From a virus (lineage: Duplodnaviria; Heunggongvirae; Uroviricota; Caudoviricetes), in the IMG/VR virus record IMGVR_UViG_3300036876_000145, positions 83,489 through 102,462 of that record: 18,974 bases of DNA. The stretch is one strand, 5' to 3'. How positions within the stretch are numbered: position 1 is the first letter of the stretch; the number at the start of each line of letters is the position of its first letter. Below, piece by piece: positions 1 through 18,974 of this stretch. The translations under genes were made by a program, and so were the position numbers. The notes below the pieces were generated by a model. The model had not been told where the DNA came from and searched no databases. It saw nothing but the letters and a program-made list of their open reading frames with translations.

Positions 1-107
1 CTAAATCAATGCTGCATTCGGGAATTCTCGTCGCCTCGGGATACGTGGAGTCGTTAAACGACTGCGGACAGTGTGTAAGTCTGGCGAAAGCTAGCAACGC
101 TGGTTGA
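1..107 (+). CDS. 3' end of an ORF entering from upstream of the window (...KSMLHSGILVASGYVESLNDCGQCVSLAKASNAG*), function unknown
   Basis: Frame 3 is open from the window edge to TGA at 105-107. Two GC hairpins follow (118-132 and 139-158). No family recognised. Confidence 0.25.
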   Translation, partial: KSMLHSGILVASGYVESLNDCGQCVSLAKASNAG

Positions 108-213
108 AACAGTTAAGGGCGGCTTTGCCGCCTAGAATCCCTCGCCTTTAGGCGTGGGGAGTATCAAGCTATGAAAACTGGGCATTTGGAGTTTCTATTT
201 CGGTGAGACGACT

Positions 214-393
214 ATGCATCATTTTTTGATTAATTTGTTGTGGATAACTCTATTGGCCTTTCCATTTGGCGTTATTAGTTCAATTTGGTGTCATTTAATC
301 GGATTCGTACCTCCAAAAGGATGGCGTTTCTTTGTTTATGATATACCATCGTTTGTGTTCGGAATAATTCTCGGATTTTATTTTTTCAAATAA
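214..393 (+). CDS. small hydrophobic protein, 59 aa, two predicted TM helices (MHHFLINLLWITLLAFPFGVISSIWCHLIGFVPPKGWRFFVYDIPSFVFGIILGFYFFK)
   Basis: Own translation; the ORF is below the 60-aa cutoff of the track. It runs ATG 214 to TAA 391-393, with a GGTGAG SD-like motif 6 nt upstream. It is AT-rich relative to its flanks. Confidence 0.45.
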   Translation: MHHFLINLLWITLLAFPFGVISSIWCHLIGFVPPKGWRFFVYDIPSFVFGIILGFYFFK

Positions 394-396
394 TAC

Positions 397-425
397 TTGA
401 CTTTTGGTATTCTATATGAGACAAT
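397..425 (+). promoter_or_regulatory. sigma70-like promoter (TTGACT-N17-GACAAT with TGn extended -10)
   Basis: TTGACT at 397-402, a 17-nt spacer containing TG at 417-418, and GACAAT at 420-425. It would drive the ORF-free region 430-897. Confidence 0.35.
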
Positions 426-429
426 GTTT

Positions 430-897
430 TTAGGTTAAGCCTGCGGAATAACGCTATTCGCCCTGGATGGAGAAACAACCCGATGGGCAAAGGGTGTGAA
501 TAACCCACTTGCATAGTGCCGCAGCCCCCACTTACGCCCCTGTATTCACCGGGGATGAAAGACGCAGGGGGTAACAATTTTAGGTTTACTGGTCGCATAA
601 GGATCGACAAAAACCGCAGGGCTAGACTCCTTGTGGCACAAATCGGTCGCTCGTCTAGGAGAAACCGGTTCCTAAGAATCGGCGATCAGTTTTTAAAGAA
701 GTGACGGCGCAGGAATAATGGCGCGGAATCGTGGTCGTAAGCAGCCGAAGGAGTGTCCTGGCAGCGAATGGATACTTCTGAGATGGGAACGCTATATAGG
801 ACTTACGAGCGGCGTTGTTTAGCAGTAGAAAAGCAACTGACGAGGTCCCCGGCTCACTTCTCCACTTTGTAATACTGCAACTGAAAGTGAGGAAGCA
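430..897 (+). ncRNA. candidate large structured RNA or long structured leader of the methyltransferase gene (family not recognised)
   Basis: All three + frames carry stop codons; only a 62-aa Arg-rich GTG ORF survives. Nested helices: 440-446/614-620, 487-490/509-512 with 492-495/503-506, 525-529/567-571 enclosing 537-540/551-554, 622-627/653-658, 788-792/812-816 and 874-878/895-899. Confidence 0.35.
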
Positions 898-2124
898 GTG
901 AGGAAACCGTTTTGCGTGCTGTGCATTTTCGCGCTCTGTCTTGAATCTGCTATGATGAGAAAAAAGAAGAGAACACCAGCCAAAGAATCTGCCCCGAAGT
1001 CTGTTCATATGGCTTTCAGAAGCAAGGAATTTGCAGGCATTCAGGCGGCTCTTGGCCGTCATCTGTGCCTGTCGTCCGCTAACGCACTCGTAGCGCAGGG
1101 CGATTCGCTGGAAATACTCCGCCAGCTGCCTAACCAATCCATCTCGCTCATTTTGACCGATCCGCCGTACCACTCAACGAAGAAGGACAACATTTACGGC
1201 GACACTTCGTTTGGGCATGACCAACACTATATTGAATGGATGACGCAGTACGCGAAGGAGTGGCGTCGCGTGCTGCGGCCCAACGGCTCGTTATATTGCT
1301 TCTGTGCTTCTGAGATGGCTGCACGCCTTGAAGTCATGCTCGCTAAGGATTTCAATATTCTCTCCAGCATCACGTGGACGAAGCCCAACGACCCTGGCTT
1401 CGACGGTTGGAAGGGCAAGATGAAGAAGGAATCCCTCCGGCAGTGGTATCCGCATTCGGAGCGAATCATCTTTGCAGAGATCGCGGTAGAGGGCAACCTG
1501 CACCGTTCTCCGTTTGGAGACTTTCTGCGAGCGACCAGGAAAAACGTGAACATGAGTGCTCACGAACTGGCTGGGTTGATCGGTGCGTATGGGAATGTCA
1601 ACCACGGTGGAGCGGTCTGCAATTGGGAAGCTGGGCGTAACATCCCGAGCCGGGAACAATATCGCAGAATCTGCGAGGCGATACTCACCACTGGCAAGAT
1701 GAAGTCGATGCCGCCATACGAAGACGCCGTTCGCCCGTTCTTCATGGACGGCTCAAAAGAATTCACTGACGTCTGGAATTTTCCATCTGTCCGTCCATAC
1801 AAAGGCAAGCACCCTGCTGAGAAACCTGCGTCCCTTCTGGAACACGTGATTGGGGCGTCATCATATCAAGGCGACATTGTGCTGGATTGTTTTGCAGGGT
1901 CAGGAAGTACGGCCTTGGCTGCTCTTAAACTAAACCGCCGCGCAGTCGCTATAGAGATTGATCCCCAGTGGGCTTCTGAGGTTGCAGCTCGGGTTCGGGC
2001 TTGTGGTGCGGAGAGTGCGGTCGCAGAATTGAAGGAGCACGACGCCAGAGTGATCCACGCTCCCAAGCTCAACCCGAAGGTGCCTCAATACGCGCTATCA
2101 TTTGACGGCAACGGTCGTGAGTAG
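898..2124 (+). CDS. beta-class (motif IV before motif I) N6-adenine/N4-cytosine DNA methyltransferase with an internal XRE-like HTH insertion
   Basis: TDPPY at 1156-1170 and the SAM motif LDCFAGSGST around 1885-1914. An HTH-like segment NMSAHELAGLIG...NWEAGRNIPSREQYRRI lies at about 1549-1675. The start is uncertain: GTG 898 has a GAGGA SD at 889-893, and ATG 952 or ATG 1009 are alternatives. The stop is TAG. Confidence 0.9.
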   Translation: MRKPFCVLCIFALCLESAMMRKKKRTPAKESAPKSVHMAFRSKEFAGIQAALGRHLCLSSANALVAQGDSLEILRQLPNQSISLILTDPPYHSTKKDNIYGDTSFGHDQHYIEWMTQYAKEWRRVLRPNGSLYCFCASEMAARLEVMLAKDFNILSSITWTKPNDPGFDGWKGKMKKESLRQWYPHSERIIFAEIAVEGNLHRSPFGDFLRATRKNVNMSAHELAGLIGAYGNVNHGGAVCNWEAGRNIPSREQYRRICEAILTTGKMKSMPPYEDAVRPFFMDGSKEFTDVWNFPSVRPYKGKHPAEKPASLLEHVIGASSYQGDIVLDCFAGSGSTALAALKLNRRAVAIEIDPQWASEVAARVRACGAESAVAELKEHDARVIHAPKLNPKVPQYALSFDGNGRE

Positions 2125-2198
2125 ATAACCAGCCTTTTGGTTGCGTTCCAATACGGACTGCATCCACTCGACTGTCTTCTGTATTCCTGAATCTTTCA

Positions 2199-2405
2199 CT
2201 ACCACGTTGCAGTGATGGTGCCCCTCCTCCGAAGACGGCCAAGCAACACATAAAACTCGAACACCGCATCGATAGCTTTTTGCGCGTATTCAGGAACACT
2301 TTTGTCCTCATAGGACTTCAAGCATTCGATCTCAACCTCGCGGTTGATGTTAGGGTTGACATAATGCGCCAGACTCCAAGCTTTCTAGAAAGTTTTGTTA
2401 GCCAT
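2199..2405 (-). pseudogene. small convergent ORF interrupted by an in-frame TAG at codon 7 (MANKTF*KAWSLAHYVNPNINREVEIECLKSYEDKSVPEYAQKAIDAVFEFYVLLGRLRRRGTITATW*)
   Basis: Own translation of the minus strand. ATG lies at 2405-2403 and the in-frame TAG at 2387-2385. A 61-codon open, protein-like stretch with no Met follows, ending in TAG-TGA at 2201-2196. Confidence 0.3.
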
Positions 2406-2415
2406 AAAATTTTTC

Positions 2416-2444
2416 TTGACAATAAGTCAAAGTTTTAGTAATAT
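2416..2444 (+). promoter_or_regulatory. near-consensus sigma70 promoter TTGACA-N17-TAATAT, with the -35 inside the palindrome TTGAC-N5-GTCAA
   Basis: TTGACA at 2416-2421, a 17-nt spacer, and TAATAT at 2439-2444. The inverted repeat TTGACaataaGTCAA spans 2416-2430. Confidence 0.5.
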
Positions 2445-2462
2445 CAGTATTAAGGTATAGAG

Positions 2463-2570
2463 ATGAATAAGATTCACACCAACTCGAACGCAGTCTGTAC
2501 GGAACACGGTACTGTCGCCGCTGCTGCGGCGGTAGGAGATACTGTGTCCTCGGATGGTTGGGACGGTTAA
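2463..2570 (+). CDS. 35-aa ORF (MNKIHTNSNAVCTEHGTVAAAAAVGDTVSSDGWDG) in a self-contained promoter-to-terminator unit; could instead be a small RNA
   Basis: AAGG lies 7 nt upstream of ATG 2463, and TAA is at 2568-2570. The 3' part is structured (2547-2553 pairs with 2591-2597; 2556-2560 pairs with 2577-2581). Confidence 0.3.
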   Translation: MNKIHTNSNAVCTEHGTVAAAAAVGDTVSSDGWDG

Positions 2571-2595
2571 ATAACTCAACCTAAAAGATTCCGAG

Positions 2596-2628
2596 GACGC
2601 CATCAAAAAATGGCGTCTTTTTTGTTTT
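2596..2628 (+). terminator. rho-independent terminator
   Basis: GACGCCAT (2596-2603) pairs with ATGGCGTC (2610-2617) and is followed by TTTTTTGTTTT. Confidence 0.75.
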
Positions 2629-2639
2629 GCGGTGAATGT

Positions 2640-2718
2640 ATTCCGATGGCGTGAGCGGCGAAACCACTTGCCCTACAAGCAAGTATCATCGGGGGTTCGA
2701 GTCCCTCTCGGAATACCA
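2640..2718 (+). tRNA. non-canonical tRNA-like gene; anticodon loop CCUACAA reads as Val-UAC with C33; poorly paired D arm; CCA encoded
   Basis: Acceptor ATTCCGA/TCGGAAT. T arm GGGGG-TTCGAGT-CCCTC, then A73 and CCA. Anticodon stem CTTGC/GCAAG. The D region TGGCGTGAGCGGCGAAACCA offers only a 3-bp TGG/CCA stem. The variable region is 7 nt. Confidence 0.5.
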
Positions 2719-2729
2719 AATTTTAATGT

Positions 2730-2804
2730 GTGGGTGTCGTCCAATGGGAGGACTTTCGGTTTGCACCCGGAGAATGCGAGTTCGAGTCTCGTCACTCTAC
2801 ACCA
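2730..2804 (+). tRNA. tRNA-Ala(UGC) with one bulged nucleotide in the 3' strand of the acceptor stem
   Basis: D arm GTCC-AATGGGA-GGAC. Anticodon arm TTCGG-TTTGCAC-CCGGA. T arm GCGAG-TTCGAGT-CTCGT. The acceptor GTGGGTG pairs with CA(C)TCTAC and keeps G3:U70, A73 and CCA if C2795 is bulged. Confidence 0.7.
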
Positions 2805-2810
2805 AATGTG

Positions 2811-2886
2811 CCGTCCGCGACGGTGATAGATACCAGAAAGCTCTTCGGAGCGCTGGAATGGGGATCAGCCCCTTAGTCATCGCGGC
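2811..2886 (+). ncRNA. tRNA-sized structured spacer made of three hairpins, one capped by C(UUCG)G; not a cloverleaf
   Basis: Hairpins are CCGTC-CGC-GACGG (2811-2823), CCAG..GCTC-TTCG-GAGC..CTGG (2833-2856) and GGGG-ATCAG-CCCC (2860-2872). An alternative end pairing is CCGCGA 2815-2820 with TCGCGG 2880-2885. Confidence 0.3.
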
Positions 2887-2896
2887 TAAATTTATA

Positions 2897-2970
2897 AGCG
2901 GATTAGCCAAGTGGTTAAAGGCATCTGCCTGCAAAGCAGACAAGCACGGGTTCGAATCCCGTATCCGCTT
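2897..2970 (+). tRNA. tRNA-Cys(GCA)
   Basis: Acceptor AGCGGAT/ATCCGCT. D arm GCCA..AGGC with an A13:A22 mismatch. Anticodon loop CTGCAAA (GCA at 2931-2933). T arm ACGGG-TTCGAAT-CCCGT. U73. Confidence 0.9.
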
Positions 2971-2979
2971 CCCAAATTT

Positions 2980-3056
2980 GGGGGTATAGTTCCAACTGGT
3001 AGAACAGCGGCTTGTCGCGCCGATGGTTGCGGGTTCGAATCCCGTTACCCCCGCCA
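2980..3056 (+). tRNA. tRNA-Asp(GUC), CCA encoded
   Basis: Acceptor GGGGGTA/TACCCCC. D arm GTTC-CAACTGGTA-GAAC. Anticodon loop TTGTCGC (GTC at 3014-3016). T arm GCGGG-TTCGAAT-CCCGT. G73 and CCA. Confidence 0.92.
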
Positions 3057-3060
3057 GTTT

Positions 3061-3138
3061 GGTGTGTTGGAGGAGTCTGGTCTTCCTCGCTTCCCTGTCA
3101 CGGAAGATATCACACGGGTTCAAATCCCGTACACACCG
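3061..3138 (+). tRNA. second tRNA-Asp(GUC), with an 11-nt D loop and 7-nt variable region; no encoded CCA
   Basis: Acceptor GGTGTGT/ACACACC. D arm GAGG..CCTC. Anticodon arm CTTCC-CTGTCAC-GGAAG (GTC at 3097-3099). T arm ACGGG-TTCAAAT-CCCGT. G73. Confidence 0.8.
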
Positions 3139-3147
3139 CTTTCGTGA

Positions 3148-3179
3148 CTTCCTGAGTATTAAGTAGAGTACTCAGGAAG
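3148..3179 (+). promoter_or_regulatory. 11-bp hairpin sequestering the GIY-YIG ribosome-binding site
   Basis: CTTCCTGAGTA (3148-3158) pairs perfectly with TACTCAGGAAG (3169-3179). The 3' arm contains the AGGAAG SD, 4 nt before ATG 3184. Confidence 0.55.
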
Positions 3180-3183
3180 GTTC

Positions 3184-3834
3184 ATGATGAAATACACAGT
3201 CTACAAAACTGTGAATCTGGTCAACGGCAAGTTCTACATCGGTGTCCACAAGACGGACAATCCGAATGATGACTACCTTGGTTCTGGGAAGTTCATCAAA
3301 CGAGCCGTTGCGAAGTACGGAGAGCAGAATTTTCGCAAGGAAATTTTGGCTGTCTTTGAAATCCAGAGAGAAGCTTTCGATCTCGAAAAGAAACTCGTGG
3401 TTGAAGCGAAAGTTGATCCACTGTGTTACAACCTGAAAGCTGGCGGTGAAGGTGGGTTTGACTGGATCAATCGTAAGGGATTGAATAACTCGAACGAGAA
3501 CGGCGTGAAAGGAAATCGGGTTACAATTGGAAAAATAAAAACTGACCCAAAGGTAAAGAAGCGATTTACTGACAGGATCAATCGAGTTAGACAGTATCGT
3601 ACTCAAGACTACAAAGCTCGAATTCCTTCGATGTTACAAAAGTGGACAGGACAGCATCATACCGCCGAGACAAAGGCTAGACTTAGCGAAACGCATAAAG
3701 GTAAGAGCAACGGACGCTTTGGAAAACAGTGGATGTATCATCTCGAATCGCAGAGATCAAAGCCTGTCTCACCGGACGAGATCAATAGCCACATTGAACA
3801 AGGTTGGTTGATTGGTCGCCGGATGAAATTTTAG
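3184..3834 (+). CDS. free-standing GIY-YIG homing endonuclease (Seg/I-TevI-like)
   Basis: The N-terminus KYTVYKTVNLVNGKFYIGVHKT...YLGSGK...R...E..E is the classical GIY-YIG motif set. The gene sits between tRNA genes. ATG 3187 is an alternative start. The stop is TAG. Confidence 0.9.
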   Translation: MMKYTVYKTVNLVNGKFYIGVHKTDNPNDDYLGSGKFIKRAVAKYGEQNFRKEILAVFEIQREAFDLEKKLVVEAKVDPLCYNLKAGGEGGFDWINRKGLNNSNENGVKGNRVTIGKIKTDPKVKKRFTDRINRVRQYRTQDYKARIPSMLQKWTGQHHTAETKARLSETHKGKSNGRFGKQWMYHLESQRSKPVSPDEINSHIEQGWLIGRRMKF

Positions 3835-3841
3835 GAGAGAC

Positions 3842-4054
3842 GTGAAGATTCTCTACGATGAACAGCGGCATCTGATCACGGTGCCGTACTCGAAAGAGAA
3901 TCTACATGAAGCAGCGCGGCAGTTGGGTATTAAGCGTTGCTGGTTTCACAAAGACCACTACGACGTTCCTAAGAGAATGATGTCTCGGATGTCGGAGACG
4001 GTAGCAGAAAAAGTTTCGCCGCGTGAAGTTTTGAAGATCGTGCGCGGCAAGTAA
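3842..4054 (+). CDS. DUF4031-family small protein (70 aa)
   Basis: The pattern NLHEAARQLGIKRCWFHKDHYDVP matches my recollection of the DUF4031 signature (ELH.FA..G..R.WF....HYDVP). GTG start with a GGAG SD at 3834-3837. Confidence 0.75.
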   Translation: MKILYDEQRHLITVPYSKENLHEAARQLGIKRCWFHKDHYDVPKRMMSRMSETVAEKVSPREVLKIVRGK

Positions 4055-4058
4055 GTTT

Positions 4059-4135
4059 GGATGGATAGCCAAGTAGGAAAGGCGCTCCCCTGCAAAGGGA
4101 GTCATGCGGGGGTTCAATTCCCTCTCCATCCTCCA
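4059..4135 (+). tRNA. second tRNA-Cys(GCA), CCA encoded
   Basis: Acceptor GGATGGA/TCCATCC. D arm GCCA..AGGC (A13:A22). Anticodon arm CTCCC-CTGCAAA-GGGAG (GCA at 4092-4094). T arm GGGGG-TTCAATT-CCCTC. U73 and CCA. Confidence 0.88.
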
Positions 4136-4137
4136 AA

Positions 4138-4519
4138 TGTACCAGTTCGGGACAACCGCTGGCAGGAAGTTTCTGCGGGAGGGAAAGTTCGGGGCTTCAT
4201 AGAGTACCGTGCGGGGTAACTCCCCGGCGACGGCGCAAGCCGTTGACAATTAGAGCTACAGAGACGAGTCACAGAAGGTGTGCTTGGAAGCGCGTAAGAT
4301 TCACGTCGGTAGTGTTGATGTGAAATGCCCGACCAAGTCCCCTGATGTGGGTGAAACGAGCAATCTTCACGGGAAGCAAGTGCAAATAGGCTGACAGGAA
4401 CTACTCGTTCCGTTATGAATCAGCGGGTAGCATGCTTGAGCGTTGGAGTAATTCAACGCCTAGACGAATGGTTGTCGCCGCGCAAGCGGAACAGAACCCC
4501 GGCTAATAGGACTGGTACA
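4138..4519 (+). ncRNA. rnpB: RNase P RNA, bacterial type A (M1-like), apparently complete
   Basis: P1 4138-4146/4511-4519. P2 4151-4157/4470-4476. P3 4162-4176. CR-I-like GGGAGGGAAAGTTCGGGGCTTCATAGAG at 4177-4204. P8 4212-4226. P9 ACGGC-GCAA-GCCGT at 4230-4243. AAGCAAGTGCAAATAGG at 4374-4390. GGGTAGCATGCTTGAG at 4425-4440. GCCTAGACGAATGG at 4458-4471. AACAGAACCCCGGCTAATAGG at 4490-4510. These align with the recalled E. coli M1 RNA sequence. Confidence 0.9.
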
Positions 4520-4541
4520 AGTTTATGAGTTTTTGAACTAT

Positions 4542-4568
4542 GAGCGACCTATATTAGAGAGGTCGCTC
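4542..4568 (+). promoter_or_regulatory. 8-bp hairpin occluding the SD and GTG start of the HNH gene
   Basis: GAGCGACC (4542-4549) pairs with GGTCGCTC (4561-4568). Wobble and AU pairs extend the stem into GTG 4569-4571. The GAGAGG SD lies at the loop/stem junction. Confidence 0.5.
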
Positions 4569-5006
4569 GTGACAAGTCAAAAAGAAGTTCAAAGACAATT
4601 AGGAATGAGTCGAGGAACCGCCAACTACAGATTGGCGCGTCTTTTACTCTTCAAATACATGCAGCAAGCTGGGGCGGACAACTGTTTTCGCTGCGGTCTA
4701 AAGCTTGAAACGGTTGAAGATTTTAGTATTGAGCATAAAAAACCGTGGTTGTACGCATCCCCAGATTTATATTGGGATTTGGAAAATATTGCTTTTTCGC
4801 ATCGCGCATGTAATTCGGGCGCAGCTAGACAGATCAATAAGACCAAAATGAGTCTTAGATCAGTAGGACCGGAAGGAACAAGTTGGTGTACGGAACATAA
4901 ACAGTTTCTTTCAGTCGATGAATTTCAAAAAAATTCCGCTATTTGGAACGGCTTACAAAGGCAATGCAAAGAATGCCGACAAAAGCGAAATAAAAAGCGG
5001 GCTTAG
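4569..5006 (+). CDS. free-standing HNH homing endonuclease
   Basis: CFRCG...SIEHKKPW...NIAFSHRACN is an HNH motif, and a C-terminal CKEC adds a zinc-finger pair. The ORF is open from TTG 4533, but GTG 4569 has a GAGG SD 6 nt upstream. The TAG stop (5004-5006) lies inside tRNA-Gly. Confidence 0.88.
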   Translation: MTSQKEVQRQLGMSRGTANYRLARLLLFKYMQQAGADNCFRCGLKLETVEDFSIEHKKPWLYASPDLYWDLENIAFSHRACNSGAARQINKTKMSLRSVGPEGTSWCTEHKQFLSVDEFQKNSAIWNGLQRQCKECRQKRNKKRA

Positions 5007-5073
5007 CTCACGCTGGTAGAGCGCTGGTCTTCCAAACCGGAGGTAACGGGATCGTCGCCCGTAGTCCGCTCCA
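4997..5073 (+). tRNA. tRNA-Gly(UCC) with an unusual T loop ATCGTCG (A54/U58 swap); CCA encoded
   Basis: Acceptor GCGGGCT/AGTCCGC. D arm GCTC-ACGCTGGTA-GAGC. Anticodon arm CTGGT-CTTCCAA-ACCGG (TCC at 5031-5033). T stem ACGGG/CCCGT. U73 and CCA. The 5' end overlaps the HNH CDS by 10 nt. Confidence 0.85.
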
Positions 5074-5084
5074 AGTTTAGATAT

Positions 5085-5160
5085 GGCGCACTCTGCTAAC
5101 GGCTAGGCAACCACGTTCTCAGCGTGTGAAATGTGGGTTCAAATCCCGCGTGCGCTACCA
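5085..5160 (+). tRNA. tRNA-Glu(CUC), CCA encoded
   Basis: Acceptor GGCGCAC/GTGCGCT (G1:U72). D arm TGCT-AACGGCTA-GGCA. Anticodon loop TTCTCAG (CTC at 5118-5120). T arm GTGGG-TTCAAAT-CCCGC. A73 and CCA. Confidence 0.85.
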
Positions 5161-5167
5161 GATTTTG

Positions 5168-5222
5168 GCTGACCATGTTCGGCAAGGTCAGCGGTTGGGG
5201 GACATGGCTCAGTACAACCGCT
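5168..5222 (+). other. structured spacer in a tRNA-sized slot: two overlapping hairpins, no cloverleaf
   Basis: GCTGACC (5168-5174) pairs with GGTCAGC (5186-5192). AGCGGTTG (5190-5197) pairs with CAACCGCT (5215-5222). The loop of the second hairpin contains TGGCTCAGT, which resembles a D loop. Confidence 0.25.
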
Positions 5223-5231
5223 GATAACCGT

Positions 5232-5307
5232 GGGGCTATGGCGCAGTTGGGAGCGCGTAATCATGGCATGATTAAGGCCGTCGGTTCGAACCCGACTAGC
5301 TCCACCA
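5232..5307 (+). tRNA. tRNA-Ala(GGC), CCA encoded
   Basis: Acceptor GGGGCTA/TAGCTCC with G3:U70. D arm GCGC-AGTTGGGA-GCGC. Anticodon loop ATGGCAT (GGC at 5265-5267). T arm GTCGG-TTCGAAC-CCGAC. A73 and CCA. Confidence 0.93.
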
Positions 5308-5313
5308 GATTTT

Positions 5314-5388
5314 GCGGAAGTAGTTCAGCGGTAGAATATTTCCTTGCCAAGGAAGGGGTCGCGGGTTCAAATCCCGCCTTCCGCTCCA
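5314..5388 (+). tRNA. tRNA-Gly(GCC), CCA encoded
   Basis: Acceptor GCGGAAG/CTTCCGC. Anticodon loop TTGCCAA (GCC at 5346-5348). T arm GCGGG-TTCAAAT-CCCGC. U73 and CCA. Confidence 0.92.
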
Positions 5389-5399
5389 AGTTTAGAAGT

Positions 5400-5461
5400 T
5401 CATGGATGCCTAGATGTCGGTGGCTAACCGAAAGGTCGCGGGTTCAATGTCCGTTCCATGT
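5400..5461 (+). ncRNA. 62-nt truncated tRNA-like RNA with normal acceptor and T arms but no normal D-plus-anticodon region
   Basis: Acceptor CATGGA/TCCATG. T arm GCGGG-TTCAATG-TCCGT. The interior is only 31 nt and folds in one of two ways. Fold 1 is GCC-11 nt-GGC plus ACC-GAAA-GGT. Fold 2 is TCGGT-GGCTA-ACCGA with no D arm. It abuts the next tRNA with no spacer. Confidence 0.4.
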
Positions 5462-5537
5462 GGGGCTATAGCGCAGTTGGGAGCGCGTCTCGTTCGCAAC
5501 GAGAAGGTCGTGAGTTCGAATCTCACTAGCTCCACCA
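5462..5537 (+). tRNA. tRNA-Ala(CGC), CCA encoded
   Basis: Acceptor and D arm are nearly identical to Ala(GGC), with G3:U70. Anticodon loop TTCGCAA (CGC at 5495-5497). T arm GTGAG-TTCGAAT-CTCAC. A73 and CCA. Confidence 0.93.
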
Positions 5538-5544
5538 AGTTATT

Positions 5545-5617
5545 GCGGGTGTAGTTCAATGGTAGAATATTCGGTTCCCAACCGAAAGATTTGTCGGTTC
5601 GAGTCCGACCATCCGCT
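5545..5617 (+). tRNA. tRNA-Gly(CCC)
   Basis: Acceptor GCGGGTG/CATCCGC. D arm GTTC-AATGGTA-GAAT. Anticodon loop TTCCCAA (CCC at 5577-5579). T arm GTCGG-TTCGAGT-CCGAC. U73. CCA is not fully encoded. Confidence 0.88.
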
Positions 5618-5624
5618 CCGTTTT

Positions 5625-5768
5625 ATGAGAGAGTGTCCAAAGTGCGGTAAGAAAGAACAATGGGAAATCGGTTGGATTTCTACTACCAATGAATGGCGCT
5701 GGCATTGTCTGTCTTGTGATATTCGTTTTAATGATGATGGCGTAATTTACACACCAGAAAAAGTTTAG
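5625..5768 (+). CDS. 47-aa zinc-ribbon protein (MRECPKCGKKEQWEIGWISTTNEWRWHCLSCDIRFNDDGVIYTPEKV)
   Basis: A CPKC...CLSC pair of Cys knuckles. The track ORF 5559-5768 begins inside tRNA-Gly, so ATG 5625 is the first start outside it. No clear SD. Confidence 0.55.
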   Translation: MRECPKCGKKEQWEIGWISTTNEWRWHCLSCDIRFNDDGVIYTPEKV

Positions 5769-5787
5769 GGCCGTGGGACTGCATTGG

Positions 5788-5815
5788 GGTGGTTCGAATC
5801 TCACTAGCTCCACCA
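5788..5815 (+). pseudogene. orphan 3' fragment of tRNA-Ala (T loop, acceptor 3' strand and CCA)
   Basis: 5792-5819 is a perfect 28-nt copy of 5514-5541, the 3' end of tRNA-Ala(CGC) plus its spacer. No matching 5' half or cloverleaf lies upstream. Confidence 0.6.
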
Positions 5816-5822
5816 AGTTTAC

Positions 5823-5926
5823 GTAGGCTTCCGAGGGATACCTCGGTGACAGTTGTTCTGAGGTCATCTCTTCATGAGGGGCTGAACAGGGAACGGCAGC
5901 GTGGGGAAACCCACAAGCCTACACCA
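5823..5926 (+). ncRNA. 104-nt tRNA-shaped RNA of unrecognised family: 8-bp acceptor-like stem plus A-CCA, SelC-like 6-bp/4-nt D arm, long anticodon-like arm with loop CUUCAUG, and a GAAA-capped T-arm substitute
   Basis: GTAGGCTT (5823-5830) pairs with AAGCCTAC (5915-5922), then A and CCA. D arm CCGAGG-GATA-CCTCGG at 5831-5846. TGTTC 5854-5858 pairs with GAACA 5884-5888, stacked on an imperfect stem 5862-5869/5877-5883 with loop 5870-5876. GTGGG-GAAA-CCCAC at 5901-5914. The flanking spacers match those of real tRNAs in the array. Confidence 0.5.
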
Positions 5927-5929
5927 TTT

Positions 5930-6005
5930 GCGCTGTTAGATTAGCGGTAAAATCGTCACCATGACAAGGTGAAAATCGGGGGTTCGATTCCCTCACGGCG
6001 CACCA
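5930..6005 (+). tRNA. tRNA-Val(GAC), CCA encoded
   Basis: Acceptor GCGCTGT/ACGGCGC. D arm GATT-AGCGGTAA-AATC. Anticodon loop ATGACAA (GAC at 5963-5965). T arm GGGGG-TTCGATT-CCCTC. A73 and CCA. Confidence 0.92.
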
Positions 6006-6017
6006 GTTTTTAAATAT

Positions 6018-6095
6018 GGCGTTGTCTTCTAAATGGTCTAGGAAAACTGACTTTCAATCAGTGGAATGCCGGTTCAACTCCGGTCAACGCTACCA
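6018..6095 (+). tRNA. tRNA-Glu(UUC), CCA encoded
   Basis: Acceptor GGCGTTG/CAACGCT (G1:U72). Anticodon arm ACTGA-CTTTCAA-TCAGT (TTC at 6053-6055). T arm GCCGG-TTCAACT-CCGGT. A73 and CCA. Confidence 0.85.
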
Positions 6096-6102
6096 GAATT
6101 GA

Positions 6103-6177
6103 GAGGGAGTAGCTCAGCGGTAGAGCAGAATATTGCCAATATTCAGGTCGCGGGTTCAACTCCCGTCTCCCTCTCCA
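6103..6177 (+). tRNA. second tRNA-Gly(GCC), CCA encoded
   Basis: Acceptor GAGGGAG/CTCCCTC. D arm GCTC-AGCGGTA-GAGC. Anticodon loop TTGCCAA (GCC at 6135-6137). T arm GCGGG-TTCAACT-CCCGT. U73 and CCA. Confidence 0.92.
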
Positions 6178-6226
6178 ACATTTATGCGAATCTATTCAAA
6201 AGTTTATTTTCGCTTTATGGTGTGTT

Positions 6227-6382
6227 ATGAGAAAACTAAAGAGACTAAGCAAGGTCAAACTCGTGAAGGAAATGTCCAGGGAGAGGGTGCCAGTCCCCGC
6301 GACCCGCAAGATTGAAAATAAGAAAAAGAAATTTTTGCGTTACTTAGAAACACATTGGCAGGAAGATGAATTGGGGGTATAG
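6227..6382 (+). CDS. 51-aa highly basic ORF (MRKLKRLSKVKLVKEMSRERVPVPATRKIENKKKKFLRYLETHWQEDELGV), hypothetical
   Basis: Own translation; below the track cutoff. The stop TAG (6380-6382) lies inside the next tRNA-Ala. No clear SD. A 43-codon alternative frame starting at ATG 6184 looks less protein-like. Confidence 0.3.
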   Translation: MRKLKRLSKVKLVKEMSRERVPVPATRKIENKKKKFLRYLETHWQEDELGV

Positions 6383-6448
6383 CTCAGCTGGGAGAGCGCA
6401 TCGTTTGCAACGATGAGGTCGTCGGTTCGATCCCGTCTACCTCCACCA
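6373..6448 (+). tRNA. tRNA-Ala(UGC), CCA encoded
   Basis: Acceptor GGGGGTA/TACCTCC with G3:U70. D arm GCTC-AGCTGGGA-GAGC. Anticodon loop TTTGCAA (TGC at 6406-6408). T arm GTCGG-TTCGATC-CCGTC with one U:U mismatch. A73 and CCA. Confidence 0.9.
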
Positions 6449-6463
6449 AAATTTAGGGGATGT

Positions 6464-6823
6464 ATGTTAAAGGAATTAAACGACTACAACTGGGCTGAAG
6501 TATTTGGTGAGGGAAGCGGTGGAAACTGCTTTTCGATCAAGCCAAATCGTGCCCCACAAGATACGGAGACATCCATTGGTACGTTTTCCCGCGAGGATGT
6601 AAAAAAACTCTATGGGCAATCTGACGGTGAAAATGATGAACAAAGTTGGGTATGTTGGGGTAAACTAAAAGACGGTCGCTGGTTTGTTGCTCGTGGCGAC
6701 TGCGATTACACCGGCTGGGATTGCAGTGCATCTAATAGCGGAGATGTTGCATCGTCTAAAAAAGATATTATCCGTTTTGGGCTTGATGCTAACGAGCGAT
6801 CACGTTTTAATTTGACGATTTAA
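6464..6823 (+). CDS. hypothetical protein, 119 aa (MLKELNDYNWAEVFGEGSGGNC...WVCWGKLKDGRWFVARGDCDYTGWDC...)
   Basis: The track ORF 6413-6823 starts inside tRNA-Ala. ATG 6464 follows an AGGGGA SD at 6455-6460. The stop is TAA. No family recognised. Confidence 0.7.
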   Translation: MLKELNDYNWAEVFGEGSGGNCFSIKPNRAPQDTETSIGTFSREDVKKLYGQSDGENDEQSWVCWGKLKDGRWFVARGDCDYTGWDCSASNSGDVASSKKDIIRFGLDANERSRFNLTI

Positions 6824-6845
6824 AATTTTGATTACGGCTCACAGC

Positions 6846-7019
6846 CTATCTTCCTCGTAATCTCTGCCGTAATTTAGTCATAGGGTTATGCGCCACTTTA
6901 GCTGCCCTCTTAACCACGGGGCAATCACTCATTTTTTTAGCACAACGTGGTAAATCTCCTCGCTGCCCCCACACCTTACCTGGTTGACCGCATCCGTATT
7001 GACAGTAAACTTCATCCAT
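6846..7019 (-). CDS. 57-aa Cys-rich basic protein (MDEVYCQYGCGQPGKVWGQRGDLPRCAKKMSDCPVVKRAAKVAHNPMTKLRQRLRGR), probable zinc-binding
   Basis: Own base-by-base reverse translation; below the track cutoff. It has a C-x3-C...C-x6-C arrangement. Two TATAAT boxes lie just upstream on the minus strand, inside the tandem repeat. Confidence 0.5.
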   Translation of the reverse strand: MDEVYCQYGCGQPGKVWGQRGDLPRCAKKMSDCPVVKRAAKVAHNPMTKLRQRLRGR

Positions 7020-7032
7020 ATTAAATACATGC

Positions 7033-7070
7033 GGTATTATAGATAATGGGGTATTATAGATAATGGGGTA
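7033..7070. repeat. 17-bp tandem direct repeat (GGTATTATAGATAATGG x2 plus a partial copy) in a divergent promoter region
   Basis: Copies at 7033-7049 and 7050-7066, with a partial copy at 7067-7070. Each unit carries GATAAT on the + strand and TATAAT on the - strand. Confidence 0.8.
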
Positions 7071-7073
7071 CTT

Positions 7074-7766
7074 ATGCCAAAAATAGTTTTTATTTCAGAT
7101 ACTCATGGGTTACACGGTCAGATGCAGGTGCCCGAAGGAGATATTTTAGTTCATGCTGGAGATATGACTAATGTAGGGCGTATAAATGAAGTTGCTGCCT
7201 TGGGCGTATGGCTCCGTGAAATGGAAAAACGTTTTAAATTTATCGTGATCGTCGCGGGTAATCACGATTGGCTTTTTCAGAAAAATAGAGCCTTGGCTGA
7301 AAGCCTGATAAATCAAGGTACAATGGGAGAAGCTACGGGTAAAATCATCTATTTACAAGATAGTGGAGTTACAATTGATGGCTTAAAAATACATGGAAGT
7401 CCTCAAACTCCTTGGTTTTTTGATTGGGCCTTTAATGTACGCCGAGGAGAACTTAAGCCCTATTGGGATAAGATCCCTGAAGGTCTGGACATATTAATTA
7501 CTCACGGTCCTCCCAGTGGTATACTGGATCAAGCAGACCCTCATTTAGGCAGTGAACATGTAGGCTGTGAAGAACTTATGGAAGCGGTGGAGCGCACCAA
7601 ACCAAAAATCCATGTATTCGGACATATACATGGCGGGTATGGTAAAATGGAACATGTGAATACCACATTTATCAATGCTTCAATTTGCGATGAACGGTAC
7701 AAACCGATTAACGCCCCTTGGGTTATTGATATGGAGCCCCGTGATACACATGGCGAAGAAAAATAA
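7074..7766 (+). CDS. calcineurin-like metallophosphoesterase
   Basis: The motif series ISDTHG, HAGDMTN, VAGNHD, ITHGPP and VFGHIHG. Confidence 0.92.
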   Translation: MPKIVFISDTHGLHGQMQVPEGDILVHAGDMTNVGRINEVAALGVWLREMEKRFKFIVIVAGNHDWLFQKNRALAESLINQGTMGEATGKIIYLQDSGVTIDGLKIHGSPQTPWFFDWAFNVRRGELKPYWDKIPEGLDILITHGPPSGILDQADPHLGSEHVGCEELMEAVERTKPKIHVFGHIHGGYGKMEHVNTTFINASICDERYKPINAPWVIDMEPRDTHGEEK

Positions 7767-7938
7767 GCTACCTTCGGCGGCTTTATTGTTAAAAACTTTG
7801 GCTGGTGTAATGGCTATGGGATTACCTTACAAAAAAGGAATCTGTATATCTTGTGGGGTAACAGAAAGTAAAAAACATCACACTGACTGCTACTATCTAG
7901 ACGCTTTGAATTTGATAGTGAAATATTATAAGCCATGA
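7750..7938 (+). CDS. hypothetical 62-aa protein (MAKKNKLPSAALLLKTLAGVMAMGLPYKKGICISCGV...)
   Basis: This is the in-frame internal ATG of track ORF 7675-7938. It overlaps the phosphoesterase 3' end by 17 nt. No SD, so the call is weak. Confidence 0.4.
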   Translation: MAKKNKLPSAALLLKTLAGVMAMGLPYKKGICISCGVTESKKHHTDCYYLDALNLIVKYYKP

Positions 7939-7956
7939 ACGGTAGTTGAGGAGCGC

Positions 7957-7978
7957 AATCCCAGACTTTTAGTCTGGG
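7957..7978. repeat. hairpin repeat copy 1 (AATCCCAGACT-ttt-AGTCTGGG)
   Basis: The 8-bp perfect stem 7960-7967/7971-7978 sits 21 nt after the stop of the upstream ORF. A near-identical copy lies at 8180-8201. Confidence 0.7.
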
Positions 7979-8014
7979 CTAGCGAATGCCTTTGACTTTA
8001 GAAAGGAGGACACA

Positions 8015-8170
8015 ATGATTCAGTATCAACTCAAGTTGAGAATGTGCAAGTCGCAAGAACAACAATGCGAACAGTTTCTTTATCACCTGTCCTCTGTTTG
8101 GAACTGGGCGGTGAGGAAGATAGAACTCAGCGCGGCAGGATGTGCCGTCGAGGGTTACGCTTATGTGTAG
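8015..8170 (+). pseudogene. 51-aa ORF resembling the N-terminus of TnpB (IS200/IS605 OrfB family); a truncated relic
   Basis: MIQYQLKLRMCKSQEQQCEQFLYHLSSVWNWAVRKIEL fits the TnpB N-terminal pattern Y-K/x-hR-h...Q...L......V-Y/W-N-x-A. It has a strong AAAGGAGG SD. Full-length TnpB is about 400 aa, and here a stop comes after 51 codons. Confidence 0.45.
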
Positions 8171-8438
8171 CCGTTCAGGAATCCCAGACTTCAAGTCTGG
8201 GAGCATCAATAACGACCCTAAACTCGTAGCACTGGCTATACTTGTTCGAAAATACGGCACCAAAATATCTGGGGGTGCATACGAAATTTTCATTACCAGT
8301 GAAGATTTTGCAGATTTTTCTTCATTCGGTGAATTGGTTGAGACGAAGGATGAAGAACGCAAAAGACTCAGTTTGCGTTATTATCCTAATCCTACAATTG
8401 AAGGTGAAGGTGGACTTATTGAATCGACCGGGGGTTAA
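8163..8438 (+). CDS. hypothetical 91-aa protein (...NNDPKLVALAILVRKYGTKISGGAYEIFITSEDFADFSSFGELVETKDEERKRLSLRYYPNPTIEGEGGLIESTGG)
   Basis: Track ORF 8142-8438. ATG 8163 has a GAGGG SD 8 nt upstream. There is no in-frame ATG, GTG or TTG downstream of the hairpin until about 8334, so the start must lie upstream of hairpin 2. Confidence 0.45.
   Translation: MCSRSGIPDFKSGSINNDPKLVALAILVRKYGTKISGGAYEIFITSEDFADFSSFGELVETKDEERKRLSLRYYPNPTIEGEGGLIESTGG
8180..8201. repeat. hairpin repeat copy 2 (AATCCCAGACT-tca-AGTCTGGG)
   Basis: The 8-bp stem 8183-8190/8194-8201 sits 12 nt after the stop of the TnpB-like ORF. It lies inside the candidate CDS 8163-8438, where it encodes GIPDFKSGS. Confidence 0.7.
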
Positions 8439-8453
8439 ACATTCAGGTGAAAA

Positions 8454-9023
8454 ATGATTGATCCGTATGATTTGACTAAGCCTTGGGATCAACGCCGTCT
8501 TCAGGAATGGTTCTTATTCGGGATTTGTGTAGCTGGGAAGGGTGCAGGTCAAACCGCTAGGAAAATTGAAGCTTTACTGGACGACATGCGAATTAAGACT
8601 CGTACTGAATTATTCCCCCCATTCGTTCTTGTGAGTCGATCTATTAAAAGCGGAAAACTGGGATACTTTCTACGTAAGCACAAATTAGGTCAATACAAAC
8701 GAATCAATAAAGCGATGCGCGGCATGATCAAAATTGATCCCCAGACTGTTACATTGGAAGAACTTGAGCAGATCCCTGGATTAGGACCGAAGACAGCGCG
8801 TATGCTGTTACTATATACTCGTCCCGACCAGGAAATGATTCCATTGGATACTCATATCTTGCGCTGGCTTCGAAATAATGGGTATAACGCCCCTAAAACT
8901 ACTCCACCAGCGGGAAAGAAATATAGAGAATTGGAGTTGGCTTTTATCGCTGAAGGCAAAAAACGCGGATTATCCCCAAAAGATTGGGATACATTAGTTT
9001 GGCAGCAAGGCGCTAGTAAGTAA
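8454..9023 (+). CDS. HhH-GPD superfamily DNA glycosylase-like protein (EndoIII/AGOG-like)
   Basis: A helix-hairpin-helix LEQIPGLGPKTARMLLLY is followed by PLDTHILRWL, an EndoIII-type catalytic Asp context. AGGTGA SD. Confidence 0.85.
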   Translation: MIDPYDLTKPWDQRRLQEWFLFGICVAGKGAGQTARKIEALLDDMRIKTRTELFPPFVLVSRSIKSGKLGYFLRKHKLGQYKRINKAMRGMIKIDPQTVTLEELEQIPGLGPKTARMLLLYTRPDQEMIPLDTHILRWLRNNGYNAPKTTPPAGKKYRELELAFIAEGKKRGLSPKDWDTLVWQQGASK

Positions 9024-9078
9024 TAGAATCAACAACTTCAGACTTTTTAACTTTAGGTTTCTTGAGTAGGAGAAACCT

Positions 9079-9762
9079 ATGTTCAATTACATCCCTACTT
9101 CCAGGTTAGCTGCCTCATCCGTTTCTCCCCTAAAAACAGCCCCCCGATTTAGAAGTGACCTATTACTCCCAAAAAATAAAAATTGGGCTCAAAGTGTAAA
9201 TTATCTTCGTGATTTTTATACAGATATTCAATTACTCTGGGGTGTTCATGAATCTGAGTCCAACGATCCTTACGACCCAGAGAAAGATAGACAAATTTTT
9301 AAAAAACTAGAGCCTATGCTCCACGAATTGATTCTTGGGATGGATGGAGTATCCAAAGAGCGTACTCAGCGTATGGATATTGCTAAGGCTATTCAAACGG
9401 CTATTTACGATTTCGAAACAGCAACTACTTATGCTCAAACTACAGATTATGCGATGGCGTTAGTATATTTTAATTATGCTTTGGATAGAATTCATTACCA
9501 ACTTGACAGTTTGACAATTGAAGCAAATAAAGAAAACAGTAGTAGGAAGTTGGGTTACGGGTATGACACATCAGGAAATATTGGGGAACAAGGTGGAACT
9601 AGCGGAAACGATAGACATCAATGGGATACCGGGAATTCACCAAAACTCGATAGAACCCCAATGAATCCAGCTAATATGGGAGATTTTGAAGCAGAAAATG
9701 ACTACCCTGAACTTGCAAAATTTAAACATAAAAGAGTATTTTGGCCGCCGCGTACACGATAA
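9079..9762 (+). CDS. hypothetical protein, 227 aa
   Basis: A complete ORF with an AGGAGA SD and a TAA stop, immediately upstream of the tail-fibre genes. No family recognised. Confidence 0.75.
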   Translation: MFNYIPTSRLAASSVSPLKTAPRFRSDLLLPKNKNWAQSVNYLRDFYTDIQLLWGVHESESNDPYDPEKDRQIFKKLEPMLHELILGMDGVSKERTQRMDIAKAIQTAIYDFETATTYAQTTDYAMALVYFNYALDRIHYQLDSLTIEANKENSSRKLGYGYDTSGNIGEQGGTSGNDRHQWDTGNSPKLDRTPMNPANMGDFEAENDYPELAKFKHKRVFWPPRTR

Positions 9763-9770
9763 GGATAAAT

Positions 9771-12347
9771 ATGTCATCGCCAACTAAAGTAGTTATATTC
9801 AATCCCACATCCACTCTTTTTGATATTGTAAATGGAGTTGATGGCGTTATTGTTCCTTCCAGTGGCGCTGCTTCGGCTGGTATTCCTGTAGTACTGAATC
9901 CTAATGGTGTTATTGATCCTAGTCTTACAAGCAGTGGTGTATCCGCATTGGTTAACTCATTTACTGGATTATCTAGTGGTAATTTGGTGACTTTGTACAT
10001 AAGTGGTGGTGTGTTAGTTATGCAGCCATCTACTGCATCTCCCACTGGACACGGAGTAAATGCTCCTGAACCTCCCAACGGCTGGTATTCTCCCGCGTTA
10101 GGGTTTGTTGATGCCTCTTACAATTATGGGGTAACCGGCACTGTATATTTTTCAGGTAGTTTTAAGTACACAGACACAATCGGGGAGTTTACGGCTAATA
10201 GTGTAGGCGATGTTGTATGGCTAGCGGATTCCGGAGACGGCTTGCACAGCCCAGGCGCTATCACACTCACAACCCCAGCAAGTCAATCATCACCACCATA
10301 CTCACCTTTAAGACAGTCTGTGGGACTGGTCACTAACTATGTGGGTGGAGTAGTAACCGTAAGTTTTAACCCATCGTTTCCAAATTCTGGCATAGGAACT
10401 GTTACAAGTGTAGGTTTAGCTGTACCTTCATGGCTGACTATAAGCAGTGCTAGTAATCCAATTATTTATAATGGCACTTTTACCATCGCTTCGGCACTTG
10501 GATTAGCAGCGAATCAAGTACTCGCAACACCTATCTCTGGCACTGGCATTTTGAGTCCTAGATTATTGGTAGCTAAAGATATTCCAGGTGTTTCAGGAGT
10601 AACTGTAAGCAGCACACCTCCAACTACAAATCAAATTCTCGTAGCTACCAGTGGAACTACCGCTACATGGCAAACTTTTTCAACAGGCTCGGGCACTGTA
10701 AACTCTGGAACTGGGGGACAACTTGCTTTTTATTCCGCTACTGGAACTACAGTATCAGGTAACGCCAATGTTACAGCATCTGTTGGTACTCTTACTTTGG
10801 GGGTGCCCGGATCGGTTGTAGGGTCGATAATATTAGGTCAGTCAAATGCTTTCACAACCATTATAACCGGTGCGGCAACATCTAATTGGACTATGACCTT
10901 GCCTCCGACGGCCGGAACATCAGGGCAACAATTACAAACTAATGGATCGGGTGTAACCACTTGGGTGACACCATCTACCACACAAAACGCACAAACTGGA
11001 ACTTCGTATTTATTCGCAAATTCCGATAACGGCAAATATATATCTTTTAAAAATACATCCGCTGTAACCGTTACTATCCCACAAGCCGGAGCGTCAAGTC
11101 AATTTTTAAGTGGGTGGTATTGCTTCATGCAAAATTTAGGTATAGGACAAGTAACAGTTGTTCCAACTATATCTACTATCAATACTTTTCCCAATATAAT
11201 TTTAGGTACATTCCAATCAGCTATGATTGTATCTGACGGAACCAATTATGAATGTACATTTACGAAAATAGTAAGTACAGATTATTATAATTCTATTAGT
11301 GCGTACCTGCAAAATGATGCCTCTGTTACTGAAGCTCAAAACCAAATCGTAATGCAGGATTTTTCAGTCGGGGGAAACAACCTAAAACGAAAAGGTTTGA
11401 ATATATTTTTAGAAACGAATGCTCAAATGGCAGCAACAAATTATGATGGGTTGCAGGTTAATGTGGGGGCTACGATTGCTTCCAATACTTCCGCATCCGC
11501 GGGACCTGTGGAAGCTGCTGAATTTTCAATATTTGCCTCTGGTTCTGCTGTTACATTACCCCAAATTAATGGTGTAAAAATTCGCACTAATGTACAAGCA
11601 AGTACGGCAGTCCAGAATGTAGTAGGGCTGAATTTTTACTTACCTGAAGTGTTTGGAACAGTAACAAATTATATCGGAATCTATATGGATTCCCCAACTG
11701 GCGGTGGGGTTATAGGCACATCTATAGGCGTAACAGCAGGATTAACACTTAATAATTTAAGTGCAGTTACAAATGAAATTGGATTGATTGCTTATGGAGC
11801 ATCGACCCCATCCACTTATGGGTACGGGATTTTGTCCACCGGTAAAACAGCCGGTATAGTTGCGAATGATCAAACAGTGGTGGGAAGTTTTATCGGACAC
11901 GGCGGAACATTTTCTTCTTACCCTATTGTTTTGCATGATGGTTGGTATGGAGGTACGGGAAGTCCTGAGGGGTCTCTTACCGCAGCTGTGGGATCAATGT
12001 TCTCTCGACAGGATAGCACCATTGGAGATTCTTTTTATGTAAAAACTTCAGGATCAGGAAATACTGGTTGGTCTCCAAGTTCAACTGTGGGACCCATTAA
12101 AACTGTGCTATCGACTTATTCTGTCACGAATTCTGATTCTACCATTAACTGTACAGGAACTTTTACAGTTACTTTACCTATTACAGGTATCGCGGTAGGA
12201 AAGAAATTTCGTGTTAAAAATATAGGGGTAGGTACAATCACAATTTCTTCAACTGCTAACATAGATTTTACAACATCTATATCTTTAACTATACAAGGTC
12301 AGGGTATAGAAGTGCAATGGGATGGCACACAGTATTGGTTGTACTAA
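9771..12347 (+). CDS. tail fibre protein (858 aa from ATG 9771; ORF open from 9741)
   Basis: The composition is G/T/S/A/V/N-rich and beta-rich. Fibre motifs include GTVTSVGLAVPSWL...NQVLATP..G....PR.L...DIP and GQQLQTNGSGVTTW. ATG 9771 follows the upstream stop and a TAAGGA SD. Confidence 0.9.
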   Translation: MSSPTKVVIFNPTSTLFDIVNGVDGVIVPSSGAASAGIPVVLNPNGVIDPSLTSSGVSALVNSFTGLSSGNLVTLYISGGVLVMQPSTASPTGHGVNAPEPPNGWYSPALGFVDASYNYGVTGTVYFSGSFKYTDTIGEFTANSVGDVVWLADSGDGLHSPGAITLTTPASQSSPPYSPLRQSVGLVTNYVGGVVTVSFNPSFPNSGIGTVTSVGLAVPSWLTISSASNPIIYNGTFTIASALGLAANQVLATPISGTGILSPRLLVAKDIPGVSGVTVSSTPPTTNQILVATSGTTATWQTFSTGSGTVNSGTGGQLAFYSATGTTVSGNANVTASVGTLTLGVPGSVVGSIILGQSNAFTTIITGAATSNWTMTLPPTAGTSGQQLQTNGSGVTTWVTPSTTQNAQTGTSYLFANSDNGKYISFKNTSAVTVTIPQAGASSQFLSGWYCFMQNLGIGQVTVVPTISTINTFPNIILGTFQSAMIVSDGTNYECTFTKIVSTDYYNSISAYLQNDASVTEAQNQIVMQDFSVGGNNLKRKGLNIFLETNAQMAATNYDGLQVNVGATIASNTSASAGPVEAAEFSIFASGSAVTLPQINGVKIRTNVQASTAVQNVVGLNFYLPEVFGTVTNYIGIYMDSPTGGGVIGTSIGVTAGLTLNNLSAVTNEIGLIAYGASTPSTYGYGILSTGKTAGIVANDQTVVGSFIGHGGTFSSYPIVLHDGWYGGTGSPEGSLTAAVGSMFSRQDSTIGDSFYVKTSGSGNTGWSPSSTVGPIKTVLSTYSVTNSDSTINCTGTFTVTLPITGIAVGKKFRVKNIGVGTITISSTANIDFTTSISLTIQGQGIEVQWDGTQYWLY

Positions 12348-12356
12348 GGAAAATAA

Positions 12357-15300
12357 ATGTCTTTTAATTATCCACAAGCTCAAAACGCATTATCACTACA
12401 AGGAAATACTGTAGCTTCTACCACCCCAACTGCGGGGCAAGTACTGGTTTGGAATGGAAGCCAGTGGCAACCCGGAGCAGGAGCATCGGGGGCTAATTAT
12501 AATGTTGTTTATTCCAGTGATTACAACTGGAGTTTGAATTATCAAGCAGGGTGGGGGGCTCTTACGGCTGGTGTGCCAGCTACTTTAACTTTAGCAACCT
12601 GCCCTGTAGGAGTTGACACAAGCGCATCTACTATTTTAGGTGGCCCACAAGGGGCCTATTCGATTTATATCTCCGGATCAGACGGAATAGCGGAGGTTGT
12701 TAAAATTACAGGAGGTACTTGTACTCCTGGTATGACAAATGGGACAATACAATTTATTCCAGCTAATAATCATACTGTATCTGGCGGTAGTCCTCCAACT
12801 GGTTATACTTTAAGTTCAGCAACCGCTGGAATCCAAGAAGCAATCAATACAGCTTGCGGTACAAGTCAAACTTACTACGATAACTCTAACTGTAAAGTGG
12901 TTATTCCTCCATCAGGGGAATTGAGTGGAATGAATGGATACAATATTTATGACACAATCTACTTCCATTCAAATCAAAGTATCCTCAGTGGGTATGGAGC
13001 AACATTAAATCATTATGGAAGAGGCCCATGCCTACAGTTAGGAAATCTACTCAGTTCGAACGATTATGTGAGCAATAGAATAGAAGGTATGATGTTTCGG
13101 GCTCCTGTTTACCAGACAGCAACTGGAACTCTTAACACAAATGGCACAGCTGTGGTAACAGCTGCCGGAATCAGTAAATTCGGCACAAACTGGGCGTCTG
13201 GGTCTAACATATTAATTAATGGAACTGCCTACACGATCGCATTTGTCAACAGCAACACTCAAATAACATTGACAACCACAATTTTAACAGCATCAGGTTT
13301 ATCTTATGCTTATCAAGCGTACTCTGGGTCTTTAATTACAAGCACTCAAAGAACGAACGGGGTTACTACAATTACCACCAGCGAACCCCACGGGTTTGTA
13401 ACTGGGGATCGCGTAACTCAAATGCTGACCGATAATTCAGCTTTTTGGGGGGATGTTCCTTACATAACAGTTACTAGTCCAACTACCTATACATATGGAC
13501 GCTGGCTAAATGGGAATTCCGCAAGTAATATTACTGCAACTTCTATCACATCGAATGTCCTTACGATAATGGCGAATAATAGCTTTACTGTAGGGGAAAA
13601 TGTTCTTTTAGCGGGGACATCTGAAAGTTATCTTAACAATAAAGTAGTGACAGTCGCAAGTTTATTGGGGGCTAGCGGTTCTCCCCCAACATATACAGGA
13701 TTTACAGCGAACTTCACCGCAACTAACTATTCTAACCCATCAGAGCCGTCTACCGCTGAAGCTTACCCACCAGTAGGTAATATCGCTCTTCAAACCACAC
13801 CGGGGGTGGTTGCTCTTACTTATGTAGCGATATTAGATAACGCTGGAGGCAGTCAATTAGTGGATATTAGTTCTGCAAATGCTTATCAAGAATATTATTT
13901 CAATCATTTTTTTGACCTTTGGGATGACGAGTGCTGTACAATAAAGTCTTTCAATAATAACGCTGGATCCTTACAAAATAATGTAAACTGGACAGGATCT
14001 TTTATATGGTCTGGGGGAGCCTCCGGTTTACCTTTAGCTGCCAATCAACTAGCCCCTGTCATTACCCTTAAAGATTCTAATATTACGGCCAATTGCTCGA
14101 ATGGTGTTACAGTCTATAACTCCAACGGAGTTTATATTCATGATACAGTTCTGCAAGCAACCGGACCTTGGCAGGTGTATACGTCTAATGCCACAGGTAA
14201 CTATCAAGGGGCCCACTTGGAAAATTTGTATTCTGAATCTTCCGCTAGCTCCAATCCAGCCTCCCCTGTTCGTAGCCCCTATGCAGGCTGTGGTATTGCA
14301 GGAGCAATTTTTGGGCCAAGCACGGGAGCGGCTTCTTTTAGAATTAAAGGAACGGGGGTTGAAGGGCAACTTCCAACTGTAGGTGCAGGTGCAACATCCT
14401 ATCTCTATTATGTAGTAATTAATGATACAACAACGGGCACATCATCTGCCCCTCTGCCTGTAATGATTGCGAATTCCAACGGAGGGGCAGTTACAGTTTC
14501 TTGGCCACGAGTATCAAATGGAACAGATTCTATTACATATGATGTATTGCGTGTTTCTCCGAATACATTAGGAAGTATATCAAATATCGGTCCTTACACT
14601 GGAGGTTGTCCTGGTGGGGTTACACAATCACCCCCTAGTGTTAGCACAATGGGAAGTGTAGTGACTGGGCAAGCTCAACAATCTGGCTTTATTCAGACTT
14701 TTGTGGATAATACTACAGTTCCCACATCAAATTATCCTACAGTGCCGATCGGGAGTTATCAAGGTAATATTTTGTTCTGGCCTGGACAAGCGATTACTGT
14801 AGGAATAACCCCTATTATCAGCGACAATATTGTTAATGTTTATAGTACAGGGGCGTGTGGAAGTCCGACAAATATTTGTTTATATCCAGGACACGGAAGT
14901 GGTGCGGCACCAGCTATATCGGCATCTACCGCTACTAGTTTCGCTTTAAACGATTTATATGAACAACAAGCTCTTATTTTAAATGATGGCTGGTATCAAG
15001 GACCACAAACAGCAAATCTTAAAGGACGTTTGCAATTTGCCTCATCTGGGTTAGCTTTCCCGGGAGAGGTTAATAACGGACATATTATTACTTTAGTGGA
15101 TTCTGATCCTCAATTGACCAGGGCTTACGCATTAAATCGTCCACCCAATTCATCTTCTGATTGTTTCATTGGAATTGACGGTATTGGTCCATATTACGCT
15201 AATGTAGCTCCAATTGCTATAGGCTCTCCAGTTTCTATTAGTCATTATATAGCAAACATTGGTGACGGTACGAATTGGAAAGAACGATTAACATCATCAG

Positions 15301-16226
15301 TTAAACAGTTCAAAGTTCCTGTACAACTAGAGTCAGTAACATTTGCTACTTTACCATCATCCCCAGCGAATGGCATGGAAGTATATTGTTCTGATTGTAC
15401 TTTTGGATCAAACCCCTGTACAGGTAGTGGCACAGGATCTTTTGCATATCGAGTTAATGGCGCGTGGGTTTGTAGCGATTCGAGTGGGTCCGGTGGAGTA
15501 AACGCCACTAATTCACCATCACAATATGCTGTAACTACTTGGGTAAACAGCACTACTATTGAAGGCATTGCGCCATCTTCTACAAGTGGGTATCCTTTAT
15601 TATCTAATGGTTCATCTGCGTATGCTTCTTTTGGGCAACTCTCAGTCGGAGCAATTAGTGCCACGGGCACACCGTCTTCCACCACTTATTTGAGGGGAGA
15701 TGGTAGCTGGGCTACTGTATCTGGTAGTGGGACAGTTACTTCTGTAGCGATGACCGTACCAGCCTGGTTATCCGTGAGCGGGTCTCCTATAACCGGCACT
15801 GGTACGCTTGCCATCACTTCAGCGGGGAGTTTGACCCAAAACTGGGTCTTAGCTACTCCTAATGGCAGCAGCGGTGTATTAGCTCCTCGTGCCTTGGTAG
15901 CGGCGGACATTCCAACTTTAGGAGTAAGTACCGTTAGTTTTTCAGCAACGCCAATTTTCAACGCTACTGGTTATAGCGGATTCAAAATAACTCTGACCGG
16001 TAATGTTACCAGCTCCACATTCACAAATGGGACGGCAGGAAGTCTTTACACTTTTGAGATCACGCAGGACGGAACAGGTGGTCGGACATTTGTCTGGCCC
16101 GCTAATTTTAAAGGCGGCGCAAGTGTGACAGATCAGGCCGCAGGATCCAACGAGACAATAGCACAGTTATTTTATTTTGACGGCAGCAATGCACTTGCTG
16201 TTGGTCCAGGAATGGTGACCCCATAA
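12357..16226 (+). CDS. large tail fibre / tailspike-like protein, 1289 aa
   Basis: The N-terminus [15 protein letters not shown] is typical of fibres. The C-terminal module [30 protein letters not shown]...[25 protein letters not shown] is shared with the upstream gene. AAGGAAA SD. Confidence 0.92.
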
Positions 16227-18974
16227 TGTCAATTCGCATTTACTTTCTCGCTTTAATTATTGCACTAACATCTTTGGCTGGTGCGCAAAATATTACCGGT
16301 AACAGTTTGACACTCTCGCCTACTTTGACCGTAGGTACACTTCCATCAGCAGCAACCAATAAGGGGCGCACGTTTTCTATCAGTGACGGATTAAATTCTA
16401 CCGACTGTACTGTTGGCGGAGGAACTAACCATGTATGGTGCTGGTCAAATGGAACTATCTACGCAGTGCCGTTTGGGTCGGCAGCAGGGGGCGTCACTTC
16501 CATTAATACCGTAGCCGGGGCGTTTACATTCAGCGGACCTGGGGTAACTTGTACAAGCACGGCTTGCACATTTTCCGGTACAGGAGTATCTTCTGTTTCG
16601 AACAGCGATGGAACTCTGACGATATCTCCCAACACAGGAGCAGTCGCAGTTTCGCTTGCTTTAAGTCATGCTAACACATGGACAAATCAGACGATTGACG
16701 GGGTGACCCCAACCACTTTTGGCTTCGTCGATCCCACGTCTAGTATTCAGACGCAGTTGAATGCCAAGGCTAACTCCAGCGTGACTACTCTTTCTTCGTT
16801 GATTGCGGCTGCTGGGGGTACGTTTGGGACGTGTGCGTTTGTGAATACTTGTGGTTCGGGAGGAACGTATAGCGCGGTTACTTCTCCGATTACGGCATCT
16901 AGCAGCACGCTCCAGTTTTCCGCGTCTCTGCTGAACTACGGTGGCAACGGAAATGGGACTTCAGACAACTCCACGGCCATGACTTCAGCGTGCGCCGCGA
17001 ACTCAGAAGTCTGGTTGCCTGCTGGGGCGTATGCGTTCACATCGAACTATGCCGTGTCGTGCGGGCTTCACTTCGGCGCTGGGGCAACGCTTGTAGCCCC
17101 GACTGGAGTAACGGTTACAGTCAATGGCAAGATCGACGCTCCCACTGTGCCAATATTTACTGTAGCTGGAACCGGGAAGTTTCTTATCGGTCCAGGAACT
17201 CCTGTCGATTACGCGGAGTGGTTTGGAGCGAAGGGCGATAACTCAACCGACGATACAATTCCTATCACATCCTGCGCCAACAATTTTACCAAATCAGGGT
17301 TGTGCCAGCTTCTTGGGAAGTCCTATAAAACAACAAACGTCATCATTCTTAGCACCAGCTATACAGGGCTGATAGGAGTAGATTCGGGGCAGACACAAGG
17401 GCCACAGCCCACTGGTTCGGGATACTCCCAGATCAATAACAATAGCGCTACATCGGACATCATCGACATAAGCGGGAGTGGGATTTTGCCTTACGGTGTA
17501 ACGGTGAAAAACCTTACCTTGGCCAAATCCGTTGCAGCCACAAACGCAGGTGCGAATGGGCTATATCTGGGAACTGGGTTCTGGCATTTTGTTGATAACA
17601 TCAATATTTGGGACGCGCCCAATGGAGTGACTGTCGGTGCCTCTGCTACCGTGATAGTGACGAACGTCAACGTCAACTGGTCCTCTCTCTGTTGCTCAGT
17701 GCCCGTCGTAGGGTTCAACTTGAACGGACCTTCGAATGTCTTCTCTAATATCTTCGCAGAGAGGGAAGGTTCCAGTGCGAGTGCCACCGGTTTTGCAATG
17801 GCAGCGGGAGGTACCGGACTGAGCGACGTATGGGTGAATAACGCTCAGGCTGATTTCGTCGGGACAGGGTTCTTGATCGACGTAACTGCGTGTGTGGCCG
17901 CTGATCCTAGCAACGAATGTGCAACGGACATTCACATTACCAATCCTATTATCAATGTGAGCAATACAGGGTTTAGTTTTGTGAACTTGAACTCGGCCAC
18001 TGGTCCCCAAGGGCCGTCAGTCGATATCGTCGGGGGTTCGTTCCTGGAAAGCTCCGGTAACGCGTTTACCTTCACTAACTCCACCACAGGGTACAACATC
18101 GAGCACTTTAACAGTCAGGCAGGTGGTGTTAACACTTTCATCAATCGGACCATGCCGTCTGCGTTCTTCTCCATACCAGTATGTAGCGCGAGCTATGAAG
18201 GGTCGTATGAATCGTTTAATGATTCCGCGACGAATACACAAGGAGCAACGATCACGGGCAGCGGAACGAATCATGTGCTCGGGTACTGCAACGGAACGAA
18301 CTGGGTAGTAGCCTCGGGGAGCGGCAGTGGGAGCAGCGGACTATCTGGCATGACAGCTACACAGATCCCGATTGCTGCCTCATCCTCGACCGTAACTAGT
18401 TCCGTACCAGCACCCACAGGCACAATTGTAGGGACAACCGATACCCAAACTCTCACGAATAAGACATTGGACGGTGTATCCCCAACAACATTTGGATATG
18501 TTGACCCTACTTCCAGTATCCAGACGCAGTTGAACGCCAAGCAAGGGACGCTCACAGGCACCGGGTTGGCTCGCAACACCGGAGCATCCTCGGAACTGAG
18601 CGGCGACTGCGCCACCAGCGGATCAAACGCTATCGTCTGTACGAAGACGAACGGGACGGCTTTCGGCACTGGAGCTACGGCTACCATCGCCAACTACGCC
18701 CTGCTGACCGGAGCGACCTTCAGTGGTGCGATCTCCGCCGCCGGGATCACGAACTCATCCGTATCCAGCGCCGGTTGTGCGACGTTCAGTTCTGGTGGAG
18801 TTCTGACCAGCACAGGAACGGCTTGCGGTAGCGGATCTGGTGGCGATACGATCACATCACCCAACAGCACGCTTTCCGTGGGTGGAACTTCTGCGGCAAC
18901 AACGCTCGATCTCAACCTTGGCCACGCGAACACCTGGACGGCGACTCAGACTTTTCCGAATGGGTCGATCACGT
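16226..18974 (+). CDS. tailspike/depolymerase-like protein with pectate-lyase-type (right-handed beta-helix) motifs; 3' end beyond the window (at least 916 codons)
   Basis: Not in the ORF track because it has no stop in the window. I checked every TAA, TAG and TGA from 16226 to 18974 and none is in this frame. The ATG overlaps the upstream TAA (TAATG). Motifs include [18 protein letters not shown], a tailspike N-cap-like motif, and a repeated DGV(T/S)PTTFG(F/Y)[14 protein letters not shown]. Confidence 0.88.

Follow-up and report, generated by a model that had tools for sequence, protein, structure and literature searches.

A phage tRNA array for GNN and Cys codons contains an RNase P RNA and is preceded by a candidate attenuator

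The tRNA array in the window

The window, i.e. the whole stretch of 18 974 nt analysed here, contains 16 tRNA genes at 2640–6448, of which 14 read GNN codons and two read Cys codons. These are listed in Table 1 with the other features of the locus. ARAGORN returned exactly the genes and anticodons given in the preliminary description, and all 16 were above the gathering score of the Rfam tRNA model, 15 of them with default filters; the score for tRNA-Glu(CUC) in Table 1 was obtained with the filters relaxed. The reported restriction was confirmed with both tools, as all 14 non-Cys genes have C36 and the remaining two are Cys-GCA. The GNN row is indeed nearly saturated, with 11 of the 12 possible non-A34 anticodons present and Val-CAC the only one absent. 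In a draw of 12 distinct anticodons out of approximately 45 equiprobable ones, the chance of finding 11 in the GNN row would be about 1.4e-8 (hand arithmetic).

The first tRNA had been labelled 'UAC-like', and this is apt because the Val tRNA, with the loop CCUACAA, has C33. Likewise, tRNA-Ala(GGC) and tRNA-Ala(CGC) do have identical acceptor and D stems, with fully compensated changes in the anticodon and T stems. Acceptor features, compared using the tRNA identity rules of Escherichia coli, fit the assigned amino acid for Ala, Gly, Asp, Val and Cys. As stated previously, the array is not an artefact of the window edge, since protein genes lie on either side of it inside the window, and the same 16 genes were found on seven near-identical metagenome contigs. 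A degenerate tRNA-like remnant at approximately 5400–5462 was seen under permissive ARAGORN settings only. This remnant, the RNase P RNA (4139–4522) and the leader and terminator (2416–2632) were absent from the preliminary description.

Table 1. Features of the leader region and tRNA array. Positions are those of the window; all features are on the + strand
Feature	Position	Remarks
Sigma-70-type promoter	2416–2444	TTGACA, 17 nt, TAATAT; scan, 10/12 matches
Leader ORF MNKIHTNSNAVCTEHGTVAAAAAVGDTVSSDGWDG	2463–2570	35 codons, 18 GNN and 1 Cys (TGT); preceded by SD-like AAGG
Hairpin within ORF, CGCCGC-UGCU-GCGGCG	2516–2531	Predicted fold; tip of segment 1:2 structure
Antiterminator 5' strand GUGUCCUCGGA	2544–2554	Coding, Val-Ser-Ser-Asp; pairs with 2590–2600 in nascent transcript
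Antiterminator 3' strand UCCGAGGACGC	2590–2600	Overlaps terminator 5' arm at 2596–2600
Intrinsic terminator GACGCCAU-caaaaa-AUGGCGUC and U tract	2593–2632	Terminator scan
tRNA-Val(UAC)	2640–2718	C33 in the window's lineage; ARAGORN, Rfam
tRNA-Ala(UGC), short variant	2730–2800	Bulged U between 68 and 69, G3:U70, then ACCA
tRNA-Cys(GCA) number 1	2896–2974	ARAGORN; Rfam, 70.8 bits
tRNA-Asp(GUC) number 1	2980–3056	ARAGORN, Rfam
tRNA-Asp(GUC) number 2	3061–3139	Long D arm, CCA not encoded; L022 orthologue 85 % identical; ARAGORN, Rfam
GIY-YIG/NUMOD3 homing-endonuclease-like ORF	3184–3834	Pfam; lineage-specific insertion
DUF4031 protein, 70 aa	3842–4054	Lineage C counterpart 93 % identical
tRNA-Cys(GCA) number 2	4059–4135	Ends 4 nt before RNase P RNA; ARAGORN, Rfam
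RNase P RNA, bacterial class A	4139–4522	RF00010, 169.1 bits
HNH endonuclease ORF	4533–5006	Pfam; inserted between RNase P RNA and tRNA-Gly(UCC)
tRNA-Gly(UCC)	4997–5073	Atypical T loop AUCGUCG; ARAGORN, Rfam
tRNA-Glu(CUC)	5085–5160	G1-U72, A73; ARAGORN; Rfam, 43.1 bits
tRNA-Ala(GGC)	5232–5307	ARAGORN, Rfam
tRNA-Gly(GCC) number 1	5314–5388	ARAGORN, Rfam
tRNA-Ala(CGC)	5462–5537	ARAGORN, Rfam
tRNA-Gly(CCC)	5545–5619	CCA not encoded; ARAGORN, Rfam
tRNA-Val(GAC)	5930–6005	ARAGORN, Rfam
tRNA-Glu(UUC)	6018–6095	G1-U72, A73; ARAGORN, Rfam
tRNA-Gly(GCC) number 2	6103–6177	ARAGORN, Rfam
tRNA-Ala(UGC), canonical	6373–6448	Last gene of array; L022 orthologue 87 % identical; ARAGORN, Rfam

Conservation, the internal RNase P RNA and codon usage

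The GNN and Cys array is common to ten diverged lineages of one family of very large phages, and the relatives that carry it have genomes of 332–463 kb. The arrays of the ten lineages together contain 151 tRNA genes, 133 for GNN codons, 18 for Cys and none for any other codon, and all 12 GNN anticodons are present in every complete array except that of the window. Proteins are only 52–65 % identical between lineages and tRNA orthologues 70–87 %, and the anticodon set is kept in nearly the same order throughout. Hence, local duplication with anticodon change, previously proposed from the Ala pair, is not supported as a recent origin of the restriction; within the Ala and Gly families it is plausible but ancient. 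The bulge and a covarying acceptor stem of the short tRNA-Ala(UGC) variant are kept in six lineages. The GIY-YIG/NUMOD3 ORF was not found in the minimal arrays of lineage E. DUF4031 is considered to lie outside the core module, because lineage E and the 332 kb phage do not have it beside the array.

Like the arrays of T4, T5, mycobacteriophages, vibriophages and huge phages, this array consists of packed tRNA genes on one strand with GIY-YIG and HNH genes interspersed, and it includes several non-canonical tRNAs. However, known phage arrays mix codon rows, as does the unrelated huge-phage array L024, a control in which a DUF4031 gene is present, whereas those of the ten lineages are all confined to GNN plus Cys and additionally contain the RNase P RNA. 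As a further control, any tRNA was found at only one of 80 IMG/VR loci carrying the related RNR gene.

The RNase P RNA in the window covers the complete RF00010 model (positions 1–367 of 367). It has a complete catalytic core, lacks P13/P14 and has a lineage-specific expansion in P12. Full-model matches of 164–208 bits were obtained in seven lineages, and three more were identified using blastn. Compensatory changes were found in 44 of the 81 predicted pairs, P4 included, among eight orthologues. As in class A M1 RNA (RF00010), the phage RNA contains CR-I, CR-V/P4, P15 with GGU and P18, with covariation in the helices. It differs from M1 RNA in being phage-encoded and inside an apparent tRNA operon, in the lack of P13/P14 in the phage RNAs, in P12, of which six of the eight aligned lineages keep only a short hairpin, and in the P4 strand, which is GAAGUUCGGG rather than GAAAGUCCGGG in five of the eight, with compensating changes. 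The ribozyme would be active, presumably with the host RnpA protein. No similar RNase P RNA sequence was found using blastn among 50 697 deposited phage records, and our literature searches yielded no report of such an RNA.

A tRNA gene lies directly 5' of the ribozyme in all ten lineages (Cys in nine, Asp in one). On the 3' side, tRNA-Gly(UCC) follows within 5–10 nt where no ORF has been inserted; lineages C, D, E, F and G all have this close spacing. As the ribozyme is directly flanked by tRNAs, ordinary tRNA processing at both ends would free it from the transcript. A non-tRNA RNA directly flanked by tRNAs is also the pattern in tRNA-punctuated organellar transcripts, though here it belongs to a phage operon and processing is predicted from the spacings of 4–10 nt only. 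Such organellar systems include jakobid mitochondrial genomes, in which a small genome has its own rnpB (PMC3590771).

The restriction would reflect genome organisation if the GNN and Cys array were one of several tRNA operons, with other codon rows served elsewhere in the genome. Huge phages encode up to 67 tRNAs, the number rising with genome length (PMC7162821), the relatives' genomes are of the size given above, and the most sequence read around any array was 34 kb of genomes of up to 463 kb. However, no further tRNA was found in the flanks of the arrays in the ten lineages (up to 12 kb upstream and 22 kb downstream), and two scans with specific leader patterns matched the GNN/Cys module only. 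We take this explanation seriously and judge it somewhat improbable.

The earlier statement that such a set is not simple codon-usage compensation was upheld, and it is very unlikely that the array boosts the codons most used by the phage, particularly in fibre genes, or offsets a GC mismatch between phage and host. GNN codons are the most frequent of the first-base classes (32–33 % of codons) and Gly is the most used amino acid (9.1 %). However, ANN codons are as frequent (30–33 %; 31 % compared with 32 % for GNN), and Thr and Ser (8.6 % each), Leu (7.5 %), Ile (6.1 %) and Asn (5.9 %), which are as frequent as Ala and Val, have no phage tRNA. Cys, at only 1.5 %, nevertheless has one or two. 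C34 isoacceptors, which serve G-ending codons only, are retained despite a GC3 of 0.38. The suggestion that the array serves translation of Gly/Ala/Val-rich fibre genes was not borne out, as GNN codons make up 33 % of fibre genes and 32 % of early genes, and Thr, Ser and Asn are just as abundant in the fibre genes.

The leader and its competing folds

Immediately upstream of the array lie the parts of a candidate attenuator, beginning with a strong predicted promoter, and their conservation, a constraint on codon class and two competing helices were all observed (Table 1). In relatives the promoter reads TTGACA...TGnGAATAT (extended −10), and the TTGACA element is positionally conserved in lineages C, E, H, I, J and K. 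The promoter (2416–2444) and the terminator (2593–2620) were the only good + strand signals in the scan, which revealed no further convincing + strand promoter or terminator inside the array. The U tract ends approximately 10 nt ahead of the first tRNA and, as the terminator lies between the promoter and that tRNA, expression from this promoter requires read-through. The terminator stems covary between lineages (CCAU:AUGG, CUC:GAG, AGCC:GGUU, AACC:GGUU and CCG:CGG).

Eleven distinct leaders (that of the window and ten others) have a common start codon, SD, frame and stop, indels stay in frame and the TGT codon is conserved in each. In the seven leaders analysed for codon content, the fraction of GNN plus Cys codons is 0.54–0.62, compared with 0.29 ± 0.10 for 301 background small ORFs, and each includes codons for A, C, D, E, G and V. 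Fourteen aligned codon columns are GNN in all seven, and the amino acid varies in seven of the 14. Apart from GNN, Cys is the only codon class conserved or substituted in the control run, matching the array. The stem of the hairpin within the ORF is invariant in eight leaders, and a GNN or Cys codon always occupies the loop (GCT, GAA, GGC, GGA, GAC or TGC). A TVAAxAA motif is conserved in the leader peptide, which could itself be functional.

In the window, the antiterminator duplex has a predicted energy of −21.4 kcal/mol compared with −11.7 kcal/mol for the terminator, and one of 200 shuffles reaches the duplex energy. Across seven lineages, the antiterminator (−18 to −32 kcal/mol, reached by 0–6 of 200 shuffles) takes 5–10 nt of the 5' arm of the terminator (−12 to −19 kcal/mol), and the duplex is −25 to −27 in three further lineages. 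In the alignment, 97.8 % of antiterminator cells are paired, compared with 31–51 % when the partners are slid. Both sides have changed in four pairs (15 cells), and none of 500 shuffles reaches the covariation score, though this covariation rests on few evolutionary events because the lineages represent few independent antiterminator types, roughly three. The full-length window leader folds (z = −3.6) with segment 1:2 paired and the terminator formed, and the nascent transcript folds into the antiterminator instead. Pairing of segment 1:2 stands out in lineages A and E but is less pronounced in lineage C. Across lineages, the antiterminator 5' strand is part of the ORF and its spacing from the stop codon is constant. 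In the window this strand ends 12–16 nt ahead of the stop, so a terminating ribosome would cover it only marginally and the argument from timing depends on kinetic coupling.

As the leader is G+C-rich and structured, part of the GNN bias could stem from RNA-structure constraints in that frame. Taken further, the ORF would not be a sensor and its GNN richness would be a by-product, the terminator being leaky or bypassed with the help of a phage or host antitermination factor. Besides the strength of the leader fold, this would agree with the stem CGCCGC/GCGGCG, which necessarily gives Ala codons in the leader frame, and with a sigma-factor-like gene just upstream in several lineages. However, the first-position G is kept in codons whose other two positions and encoded amino acid differ between leaders, and its conservation extends to the unpaired hairpin loop and to an upstream run of variable length. 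The in-frame indels, the start, SD and stop kept in all eleven leaders, the limitation of other conserved or substituted control codons to Cys and the fixed position of the antiterminator strand also argue against it, and we consider it unlikely.

Possible control by decoding speed

Given the internal RNase P RNA and the upstream candidate attenuator, the most likely reading, proposed with moderate confidence, is that 2416–6448 would form one operon, with transcription governed by the speed of decoding at GNN and Cys codons. We infer that transcription starts at the sigma-70-type promoter, that the leader ORF is translated and that the polymerase can read through the intrinsic terminator into the GNN/Cys tRNAs and class A RNase P RNA. 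In the leader, the control region is made up of GNN codons and one Cys, which corresponds exactly to the codon classes read by the tRNAs of the array. On the model of classical ribosome-mediated attenuation, when these are decoded fast, the ribosome would overrun the antiterminator strand and reach the stop codon, so that the terminator would form and the operon would be off. When decoders are scarce, a ribosome stalled in the GNN/Cys run would allow the antiterminator to form and RNA polymerase to read through. The operon would probably be on, then, when GNN and Cys codons are read slowly, and read-through would provide replacements for the complete range of GNN and Cys tRNAs, plus extra RNase P RNA for their maturation.

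Attenuation explains the match in composition between leader and array, but not the choice of the G-first row. That choice might be accounted for if the host or a widespread defence system inactivates C36 tRNAs and tRNA-Cys and the phage supplies resistant copies. The attenuator would then be the sensor, the two readings being compatible, and it fits a response to depletion of GNN/Cys decoders. The set amounts to a complete replacement, C34 isoacceptors included, rather than a rare-codon top-up, slow decoding seems to switch the operon on, and sporadic C33 anticodon loops (tRNA-Val(UAC) in the window and both Glu tRNAs of L236) are a weak hint. However, we know of no nuclease or toxin specific for C36 plus Cys, and the conserved oddities (G1-U72 in tRNA-Glu and the bulged tRNA-Ala) are in acceptor stems, not anticodon loops. 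Published evasion of anticodon nucleases, retrons and Septu by phage tRNAs is in favour, as is the amplification of such genes by homing endonucleases in tRNA clusters (PMC10264068, PMC11555353 and PMC13096335). Overall, we regard this explanation as possible but doubtful.

The arrangement proposed for the attenuator is closest to that of the leader-peptide attenuators of amino-acid operons, trpL, hisL, leuL, pheL, thrL and ilvL, with which it shares a short ORF near the promoter in which control codons are enriched, an intrinsic terminator, an antiterminator 5' strand in the ORF and an upstream sequestering segment. Among these, thrL and ilvL sense more than one amino acid. However, the control codons of the phage leader are a class (G first, plus Cys) that covers six amino acids, the amino acid drifts at individual positions, and the regulated genes are phage-encoded cognate tRNAs and a ribozyme rather than biosynthetic enzymes. 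With this output, the signal that could be corrected would be tRNA supply, not amino-acid supply. Our literature search found no report of an attenuator ahead of a tRNA operon. No T-box was matched in Rfam scans of the window. T-box riboswitches are alike in coupling tRNA status, via an antiterminator, to terminator read-through, but they bind uncharged tRNA directly and regulate aminoacyl-tRNA synthetase and amino-acid genes, whereas here leader translation would be the sensor and tRNA the output.

tRNA genes of the window and of related phages

All 16 tRNA genes listed in the preliminary description were recovered by ARAGORN, on the + strand and with identical anticodons, and all 16 score above the gathering threshold of the Rfam tRNA model (Glu-CUC at 43.1 bits with filters relaxed). 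Both programs give 14 tRNAs with C36, which read the G-starting (GNN) codons for Val, Ala, Asp, Glu and Gly, and the remaining two are Cys-GCA, as had been described. The near completeness of the GNN row also holds, as 11 of the 12 possible anticodons without A34 were found in the window, only Val-CAC being absent. By hand arithmetic, the chance of 11 falling in one row when 12 distinct anticodons are drawn from about 45 is about 1e-8. At the level of the array, we regard the restriction as practically certain. Features of the window and of related loci are listed below.

Coordinates of features in the window and in related loci
Feature	Locus	Positions
Near-consensus promoter	Window	2416-2444
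Leader ORF (35 codons)	Window	2463-2570
Start codon (ATG)	Window	2463
Stop codon (TAA)	Window	2568-2570
Predicted antiterminator, 5' strand (inside ORF)	Window	2544-2554
Predicted antiterminator, 3' strand (terminator 5' arm)	Window	2590-2600
Terminator hairpin and U tract	Window	2593-2632
Terminator, signal scan	Window	2593-2620
tRNA array	Window	2640-6448
Val-UAC anticodon loop	Window	2672-2678
Short Ala-UGC	Window	2730-2800
Hairpin-rich spacers	Window	2801-2895, 5161-5231, 5820-5929
RNase P RNA	Window	4139-4522
tRNA-Glu genes	Window	5085-5160, 6018-6095
Ser(GCU)-like element	Window	~5400-5462
47-aa CxxC ORF	Window	5625-5768
Repeat of tRNA-Ala(CGC) end	Window	5790-5816
Metallophosphoesterase gene	Window	7074-7766
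1380-aa fibre-like gene	Window	16226-18974
Minus-strand ORFs	Window	17491-18933
Glu-UUC with C33	L236	11489-11563
Glu-CUC with C33	L236	13176-13251
Sigma-70-family gene	L022	4109-4735
Sigma-70-family gene	L028	4754-5398
Sigma-70-family gene	L234	4206-4919
Sigma-70-family gene	L236	7763-8392
Truncated synthetase core	L022	8329-9033
Truncated synthetase core	L128	2294-3013
Truncated synthetase core	L238	11910-12656

The flanks of the array are phage-like (N6/N4 DNA methylase, metallophosphoesterase, HhH protein and very large fibre-like proteins), and GIY-YIG and HNH endonucleases lie inside it. The window sequence recurs in metagenomes, in over 100 assemblies with contigs reaching 95-108 kb, and has the same 16 tRNAs each time; neither the window nor its RNase P RNA has a nucleotide match among 50,697 deposited phage records. 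Nine further lineages were collected using as anchors the metallophosphoesterase gene just downstream, a DUF4031 gene inside the array and the leader DNA pattern (lineages are diverged members of one phage family and are lettered, A being that of the window; L-numbers are individual loci of relatives). Their proteins are 52-65 % and their tRNA orthologues 70-87 % identical to those of the window. Relatives lie on contigs of 463,033 and 332,300 bp (IMGVR_UViG_3300033405_000001 and _000002), both viral genomes according to IMG/VR, and on others of 436-448 kb, including Ga0326728_10000058 (436 kb) and Ga0683288_0000021 (448 kb), which places the module in a family of huge phages. Other markers (methyltransferase, SNF2 helicase and fibre proteins) led to unrelated phages or gave no match. 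A first, loose leader pattern matched at least 119 metagenome loci, with the module present in six among the matches listed, and a tighter pattern had no match in 185,579 bacterial and archaeal genomes and so gave no prophage or host clue.

Across the ten lineages, 151 tRNA genes were counted, 133 of them GNN and 18 Cys, with no others. The 12 GNN anticodons are complete in all arrays not truncated at a contig end, that of the window excepted, from which Val-CAC has been lost. Gene order is mostly kept (Val-UAC, Ala-UGC, Asp, Cys, ribozyme, Gly-UCC, then other Ala, Val, Glu and Gly), and the minimal form, in lineage E, has 14 tRNAs covering the 12 GNN anticodons and one Cys, with no inserted ORFs. 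Generic phage tRNA arrays are like these in clustering and phage context, but they are of mixed specificity whereas all 151 genes here are GNN or Cys. One such mixed array (Leu, Trp, Met, Tyr and others), from an unrelated huge phage and likewise with a DUF4031 gene inside it (L024), served as a control; in a second control, only one of 80 IMG/VR loci with a related RNR gene had any tRNA and none had an array of this kind. As far as we have found, a conserved tRNA set limited to one first-base row is new.

Recent local duplication with a switch of anticodon had been proposed as the origin of the restriction. The similarity noted between Ala-GGC and Ala-CGC is real (identical acceptor and D arms, with compensating changes in the other two stems). 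However, the set is ancient, being conserved across diverged lineages, and this origin was abandoned. The acceptor features also fit each assigned amino acid by E. coli identity rules, which counts against recent anticodon switching.

Several individual tRNAs have unusual features. The first tRNA, formerly called UAC-like, is Val-UAC with C33 in place of the near-universal U33 (loop CCUACAA). C33 occurs in three tRNAs of the family, this one and two tRNA-Glu of L236, and orthologues of the three in other lineages keep U33. In addition to a canonical Ala-UGC, each array has a short Ala-UGC variant (70-71 nt), that of the window having orthologues in L022, L027, L028, L128 and L234. A bulged U between positions 68 and 69 of its acceptor stem is constant, as are G3:U70 and the ACCA end, and the stem itself covaries (GUGGGUG, GGGUCGG or GGGCCAG). 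In every tRNA-Glu of the window and its relatives, positions 1 and 72 form a G1-U72 wobble pair, and A73 is present in almost all; some Glu tRNAs of the family have an unusual T loop, AUCGUCG, which is common to Gly-UCC of the window.

A Ser(GCU)-like element was considered as a 17th tRNA and rejected, as it was detected only by permissive ARAGORN and is absent from Rfam at E <= 1. It lies in the 73-nt spacer between Gly-GCC and Ala-CGC, is degenerate, lacks a D arm and is probably a decayed gene copy. Further along is an ORF of 47 aa with two CxxC motifs (MRECPKCGKK...HCLSCD...), and on its 3' side the last ~28 nt of tRNA-Ala(CGC) are exactly repeated; together they resemble the trace left by a small mobile element that inserted into the array. 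Three spacers of the array appear hairpin-rich by eye and have much shorter counterparts in lineage E.

The metallophosphoesterase gene always follows the array in relatives, often behind a WGR-domain protein gene. The closest homologues of its product are ~65 % identical, and the two large contigs checked (332 kb and 894 kb) are huge-phage-like, not bacterial. The second of these, L236 (Ga0374055_0000025; 894,233 bp), has the same locus as L237 (436,173 bp) and is about twice 447 kb (L238 is 447,784 bp); it probably represents two copies assembled as a concatemer, not a phage genome of ~0.9 Mb. The window ends within a 1380-aa fibre-like gene, where most assemblies break, and the minus-strand ORFs inside this gene are probably spurious. 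In four relatives, the leader promoter is preceded at a distance of 0.3-1 kb by a gene for a sigma-70-family protein, where the lineage of the window has a DNA methylase. Three lineages, C, G and K, have within the array a truncated class II aminoacyl-tRNA synthetase core (234-248 aa) that has no anticodon-binding domain and no counterpart in the window. For that of L022, glycyl-tRNA synthetases are the best relatives of solved structure (E = 7e-8).

RNase P RNA within the array

A full-length class A bacterial RNase P RNA lies within the array; it spans model positions 1-367 of 367 and scores 169.1 bits (RF00010, threshold 100). Orthologues are present in all ten lineages, seven of them with model hits of 164-208 bits and three detected by blastn; that of lineage E is 318 nt long. 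Alignment to the model shows a complete catalytic core, namely CR-I, P4, CR-V, P15 with GGU (L15) and P18. The specificity domain is incomplete, with the P13/P14 model positions deleted and an unusual P12 region in the window, and six of eight aligned lineages have P12 only as a minimal hairpin. From this alignment, we read the ribozyme as a reduced class A variant rather than as one outside class A. Among eight orthologues, compensatory changes were found in 44 of the 81 predicted pairs, including P4, and because the pairs are kept through changes on both sides the RNA is evidently maintained as a structure.

The RNase P RNA always starts 4-10 nt past a tRNA, usually Cys, and where no homing endonuclease is inserted it ends 5-10 nt before tRNA-Gly(UCC). 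With such tight spacing, ordinary tRNA end-processing would release the ribozyme. No rnpA-like gene was seen in the flanks read. No report of a phage RNase P RNA was found in the searchable literature, coverage of which was incomplete, and carriage of this RNA by phages is new as far as we have found.

A leader with competing RNA structures

Upstream of the array are, in order, a near-consensus promoter, a 35-codon ORF and a hairpin with a U tract, and the first tRNA begins about 10 nt further on. A signal scan of the array revealed no further convincing + strand promoter or terminator, so expression from this promoter must pass the terminator. The ORF is preceded by AAGG/AGGA (SD) 7-10 nt 5' of the start, and the SD, start, frame and stop are common to eleven leaders, in which indels are in frame.

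Leader peptides
Leader	Peptide
Lineage A (window)	MNKIHTNSNAVCTEHGTVAAAAAVGDTVSSDGWDG
Lineage C	MNSNFTNFETQFGAVAGVVVVCEGTVAAEAAAGDTMSLGGIRA
Lineage E	MNLDHANPDSAALKGRGVVCTDTVAAGAAVEGSVSLGGGLEG
Lineage F	MKHNLQIGHINATAVVVCEGTVAAEAAAGDTMSFGGSIG
Lineage G	MNFNLTNATAVATTGGVVCAGEAGTVAAGAAVEDTMSSENDFD
Lineage H	MNFHNSNSDVMGTVGGAVAVVCANERGTVAADAAAGDTMSSEGWGA
L201	MNLLNSNSTAVAVAAAAAAVVCSDTVAAGAAEEGTMSSEGTQA
Lineage I	MNNTYANTNVSAATVAVVCERGTVAACAAAGDTMSSEIRVG
Lineage J	MSFLKTNSAAVTAQGGRVAVCAGTVAAEAAANEGDTMSLGGFGE
Lineage K	MNFLNANSTADAAQNGREVVCVGTVAAEAAAANEGDTVSLGGIWD
L127/L152 (eleventh leader)	identical to lineage E leader

GNN and Cys codons make up a fraction of 0.54-0.62 of the codons in seven leaders, compared with 0.29 +/- 0.10 in 301 background small ORFs, and the best 20-codon segments of these leaders hold 15-19 of them. 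Each of the seven leaders analysed has, at its GNN/Cys positions, codons for all six amino acids served by the array and for no others (Ala, Cys, Asp, Glu, Gly and Val). Fourteen aligned codon columns are GNN throughout the seven and the amino acid varies in half of these; the codon in the loop of the conserved hairpin is GCT, GAA, GGC, GGA, GAC or TGC. As the amino acid varies where GNN is kept and the only class to join GNN is Cys, it is the codon class that is conserved, not the residue. A TGT codon is conserved in 11 of 11 leaders; that of lineage I also has TGC, a further Cys codon, in the loop of the hairpin. The most economical explanation of the presence of Cys is that leader and array are matched to each other. 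In the mixed array L024, inspection by eye of the ~400 nt that precede the first tRNA revealed no comparable leader.

When the nascent transcript of the window is folded up to the terminator loop, a strand inside the ORF is predicted to pair with the terminator's 5' arm. The resulting antiterminator is predicted to be the stronger of the two structures in seven lineages, at -18 to -32 kcal/mol against -12 to -19 kcal/mol for the terminator; it takes 5-10 nt of the terminator arm and has an energy reached by 0-6 of 200 shuffles, and three further lineages show the same behaviour. With the invariant GUCC...GGAC as anchor, ten pairs are of standard type in almost every sequence and four switch (CCUCGG:CCGAGG, CCCUUGG:CCAAGGG and CCUUCGG:CCGAGGG types), though the 5' strand is coding. 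With the strands joined by an artificial linker, 97.8 % of cells are paired (31-51 % with slid partners), 15 cells have changed on both sides and the covariation score is reached by none of 500 shuffles, only about three independent helix types being represented. The terminator was also located by the signal scan, and every lineage has a hairpin followed by a U tract (-12 to -21 kcal/mol), the stems of which covary.

Folded at full length, the leader of the window is unusually stable (z = -3.6); its minimum-energy structure has the antiterminator strand sequestered by a segment further upstream, and the terminator formed. This predicted fold is the default-off state of a classical four-segment attenuator. 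Among three lineages, pairing of segments 1 and 2 is found in the minimum-free-energy folds of A and E and is weak in C. The leader has four elements of a leader attenuator, namely a short ORF, control codons, an intrinsic terminator and a mutually exclusive antiterminator that overlaps it and is placed where a ribosome could control it.

Some form of attenuation is likely. By analogy with trp- and his-type leaders, prompt reading of the GNN/Cys run would bring the ribosome onto the antiterminator strand and as far as the stop codon, letting the terminator form. A ribosome stalled in the run would leave the antiterminator free, and transcription would continue into the tRNAs and the ribozyme. 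The operon would then be a feedback loop, making the GNN and Cys decoders, together with the enzyme for their maturation, if and only if these codons are slow to be read. This full model, an attenuated and self-regulated GNN/Cys tRNA operon, is somewhat less secure than attenuation as such, though we favour it; the G+C-richness of the leader is a caveat to the attenuator model, and in the window the switch geometry relies on kinetic coupling. Taken singly, the parts are of known kinds, namely phage tRNA arrays, class A RNase P RNA and leader-peptide attenuators. New, as far as we have found, is the placing of tRNA genes under an attenuator whose control codons are set by codon class. Confirmation of the mechanism would carry leader-peptide attenuation beyond amino-acid biosynthesis and into tRNA supply. 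RNase P RNA would be added to the translation-related genes carried by phages.

Candidate reasons for a GNN row

Why phages carry tRNAs has been asked for about fifty years, and the usual answers are codon compensation, decay of host tRNAs and evasion of anticodon nucleases. A set as clean as one row plus Cys, kept while proteins fell to the identities found here, needs a specific cause. The codon composition of the apparent control element shows what the phage monitors, which makes the question directly testable.

Explanations from codon usage were rejected on the codon counts of the phage itself. GNN codons make up 32 % and ANN codons 31 % of the total, Thr, Ser, Leu, Ile and Asn match Ala and Val in frequency, and Cys accounts for 1.5 % of residues. 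GC3 is 0.38, yet C34 tRNAs are retained. Rejection of codon compensation in the preliminary description was therefore sound; its suggestion that the tRNAs serve translation of Gly/Ala/Val-rich fibre genes is not supported, as fibre and early genes do not differ in these counts, and nor is recent duplication.

Loss of host decoders during infection, caused by a defence or by the phage itself, fits a complete replacement set placed under a sensor of slow decoding. The C33 residues of three tRNAs are the only hints of nuclease-resistant isoacceptors, and we know of no agent with GNN (C36) plus Cys specificity, which weighs against such a loss. Other codon rows may equally be served by other operons elsewhere in the genome; no other tRNA was seen in the up to 34 kb read (292,020-326,011) of the 463 kb genome or in ~30 kb read of the 332 kb genome.

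A bolder and rather improbable reading is that these huge phages take over a whole codon row, host C36 tRNAs and tRNA-Cys becoming unavailable during infection, by a host defence or by an act of the phage, and a sensor of translation speed made of those codons switching on a complete orthogonal set together with the ribozyme. If true, this would be the first known attenuation of tRNA genes, phage RNase P RNA and first-base-specific decoding module. Other codon rows might be organised likewise elsewhere in the genome. Parts predicted here that could be of use in engineering are a decoding-speed sensor, tRNAs whose acceptor stems are unusual and a class A ribozyme reduced to ~320 nt.

Follow-up and report, generated by a model that had tools for sequence, protein, structure and literature searches.

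The window, that is, the whole stretch of 18,974 nucleotides analysed here, contains an rnpB-like gene that lies inside an array of 16 tRNA genes, all on the same strand as the gene itself (Table 1). The array is dense: the 16 tRNAs fit in 3.8 kb, many of the spacers between them are 4 to 12 nt long, the 3'-CCA is encoded in 14 of the 16 genes, and a U occupies position -1 in 14 of 16. An earlier note on this DNA, made from the sequence alone, had counted about 20 tRNA genes, a number that ARAGORN and Rfam bring down to 16. The gap between tRNA-Cys and the gene is 2 nt when counted to position 4138, as the note had it, and 3 nt (AAU) when counted to G4139, where the Rfam match begins. The flanking genes are also those described earlier. 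The genes for the GIY-YIG/NUMOD3 endonuclease and the DUF4031 protein interrupt the array on the upstream side of tRNA-Cys, and the HNH gene, which is called as 145 aa in independent contigs, is located between rnpB and tRNA-Gly (4997-5073), which it overlaps by 10 nt. Co-oriented, closely packed tRNAs with GIY-YIG and HNH insertions are features of phage tRNA arrays, and the 16 same-strand tRNAs around the gene, with no rnpA found in about 44 kb, set the locus apart from a cellular rnpB locus. Further downstream lies a metallophosphoesterase gene, which is syntenic downstream of rnpB/tRNA arrays in related elements. ARAGORN also called a permuted tmRNA at 5039-5537, a false positive that spans several tRNAs. 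A scan for sigma-70 promoters and terminators gave no enrichment over shuffled sequence that would define the transcription unit.

Table 1. Features of the rnpB/tRNA locus, in window coordinates
Feature	Position	Strand	Basis or remark
Array of 16 same-strand tRNA genes enclosing rnpB	2640..6448	+	ARAGORN and Rfam
GIY-YIG/NUMOD3 homing endonuclease	3184..3834	+	Pfam and PHROG; phrog_314 at 2.5e-43
DUF4031 protein	3842..4054	+	PF13223 at 1.3e-12
tRNA-Cys(GCA), encoded CCA	4059..4135	+	Rfam, ARAGORN
rnpB-like gene, bacterial class A, without P13/P14, with P19	4138..4519	+	RF00010, helices, covariation
CR-I / P4 5' strand AAAGUUCGGGG	4184..4194	+	complementarity, covariation
P6 pseudoknot 5' strand GAGU	4202..4205	+	pairs with ACUC 4403-4406 in the P17 loop
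Elaborated 80-nt P12	4270..4349	+	fold -30.9 kcal/mol
J5/15 block CAAAUAGG	4383..4390	+	identical to Rfam consensus; invariant in 15 aligned sequences
L15 / J16-15 GGGUA, holds the GGU motif	4425..4429	+	GGGU columns invariant in the 15-sequence alignment
P18 hairpin, GUAA (GNRA) loop	4440..4459	+	complementarity, covariation
P19 hairpin CCGC-GCAA-GCGG	4478..4489	+	between P2 3' strand and P4 3' strand
CR-V / P4 3' strand CCCCGGCU	4497..4504	+	ACAGAA 4491-4496 just before
HNH homing endonuclease	4569..5006	+	phrog_23251 at 2.4e-23, PF01844
Metallophosphoesterase (phrog_1649)	7074..7766	+	PHROG

The window RNA is a bacterial class A RNase P RNA, as had been proposed. Positions 4139-4522 of the plus strand match RF00010 (RNaseP_bact_a) with 169.1 bits (E 2.5e-53; cmscan, Rfam 15) against a gathering score of 100 bits, which is not the poor score that the earlier note had named as a reason to abandon the call; the alignment spans model positions 1-367 of 367 without truncation, and class A is the top-scoring model within its clan. 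We set the limits of the gene at the first and last nucleotides of P1. All core helices are perfectly complementary, the P4 and P6 pseudoknots included: P2 pairs 4151-4157 with 4470-4476, P3 pairs 4159-4167 with 4171-4179, P8 is CGGGG-UAACU-CCCCG (4212-4226), P9 is closed by a GCAA loop of the GNRA type, and P15, P16, P17 and P18 are present and complementary, all as previously listed. P1, formerly read as 9 bp, is a real helix of 11 bp (4138-4148/4509-4519), of which those 9 are a subset. The type-A periphery, namely the P6 pseudoknot with P16/P17, and P18 with its GNRA loop, is present and covaries, and the type-B elements P5.1, P10.1 and P15.1 are absent. The conserved blocks quoted in the note are found in the sequence, 103 of the 121 highly conserved consensus positions are matched, and alignment shows that the core nucleotides (the bulged U, the GGU of L15 and the J5/15 block CAAAUAGG) have been retained. 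The GGU motif of L15 pairs with the 3'-RCCA of tRNAs. Within the J5/15 block lies the counterpart of A248 of E. coli, an adenosine that contacts nucleotide -1 of the pre-tRNA (PMC10465520).

The comparison with E. coli M1 RNA, on which the earlier description was built, holds for the named helices and not for the whole architecture. The window RNA and M1 (RF00010, type A) have in common P1-P12 and P15-P18, the P4 and P6 pseudoknots, CR-I to CR-V, the bulged catalytic U, the L15 GGU, and GNRA loops on P9 and P18. They differ in that the window RNA is devoid of P13/P14, has a long P12 (80 nt), a P19 and a P4 with six distal pairs, and in that its gene resides in a phage-like tRNA array instead of being a lone chromosomal gene. 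CR-III, GGGUGAAA (4349-4356), comes directly 3' of P12, and in the cmscan alignment approximately 44 model positions are deleted and approximately 70 nt inserted. A P12 of the same form is found in two relatives (L204 and L208), with compensatory changes. Absence of P13/P14 is 'not unusual' in type A (Lui et al. 2021, PMC8172020), and therefore does not exclude membership in class A. Indeed, reduced type-A RNAs such as those of CPR bacteria and the Burkholderiales-like forms also do without P13/P14, and the window RNA has in common with rnpBs of Burkholderiales, Omnitrophota and Planctomycetes, among the matches listed, a CR-II/CR-III signature. The reduced RNAs are, however, encoded by single-copy chromosomal genes with no adjacent tRNAs, have a P4 of canonical length, and, among the matches listed, are at most 63% identical to the window RNA.

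The RNA sequence does not vary among the 11 independent copies, which thus provide no covariation, so diverged relatives were sought by motif scans. The variant CR-I pattern gave 17 true matches, all beside same-strand tRNAs, which comprise 16 full-length loci (12 distinct sequences) and one copy cut by a contig end. With RF00010 the 12 distinct relatives from metagenomes obtain 131-194 bits, and three of them are located on IMG/VR viral contigs of 42-265 kb; the RNAs of IMG/VR contigs L060-L062, which score 141-170 bits, have the same sequences as three of the 12. A looser CR-I pattern added only chance matches in IMG/VR (L183-L189), and metagenome candidates L190, L194, L198 and L199 were rejected as chance matches within protein-coding genes. 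The window RNA is 58-76% identical to the 12 array-borne RNAs and about 63% identical to the nearest cellular rnpB, the cellular set being the matches listed from a biased scan with a CR-III pattern, in which the host's own rnpB was not identified. Every member of the subfamily has a higher identity to other array-borne members (73-84%) than to any cellular rnpB listed (61-74%). In at least about 120 cellular rnpB loci, almost none has a tRNA within 3 kb. In the arrays, rnpB abuts tRNAs at the same position in diverged elements, and the endonuclease genes, as insertions that differ from one relative to another, are no constant partner of rnpB. CCA is encoded in 109 of 116 tRNAs (94%) of the subfamily arrays, next to an RNA in which the GGU motif of L15 is invariant. 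The subfamily is characterised by the lack of P13/P14, by a P19 and by a re-registered P4, and has so far been found only in tRNA arrays; these sequence comparisons indicate that the window RNA is not a recent capture from a host.

RNase P RNA genes in viral tRNA arrays extend beyond this subfamily. An rnpB within a tRNA array occurs on at least 14 IMG/VR contigs of 24-463 kb, and some other phage arrays possess an rnpB with a fully canonical P4. The window RNA had no blastn match in 50,697 GenBank phage records, and canonical phage-array rnpBs used as queries retrieved only a few unannotated metagenomic fragments.

The covariation alignment consisted of 15 sequences and 122 pairs. Across these sequences 90.5% of the pair cells are paired, versus 34-42% in controls with slid partners; both sides have changed in 71 of the 122 pairs, and none of 500 shuffles reaches any of the covariation measures. 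Among individual helices, P6 is 98.3% paired, with both sides changed in three of its four pairs, P18 is 96.7% paired, with both sides changed in all eight, and P19 has changed on both sides in four of four pairs in the members that have it. The RNA is under selection as a structured RNA, and its structure is complete and covarying. The 12 diverged relatives embedded in arrays, this covariation, and the match between GGU and encoded CCA support the earlier view of a mobile element that carries both a tRNA set and the ribozyme for it.

P4 was said to be preserved. The pairing of GGGG 4191-4194 with CCCC 4497-4500 is there, but the helix is in an altered register. The paired A4186 and G4187 precede the catalytic uridine, U4188, which is bulged; U4189-G4194 follow with six distal pairs instead of five, which gives 2+6 bp around the bulged U versus 3+5 bp in the canonical helix. 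The 3' strand is one C longer than the canonical CCCGGCU, J3/4 is longer by one nucleotide than in canonical type A, and the first pair beyond the bulged U is a U.G, which replaces the C70-G357 pair. In the 15 aligned sequences P4 is 98.3% paired and the bulged U is invariant; the extra distal pair, which covaries in the array-borne subfamily, is A-U in ten sequences and G-C in five. That the variant P4 is kept and covaries across 13 members suggests a working geometry, not decay. With such natural variants, in which the bulged U is shifted by one base pair, questions about the geometry of the active site would become directly testable.

A gene for the protein subunit was looked for around rnpB. 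As the earlier note had stated, no rnpA-like gene is found: there is no Ribonuclease_P Pfam match among the genes called in about 44 kb, and tblastn with the E. coli and B. subtilis RnpA proteins gave nothing at E below 0.1. The DUF4031 protein was considered as a dedicated protein cofactor, an idea that was dropped because its adjacency to rnpB is not conserved in relatives.

The element itself is at least 108 kb long and occurs in peat and soil metagenomes, for instance those of ERZ27250126, JGI 3300029922 and SRR11568241. The same rnpB, 100% identical, recurs in this context on 11 or more contigs assembled independently from different samples, and the surrounding region is 99.7-99.98% identical across those contigs (ENA, JGI, Logan; up to 95-108 kb), among them ERZ27250126:k141_1155594 (108 kb) and ERZ27254067:k141_314296 (95 kb). 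In the accessible part, about 44 kb of the contig of at least 108 kb, no capsid, portal or terminase gene was found, and Pfam and PHROG searches with the large neighbouring ORFs (858, 1289, 629, 1228, 664 and 916+ aa) returned no informative match, so that no structural hallmark gene was identified and assignment to viruses is made by relatives and gene content only. This content includes a phage-type SNF2 helicase (phrog_62, 1.6e-71), a methyltransferase (phrog_67), phrog_11575 (4e-44), phosphoesterases and three free-standing homing endonuclease genes, and no housekeeping genes are found in these 44 kb. As to relatives, homologous proteins in syntenic order connect the element with viral contigs of IMG/VR (L019, L060 and L061/L195). 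The 1289-aa protein retrieved nothing from IMG/VR and only short, weak tblastn matches from GenBank phages; 17-18-mers specific to the window gave two chance matches in IMG/VR (L001 and L002), with no RNase P RNA there. The element may infect Acidobacteriota; in a deep protein search, in which proteins were unnamed, some homologues of the 1289-aa protein were on contigs binned with Terriglobales.

The reading we favor, and consider probable, is that this structurally constrained gene on a large phage-like element encodes a working ribozyme of the phage, which is transcribed together with its substrates and uses the protein subunit of the host. Co-transcription, processing of the ends, use of host RnpA, catalytic activity and selective benefit are what we infer in this scheme. 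The rnpB RNA would share its strand, and probably one or more precursors, with the 16 tRNAs; its 5' end would be freed by 3'-processing of the upstream tRNA-Cys, and, in relatives that have no HNH insertion, its 3' end would be freed when RNase P cuts 5' of the following tRNA. The RNA would then fold as a type-A ribozyme, most likely assemble with host RnpA, and cleave the 5' leaders from pre-tRNAs of the phage itself, the encoded 3'-CCA being recognised via the L15 GGU, and the U at -1 via the J5/15 adenosine. The phage would thereby gain extra processing capacity during expression of a dense tRNA array, and processing would continue if transcription of host rnpB, or stability of the host RNA, collapses in infection. 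More tentatively, and short of an even chance in our estimate, the RNase P ribozyme may have been acquired repeatedly by large phages, with at least one lineage, that of the window, being virus-specific and having a new P4 register. Were this true, no viral RNase P would precede it, and the P4 shift would be a natural experiment on the ribozyme's most conserved helix and could alter substrate preference or cofactor dependence. The phage would then be its own master in maturing its CCA-bearing tRNAs, which could, for example, go on after shut-off of host RNA, or despite interference by the host or a rival phage with RNase P or tRNA supply.

Other explanations have to be weighed against a functional phage ribozyme. 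One could imagine a decoy or competitor, catalytically impaired by its altered P4, that binds host RnpA or pre-tRNAs and thereby throttles host tRNA maturation or redirects the protein instead of processing phage tRNAs. In its favour, P4 departs from the canonical register right at the active site, and the failure to find a phage rnpA obliges the RNA to engage the protein of the host. We regard a decoy as improbable, because conservation exceeds what protein binding needs: not only the bulged U, J5/15, the L15 GGU and the T-loop-binding CR-II/CR-III, but also P6, P8, P9 and P18 with GNRA loops are kept, with covariation. Moreover, the variant P4 is conserved and covaries in 13 members, other phage arrays have an rnpB with canonical P4, and 16 or more tRNA genes raise a phage's need for RNase P activity rather than lowering it. 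We give about as little credit to the idea that the array and its rnpB belong to a megaplasmid, an integrative element or an unusual cellular genome misclassified as viral. Synteny at the protein level with contigs that IMG/VR classes as viral argues against it, as do the absence of housekeeping genes from about 44 kb that hold three free-standing homing endonucleases, phrog_62, phrog_67 and phrog_11575, and near-identical assembly from many samples, as expected for an abundant phage. It draws its force from the same 44 kb being mostly ORFans with no capsid, portal or terminase, from the presence in Terriglobales MAGs of contigs that encode homologues of the 1289-aa protein, and from the lack of a match to the element itself in IMG/VR (17-18-mers, 1289-aa protein).

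A passive passenger, that is, a fragment of host rnpB brought in by recombination or by homing-endonuclease-driven gene conversion and functionless in the element, is less probable again. Homing endonuclease genes do stand on both flanks, and rnpB is otherwise a cellular gene, but this gene is full-length, 71 of its pairs have compensatory double changes, and its identity to the nearest cellular rnpB listed is about 63% versus 58-76% to the 12 array-borne copies; furthermore, it keeps its place against tRNAs in diverged elements, in which the endonuclease insertions vary. The earlier note had also raised an assembly chimera, host rnpB joined to phage DNA, in favour of which we found nothing. 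Recurrence of the identical locus in at least 11 independent assemblies has already refuted it: at least 11 contigs, built by different pipelines from different samples, share the same junctions at 100% identity, and base composition runs on continuously from the rnpB segment into the tRNA array. We attach virtually no weight to it.

The functional phage ribozyme that we favor has partial counterparts among known systems. Huge and jumbo phages (PMC7162821) resemble the element in having a dense same-strand tRNA array and a large genome and in supplementing host translation; they supply tRNAs, tmRNA, aaRS and ribosomal proteins (Al-Shayeb et al. 2020, PMC7162821), and RNase P is unmentioned both there and in a 2026 review of jumbo phages (PMC13282480). 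The window array differs from theirs in that it appears to include the enzyme maturing its products. Theta ribozymes are phage ribozymes located directly beside tRNA genes, as is the window RNA, and have been proposed to reduce the dependence of phage tRNA maturation on host RNases, 5' processing being assumed to be left to cellular RNase P (Kienbeck et al. 2024, PMC10879173). They are, however, small and cis-acting and cut the 3' trailer, whereas the window RNA is large and is predicted to be a trans-acting, multiple-turnover enzyme that cuts the 5' leader. Nor is the window RNA a theta- or HDV-like ribozyme, whose fold is a small self-cleaving nested double pseudoknot abutting a tRNA 3' end: it is an RNase P RNA of about 380 nt, and no HDV-like ribozyme family reached threshold in the window (cmscan, Rfam 15). 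The polycistronic pre-tRNAs of phage T4, historic model substrates, need RNase P for 5' maturation (PMC11143913). T4 relies entirely on the host enzyme, whereas the window element carries its own RNA subunit. Plastid and cyanelle genomes keep an rnpB whose protein partner is encoded elsewhere; this organellar rnpB descends vertically from the endosymbiont and often has no CCA-binding motif. Like them, the element would be a small, non-autonomous genome with the RNA subunit, its protein being supplied from elsewhere; unlike them, it is virus-like, and its RNA has kept the CCA-binding motif.

To our knowledge, RNase P RNA has been regarded as a housekeeping ribozyme of all cells, and studies of phage tRNAs, from those on T4 to recent work on huge phages and theta ribozymes, assume 5' maturation to be the work of the host enzyme. 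If the proposed function is true, the translation components carried by phages would extend to the tRNA-processing ribozyme itself, and a compact, self-contained 'tRNA array plus processing enzyme' module would interest synthetic biology. For annotators and binning tools, an rnpB match is not proof of cellular origin. The earlier note was not aware of any description of the arrangement, and in the searchable literature we likewise found none of a phage-borne RNase P RNA in a tRNA array; the arrangement is not confined to the window, since it recurs in public viral and metagenome contigs.

A scan of the whole window with Rfam 15 matched RF00010 (bacterial RNase P class A) at 4139-4522 on the + strand with 169.1 bits (E 2.5e-53; curated threshold, 100 bits), over model positions 1-367 of 367 and without truncation; no other non-tRNA family was detected. 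The earlier note had placed a complete RNase P RNA at 4138-4519, and both its coordinates and the conserved blocks that it quoted are correct. A secondary structure was assembled manually, guided by the cmscan alignment and by local folds, and a script checked each of its pairs (see the table). Identity extends to 103 of the 121 highly conserved (upper-case) consensus positions, and most mismatches are in helices with compensating changes or where P13/P14 is deleted. The helices that had been likened to those of the E. coli RNA (M1) are present, but the window RNA is not a full copy: P13 and P14 are missing, and CR-II (ACAGAGACGAGUC) is followed by one P12 and then directly by CR-III (GGGUGAAACGAGCAAUCU). 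Lui et al. 2021 (PMC8172020) call missing P13/P14 'not unusual', and such reduction is known in bacteria. The window RNA belongs to RF00010; its S-domain is reduced in a known way, and the register of its P4 is unusual.

Features of the window and of related loci
Feature	Position	Strand	Remarks
tRNA-Asp	3061-3139	+	without CCA
tRNA-Gly(CCC)	5545-5619	+	without CCA
P1	4138-4148/4509-4519	+	perfectly complementary
P2	4151-4157/4470-4476	+	perfectly complementary
P3	4159-4167/4171-4179	+	perfectly complementary
P4 pseudoknot	4186-4187 and 4189-4194 with 4497-4504	+	U4188 bulged; perfectly complementary
P5, P7, P10/P11, P15, P16, P17		+	perfectly complementary
P6 pseudoknot	GAGU 4202-4205 with ACUC 4403-4406	+	perfectly complementary
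P8		+	loop UAACU; perfectly complementary
P9		+	loop GCAA; perfectly complementary
P18		+	loop GUAA; perfectly complementary
P19 hairpin		+	loop GCAA; perfectly complementary
HNH endonuclease gene	GTG 4569 to 5006		between rnpB and tRNA-Gly (4997-5073); phrog_23251
N6/N4 DNA methyltransferase	window		phrog_67
GIY-YIG/NUMOD3 homing endonuclease	window		phrog_314, 2.5e-43
DUF4031 protein	window		
HhH protein	window		phrog_11575, 4e-44
Very large ORFans, in a run	window		858, 1289 and >916 aa
1289-aa ORFan	12357-16226		homologues on contigs binned with Terriglobales/Terriglobia and Ca. Sulfotelmatobacter: P0052, P0055, P0068, P0114, P0116, P0120
Metallophosphoesterase	7074-7766		phrog_1649; in L019 ~7050-7655, L060 1-534, L195 8391-9128, L202 8613-9374
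SNF2-type helicase	upstream, longer contigs		phrog_62, 1.6e-71
Second phosphoesterase	upstream, longer contigs		
Further large ORFans	downstream, longer contigs		
Array-borne IMG/VR loci	contigs of 24-463 kb		L011, L013, L016, L019, L024, L034, L036, L043, L046, L047

Canonical P4, as in E. coli, consists of three pairs, a bulged U and five pairs (AAAGU-CCGGG with CCCGGCUU), and among the matches listed this 3+5 arrangement occurs in every retrieved cellular sequence whose CR-I/CR-V blocks fit the search expressions. The window P4, formed by AAAGUUCGGGG on the 5' side and CCCCGGCU on the 3' side, has A-U, G-C, the bulged U and then six pairs (U.G, C-G and four G-C); the complementarity recognized earlier is real, but the register is not the canonical one. 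The same 2+6 register is found on three IMG/VR contigs (L060-L062), and a single metagenome scan recovered it in 16 full-length loci and one copy cut at a contig end. These amount to 12 distinct sequences, all above the RF00010 threshold (131-194 bits); three of them are the RNAs of L060-L062, which therefore add no new sequences. Most members have lost one A from J3/4 and also the proximal A-U pair, so that P4 stays at eight pairs with the bulged U one step nearer J3/4, while the window RNA retains AAA and has one additional G in J3/4. The shift is of note because the bulged uridine is described as universally conserved and as a ligand of the catalytic metal M1 (PMC3488217). No chromosomal 2+6 rnpB was found in a variant CR-I scan of 241 million metagenome records; species genomes were scanned with the CR-III to J5/15 signature, and a chromosomal lineage with this P4 may exist.

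The fold was examined in an alignment (A1) of the window RNA, the 12 distinct members of this variant-P4 subfamily, and L011 and L019, two array-borne RNAs that likewise lack P13/P14 but have a canonical P4. Over the 122 pairs of the window RNA, 90.5% of the alignment cells hold standard pairs, compared to 34-42% after a shift of the 3' partners by 1-3 columns; both sides have changed at 71 of the pairs, and none of 500 shuffles matched any of five measures. P4 and P6 are each 98.3% paired; the extra distal pair of P4 is A-U in 10 sequences and G-C in the other 5, and three of the four P6 pairs covary. Pairing is complete in P5, P7, P8, P10, P15, P16 and P17 and in the basal 6 of the 8 pairs of P9, and in P18 both partners have changed at all eight pairs. 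No change occurs in the J5/15 block (CAAAUAGG) or in the GGGU of L15, and the elaborate P12 of the window RNA is common to L204 and L208, with compensatory changes. As identity between the window RNA and its relatives is only 58-76%, the combination of deep divergence and an intact fold is the signature of a functional RNA under selection and not of a decaying capture. Among minor features, five members (L204, L205, L207, L208 and L210) have an extra GNRA-capped hairpin between P17 and the 3' strand of P16 (A1 columns ~419-434), and P3 is enlarged to ~70-110 nt in L206, L208 and L210.

Rfam and ARAGORN agree on 16 tRNA genes between 2640 and 6448, fewer than the 20 or so first estimated, all on the + strand and co-oriented with rnpB. 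That almost all encode CCA holds for 14 of them; one tRNA-Ala was clipped by ARAGORN, and A-CCA follows it. The position of rnpB directly after tRNA-Cys was also read correctly: tRNA-Cys(GCA) (4059-4135, +) ends in CCA, and only AAU lies before G4139. Spacers are short and U-rich, with U at -1 in 14 of the 16 tRNAs. The gene for the HNH endonuclease, whose final 10 nt overlap the next tRNA-Gly, appears to be a homing-endonuclease insertion placed precisely where rnpB meets the tRNA, two genes that abut in relatives; an 8-bp hairpin (4542-4549/4561-4568) lies just ahead of it. Of the 16 tRNAs, 14 read GNN codons only (Val UAC/GAC; Ala UGC twice, GGC, CGC; Asp GUC twice; Glu CUC, UUC; Gly UCC, GCC twice, CCC) and the remaining two are tRNA-Cys(GCA), so that this part of the array looks either sorted by first codon base or grown via duplication and anticodon shifts. 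Across the arrays of the subfamily, CCA is encoded in 109 of 116 tRNAs (94%), which matches the invariant L15 GGU motif, known to pair with RCCA. Encoded CCA reaches 100% in the L011 and L019 arrays, and arrays with P13/P14-less rnpB thus stand at 94-100%, compared to only 39% in arrays with other rnpB types (L016, L024, L034, L036, L043, L046, L047), a hint that rnpB type and CCA status track host lineage.

The main addition to the initial finding is that the arrangement recurs beyond the window. A scan of IMG/VR with the canonical CR-I 16-mer gave 45 loci, many of which are, by Rfam and ARAGORN, full-length class-A RNase P RNAs in dense same-strand tRNA arrays, typically with a tRNA within 1-17 nt. 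The other loci have no adjoining tRNAs and look like host flanks. For cellular rnpB, 185,579 species genomes were scanned with the CR-III to J5/15 signature; among the matches listed, a biased set, it occurs mainly in Burkholderiales and other Betaproteobacteria, with some Omnitrophota and Planctomycetes, and at nearly all of ~120 rnpB loci a stretch of 3 kb around the gene is free of tRNAs. In the sample scanned, all 17 true RNAs of the variant-P4 subfamily lie in arrays and none is chromosomal, and each member has higher identity to other array-borne members (73-84%) than to any cellular rnpB among the matches listed (61-74%). Several unrelated sequence types exist among the array-borne RNAs (high-GC with P13/P14, proteobacterial-like, and P13/P14-less), which suggests several independent acquisitions of rnpB by phages. 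Three further loci have no tRNA nearby. One (L027 6583-6880; IMG/VR 3300009702_000014), on a large viral contig of 202 kb, is a minimal class-A RNA of 298 nt (173 bits), with no tRNA in the 8-kb locus and a group I intron 3 kb away. The other two are identical 339-nt class-A RNAs, apparently without P18 (L006 12670-13008 and L045 3911-4249), on IMG/VR contigs of 372 and 497 kb that may be of cellular origin and wrongly classed as viral.

No description of a virus-encoded RNase P RNA was found in the literature searched, which left out much subscription literature, and no annotated rnpB was found in GenBank phage records at blastn sensitivity. RNase P is not mentioned in the huge-phage paper (PMC7162821) or in a 2026 jumbo-phage review (PMC13282480), phages figure solely as sources of substrates in a historical review of RNase P from 2024, and Lui et al. 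report that Rfam scans of their megaphages yielded only tRNAs and a tmRNA. The closest concept is that of theta ribozymes (PMC10879173), but that paper leaves 5' maturation to cellular RNase P. The ribozyme family itself is known; its carrier and its genomic role are new, and the RNA forms a distinct structural subtype. Specialists would not expect such an RNA in a virus, and both the natural P4 variants and the module of array plus enzyme are directly testable.

A chimeric assembly joining host rnpB to phage DNA, which the earlier note had named as a possible refutation, is excluded. Exact look-ups of three flanking proteins (the GIY-YIG endonuclease, the metallophosphoesterase and the 1289-aa protein, indexed in 127-155 blocks of the collection) showed that this gene order recurs on many contigs from independent assemblies of ENA, JGI and Logan samples, up to 95 and 108 kb long; the first 11 loci compared have identical copies (100%) of the 385-nt RNA segment, within 13-17 kb of surrounding sequence at 99.7-99.98% identity. 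The element is very probably a large phage, judging from its relatives and gene content and not from hallmark genes: it shares syntenic proteins (the metallophosphoesterase at ~74% amino acid identity, a 227-aa protein, and parts of the 858- and 1289-aa proteins) with the IMG/VR viral contigs L019 (101 kb), L060 (265 kb) and L061/L195 (89 kb). It is remote from cultured phages, and the element itself was not found in the IMG/VR search. That a non-viral mobile element carries the array and rnpB is improbable, even if the ~44 kb reached, of an element of at least 108 kb, hold no capsid, portal or terminase gene; no housekeeping gene was found there either.

We propose that the RNA would be transcribed together with the array, its 5' end being freed via 3' processing of the upstream tRNA and its 3' end, where no endonuclease gene intervenes, via RNase P cleavage at the next tRNA. 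It would then assemble with host RnpA, since the ~44 kb hold no Ribonuclease_P domain or RnpA-like ORF, in agreement with the initial reading, and it could give the phage's own tRNAs an additional or infection-proof capacity for 5' processing. An altered P4 might instead point to a decoy that sequesters RnpA, a possible role that we disfavour: all elements that contact the substrate are conserved, covariation extends to the variant P4 itself, and a canonical P4 is seen in the rnpB of other arrays. Nor do we favour rnpB as a passive passenger without function in the element, because its divergence is combined with covariation and its position is constant in diverged elements. Processing of the phage tRNAs is the most likely reading.

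Just downstream of several related rnpB/tRNA arrays lies the metallophosphoesterase, at up to 74% amino acid identity, an enzyme that may serve, in connection with the array, to heal RNA ends or repair tRNAs. Contigs with homologues of the 1289-aa protein recur in Terriglobales/Terriglobia MAGs, in keeping with samples taken from peat and soil. Either this phage group may have Acidobacteriota as hosts, or phage contigs were assigned to the wrong bins; this is a host lead and nothing more. The gene after the 1289-aa ORF (window 16226-18974) varies among contigs that are otherwise ~99.9% identical (L054, L211-L214), its products being of 629+1228, 629+1223 or 629+1063 aa, or a single one of 1380 aa, and similarity of the window to several contigs ends at 16794 or 17460; this gene looks hypervariable and is possibly related to host range.

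Follow-up and report, generated by a model that had tools for sequence, protein, structure and literature searches.

One element in the phage tRNA array described here raises the question of whether a short RNA-like sequence between two tRNA genes is an unusual tRNA, a tRNA-like RNA with another role, or what is left of a tRNA gene. The element occupies positions 5400-5461 (+) of an 18,974-nt stretch of DNA from an uncultivated phage (this whole stretch is referred to as the window). The window encodes an N6/N4 DNA methylase, GIY-YIG and HNH homing-type endonucleases, a DUF4031 protein, a metallophosphoesterase and an HhH (helix-hairpin-helix) protein, with two large tail-fibre-like ORFs at 9741-16226, one of which has a weak match to a domain of phage phiTE.

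ARAGORN with default settings identified 16 tRNA genes between 2640 and 6448 (+), in an array that is split by endonuclease genes and an RNase P RNA. The 16 tRNAs of the window read only GNN codons (four Gly, four Ala, two Val, two Glu and two Asp) and those for Cys (two), the four tRNA-Gly anticodons being TCC, GCC, CCC and GCC, and decoding is restricted likewise to GNN and Cys in the arrays of L020, L021 and L304-L306. CCA is encoded in 14 of the 16 tRNAs (a complete CCA is missing from the second tRNA-Asp, 3061-3139, and from tRNA-Gly(CCC), 5545-5619), and a T occupies the -1 position before 14 of the 16. No promoter-like or terminator-like site was found between 5000 and 6500 and a strong terminator lies upstream of the array, which makes transcription of 2640-6448 as one polycistronic precursor compatible with the data.

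A complete RNase P RNA of bacterial type A (4139-4522, +; Rfam RF00010, 169 bits compared to a gathering score of 100) is located inside the array, directly 3' of tRNA-Cys, and is likely the catalyst of array processing. Further RNase P RNAs were detected in L021 (143-455; 208 bits) and, as a partial copy, in L304 (1-191), and sequence comparison indicates that three or more diverged phage lineages have kept an RNase P RNA within the tRNA array. No description of a phage-encoded RNase P RNA came up in the literature under the search terms used. The HNH gene at 4569-5006 has homologues (L141-L171, 37-56% identity) that recur in large tRNA arrays on many unrelated viral contigs, suggesting an array-specific lineage of homing endonucleases.

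The element is flanked upstream by a tRNA-Gly(GCC) (5314-5388, +), which is among the closest paralogues of its T arm, and downstream by a tRNA-Ala(CGC) (5462-5537, +; called by ARAGORN and scoring 70.4 bits with Rfam). A 12-nt spacer, AGTTTAGAAGTT (5389-5400, +), leads from the CCA of tRNA-Gly(GCC) to the element and follows the same grammar as other spacers of the array, e.g., AGTTTAGATAT at 5074-5084; its T5400 is either the -1 base or a mismatched position 1. The acceptor-like 5' strand CAUGGA (5401-5406, +) forms six Watson-Crick pairs with 5455-5460, and the acceptor-like 3' strand (5455-5461, +) consists of UCCAUG and an unpaired U5461 in the discriminator position. The acceptor therefore has six pairs and not seven, 5400/5461 being a U.U mismatch. 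The T arm (5438-5454, +) is made up of GCGGG (5438-5442), the canonical loop UUCAAUG (5443-5449) and UCCGU (5450-5454), and its stem contains three G-C and two G.U pairs (G49.U65 and G53.U61), with the closing pair G53.U61 standing where tRNAs have G53-C61. RNA folding and covariance-model alignment place a 31-nt interior (5407-5437, +) where the D and anticodon arms would be, containing a hairpin UCGGU-GGCUA-ACCGA (5417-5431), an optional outer GCCU/AGGU helix (5408-5411/5433-5436) and a variable-loop-like AGGUC (5433-5437). When written as a 7-nt loop, UGGCUAA, the hairpin has G33 where tRNAs have U33. U5461 is followed neither by CCA nor by a spacer, G1 of tRNA-Ala(CGC) being at 5462. The layout given in the preliminary description (acceptor and T arm in canonical register, a 31-nt interior and zero spacing to tRNA-Ala(CGC)) was thus found again helix by helix. 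Its further statement that both arms are intact is qualified by the U.U mismatch, which leaves the acceptor at 6 bp, and by the G53.U61 pair in the T stem.

RNAfold predicted a minimum free energy of -17.5 kcal/mol for the element, with acceptor, central arm and T arm all formed, compared to -23 to -29 kcal/mol for the neighbouring tRNAs, and its folding energy was unremarkable (z = -0.5). The acceptor pairs had probabilities of 0.76-0.89 in the isolated element. Both interior folds proposed earlier were recovered, with almost equal energies (-16.0 and -15.7 kcal/mol) and a pair probability of 0.04 for the GCC/GGC stem of the alternative, D-like form. The stable form of the central hairpin has a 5-nt loop, and opening it to the 7-nt loop gave -12.8 kcal/mol, i.e., 2.9-4.7 kcal/mol (about 3-5) less stable. 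Folding energy is a poor test of tRNA-likeness and geometry was scanned for that reason, the pattern being a TTCRANN loop on a 5-bp T stem with an in-register acceptor, 6 bp or longer, immediately 3' of that stem. Dinucleotide shuffles totalling 4.8 Mb yielded nine matches (0.035 per 19-kb window), while all 16 matches in real phage arrays that were not ARAGORN calls lay on the array strand, with one match only on the minus strands of all real loci. The element therefore has a genuine tRNA-type architecture, beyond chance.

The standard detectors passed the element over. ARAGORN made no call with default settings, and a search of an 81-nt slice against Rfam gave nothing overlapping 5389-5461 even at E <= 10. 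YrlA and the other tRNA-like families of Rfam (the tRNA-like domain of tmRNA, viral tRNA-like structures) were likewise rejected as candidates, with no match at E <= 10. We built an array-specific covariance model (R1) from 35 tRNAs of the window array and three related arrays. With this model the element scored 14.3 bits, compared to 45.6-83.5 bits for the 16 real tRNAs, and was the best non-tRNA match (E ~0.009 for the two strands of the 4.2-kb array); level with it, at 13.5 bits, was a truncated tRNA (5775-5815). The R1 alignment retained acceptor pairs 2-7, U8 and the T arm, deleted the D loop, and matched GUCGG-UGGCUAA-CCGAA to the anticodon arm and AGGUC to the variable loop. The mitochondrial mode of ARAGORN, which had been proposed as a check, did return a 63-nt 'D-loop mtRNA-Ser(gct)' at 5400-5462, but it also made 40 calls in 20 shuffled windows (~2 per window) and four other calls within coding genes of the window, and this label therefore carries little weight. 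Bacterial mode, with the score threshold set to 80%, reported a 73-nt tRNA-Ser(gct) of poor quality at 5390-5462. Besides escaping these detectors, the element has no 7-bp acceptor with CCA, no D arm and no loop with U33.

The best-scoring paralogues of the element were three tRNA-Gly(CCC) genes of three arrays, followed by Gly(GCC). The stretch TCGGT..AACCGAAAG matches the anticodon stem of tRNA-Gly(CCC) (5545-5619), and the loop TGGCTAA departs from TTGCCAA, the loop of Gly(GCC), at two positions, with G for U33 and U for C36. A run of 15 nt, AGGTCGCGGGTTCAA (5433-5447), is identical to the T-arm region of a tRNA-Gly(GCC) at 6145-6159, and a second tRNA-Gly(GCC) copy shares 14 identical nt (5357-5370) with the T-arm region of the element. 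Both T-stem changes relative to Gly(GCC) preserve pairing as G.U. No Gly acceptor is related to the acceptor strands, which are nearest to those of tRNA-Cys at 4059-4135 (GGATGGATAGCC / TCCATCC-T in tRNA-Cys, CATGGATGCC / TCCATG-T in the element). This combination of a Gly-like body with acceptor strands unlike those of Gly makes the element look chimeric. The body, from the 3' half of the D loop to the T arm, would come from the tRNA-Gly paralogues of the same array, and the acceptor strands would have another origin, most like tRNA-Cys. Compared to a working tRNA the element has lost ~10-12 nt of the D arm, U33, the Gly anticodon, C61, the 1:72 pair, CCA and the downstream spacer. Similarity to paralogues (Gly(CCC) and Gly(GCC)) together with the loss of essential parts is the pattern of a tRNA pseudogene. 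With its Gly-like body and collapsed D arm, the comparison to paralogues leans towards the refuting case named in the preliminary description, a full-length tRNA shortened by a simple deletion.

The same phage, with a 100% identical array, was found in seven metagenome contigs, and three further contigs showed at most 1-2 differences in the compared region, none within the element. The element is thus identical in ten independent contigs of one strain (one of the ten assemblies, L303, has frameshifted genes typical of long-read data). An assembly artefact was rejected on the grounds of this identity across ten independent assemblies. Related arrays were found via homologues of the HNH protein (L020, L021 and L304-L307), and L019 via a 94%-identical neighbouring protein. 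None of L020, L021 and L304-L307 contains a homologue of the element, Gly(GCC) there preceding other things; in L304-L306, Gly(GCC) with its CCA is followed by AGTTTTAAGTT, a near-identical spacer, and then directly by tRNA-Ala. The closest lineage, L019 (88-98% identity), begins 110 nt downstream of the element. Other anchors added little. No relatives of a 47-aa zinc-ribbon ORF were found, the metallophosphoesterase and a 119-aa protein led to identical copies or non-syntenic phages apart from L019, the members of the HNH protein cluster belong to the same strain, and a conserved 14-mer lying 5' of the HNH gene proved too unspecific, with matches at 119 unrelated viral loci.

Wider searches were also negative. 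We found no homologue of the element in 2.8 Mb of fetched loci, and exact and degenerate patterns had no match among viral contigs, a looser pattern giving two chance matches. In genome contigs the pattern scans had no match or hit coding DNA by chance, and the metagenome scan was flooded by tandem tRNA-Ala genes of gut bacteria, none of them related. Megablast of the window and blastn of the element against GenBank phages returned only T-arm matches to ordinary tRNAs. A mobile mini-element with 6-bp terminal inverted repeats was rejected, as no further copies turned up anywhere searched. In the conservation check the element was identical within its strain and absent from the other arrays (L020, L021, L304-L307), and nothing was found to support a conserved decoy or minihelix function, the element being invariant in one strain with no homologue in related arrays, fetched loci or pattern scans.

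Gene order differs in every pair of related arrays, and to judge from these comparisons the phage tRNA arrays rearrange and decay quickly. A truncated chimeric tRNA at 5769-5815 (+), compared with L019 198-277, has its 5' acceptor and D arm from tRNA-Ala(CGC), full-length in L019, and a T-loop and 3' end identical to the tRNA-Ala(CGC) at 5462-5537, and its acceptor strands are unpaired. By alignment with L019, this is demonstrably direct evidence for tRNA gene decay in the window strain.

Other structured RNAs were observed in these arrays. Positions 5816-5929 (+) are predicted to form a ~100-nt structured RNA in which GUAGGCUU and AAGCCUAC pair to enclose three hairpins (folding z = -4.2; none of 200 shuffles was as stable). 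This segment had no Rfam match at gathering scores, a weak below-threshold match to permuted tmRNA lies at 5789-5895 (15.3 bits, E 4.5), and the segment is missing from the alignment of L019 with the window. The 71-nt gap before tRNA-Ala(GGC) (5161-5231, +) contains a 10-11-bp hairpin, UCAGCGGUUG/CAACCGCUGA, alongside pairings that compete with it. In the corresponding place, L020 (1025-1140) and L021 (1244-1360) have a cloverleaf-like element that scores 22-25 bits with the array model and abuts tRNA-Ala. It has a D arm, a T arm and an anticodon arm capped by a 4- or 6-nt loop, and stands on an extended outer helix (GACGGC/GCCGUC in L020, GAACGGC/GCCGUUC in L021). No Rfam family reached threshold for it, a weak tmRNA match at L021 1312-1341 scoring 18.7 bits compared to 47. 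An RNA-like module of ~130-140 nt, GTGTGATCCGC...GCCGTAGCT.GGCTGCGAGAT...GGGACACAC, is present at L020 724-860, L021 1736-1875, L304 197-325 and L306 105-233; it had no Rfam match and was not seen in the window.

Short tRNA-like genes also occur in other phage arrays. L170 (IMGVR_UViG_3300017530_000053), whose array is HNH-linked and unrelated, carries at 5504-5552 (+) a 45-nt module with a 7-bp acceptor and a T arm joined by a 14-nt linker, directly after tRNA-Arg(CCT) with no spacer and followed by an encoded ACCA. This module is a singleton in the viral collection and apparently an internal-deletion derivative. The tRNAs at L147 10442-10508 and at L171 2929-2995, 3342-3409 and 3468-3535 are 67-68 nt long, each with a closed acceptor, a closed T arm and a very short D arm, and ARAGORN with default settings missed all of them. 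By eye, the anticodon loops are canonical in L147 (Trp CCA), L171 2929 (Arg CCT) and L171 3468 (TCG), R1 scores were 31 bits for L147 and 38 bits for L171 2929, and these short tRNAs are evidently functional. A reduced D arm alone is therefore not disqualifying, and the earlier premise that phages have no tRNAs with reduced D arms was too strong. The element differs from these short tRNAs in its non-canonical loop and missing CCA.

We regard the element, with moderate confidence, as a young, lineage-specific tRNA remnant that does not decode (a pseudogene or a recombination remnant). It cannot decode because it has G33, a preferred loop of 5 nt, no D-arm core, a 6-bp acceptor, G53.U61 and no synthetase identity set. 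The Gly identity elements G1-C72, G3-C70 and C36 are absent, as is a long variable arm, on which bacterial SerRS depends. A remnant is also indicated by an R1 score (14.3 bits) near that of the truncated tRNA (13.5 bits), by low stability, by the absence of CCA and by occurrence in one strain, together with the decay seen next door at 5769-5815 and the singleton 45-nt deletion derivative of L170. Several features speak against it. The 6-bp acceptor is perfectly Watson-Crick even though it is unrelated to a Gly acceptor, the T loop is canonical, the altered T-stem positions still pair, as G.U, the 5' spacer and -1 U conform to the processing grammar, and U5461 lies exactly at the discriminator place, where an RNase P cut of tRNA-Ala would leave a CCA-ready end. 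These features would be equally expected of a module retained for a non-decoding role, and the zero sequence variation within the strain means that neutrality is not demonstrable.

Since the acceptor/T top half is intact apart from its G.U pairs and the array is presumably co-transcribed, the element is probably still excised by RNase P. The cut at the 5' end of tRNA-Ala (5461/5462) would generate the 3' end of the element, and its own acceptor/T stack probably directs a second cut near 5400/5401. The product would be an RNA of ~61 nt with an unpaired U at its 3' end, a possible substrate for extension by the CCA-adding enzyme of the host.

A tentative alternative, which we consider possible but rather unlikely, is that the element is a non-decoding tRNA-like mimic of the top half of a tRNA. 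It would be excised by RNase P on both sides, receive CCA and, as a decoy or sponge, soak up host toxins or nucleases that attack tRNA tails, or RNase P or the CCA-adding enzyme, or it would serve as a structured leader for maturation of tRNA-Ala(CGC). Such a role fits the non-random acceptor and T geometry with its canonical T loop, the array-type spacer and -1 U, the 3' end at the discriminator with zero spacing to tRNA-Ala, and the presence of a phage RNase P RNA in the same array. The tRNA-like cloverleaf of L020 and L021, which has no normal anticodon loop, also abuts tRNA-Ala, and its outer helices differ between the two arrays by an extra base per strand in a way that looks compensatory; these elements have, however, no detectable homology to the one described here. 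A mimic is further argued against by the lack of conservation outside one clonal strain and of a homologue anywhere searched, by the low stability and ambiguous interior fold, by G53.U61, which weakens the T-loop platform, and by the comparable mini-element of L170, which is likewise a singleton. A broader proposal, that phage arrays may deliberately carry anticodon-less top-half mimics (the element, the L170 module and the L020/L021 cloverleaves), seems doubtful to us; such RNAs would be excised by the phage's own RNase P, receive CCA and titrate host defences or enzymes that act on the acceptor end.

The element can be compared with several known systems. Minihelices of acceptor and T arm are substrates of RNase P, the CCA-adding enzyme and some synthetases. 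The element resembles them in its predicted coaxial acceptor and T stack, canonical T loop and 3' end at the discriminator position, and differs in having 11 pairs plus a U.U mismatch instead of 12 pairs, a 31-nt insert, and neither G3.U70 nor another known minihelix identity set. The tRNA cluster of phage T4 produces dimeric precursors in which adjoining tRNAs lack an encoded CCA, contains homing endonuclease genes and also yields stable non-tRNA species, the species 1 and 2 RNAs (rnaC and rnaD). The element would share with it the zero spacer, a 3' end made by the RNase P cut of the downstream tRNA and a later addition of CCA, and both cases place non-tRNA small RNAs within a phage tRNA cluster with homing endonuclease genes; the T4 partners are, however, complete tRNAs, with no sequence relation to the element. 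mascRNA, from the MALAT1/MEN-beta 3' ends, is eukaryotic and conserved and has a demonstrated processing role. Like the element it is a ~60-nt tRNA-like RNA without a conserved anticodon loop, for which excision and CCA tailing are possible, but no homology to the element was found and the element is not conserved. How to tell canonical tRNA genes of prokaryotes from fragments of tRNA genes is the subject of bioRxiv 10.1101/2022.07.05.498093. The element is like prokaryotic and phage tRNA fragments in being tRNA-derived, in failing detection, in having lost parts and in lying among functional paralogues. A fragment is typically a piece from the 3' or 5' side that has no closed acceptor helix, whereas the element keeps a closed acceptor and T arm and resembles an internal-deletion or chimeric derivative.

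A different kind of remnant, which we judge improbable, would take in the whole 73-nt gap (5389/5390 to 5461/5462) as a full-length, badly degenerated tRNA-Gly-like pseudogene, with GTTCATGG as the old D stem and loop and the CAUGGA/UCCAUG helix as fortuitous. The length of the gap is exactly that of one tRNA, the 80%-threshold ARAGORN call covers 5390-5462, and global alignment sets AGTTCATGG against the D arm AGTTCAATGG of tRNA-Gly(CCC). The 73-nt model has, however, a poor acceptor (two G.U pairs and two mismatches) and a D stem of three positions with two real pairs, its identity to Gly (48-51 positions) does not stand out from the background between unrelated tRNAs (median 49), and a perfect in-register 6-bp helix is improbable by chance. 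Because 5389-5400 resembles an ordinary array spacer and is near-identical in L304-L306, a module of 61-62 nt is favoured over a degenerate tRNA of 73 nt.

A working D-armless tRNA-Ser(GCU), after the manner of metazoan mitochondrial tRNA-Ser(AGY), appears very improbable. The mitochondrial-mode ARAGORN call at 5400-5462 and a loop UGGCUAA able to present GCU point to it, and the element is like metazoan mitochondrial tRNA-Ser(GCU/UCU) in its ~62-nt length, acceptor and T arm, short connector and GCU in the loop. It differs from them in G33, the 6-bp acceptor, G53.U61, the lack of conservation and its place in an array for Gly, Ala, Val, Glu, Asp and Cys. The 7-nt loop costs 3-5 kcal/mol, there is no CCA, the long variable arm needed by bacterial SerRS is absent and false calls in mitochondrial mode are frequent. 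To our knowledge no co-evolved SerRS or EF-Tu for a D-armless tRNA-Ser exists in bacteria. This part of the preliminary description was accordingly set aside, in view of G33, the costly 7-nt loop and an array holding only GNN and UGY decoders. Equally remote is a chance set of hairpins in spacer DNA with no tRNA relation, to which the unremarkable folding z and the absence of an Rfam match would be congenial and against which stand the rate of 0.035 geometry matches per shuffled window, the R1 E-value over the array, the 14-15-nt identities and anticodon-stem match to neighbouring tRNA-Gly genes, and the position on the array strand in a tRNA-sized slot.

We see the element as one more tRNA-derived remnant, of a kind already known, in a phage array that is dynamic, and the array around it is the more notable of the two. 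If it is only a decayed copy, it shows how fast arrays with homing endonuclease genes shuffle and erode, and it warns that tRNA finders in mitochondrial mode label such remnants as exotic D-armless tRNAs. If it gives rise to a stable, CCA-tailed RNA, it would be a rare case of a non-decoding tRNA mimic in a bacterial virus and would connect phage tRNA arrays, in a way open to testing, with host defences directed at the ends of tRNAs. The more promising lead is the phage RNase P RNA and the several unclassified structured RNAs that are interleaved with GNN-specific tRNAs.

Follow-up and report, generated by a model that had tools for sequence, protein, structure and literature searches.

A perfectly duplicated tRNA-Ala end in a phage tRNA array, a possible break-repair scar with its breakpoint at the T-loop

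Introduction

How did the 3' end of a tRNA-Ala gene come to stand twice within a few hundred nucleotides of a phage tRNA array, once in an intact gene and once as an orphan fragment, with a second tRNA gene and a small open reading frame (ORF) in between? The window in which this arrangement is found is the whole stretch of DNA analysed, 18,974 nucleotides of IMG/VR record IMGVR_UViG_3300036876_000145. [quoted passage not shown] The array extends from 2640 to 6448 and comprises 16 tRNAs called by ARAGORN; the features that matter for the question are collected in Table 1. By exact-protein look-ups the same phage was met again in numerous metagenome assemblies from peat and bog, its contigs measuring up to 108 kb.

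Table 1. Features of the tRNA array discussed in the text, with their positions in the window
Feature	Position	Strand	Evidence and remarks
SegB-like GIY-YIG homing endonuclease gene	3184..3834	+	phrog_314 2.5e-43; Pfam SegE_GIY-YIG and NUMOD3; inside the array
RNase P RNA, bacterial class A	4139-4522		169 bits
HNH homing endonuclease gene, 145 aa	4569..5006	+	Pfam HNH, phrog_23251; between RNase P RNA and tRNA-Gly(TCC)
tRNA-like remnant just 5' of tRNA-Ala(CGC)	5389..5461	+	repeat family D13; not called by ARAGORN or Rfam
tRNA-Ala(CGC), intact, G3:U70 pair	5462..5537	+	ARAGORN; Rfam tRNA 70.4 bits; 3' end is repeat copy 1
Repeat copy 1	5514..5541	+	T-loop, 3' T-stem, 3' acceptor strand, ACCA, trailer AGTT; exact match; T-loop...CCAR layout
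tRNA-Gly(CCC), intact, the array's only one	5545..5619	+	ARAGORN; Rfam 66.1 bits
Stand-alone zinc-ribbon gene, 47 aa (CPKC...CLSC)	5625..5768	+	translation; CPxC...STTNEW...CxxCDIRFN family
Joint from ORF stop codon to orphan	5769..5791	+	23 nt; only GTG.G in common with the corresponding part of tRNA-Ala
Repeat copy 2, orphan tRNA-Ala 3' fragment	5792..5819	+	exact match; G before the copy, giving GGTTCGAATCT
tRNA-like structured RNA	5823..5926	+	104 nt; four helices, 8-bp acceptor-like stem, 3' ACCA
tRNA-Val(GAC)	5930..6005	+	ARAGORN; neighbour of tRNA-Ala(CGC) in related arrays

The array and its relatives

Searches starting from the phosphoesterase and from a 189-aa helix-hairpin-helix protein led to related arrays (L019-L022, L026, L027, L029-L031 and L034-L036), which are syntenic with the one described here; these next relatives are about 65-70% identical in the neighbouring proteins, and L026 lies on a 332-kb viral contig. 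Relatives L001-L006, found in IMG/VR through the phosphoesterase, have no arrays. The arrays consist almost wholly of Val, Ala, Asp, Glu and Gly tRNAs (the GNN codon boxes) plus Cys, the exceptions being one tRNA-Ile and two unassigned ARAGORN calls, and the RNase P RNA is located between tRNA-Cys and tRNA-Gly(TCC) in 4/4 arrays checked. The literature searched yielded neither a phage-encoded RNase P RNA nor a GNN-restricted array, an absence that is in itself no proof.

Adjacent tRNAs of the window have their most similar counterparts (80-96% identity) in different phages, and a 70-aa DUF4031 protein encoded within the array is 93% identical to its L019 copy whereas the phosphoesterase and the flanking proteins stand at about 65%. 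This mosaic of best matches, together with the contrast offered by DUF4031, points to frequent exchange between phages, and the array is a highly recombining one.

A perfectly duplicated tRNA-Ala end

Within the window the 28-mer GTTCGAATCTCACTAGCTCCACCAAGTT is present in exactly two copies, in the same orientation, and no extra copy was found at up to three mismatches (nor any in 200 shuffles). The two copies lie 278 nt apart from start to start and 250 nt apart from end to start; the initial annotation, which had recognised the perfect repeat, had taken the former figure for the length in between, and was right about the content of this segment, a tRNA-Gly(CCC) and a 47-aa ORF. Copy 1 comprises the last 24 nt of tRNA-Ala(CGC), from G53 (the last base of the 5' T-stem strand) to A76, followed by the trailer AGTT. 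It is the real end of a gene that both ARAGORN and Rfam call, as had been proposed, and this gene is 88% identical to Ala(GGC) of L026.

Copy 2, by contrast with copy 1, is part of no tRNA called by ARAGORN or by the Rfam tRNA model (E<=10). The 52 nt on its 5' side did not align with the Ala tRNAs of this and related phages, and the stretch 5769-5819 is without a canonical cloverleaf, since neither a 5' acceptor strand nor a D arm nor an anticodon arm was found in it by ARAGORN, Rfam or alignment. The would-be 5' strand of the T-stem reads GGTGG at copy 2 and GTGAG in the Ala gene. The earlier description of this copy as an orphan with a degenerate T-stem and no 5' half is thus borne out.

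When the ten T-loop-to-trailer 28-mers of the array were compared, the nearest other one was 82% identical, which makes the pair at 5514 and 5792 the array's only perfect duplication; with the nearest paralogue at this level, a match at all 28 positions is expected in about 0.4% of cases. The identity of 28 out of 28 positions argues for recency, but constraint could also explain it. Additionally, a fragment that is a perfect copy of the neighbouring gene's end and has a sharp boundary is probably recent, and it is informative on the breakpoint. An exact search for the 28-mer in IMG/VR gave 0 matches and public phage and plasmid records showed generic tRNA similarity only. In this phage, positions 5381-5935 are identical in 17/17 contigs, retrieved in two exact-protein look-ups, and all are occupied at the insertion site. 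A promoter and terminator scan showed nothing close to the cassette.

The bracketed block and its borders

The closest relative of tRNA-Gly(CCC) is the Gly(CCC) of L031, at 80% identity. The gene ends in TCCG and not in TCCA, so that CCA is incompletely encoded, and the usual AAGTTT trailer is missing. In the relatives Gly(CCC) is usually located after Gly(GCC) (L021, L026, L027, L031 and L034), and in the window the slot after Gly(GCC) (6103-6177) is occupied instead by a 195-nt stretch with a 51-aa ORF. The tRNA-Gly(CCC) gene gives the impression of having been relocated and not newly gained.

The junctions in and around the block differ in appearance. On its 3' side copy 1 continues as AGTTATT and then tRNA-Gly(CCC), which resembles an ordinary inter-tRNA spacer. 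On the 3' side of copy 2 stand CCAAGTTTAC and then the tRNA-like RNA, and this matches a native junction between a tRNA and the same element in L019, in which a complete tRNA and a AAGTTTAC linker lie directly 5' of the homologous element. Because the junction is the same in L019, copy 2 marks the native position of a tRNA 3' end. On the other hand, the 23-nt joint between the ORF and copy 2 showed no similarity in related arrays and no tRNA alignment, and folded no better than shuffles; in these 23 nt upstream of the copy only a microhomology of 3 to 5 nt is seen, which is compatible with chance. The junctions of Gly(CCC) with the ORF and of the ORF with the T-loop are the only joints that look non-native. 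The suggestion of a gain of array members as small cassettes finds only loose support: the tRNA has the look of a relocated gene, and where it meets the ORF the junction looks non-native.

The RNA at the right border of the block has a fold z-score of -4.6 and a homologue in L019 (7827-7930) with a 31-nt identical core and the same flanks, the linker given above and TTT. Ten of the 37 pairs are compensatory between the two, and 100% of the pairs are retained. It has no match in Rfam, and its conserved core gave 0 matches in IMG/VR. On the strength of this covariation, it is a genuine structured RNA gene, new and tRNA-like.

Another piece of tRNA debris lies farther left, just 5' of tRNA-Ala(CGC). 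The anticodon arm of this remnant (5389-5461) resembles that of Gly(CCC), and a homologue is located at the same position 5' of Ala(CGC) in L026 (5165-5230). Since it is already present there, the remnant is older than the 28-nt duplication, and a single tandem duplication yielding both the remnant and the orphan was ruled out for the same reason.

The zinc-ribbon gene

The ORF of the block begins with an ATG 5 nt past tRNA-Gly(CCC), with no visible Shine-Dalgarno sequence. At E<=1e-3, 62 homologues came out of an exhaustive search with phmmer, most of them of 45-100 aa and 45-65% identical, with the common motif CPxC...(W)LSTTNEWxYxCxxCDIRFNxxG. In the alignment C4, P5, C7, T20 and R34 are invariant and N22, W24, C28, C31 and N36 near-invariant, and the ORF shares the four Cys ligands, the T-N-x-W and R-x-N motifs and the stand-alone length of ~45-100 aa that characterise the family. 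None of the 53 proteins obtained in a profile search carries a Pfam domain. A word-indexed search with the ORF found only the ORF itself, Pfam and PHROGs gave sub-threshold generic zinc-ribbon matches only, and neither a PDB sequence search nor a fold search with its AlphaFold model (pLDDT 84) returned anything significant. The ORF is a real and complete small phage gene with no intrinsic link to tRNAs, belonging to a family that is conserved, unnamed and without a Pfam model.

Three homologues that reside on long contigs were found in ordinary, tightly packed clusters of small genes, with no tRNA arrays. A role as a tRNA-array-associated gene was rejected, since these three have no tRNAs nearby and no related array encodes such a gene. 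The initial annotation had entertained the ORF as the remnant of a larger endonuclease or recombinase; this idea was rejected as well, since the homologues are small and stand-alone (45-100 aa) and the ORF is a full-length member. An ASCH-like N-terminal extension considered for the longer family members was dropped when Pfam gave no confirmation.

An insertion relative to the family

In six related arrays Ala(CGC) is followed by Val(GAC), across spacers of 10 nt (L026), 13 nt (L027), 59 nt (L019), 132 nt (L021), 257 nt (L030) and 387 nt (L031), and L029 and L036 have the pair side by side in reversed order. In the interval from Ala(CGC) to Val(GAC), a Gly(CCC), a zinc-ribbon gene or a piece of an Ala tRNA was found in 0/8 of these arrays (tblastn). 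Because all eight are without a comparable block, the block between the two genes is a derived insertion, and its status as an insertion relative to the family is supported by this comparison.

A second case that links inserted ORFs with tRNA debris is offered by L026, in which a chimeric, anticodon-less tRNA fragment with a Glu-like 5' half and an Ala-type 3' end (5999-6063) sits between Ala(TGC) and an HNH gene; in L019 and L027 Ala(TGC) adjoins Glu(CTC).

Endonuclease genes of the array and the SegB-type site

The product of the GIY-YIG gene (216 aa) is 37% identical to SegB of RB32 over 100% coverage (E = 6e-35). RB32 segB is located in the tRNA cluster of that phage and, according to the RB32 annotation, this location is conserved in T4. 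The HNH gene overlaps tRNA-Gly(TCC) with its 3' end and has a 53% identical homologue in the L026 array, at a different place and beside the tRNA debris described above. In tblastn searches of the L019, L026 and L027 arrays, the GIY-YIG gene was absent from all three and the HNH gene was found in L026 only, elsewhere in the array. The nearest endonuclease genes end 0.5 kb (HNH) and 1.7 kb (GIY-YIG) 5' of the cassette, and the bracketed segment contains none. With no nuclease in the cassette and with these distances, the arrangement does not correspond to classical homing of an endonuclease gene together with its flanks.

As described in the T4 report, SegB recognises a 27-bp site that starts with GGTTCRANTCC (the T-loop motif) and often ends with CCAR, and it cleaves just 3' of CCAR; through its action the tRNA region of T4 is inherited preferentially and markers of the recipient are lost (PMC2330249). 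The 28-mer of the window consists of GTTCGAATCTC...CCAA plus 3 nt; it spans a SegB-type site, its 5' edge coinciding with the T-loop and the point of insertion being 3 nt past CCAA. Since the layout from T-loop to CCAR is found in 13 of the array's tRNAs, Ala(CGC) does not stand out among them, and at 37% identity the specificity of the homologue is uncertain. Endonuclease-triggered gene conversion, one of the two origins put forward in the initial annotation, gains support from two sides: the array has SegB-like and HNH genes that related arrays lack at those places, and the repeat spans a site of the SegB type. The cassette itself has no nuclease.

Origin of the orphan fragment

The reading preferred here, to which about an even chance is given, is that the orphan is a scar of break repair or recombination with its breakpoint at the T-loop, probably initiated by an endonuclease. 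The ancestor most likely had the order tRNA-Ala(CGC)-AGTTTAC-tRNA-like RNA (5823-5926)-tRNA-Val(GAC), with a predicted empty-site junction of GTGAGTTCGAATCTCACTAGCTCCACCAAGTTTACGTAGG. (This junction had 0 matches among JGI metagenome contigs, a result of no weight because the conserved core of the tRNA-like RNA had 0 matches there too, which indicates that the collection lacks this phage.) A double-strand break in or beside the T-loop-to-CCA end of the Ala gene, made most plausibly by a homing endonuclease of the SegB type, for instance the product of the GIY-YIG gene, would have been repaired by copying an ectopic or co-infecting template that carried tRNA-Gly(CCC) and the small zinc-ribbon gene, and the copied strand would have been joined back to the broken end at the T-loop, which is the motif most conserved among tRNAs. 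As an outcome, the left side would keep a complete Ala gene and the right side a second copy of its T-loop-to-trailer part, and the cassette may persist because it contains the array's only tRNA-Gly(CCC), the usual slot being taken by the 51-aa ORF. The exactness and uniqueness of the 28-nt duplication, together with its abrupt limits at G53 and the T-loop, count in favor of a break-repair scar; spontaneous recombination without an endonuclease would leave the same scar. Neither a donor nor an empty site nor an intermediate relative was found among the phages compared, and the order of events was not observed. The scar is probably non-functional and inert.

The main rival is a truncation in situ in two steps and needs no endonuclease: a tandem duplication of Ala(CGC) alone or of Gly(CCC)-Ala would have been followed by replacement of the 5' two-thirds of the second Ala gene by a 172-nt ORF segment (5620-5791). 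The 3' flanks of both copies, which resemble native inter-tRNA junctions, and the foreign look of both joints of the ORF are as this sequence of events would leave them. Gene orders in the relatives fit as well, namely Gly(CCC)-Ala(CGC) in L019 and Gly(CCC)-ORF-Ala(GGC) in L031, and ORFs between tRNAs are frequent in these arrays. However, two events are required and no relative has two Ala(CGC) genes, and the candidate partner at 5389-5461 is strongly diverged and was already present in L026, so that it cannot stem from the same recent duplication as a match of 28 out of 28. Such a truncation is considered somewhat unlikely. Retention of the orphan for a function, be it as a 3' processing or stability element of the ORF transcript, as a 5' leader of the tRNA-like RNA or as a decoy or target of the array's endonuclease, is improbable. 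It would account for the full identity of the copies where other paralogous 3' ends reach at most 82%, for the fixation in 17 contigs and for the place of the orphan, which in L019 is that of a full tRNA before the same element; a hairpin resembling a mini-helix can also be drawn. Yet in stability this hairpin does not surpass shuffled sequences (z = +0.39, and +0.99 for the orphan with the ORF region), no homologue of the fragment was found in any related array, and the 17 contigs are identical over the whole array, which renders their fixation uninformative.

Site-specific integration, the other origin put forward in the initial annotation, found no support and is regarded as very unlikely. 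A small circular cassette with the T-loop-to-3' end of the Ala gene as its att site would have entered through the action of a tyrosine integrase provided in trans, with regeneration of the tRNA and displacement of its original 3' end. The geometry is indeed that of islands in tRNA genes, with a direct repeat, a regenerated tRNA and a displaced 3' fragment, as given in PMC4383910, and the repeat begins at the T-loop. Against this, there is no recombinase in the 250 bp or among the window ORFs scanned, the tiny insert is hundreds of times below the known size of islands, members of the zinc-ribbon family elsewhere lie in ordinary small-gene clusters with no tRNAs, and a second cassette with the same repeat is absent from the window. 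Misjoining of repeats during metagenome assembly comes to mind in a tRNA array rich in repeats, but 17 contigs that differ in sample and assembler (JGI and ENA) show the identical structure and the 28-nt repeat is shorter than the reads, which leaves an artefact a negligible probability.

Beyond the break-repair scar, it can be speculated, as a rather long shot, that the 28-mer is a portable homing site, through which blocks of site, tRNA and passenger ORF spread between the arrays of co-infecting jumbo phages, moved by SegB-like endonucleases supplied in trans. If true, this would amount to a miniature, non-autonomous system of mobile cassettes that reshuffles phage tRNA repertoires.

The duplication adds another instance to a known kind of scar, one expected from known biology. 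Its value lies in that it would pin a recombination breakpoint to a tRNA T-loop in an array that encodes a SegB homologue, provide a concrete and datable example of how phage tRNA repertoires are reshuffled, and show how small passenger genes end up between tRNAs. The array, with its RNase P RNA, GNN-biased tRNAs and tRNA-like RNA, is more remarkable than the scar.

Comparison with known systems

Genomic islands and prophages in tRNA genes, such as those of the Islander database, share with the present locus a direct repeat derived from the 3' part of a tRNA, the tRNA gene being whole on one side of the inserted DNA and a displaced piece of it standing on the other (PMC4383910). Unlike them, the locus shows no integrase in the window, spans 250 bp and not kilobases, resides in a phage and not in a bacterial chromosome as target, and gives no hint of either excision or an empty site. 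The likeness to pseudo-tRNAs of phage and bacterial arrays consists in a truncated piece amid intact tRNAs, of which the remnant at 5389-5461 of the window and the fragment at 5999-6063 of L026 are further examples; the orphan differs from such debris in being a perfect copy of the neighbouring gene's end, with a sharp boundary.

The tRNA cluster of T4 and other T-even phages is a further system to which the array can be compared. The bracketed segment of the window, unlike T4 segB, carries no endonuclease gene, the homologue may differ from SegB in specificity, and T4 belongs to a host and a phage group unrelated to this phage, which comes from peat metagenomes and has related contigs of up to 332 kb. 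A duplicated site flanking a block of tRNA and ORF is not mentioned in the available part of the T4 report (PMC2330249). On the other hand, that report describes a free-standing GIY-YIG gene inside a phage tRNA cluster, and related phages that lack the endonuclease gene and differ in tRNA content, both of which are found here (PMC2330249). The site of T4 SegB, which extends from the T-loop motif as far as CCAR and is cut just past it, corresponds to the very stretch that is duplicated in the window (PMC2330249). A link to the endonuclease, if shown, would extend the T4 SegB model to unrelated environmental phages, some of them on contigs of jumbo size.

RNase P RNA and tRNA Repertoire

An RNase P RNA of bacterial class A is encoded in the phage tRNA array of the window and is kept in four diverged phages (the window and the related loci L019, L021 and L026), where it scores 169–189 bits (gathering score, 100). 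Its flanks are tRNA-Cys on one side and tRNA-Gly(TCC) on the other, without exception in the four phages, and the literature searched yielded no account of a phage encoding such an RNA. Counted over the tRNA arrays only (window 2640–6448 and those of the related loci L019, L021, L026, L027, L029–L031 and L034–L036), Val, Ala, Asp, Glu, Gly and Cys are nearly the sole tRNA specificities; the first five cover every GNN codon box, usually with a complete set of isoacceptors. Falling outside this set are one Ile(GAU), found in L035, and ARAGORN calls without assignment in L029 and L034. Most relatives also carry a Val(CAC) that is absent from the window between Glu(TTC) and Gly(GCC) (6096–6102).

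Coordinates of RNA features in the window and in related phage loci
Feature	Window	Related loci	Remarks
RNase P RNA, bacterial class A	4139–4522	L019 6543–6876; L021 7137–7454; L026 4604–4902	
tRNA-like RNA, 104 nt	5823–5926	L019 7827–7930	
tRNA-like remnant	5389–5461	L026 5165–5230	Directly 5' of Ala(CGC) in both phages
T-arm-bearing tRNA-like segments, conserved		L019 7290–7345; L030 6790–6845; L030 7630–7680; L031 7290–7340	No ARAGORN call
Chimeric tRNA fragment, anticodon-less		L026 5999–6063	Resembles Glu in its 5' half; 3' end of Ala type, CTAGGTCCACCA

Non-canonical tRNA-Like RNAs

The 104-nt tRNA-like RNA is new. The window copy has no match in Rfam, and a covariance model search of 18 loci placed the RNA in two phages only (the window and L019), between which compensatory changes affect 10 of 37 pairs. 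The RNA combines an acceptor-like stem of 8 bp and a 3' end ACCA with three arms: one of 6 bp with a 4-nt loop, one of 5 bp capped by a tetraloop, and a long one containing a 31-nt core invariant between the two phages, whose apical loop UUCAUGA is similar to a CAU anticodon loop.

The remnant found in the window and L026 bears the T-arm GCGGGTTCAATGTCCGT and an anticodon arm resembling that of Gly(CCC), but a D arm is missing. The choice is between a pseudogene in slow decay and a minimal tRNA-like element that has been conserved. Non-canonical tRNA-like genes seem plentiful in the arrays of this phage family. Unannotated RNAs may also lie in two inter-tRNA gaps of the window, one (2801–2895) having near-identical blocks of 27 and 19 nt in common with L019 5772–5847, the other (5161–5231) predicted by folding to form two hairpins (z = -2.0).

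Inserted ORFs and Signs of Exchange of Array Segments

In L026, the chimeric tRNA fragment adjoins an HNH endonuclease gene (6084–6488), and the two form an insertion between Ala(TGC) and Glu(CTC), a pair that is adjacent in L019 and L027. A further case in this family of an ORF inserted between tRNAs is the 141-aa ORF of L031 (4654–5079), which sits precisely in the space separating Gly(CCC) from Ala(GGC). In the window, the HNH ORF runs with its last codons into tRNA-Gly(TCC), sharing the initial 10 nt of that tRNA (4997–5006), and the slot held by Gly(CCC) in the relatives (6178–6372) is occupied by a basic 51-aa ORF (6227–6382) with no homologue among the related loci. Unlike most array tRNAs, the window tRNA-Gly(CCC) has a 3' end TCCG (5615–5630 region), with CCA incompletely encoded. 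The zinc-ribbon ATG lies 5 nt downstream of this tRNA, without a Shine-Dalgarno sequence, and the zinc-ribbon mRNA would be nearly leaderless once the tRNA is processed.

The 70-aa DUF4031 protein encoded in the array (window 3842–4054; L019 6248–6460) is 93% identical between the two phages whereas its flanking proteins reach only ~65%, a sign that array segments were recently exchanged. Finally, window Ala(CGC) (5462–5537) and L026 Ala(GGC) (5089–5164) are 88% identical; since they differ mostly in the anticodon arm and in two compensating acceptor pairs, the rest being almost identical, the comparison suggests isoacceptor switching by replacement of the anticodon arm.

Follow-up and report, generated by a model that had tools for sequence, protein, structure and literature searches.

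Bacterial tRNA-Sec combines an 8-bp acceptor stem with a 5-bp T stem, has a D arm of 6 bp and a 4-nt loop, and carries a G (G73) as its discriminator. Allo-tRNAs have normal T loops, and Y RNAs keep both T and D loops, end in a Ro-binding stem and carry no CCA. Bacterial RNase P needs as a minimal substrate only an acceptor stem stacked on a 5-bp hairpin and followed by RCCA, and G3-U70 is the identity pair for alanine. In phage T4, RNA species I and II are stable RNAs of unknown function, released from precursors that they share with tRNAs. A homing-endonuclease gene is found alongside these two species in the T4 tRNA region (PMC2330249). What defines allo-tRNAs is a 12-bp acceptor branch (8/4 or 9/3) together with a long V-arm, and irregular tRNA-like transcripts, chargeable and unused in translation, are known from forest and peat soil metatranscriptomes attributed to Acidobacteria (PMC5389517).

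Here we describe an element of 104 bases at 5823–5926 (+ strand) of the window, the whole 18,974-nt stretch of a Caudoviricetes genome that was analysed (IMG/VR record IMGVR_UViG_3300036876_000145); the closest relative of this phage in culture has the acidobacterium Tunturiibacter as its host. The element is a genuine RNA gene. It is not a tRNA in decay, nor is it a suppressor tRNA or one for selenocysteine; it has a tRNA-like end, it is conserved, and codons are not read by it. As a conserved non-coding RNA gene of ~100 nt, it forms one unit of a polycistronic tRNA array and stands in register with 16 tRNAs that likewise carry encoded CCA ends. The heptamer AGTTTAC precedes it, and TTT follows it directly ahead of tRNA-Val(gac); AGTTT-type spacers come after most tRNAs in the array. 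Its parts are given below, with those of a homolog on L060, a related jumbo-phage contig, where the two can be compared.

4139–4522, + strand: phage-encoded RNase P RNA of bacterial class A (Rfam RF00010, 169 bits), located in the array that also holds the element, a candidate 5'-processing enzyme that may act on the element.
5816–5822, + strand: 5' spacer AGTTTAC, a presumed RNase P leader that would be cleaved away; the identical seven bases lie ahead of the L060 copy.
5823–5830, + strand: 5' strand of the terminal (acceptor-like) stem of 8 bp, GUAGGCUU, pairing with 5915–5922.
5831–5846, + strand: arm ii, CCGAGG-GAUA-CCUCGG, a 6-bp stem with a 4-nt loop (CGUA in the homolog; 6/6 pairs kept).
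5847–5851, + strand: junction UGACA from arm ii to arm iii, unpaired in the predicted fold (UGGG in the homolog).
5852–5897, + strand: arm iii, an 8-bp outer helix (5852–5859 with 5890–5897, strands GUUGUUCU/GGAACGGC) around the core hairpin; 8/8 pairs kept.
5858–5888, + strand: the core, 31 nt and invariant, CUGAGGUCAUCUCUUCAUGAGGGGCUGAACA, with a purine-rich internal loop, a slippery inner stem and an apical loop centred on UCAU.
5898–5900, + strand: junction AGC from arm iii to arm iv, the same in both copies and too short for a variable arm.
5901–5914, + strand: arm iv, GUGGG-GAAA-CCCAC, a 5-bp stem with a GNRA tetraloop at the T-arm position (GAGA in the homolog; 5/5 pairs kept).
5915–5922, + strand: 3' strand of the terminal stem, AAGCCUAC, pairing with 5823–5830.
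5923–5926, + strand: an unpaired A and then a genome-encoded CCA; ACCA is the same in both copies.
5927–5929, + strand: 3' spacer TTT ahead of tRNA-Val(gac) (5930–6005); TTT likewise stands before tRNA-Val(cac) in L060.

Covariation shows the architecture to be a four-helix junction, in which arm ii abuts the terminal stem and arm iv adjoins the 3' strand of that stem, each with zero linker. The homolog (L060 7827–7929) was found with a single-sequence model made from the window (92.5 bits, E 2.5e-20) and occupies the same kind of array slot, with AGTTTAC before it and ACCA-TTT-tRNA-Val after it. In what amounts to one pairwise comparison between two lineages, all 33 modelled pairs are kept across the two copies, 10 of them with both sides changed. 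None of 500 shuffles matched this pair conservation, pairing fell to 32–50% when partners were slid by 1–3 columns, and RNAalifold independently recovered the same structure. In the terminal stem, A3-U98 becomes G-C and G4-C97 becomes G-U, with 8/8 pairs kept; two pairs have changed on both sides in arm ii and two more in arm iv, the loop of which remains GNRA; and the outer helix of arm iii has five pairs changed on both sides and one changed on one side. Helix and loop sizes of arms i (the terminal stem), ii and iv are the same in both copies, and the junction between arms ii and iii is one base shorter in the homolog. From this pattern of substitution we conclude that the structure is under selection.

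The sequence-only reading of this DNA had proposed a discrete RNA with four arms and an end like that of a tRNA, built of an 8-bp stem followed by A and CCA, a 6-bp/4-nt arm and a GAAA-capped 5-bp arm. These parts can all be seen in the sequence, and their sizes and compensatory changes in the second copy bear the proposal out, as do the ten double changes for the helices, covariation across homologs having been set beforehand as a test. The same reading had built arm iii on UGUUC/GAACA; four of those five pairs are broken in the homolog, and 5852–5859/5890–5897 is the helix supported in their place.

The element is an RNA of the + strand. Its fold reaches -48.1 kcal/mol (z = -4.4; 0/200 shuffles equal it), as against -37.8 kcal/mol for the opposite strand, which is ~10 kcal/mol weaker, and the models score 123–131 bits on the + strand and 26–28 on the - strand. 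The 1-nt indel at the UGACA/UGGG junction excludes a conserved reading frame common to both copies.

Within this frame the core behaves differently from its surroundings. All 31 of its positions are identical between the two lineages, compared with 46 of 73 (63%) outside it. Between these two phages, orthologous tRNAs are 62–87% identical with a longest identical run of at most 22 nt, and the only identical run longer than that of the core is found in the RNase P RNA (37 nt). By this measure the core is under selection for its sequence; since it is invariant, its own pairing is not informed by covariation. The apical loop is separated from the junction by the 8-bp helix, then a 4x4 internal loop (GAGG opposite ACAG) and finally ~7 bp of inner stem, making the anticodon-like arm about twice the normal length and placing the loop ~19 stacked layers from the junction, as against 5 bp. 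Pair probabilities indicate that the inner stem (CUCU/GGGG) is slippery and can take several registers. The triplet UCA, to which the anticodon positions had been assigned, does occur in the apical loop region, which is identical in both copies, but it is not fixed at those positions: the stem register is ambiguous, and the UCA register is one of several, placing a U at position 37. The register UUCAUGA, with U33, CAU, G37 and A38, fits the rules for tRNA loops better.

The element belongs to no described RNA family. Neither copy matched the Rfam models for tRNA (RF00005), tRNA-Sec (RF01852) or tmRNA at E <= 10, and ARAGORN reported nothing, even with relaxed scores, introns and mitochondrial models (-i, -ps80, -mt). 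A 7-nt T loop (GTTCRANNC type) is absent, the loop of arm iv being the 4-nt GAAA or, in the homolog, GAGA; a D loop with a G18/G19 elbow is absent as well, arm ii bearing GAUA or CGUA on its 6-bp stem; and next to the junction there is no 5-bp stem bearing a 7-nt anticodon loop. With no T loop, D loop or elbow, and with its loop so distant, we conclude that this RNA does not decode codons, in agreement with the earlier view that it is no ordinary elongator tRNA. Likenesses by eye to hammerhead, SRP RNA and Y RNA found no Rfam support at E <= 10, nor did the C4-type antisense RNAs (also E <= 10), which were considered because RNase P also processes RNAs of that type.

Several described systems nevertheless share parts of its design. 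Like species I and II of T4, the element is a non-tRNA RNA between the tRNA genes of a phage cluster, lying on the same strand as the tRNAs, but no sequence similarity between them was detected: blastn of 5760–5930 against 50,697 phage records, T4 assumed to be among them, gave no match. With allo-tRNAs and the irregular tRNA-like transcripts it shares non-canonical cloverleaf dimensions, a longer acceptor stem and a place in polycistrons (PMC5389517), and soil or peat Acidobacteria and their phages are the common origin of both. It differs from allo-tRNAs in its 8/5 branch of 13 bp, its 3-nt linker in place of a V-arm and its lack of a T loop. Bacterial Y RNAs (YrlA; PMC4201824) are likewise ~100 nt, mimic tRNA in part and do not serve translation; the element, in contrast, has no T or D loop, has a CCA and has no match to them in Rfam. 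Its stackable 8- and 5-bp stems followed by ACCA have the form of a minihelix substrate of RNase P, and resemble both acceptor/T-stem minihelices and engineered 'tRNA scaffold' RNAs (PMC3753655 and earlier work by the same group), in that a stackable stem and 5-bp hairpin are paired with an RCCA end. Engineered scaffolds also carry a foreign RNA module at the anticodon-arm position of a tRNA-like frame; they are, however, man-made and retain the D and T loops, whereas the element is natural and has tetraloops for both.

The element is rare, being present in two of ~13 syntenic arrays. Covariance models R1 and R2, the latter a two-sequence model of the window and L060 copies, were run on these ~13 syntenic GNN+Cys arrays and ~10 other arrays and found the element in the window lineage and L060/L061 only. 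Its absence from ~11 other syntenic arrays implies that it is dispensable or replaced by other elements. Sixteen near-identical strains (>=99.7%) carry an identical element and add no information. No homolog was found with nhmmer and blastn in the loci of the first relatives, or with exact and degenerate patterns in IMG/VR and in 185,579 species genomes. Structured fillers of L025 and L002, in the Ala(cgc)/Val(gac) slot, were considered as homologs and rejected: they share a short GAUACC...GACA motif only, with no alignment or model support. A scan for consensus promoters and terminators around the element gave nothing above shuffle expectation.

Searches for partners in the same genomes were likewise negative. 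Antisense targets gave best duplexes of -29 to -31 kcal/mol, compared with -25 to -33 kcal/mol for shuffled cores, and exact complementary matches were no longer than 10 nt. No protein gene is common to the two carriers alone within the 19-kb window and ~10 kb either side of the L060 anchor gene. A 47-aa zinc-ribbon ORF (5625–5768) was rejected as a partner, being an orphan that does not lie beside the homolog. Structured non-tRNA spacers besides the element are also conserved in related arrays.

On balance we think it somewhat probable that the element is a conserved tRNA-framed RNA that is excised by tRNA enzymes, displays an invariant hairpin and is non-decoding. From what is known of tRNA processing in bacteria, the whole array would be transcribed as a single precursor. 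The 5-bp GNRA hairpin could stack on the 8-bp stem to form a 13-bp tRNA-like minihelix, and RNase P, which would recognize this minihelix and the 3' ACCA, may cut just 5' of G5823; the enzyme could be that of the host or contain the phage RNA (4139–4522), a gene also found in the arrays of relatives. Cleavage of the downstream tRNA by RNase P and subsequent 3' trimming would then expose the encoded CCA end. The tRNA-like frame would serve as a handle for processing and stability, and the core hairpin would be the working part, binding a specific protein or RNA partner; in one candidate role it would sequester, as a sponge or decoy, some factor by which tRNA anticodon arms are recognized. An earlier suggestion, that the RNA mimics a substrate of RNase P or the CCA enzyme or acts as a decoy, is compatible with this explanation and close to it. 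The 8+5 and 6/4 geometry is not explained by a pure 'scaffold' model and could reflect recognition by a tRNA-specific enzyme.

The alternative that survives best, although we regard it as unlikely, would make the element a part of the array transcript that acts in cis and has no separate existence: a module for processing, punctuation or stabilization, such as an entry or pause site for RNase P, E or III, or a folding insulator ahead of tRNA-Val. TTT stands between the element and a tRNA-Val in both lineages even though the isoacceptors differ (gac in the window, cac in L060), other structured non-tRNA spacers are conserved in arrays, and most relatives do without the element, all of which would suit such a module. 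A spacer, however, needs neither an acceptor-like stem with an exact ACCA nor an invariant 31-nt hairpin, and most tRNA-Val genes of related arrays lack the element.

A chargeable tRNA mimic outside the ribosome, which would donate amino acids or act as a sink for a synthetase and be read mainly through its acceptor end or loop, we consider decidedly unlikely. The acceptor-like stem is intact and ends in an unpaired A and CCA, the UUCAUGA register offers U33, CAU and a purine at position 37, and charged irregular tRNAs unused in translation are known (PMC5389517). Related arrays also encode a 234-aa class II synthetase-like protein, but its gene is missing from the window despite the presence of the element. 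In addition, the distance from anticodon to acceptor is unlike that of a tRNA, and there is no recognizable identity set, the third pair being A3-U70 here and G3-C70 in the homolog, not G3-U70.

The sequence-only reading had raised the idea of a derived decoder resembling a selenocysteine tRNA, an opal suppressor or an allo-tRNA; such a molecule would be charged, by SerRS for instance, and would read UGA with UCA. Much of the geometry does recall bacterial tRNA-Sec (selC; RF01852): the 8+5 branch of 13 bp is found in both copies with compensatory changes, the 6-bp stem with 4-nt loop at 5831–5846 has the same dimensions in the homolog, and the element shares the length of ~100 nt, the CCA end and a UCA in its apical loop region. 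Against this, the element differs from tRNA-Sec in lacking the T loop, the linker between acceptor and arm ii, and any Rfam match (to the tRNA-Sec and tRNA models at E <= 10) or ARAGORN call. A GNRA tetraloop takes the place of the T loop, and arm ii has no D loop of the G18/G19 type. The long variable arm that SerRS needs is absent, arms iii and iv being only 3 nt (AGC) apart, and where tRNA-Sec has an anticodon arm plus an extra arm, the element has one long arm interrupted by an internal loop. An A stands in the place of the G discriminator, position 37 is a pyrimidine in the UCA register, the proposed anticodon-arm helix is contradicted by the homolog, and the loop lies ~19 layers from the junction. 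Among the genes called ~10 kb each side, Pfam revealed no selenocysteine machinery, including selA and selB, and the long ORFs of the window are all intact under code 11 and, as the same reading had stated, do not need UGA read-through. The 8/5 branch and the missing V-arm argue against an allo-tRNA. The decoding interpretation is not supported and is in our estimate very improbable.

Still more improbable, to our mind, is that the element arose through decay of a tRNA or by joining of tRNA pieces, and was left as debris by recombination and the traffic of homing endonucleases. True debris is common in these arrays, and GIY-YIG and HNH endonuclease genes are present in this one. The CCA ahead of the element is a case in point: the spacers AGTTTAC and TTT are those of an array slot, as had been noted, but this CCA does not belong to an intact tRNA, being the end of a decayed tRNA-Ala 3' fragment (~5789–5815) that received no ARAGORN or Rfam call. 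Chimeric fragments in L001 and a degenerate tRNA-like piece at 5389–5461 are further examples. The GUGGG/CCCAC stem of arm iv is identical to the T stem that relatives have in tRNA-Val(tac), which makes an ultimate tRNA ancestry plausible. Debris would not be expected, however, to retain 33/33 pairs through 10 double substitutions, or an invariant 31-nt core amid 63% identity, and ACCA, the GNRA loop and the flanking spacers have all been kept. Across the loci compared, none of the tRNAs aligns with any stretch of the element, and a very recent transfer would not fit the 63% identity outside the core. A fusion of two decayed tRNA halves, named in advance as an outcome that would count against the element, was not found; the homolog shows a maintained gene.

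Finally, the element might be half of a permuted two-piece tmRNA, with the acceptor piece 5789–5815 paired with GGGGCUG at 5878–5884. In favour of this, there is a weak Rfam tmRNA_permuted match (5789–5895; 15.3 bits, E 0.44), and GGGGCUG can pair with UAGCUCC if a G-U at the third pair is counted. The idea can nevertheless be dismissed: the match is far below the gathering score of 47 and depends on the upstream Ala fragment, ARAGORN calls no tmRNA, the element's own third pair is A3-U (G3-C in the homolog) and not the G3-U70 of an alanine-type acceptor stem, a tag reading frame does not fit before tRNA-Val at 5930, the covarying helices are the element's own, and the homolog, which follows an intact tRNA-Glu with no Ala-like piece upstream, refutes the idea by its context.

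Returning to the conserved, non-decoding tRNA-framed RNA, we tentatively propose that it may represent a new class of small RNA in jumbo phages, a 'tRNA-scaffold' RNA of natural origin, in which an acceptor minihelix with CCA, and tetraloops for the D and T loops, carry a 31-nt hairpin payload. As a decoy, this payload might engage a tRNA-binding enzyme or a defence nuclease with which the host targets tRNAs. Alternatively, the GAGG-N10-AUG AGG GGC UGA within it might make it a ribosome-binding module, or its self-complementary UCAUGA a kissing-loop dimerizer. At least two further families of CCA-ended mini-RNAs occur in the same arrays, which suggests that the arrays may be production lines for non-translational tRNA-like RNAs.

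The tRNA arrays of phages are usually taken to be sets of decoders; in the present array a conserved, non-decoding RNA occupies one of the slots. The element retains only those parts of a tRNA that are known to serve processing enzymes, and joins to them a sequence-critical hairpin found in no tRNA. The R2 model and the invariant 31-mer offer a direct route to further members. If expressed, the element would show tRNA-scaffolded RNA delivery at work in nature, and would provide a handle on what tRNA-like molecules of jumbo phages may do beyond translation, be it counter-defence, control of synthetases or RNases, or targeting of the ribosome.

The element at window positions 5823–5926 (+ strand), 104 nt long, is a conserved four-helix RNA that lies on the + strand of a phage tRNA array and combines a tRNA-like end with a sequence-constrained hairpin. 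Re-reading the window bore out the sequence given by the earlier sequence-only reading. The fold is predicted at −48.1 kcal/mol (z = −4.4), a value equalled by none of 200 shuffles, and the opposite strand folds more weakly by 10 kcal/mol. In this predicted fold an 8-bp terminal stem is followed by ACCA, with A as discriminator; a 6-bp hairpin with loop GAUA (arm ii) adjoins the 5' strand of the stem with no linker and is followed by 5 nt, a 5-bp hairpin with loop GAAA (arm iv) adjoins the 3' strand, and a long central arm (arm iii) completes the junction.

The window belongs to a large phage genome. [quoted passage not shown] Contigs bearing syntenic arrays are 170–465 kb long, and the nearest cultured relative is Tunturiibacter phage Tunturi_5 (45% amino-acid identity in one protein). 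The array tRNAs read only GNN codons (Val, Ala, Asp, Glu, Gly), often with all isoacceptors, plus Cys, as do those of eight related-phage loci (L001, L002, L025, L056, L058, L060, L062 and L080); other arrays of related giant phages cluster different codon boxes, such as Ser/Phe/Leu or Met/Val/Gly. Other genes and a conserved spacer within these arrays are as follows.

Window 4139–4522: RNase P RNA, bacterial class A, complete gene, inside the tRNA array (169 bits)
L001 4604–4902, L002 5964–6314, L025 5302–5612: RNase P RNA genes of relatives, inside tRNA arrays
Window 3184–3834, 3842–4054, 4533–5006: GIY-YIG (SegE-like, NUMOD3), HNH homing-endonuclease and DUF4031 genes among the tRNA genes
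Window 2801–2895, L001 4086–4199, L002 5103–5198, L025 4638–4735, L060 ~5760–5855: structured spacer after tRNA-Ala(tgc)
L002 ~7063–7770, L060 8329–9033, L062 8406–9017, L063 1138–1842, L080 10001–10705: 234-aa synthetase-like gene

An RNase P RNA gene sits within the tRNA array of every relative checked (169–210 bits), usually directly after tRNA-Cys; the Pfam hits of its neighbouring genes included no RNase P protein. The homing-endonuclease and DUF4031 genes vary in presence across relatives, which fits a shuffling of array modules driven by endonucleases; for comparison, the tRNA gene cluster of T4 contains the gene for SegB, a GIY-YIG homing endonuclease (PMC2330249). The spacer (~95–115 nt; GUGCCGUCCGCGACGG ... 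GGGG-loop-CCCC ... CAUCGCGGCUAAAUUU) is conserved in all relatives and has no Rfam match. Many arrays, the window's not among them, encode the 234-aa stand-alone class II aminoacyl-tRNA-synthetase-like protein (PF00587), labelled glycyl-tRNA synthetase by JGI, with > 1,900 homologues, many on ~460-kb contigs.

AGTTTAC precedes the element, and TTT and then tRNA-Val(gac) follow it. These flanks agree with the proposal that it occupies an ordinary array slot, but the CCA upstream belongs to no genuine tRNA: it ends a decayed tRNA-Ala 3' piece (~5789–5815) that duplicates the end of tRNA-Ala(cgc) (5462–5537) and at which no tRNA is called. Relative to L001 and L002, where tRNA-Val(gac) directly follows tRNA-Ala(cgc), window 5538–5822 is an insertion containing tRNA-Gly(ccc), a 47-aa zinc-ribbon ORF (5625–5768) and this fragment, whose repeated ...CTCACTAGCTCCACCAAGTT end resembles the trace that recombination between the 3' ends of tRNAs would leave.

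Early sequence searches found no homologues of the element. In the nearest relatives, L001 and L002, nothing occupies its slot between tRNA-Ala(cgc) and tRNA-Val(gac), and in L025 (6352–6505) this slot holds an unrelated 154-nt structured filler without a CCA end (−55.6 kcal/mol, z = −4.9). The L025 filler and the L002 mini-element have only a short GAUA..UACCGACACA motif in common. The element is unchanged in 16 strains from different samples, which at ≥ 99.7% identity are too alike to be informative. A covariance model built from the window's single sequence and its predicted fold matched L060 7827–7929 (= L061 339–441) with 92.5 bits (E = 2.5e-20). L060, a 53-kb contig, comes from a related phage, and its phosphoesterase and that of the window share 65% identity; in L060 the homologue lies between tRNA-Glu(ctc) upstream and tRNA-Val(cac) downstream, and shares with the window element the AGTTTAC leader, ACCA end and TTT trailer. 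Because it occurs in two of ~13 syntenic arrays and none of ~10 other arrays examined, and was not recovered by pattern scans of IMG/VR and 185,579 species genomes, we regard the element as a rare, dispensable accessory gene.

All covariation and conservation figures derive from one pairwise comparison of two independent sequences, in which all 33 modelled pairs are standard in both copies and 10 have changed on both sides (terminal stem, one; arm ii, two; outer helix of arm iii, five; arm iv, two). No shuffle of 500 matched the two-copy pairing values, sliding partners by 1–3 columns lowers pairing to 32–50%, and RNAalifold yields a matching structure for the two copies. Stem and loop sizes are equal for the terminal stem, arm ii and arm iv, the last changing its loop from GAAA to GAGA and so remaining GNRA. 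A 1-nt junction indel means that the copies share no reading frame. The check thus upholds the terminal stem and arms ii and iv as previously drawn, but the UGUUC/GAACA helix drawn for the central arm has four of its five pairs broken in the homologue; the true base of arm iii pairs 5852–5859 with 5890–5897.

Within arm iii lies a core (5858–5888, CUGAGGUCAUCUCUUCAUGAGGGGCUGAACA) identical at all 31 positions, the remaining 73 positions being 63% identical. Between orthologous tRNAs of the two phages identity is 62–87% and no identical run exceeds 22 nt; RNase P RNA alone has a longer run (37 nt). By hand calculation, at 63–75% per-site identity a run of 31 matches from a given start position has P ~1e-6 to 1e-4; constraint therefore acts on the sequence of the core as well as on its structure. 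Its predicted fold has a purine-rich 4×4 internal loop (GAGG opposite ACAG), three firm pairs above it (U42-A63, C43-G62, A44-U61), and a slippery CUCU/GGGG stem below an apical loop whose bases C51, A52 and U53 never pair. Of two predicted registers, both within the invariant core, the one read earlier gives loop CUUCAUG with UCA, while the other, UUCAUGA with U33, CAU, G37 and A38, would fit tRNA loop rules better. By inspection only, the core holds GAGG and, ten bases later, AUG AGG GGC UGA, and its apical loop the self-complementary UCAUGA.

A Sec, opal-suppressor or allo-tRNA-like molecule was among the possibilities first raised. The element does match tRNA-Sec in the dimensions of its 8 + 5 branch and 6/4 arm, conserved in both copies, but departs from it in other defining features: it has no T loop and no variable arm, and its discriminator is A. 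It also lacks a G18/G19-type D loop. Allo-tRNAs are defined by a 12-bp branch (8/4 or 9/3) and a long V-arm (PMC5389517), so its 13-bp branch places it outside them. Its apical loop stands ~19 stacked layers from the junction, compared with the 5-bp anticodon stem of a tRNA. The element is very probably not a decoder. Nor is it tRNA debris, although these shuffled arrays hold genuine debris (the upstream Ala remnant, a degenerate tRNA-like stretch at 5389–5461, chimeric fragments in L001): decay would not have spared every pair through ten double substitutions, nor the invariant core, exact ACCA end, GNRA loop and identical spacers. The 5389–5461 piece (CAUGGAU...GCGGGUUCAAUGUCCGU-UCCAUG; cf. 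L001 5172–5229), between tRNA-Gly(gcc) and tRNA-Ala(cgc), has no CCA end and is called by neither ARAGORN nor Rfam. Permuted tmRNA, the sole Rfam match at E ≤ 10 for 5600–6010 (15 bits), relies on the upstream Ala fragment.

The element alone has no Rfam 15 match at gathering score or at E ≤ 10, the second copy has only chance matches at E ≤ 10 (a microRNA, an lncRNA, a viral frameshift element), and ARAGORN calls neither a tRNA nor a tmRNA, even when introns are permitted, thresholds lowered or mitochondrial models used. It is thus none of the known RNAs, its architecture and core lying outside every described family. Two kinds of unusual RNA are already known: non-tRNA RNAs encoded within the tRNA region of a phage (species I and II of T4), and irregular tRNA-like sequences that are assigned to Acidobacteria and play no part in translation.

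Two further families occur in related arrays and are absent from the window. CCA-ended mini-RNAs of ~44 nt (L002 6660–6703; L056 ~7196–7240; L060 8122–8165) have a 7-bp stem GCCGGAG/CUCCGGC, a 5-bp hairpin with invariant loop AGAGAUA, single-stranded ACAAACU and U-CCA, with compensatory changes in both helices among three lineages. RNAs of ~57 nt (L001 5520–5576; L060 8045–8101; L062 ~8150–8210; L065 ~6920–6975) form a tRNA-Ala-like minihelix (G1-C72, G2-C71, G3-U70) ending in ACCA, with a T-arm-like hairpin GUGGG-UGCCAAAU-CCCAC and no anticodon arm; judged by the acceptor stem, they could be AlaRS substrates.

As to partners of the element, no antisense target of the core in the two genomes scored above shuffled cores, and no protein gene is exclusive to the two carriers within the 19-kb window and ~10 kb each side of the L060 anchor gene; the 47-aa ORF is an orphan, absent beside the homologue. 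In the light of how phage tRNAs are now viewed (PMC10264068), a decoy against tRNA-targeting defences is an attractive speculation. By analogy with bacterial tRNA maturation, the array would be transcribed into a single precursor, RNase P would cut before G5823, recognizing the 13-bp stack and ACCA, and cleavage of the downstream tRNA-Val with 3' trimming would expose the encoded CCA end. The pattern of conservation suggests that the tRNA-like frame may be a handle for processing and stability, and that the invariant hairpin may be the active part, binding a specific partner.

Follow-up and report, generated by a model that had tools for sequence, protein, structure and literature searches.

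The host range of a phage is set by its tail fibres and tailspikes. The protein reported here, the product of ORF3, comes closest to the phage tailspikes and depolymerases (P22, Sf6, CBA120 TSP2/3, phiAB6, APK, phi29 gp12 and the N-terminal extension of the K1F endosialidase), with which it has in common the central beta-helix and its GxxGDGxTDD cap motif, a place in a fibre-gene cluster, a modular build with exchangeable distal parts, and matches at the level of structures and profiles. It departs from them in its Sec-type signal peptide, in a helix that lies internally with ~700 more stalk residues, in ten close cysteine pairs, and in a sequence that by itself reaches no Pfam or PHROG threshold. 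A second precedent is the mosaicism of tail fibres at conserved linkers, known from T-even gp37/38, lambdoid stf and P2 H. There, as in ORF3, recombination at short conserved stretches replaces the distal module, which determines specificity, and leaves the phage-specific proximal part in place; unlike there, the donor and recipient genomes of ORF3 differ by ~15% GC, and a helix-plus-knob cassette from inside the protein has been exchanged rather than the tip alone.

Three further systems resemble single aspects of ORF3. The moron genes (lambda lom, T5 llp, cor) are likewise signal-peptide genes of foreign composition beside fibre genes, but their products are small outer-membrane proteins or lipoproteins without a fibre or tailspike architecture. 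GH55 beta-1,3-glucanases (5m5z, 3eqn) have the duplicated cap motif in common with ORF3 (profile E=6.5e-16), whereas their two-helix build is absent here. Finally, the AxA↓Q cleavage context of ORF3 and of 33 of 60 signal-peptide relatives recalls the Q-rule signal peptides of Bacteroidetes (PMC5837995, PMC10653852), which also occur on phage-encoded secreted proteins of P. gingivalis phages, not described as fibre-like (PMC10367356); the host of the present phage, in contrast, is probably not a member of the Bacteroidota. Pointing away from that phylum are the Shine-Dalgarno motifs upstream of most native genes and a methylase in the window that is 84% identical to a protein of a Terriglobales MAG. 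A scan of GTDB genomes returned a single irrelevant 48-aa motif match, in a Bacteriovoracaceae MAG, and no host could be derived from it.

How does the present locus compare? The window, by which we mean the whole 18,974-nt stretch of viral DNA analysed here, comes from a large, tRNA-rich phage of the environment and contains clustered giant fibre-like genes, the third of which, ORF3, is real (Table 1). Our best explanation, to which we assign a probability of about 0.5 as a whole, is that it encodes an exported, modular, tailspike-like fibre that would join virions and that carries a swapped cassette. The initial annotation had proposed a giant gene absent from the program-made list of open reading frames, and we agree that it is absent only because its frame leaves the window: a frame check that starts with the ATG at 16226 meets no stop in the 916 codons that remain of the window, and in a sister contig (L047; ENA, 95-kb contig, ena:ERZ27254067:k141_314296) the complete gene is called, with 1,380 aa. 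Its ATG (16226-16228) overlaps the stop of ORF2 (16224-16226) by one base (TAATG), as had been noticed, and is the earliest possible start, because an in-frame stop at 16178-16180 is followed by no ATG, GTG or TTG before it. Two fibre-like ORFs precede ORF3, whose start is coupled to the second of them, and the relatives of ORF3 lie behind baseplate wedge or tail-fibre genes. ORF1 and ORF2 have a 133-aa segment in common (45% identity); a start of ORF1 at TTG 9741 would yield 868 aa, a version that is not on record.

Table 1. Features of the fibre-gene cluster and of ORF3, in positions of the window
Feature	Positions	Strand	Description
ORF1	9771..12347	+	Fibre-like, without signal peptide; 858 aa from ATG 9771 (sister-contig calls)
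ORF2	12357..16226	+	Fibre-like, 1,289 aa, no signal peptide; coupled in translation to ORF3
ORF3	16226..18974	+	First 916 codons of a ~1,380-codon gene; runs off the window
Sec/SPI-type signal peptide (predicted)	16226..16285	+	aa 1-20, AGA↓Q; n/h/c anatomy by own script
Mature N-terminal part	16286..16573	+	aa 21-116, small knob; Cys pairs 61/72 and 109/114; GC3 0.41
Stalk/linker 1	16574..16795	+	Contains HANTWT; the stalk/linker motif occurs in dozens of fibre proteins
Exchanged cassette	16673..18334	+	99.5% nt identical to IMGVR_UViG_3300036717_000014 (L003)
Beta-helix (predicted)	16913..18100	+	aa ~230-625; right-handed, parallel, pectate-lyase superfamily
First cap motif, 13 residues	16937..16975	+	Profile positions ~58-117, matching rhamnogalacturonase A and phi29 gp12
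Second cap motif, 12 residues	17222..17257	+	Start of main helix; profile position 171 onward, where most PDB matches begin
Most divergent patch in helix, window versus L047	17563..17869	+	aa ~365-655 vary, flanks identical
Cys-paired knob 2	18143..18316	+	aa ~640-697, followed by GSGSGS linker at right junction with L003 (18334/18335)
Stalk 2	18335..18974	+	aa 704-916, GC3 0.60; repeat copy 2 (18455-18541), second HANTWT (18923)

Family searches with the individual sequences returned little. ORF1 and ORF2 gave nothing useful in direct scans of Pfam, PHROGs and NCBIfam, and ORF2 has a weak precomputed match to PF26209 (Phage_phiTE_241_C); a look-up of ORF2, meant to carry ORF3 beyond the window, yielded a single contig of 5.4 kb. 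The sequence of ORF3 itself passes no threshold in Pfam, PHROG or NCBIfam, which we count against our explanation; in Pfam, no family is found at E<=0.1 with ORF3 and none at E<=0.001 with its centre. A phmmer search of PDB sequences with ORF3 was negative, tblastn and megablast against 50,697 GenBank phages produced no match, and a degenerate-pattern scan of JGI metagenomes retrieved only other genes with a common mobile fibre motif.

A family profile is more informative about the centre of ORF3, which the initial annotation had likened to pectate-lyase-fold tailspikes on account of two GxxGDxxxDxT-type motifs, both of which are present. Searched against the PDB, the profile matches 7chu (1e-18), AlgE6 (3e-17) and GH55 (6.5e-16), as well as the CBA120 TSP3 and phiAB6 tailspikes; rhamnogalacturonase A and AlgE epimerases lie within the overall range of 1e-9 to 1e-18, and AlgG-type periplasmic beta-helix enzymes are also found. 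Among 38 aligned relatives, PF12708 is present in 17 and PF13229 in 14, and PF12218 likewise occurs in relatives. An AF2 model of the centre reaches a pTM of 0.80, with pLDDT >90 for 275 residues and mostly >90 over model residues 45-440, and every significant Foldseek match in PDB and BFVD is a beta-helix enzyme, an adhesin or a tailspike. By profile, model and fold search alike, the centre of ORF3 is a tailspike-like, right-handed beta-helix of the pectate-lyase superfamily, as had been supposed. The accompanying suggestion of a GH55-like enzyme does not survive, as the alignment to GH55 structures (5m5z and 3eqn) is confined to the short N-terminal cap motif (profile positions 171-295) and the model is a single helix; we reject a GH55 glucanase. 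Judging from its fold, the helix should bind and would probably cut surface polysaccharide. No catalytic residues were identified in ORF3, and depolymerase activity is what the fold would suggest.

Around this helix, ORF3 is built from short recurring elements. A direct repeat (16682-16768 and 18455-18541) has 77% nucleotide identity, with 26 of 32 amino acids identical (E=5e-15), and there are two copies of HANTWT, at 16667 and 18923. This 32-aa linker motif, a stalk stretch of ~70 aa (44% identity) and, with weak similarity, a knob of ~55 aa (35% identity, E=2e-4) recur, once before the single beta-helix and once after it. The internal duplication first proposed is therefore real as far as the linker repeat and the HANTWT copies are concerned; the further claim that a ~590-aa unit is reiterated has to be rejected, recurrence being limited to the short knob, stalk and linker segments. 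The second knob (aa ~640-697), where AF2 confidence is low, is C-terminal in many relatives, and the stalk behind it runs ~460 codons further in L047. The mature N-terminus (aa 21-116) aligns with an internal segment of P0018, weakly with the second knob, and generally resembles internal or C-terminal knobs of relatives. A knob of this type is usually distal and not a recognisable virion anchor, which weighs against our explanation.

The middle part of ORF3 is, from nucleotide comparison, a recent acquisition from an unrelated phage. Its counterpart lies in a phage contig of 57% GC (L003), from which it differs by 8 mismatches in 1,662 nt, none of them after 17041, while the sequence on both sides of the cassette differs from that of the window. 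In a three-way nucleotide comparison, 16673-16794 is near-identical in the window, in L003 and in a shorter, 629-aa allele of the gene, and marks the crossover zone. This 629-aa allele is carried by five sister contigs (L046, L048-L051), where it replaces everything after 16794; the long allele, which has been seen up to its last ~200 codons, is carried by the window, L047 and L052, and the backbone is >99.5% identical in this phage population. In L047, the cassette is present in a diverged version, with 94-95% nucleotide identity and a divergent block. Both the junctions and the two alleles are observed directly, and we consider the modular architecture of ORF3 and the exchange of its cassette very likely indeed.

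Base composition agrees with this. A jump in composition had been reported; it is real and shows best at third codon positions, with a GC3 of 0.28 in ORF1, 0.30 in ORF2 and 0.54 in ORF3, a step that fits a high-GC donor. The rise sets in before ORF3, over the final ~200 codons of ORF2, and the opening ~200 codons of ORF3 are intermediate (0.41-0.45); within ORF3, GC3 rises from 0.41 (aa 1-116) to 0.55 (aa 117-696) and 0.60 (aa 697-916). The view of the initial annotation that a foreign distal module was recently acquired is borne out by the L003 cassette and by the two alleles in one population. Its corollary, a native N-terminus, is not, since the N-terminus is intermediate in GC3 and begins with a signal peptide of the type that the foreign relatives have.

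This signal peptide leads to the point that we find most interesting, namely that it is common to many phage-borne relatives with unrelated N-termini. In ORF3, a positive n-region (MSIR) precedes a hydrophobic core of 13 aa, with a mean Kyte-Doolittle value of 2.5, and positions -3 and -1 are taken by small residues, so that our own script finds all that is asked of a Sec/signal peptidase I substrate (positive n-region, core of 7-15 aa, small -3/-1), with the Gln of the Q-rule at +1. The signal-peptide calls given here come from this crude rule of our own, combined with comparative patterns, and not from SignalP. The Sec-like N-terminus with an A-x-A site that was first pointed out is thus present; the alternative of a membrane anchor is unlikely, because the core is too short. 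It had also been called unexpected for a virion fibre. Unusual it is, but not peculiar to one gene: non-homologous N-termini of many phage-borne relatives carry the same type of signal peptide, mostly with Gln at +1 (33/60), and the contigs of all these relatives are phage contigs, with genes for a baseplate, portal or terminase. Among fibre-like ORFs, signal peptides are overrepresented (8/36 versus 15/288; Fisher p=0.0015). An even number of cysteines is found in 44 of the 60 signal-peptide relatives (p=4e-4), compared with 42 of 86 relatives without one, and the 20 cysteines of ORF3 are arranged as ten close pairs. That relatives with unrelated N-termini keep the signal peptide, Gln at +1 and the bias for even cysteine numbers favours real export, and passage of the ORF3 product through Sec appears, from these sequence patterns, fairly probable. 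Counting against it, ORF2 holds 17 cysteines too and has no signal peptide. No relative has a precomputed match to a T9SS C-terminal sorting domain.

Where would an exported ORF3 product go? We know of no Sec-exported tailed-phage fibre, and a search of the literature for Sec signal peptides on tail fibres returned none, the papers found dealing with endolysins and with cargo of contractile injection systems. The prior for a virion route is accordingly low, and we give the virion as destination somewhat less than even odds. Possible, if rather doubtful in our estimation, is that the product is exported and never becomes part of the virion, being a tailspike-derived enzyme or adhesin that is taken to the periplasm or envelope of an infected cell (or of a lysogen), where it would cut or mask nascent surface polysaccharide in a receptor-destroying, superinfection-exclusion or progeny-release role; its gene would then belong to a horizontally acquired island of secreted proteins. 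Precedent in the literature was found neither for an exported fibre that joins virions nor for one acting free in the envelope. In the phages with the 629-aa allele, three consecutive signal-peptide genes (629, 1,228 and 104 aa) occupy a GC-rich stretch between ORF2 and native AT-rich genes; that the two genes after the allele are also GC-rich and furnished with signal peptides looks like an island of secreted cargo and speaks against our explanation, and ORF1 and ORF2, which are of native composition, have no signal peptides. Secreted proteins or lipoproteins are encoded beside receptor-binding genes also in the case of lambda lom, T5 llp and cor, which favours a non-virion role, as does the presence of AlgG-type enzymes among the profile matches. 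P. gingivalis phages, too, encode secreted proteins with Gln at +1, of unknown function (PMC10367356). The known precedents are small, however, whereas the relatives of ORF3 measure 500-1,800 aa and have long stalks. The relatives can also take up ~10 kb directly after baseplate genes (L006), the usual position of tail fibres, and L006 and L009 encode paralogous signal-peptide proteins with a common mature N-terminal domain, as in multi-tailspike phages and reminiscent of docking adaptors. ORF3, moreover, is translationally coupled to ORF2.

That ORF3 is an ordinary cytoplasmic virion tailspike, with a hydrophobic N-terminus that forms a buried attachment helix or is a false positive of the kind that predictors make, is improbable. 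A gene placed among fibre genes, with a tailspike fold and fibre motifs, would fit this, and where a signal peptide is called in a structural protein of a phage, the call is sometimes taken for an artefact (PMC10367356, for capsid proteins). A buried helix, however, needs none of the features that the unrelated N-termini keep, neither the n/h/c pattern nor small residues at -3 and -1 nor Gln at +1; the bias for even cysteine numbers is confined to the signal-peptide group; and where such a tailspike would have no export signal, ORF3 has canonical signal-peptide anatomy. Hardly credible, finally, is an assembly chimera that joined an AT-rich and a GC-rich phage across the common ~120-nt linker, for although the join falls within a segment common to three sequence types and the independent contig L001 ends inside it, at 16705, three independent assemblies carry the junction (the window, L047 from ENA and L052 from JGI, the latter two from other samples), and the diverged cassette of L047 is not expected from a chimera with L003-like reads, so that the frame-preserving assembly error considered at the outset can be rejected.

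Our explanation, an exported modular fibre bound for the virion, would work as follows. Translated by coupling to ORF2, the chain would leave the cytoplasm through Sec and lose its signal peptide, which makes Gln21 its N-terminus, and its disulfides would form outside the cytoplasm as the product folds. In order, its modules would be the signal peptide (aa 1-20), a Cys-paired knob, a stalk or linker, the beta-helix (aa ~230-625), a second knob and a long stalk. The product would act as a receptor-binding or depolymerising fibre and be added to virions after the holin has opened the inner membrane. The conserved linker and the Gly/Ser linkers would serve as joints for homologous recombination, at which whole specificity cassettes could pass from one phage to an unrelated one and replace each other within a single population, thereby changing the surface polysaccharide that is recognised. 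A wider version, which we regard as rather unlikely, is that throughout a group of phages widespread in soil and peat, possibly with Terriglobales as hosts, fibres and tailspikes are exported through Sec, are cleaved so as to start with Gln, receive periplasmic disulfides, and are attached to otherwise finished virions only after holin opening, ORF3 being one that was caught in the middle of a cassette swap.

With 99.5% nucleotide identity across a gap of ~15% GC, precise junctions at linkers and two alleles in one population, the locus represents an unusually clean natural case of a specificity cassette moving between unrelated phages. It also brings to light many phage-borne fibre- and tailspike-like proteins with secretion signals that look real, and the frequent Gln at +1 in them, given a host apparently outside the Bacteroidota, would widen the reach of the Q-rule. 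If these proteins are not virion parts, phages would be sending giant enzymes derived from tailspikes into the envelope of their hosts, a form of surface remodelling not described before. If they are, the textbook picture of a purely cytoplasmic assembly of tailed phages needs an exception, and ORF3 would provide the first instance of extracytoplasmic maturation of a tailed-phage receptor-binding protein.

What can be discerned about the gene that begins at the very end of ORF2? From the ATG at 16226, which shares an A with the TAA stop of the 1,289-aa ORF2 (TAATG), translation of ORF3 yields 916 codons with zero stops up to 18974. ORF3 is a real gene, as the initial annotation held, coupled to ORF2, and it is absent from the mechanical ORF list only because its frame continues beyond the window, the cause also proposed there. 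As an in-frame stop at 16178-16180 is followed by no ATG, GTG or TTG before 16226, an upstream start cannot remove the signal-peptide-like N-terminus. In L047, a 95-kb ENA sister contig, the counterpart is called at 1,380 aa; over its 1,179 readable residues it is 88% identical to the window protein, with both ends identical and the differences clustering in the helix interior (aa ~365-655). One block therein (see table) forms a locally hypervariable patch of the putative binding surface. A conserved fibre motif farther along the L047 allele is 72-90% identical at the amino acid level in unrelated JGI contigs (L055-L059).

The surroundings look like part of a large phage, and many public assemblies carry the same backbone at >99.5% identity, the longest of these contigs reaching 108 kb. 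The GIY-YIG ORF of L003, the donor-like phage contig IMGVR_UViG_3300036717_000014, recalls the homing-endonuclease-like ORFs of the window's tRNA array. ORF1 and ORF2 have a segment in common (VTSVGL.VP.WL...LATP.G..G...R.LV..DIP) that also occurs in the relative protein P0007 and is a further mobile fibre motif.

Features of the window and of related contigs (a slash marks the cleavage position)
Contig	Positions	Feature	Remarks
Window	898-2124	DNA methyltransferase gene	Foreign composition: GC 0.54, GC3 0.61
Window	2640-6448	16 tRNA genes among GIY-YIG and HNH ORFs	14 for GNN codon families (Val x2, Ala x4, Asp x2, Glu x2, Gly x4); two tRNA-Cys the sole exceptions
Window	3184-3834	GIY-YIG endonuclease-like ORF	Within tRNA array
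Window	4533-5006	HNH endonuclease-like ORF	Within tRNA array
Window		Metallophosphoesterase and HhH protein	
Window		Three giant Ser/Thr/Gly-rich fibre-like ORFs	
Window	10386-10772; 15720-16094	Common 133-aa segment	ORF1 aa 216-344; ORF2 aa 1122-1246; 45% identity
Window	15600-16225	ORF2 3' end	GC3 already 0.41-0.42
Window	16673-18334	Cassette near-identical to L003	8 mismatches in 1,662 positions; zero past 17041
Window	16673-16794	Left crossover zone	Codes for conserved linker motif
Window	17563-17869	~300-nt beta-helix block	Too divergent from L047 for blastn; flanks 95-99.5% identical
L003	7072-8004	GIY-YIG endonuclease-like ORF	Between major capsid gene and fibre gene region
L047	20500-20570	AFPLTVSGTVNSGGIPYFNSTTQ motif	Distal part of long allele, beyond the sequence read
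L060	11877-15877	GC-rich stretch	3' of 629-aa allele; two further signal-peptide genes
L060		1,228-aa signal-peptide protein	MRLLLIFALLSAVAHG/A; Ig-like or chitobiase-C-like repeats (judged by eye)
L060		104-aa signal-peptide protein	MKFVIFLILTAVAVA/QK
L060	19954-21408	484-aa protein	Native composition; hydrophobic C-terminal tail; precomputed Pfam matches Glyco_transf_7C (weak), Sulfotransfer_4

The centre of ORF3 is a tailspike-type beta-helix. While the sequence itself scores nothing above threshold against Pfam, PHROG and NCBIfam, an exhaustive search with aa 186-705 gave 1,542 relatives, and a profile of 38 of these matches the solved pectin-lyase-like beta-helices of Geobacillus virus E2 ORF18 (7chu), AlgE epimerases, GH55 glucanases and rhamnogalacturonase A, as well as CBA120 TSP3, the phiAB6 tailspike and phi29 gp12; 17 of the 38 match PF12708. 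The AlphaFold model is all-beta (pTM 0.80, high confidence at aa ~230-625), and Foldseek with it returned, among PDB entries, nothing but beta-helix enzymes, adhesins and tailspikes, and in addition 189 viral models; the top one carries the annotation of an uncultured phage's pectate-lyase-superfamily protein. The helix would bind or cleave polysaccharide. Membership in GH55, to which the initial reading likened the motifs, was rejected, because the cap motif alone aligns. The motifs described initially are all present, two of GxxGDxxxD type (about 16940 and 17225) and two copies each of DGV(T/S)PTTFG(F/Y) (about 16700-16770 and 18470-18546) and HANTWT (about 16667 and 18925). No unit of ~590 aa is reiterated, although one was read from the latter two motifs; comparison of the flanks shows short segments only on both sides of the helix: a 32-aa linker motif (81% identity), a stalk of ~70 aa (44%) and a Cys-paired knob of ~55 aa (35%, E=2e-4). 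Since the second knob is the extreme C-terminus in many relatives, the protein looks like a tailspike module with an additional fibre fused behind.

The N-terminus (20 aa, then QN) has the standard n/h/c anatomy of a signal peptide, in line with the original reading. The comparative pattern is a stronger argument than this anatomy: relatives whose N-termini cannot be aligned to ORF3 begin alike (MRTIRSLALLLILAPIMAWG/QS, MLLRRFAFVILACLALGPPVFS/QS, MKKLVLLSLVLIASSCAFA/QG), and the pattern is common to many of them. They sit on phage contigs, either directly 3' of genes for the baseplate wedge or tail fibre or in the neighbourhood of portal and terminase genes, often in runs of two to five consecutive signal-peptide genes with overlapping starts. 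By a crude caller, 8 of 36 fibre-like ORFs carry a signal peptide, as against 15 of 288 other ORFs on the same viral contigs (p=0.0015).

We favour, at a probability of about 0.4, a virion receptor-binding fibre with extracytoplasmic maturation. The product would be exported by Sec, cut before Gln21 and furnished with disulfides, would mature outside the cytoplasm, and would join particles once holin opens the inner membrane. This is favoured because signal-peptide fibre genes hold the tail-fibre position and can fill ~10 kb per genome, because long stalks are retained, and because the proteins of contigs L006 and L009 have common mature N-termini, as in multi-tailspike phages. The main rival, a free exported enzyme or adhesin working on the envelope of the infected cell, is somewhat less probable; for it speak the GC-rich island with three signal-peptide genes in phages with the 629-aa allele, and the absence of a recognisable virion anchor from ORF3. 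In L060, which carries this allele, AT-rich native genes (GC3 ~0.3) return after the 104-aa gene; should the 484-aa protein there be a surface-glycan-modifying phage enzyme, it would bear on the receptor question.

A non-functional signal peptide is unlikely. A bias towards even cysteine counts is a classical sign of folding in an oxidising compartment, and we read in this way the mature parts of the signal-peptide relatives, even in 44 of 60 (p=4e-4), whereas Cys-containing relatives without signal peptide show no bias (42 of 86). The 20 cysteines of ORF3 lie as ten close pairs; in the L047 variant both members of the vicinal pair 489/490 are gone.

The recently acquired, foreign GC-rich module inferred initially is borne out by a step in GC3, from 0.28 in ORF1 and 0.30 in ORF2, through 0.41-0.45 from ~200 codons before the end of ORF2 to ~200 codons into ORF3, to 0.50-0.63 beyond, and by the near-identical cassette in L003 (IMG/VR; 57% GC, with portal-like, capsid and GIY-YIG genes), where the N-terminal part before it, 383 aa long, and the C-terminal continuation after it both differ from those in the window. 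The ORF2 tip may be another acquired module. The right crossover lies within a GSGSGS linker, and five sister contigs (L046, L048-L051), identical through 16794, part at 16795, the opposite edge of the left conserved linker, into a 629-aa allele of P0001 type. The mosaic is a recent cassette exchange through recombination at conserved joints, with allelism at the population level. L052, a JGI sister contig, is 99.95% identical to the window until its end at window position 17246. A chimera joining AT-rich backbone to GC-rich cassette in assembly is very improbable, as three independent assemblies, one with a diverged cassette, share the junction.

Gln occupies +1 in 33 of the 60 signal-peptide relatives, and Gln+1 signal peptides are common on phage contigs of 51-61% GC (P0002-P0032, L004, L006, L009, L063-L065). 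This agrees with the 'Q-rule' of Bacteroidetes, which P. gingivalis phage proteins also show (PMC5837995, PMC10653852, PMC10367356). Native genes of the window phage, however, have Shine-Dalgarno motifs, so that its host is probably not Bacteroidota, and the Q-rule may therefore extend outside this phylum. Proteins at 84-85% identity to the window methylase occur on large bacterial contigs, one of which (84%) is named as a Terriglobales MAG, a hint to host or gene donor. While fold and mosaicism of ORF3 are ordinary among phage receptor-binding proteins, literature searches found no description of a Sec signal on fibre- or tailspike-like proteins. This signal, which recurs across many environmental phage contigs, appears to be the new element, and its weight depends on experiment.
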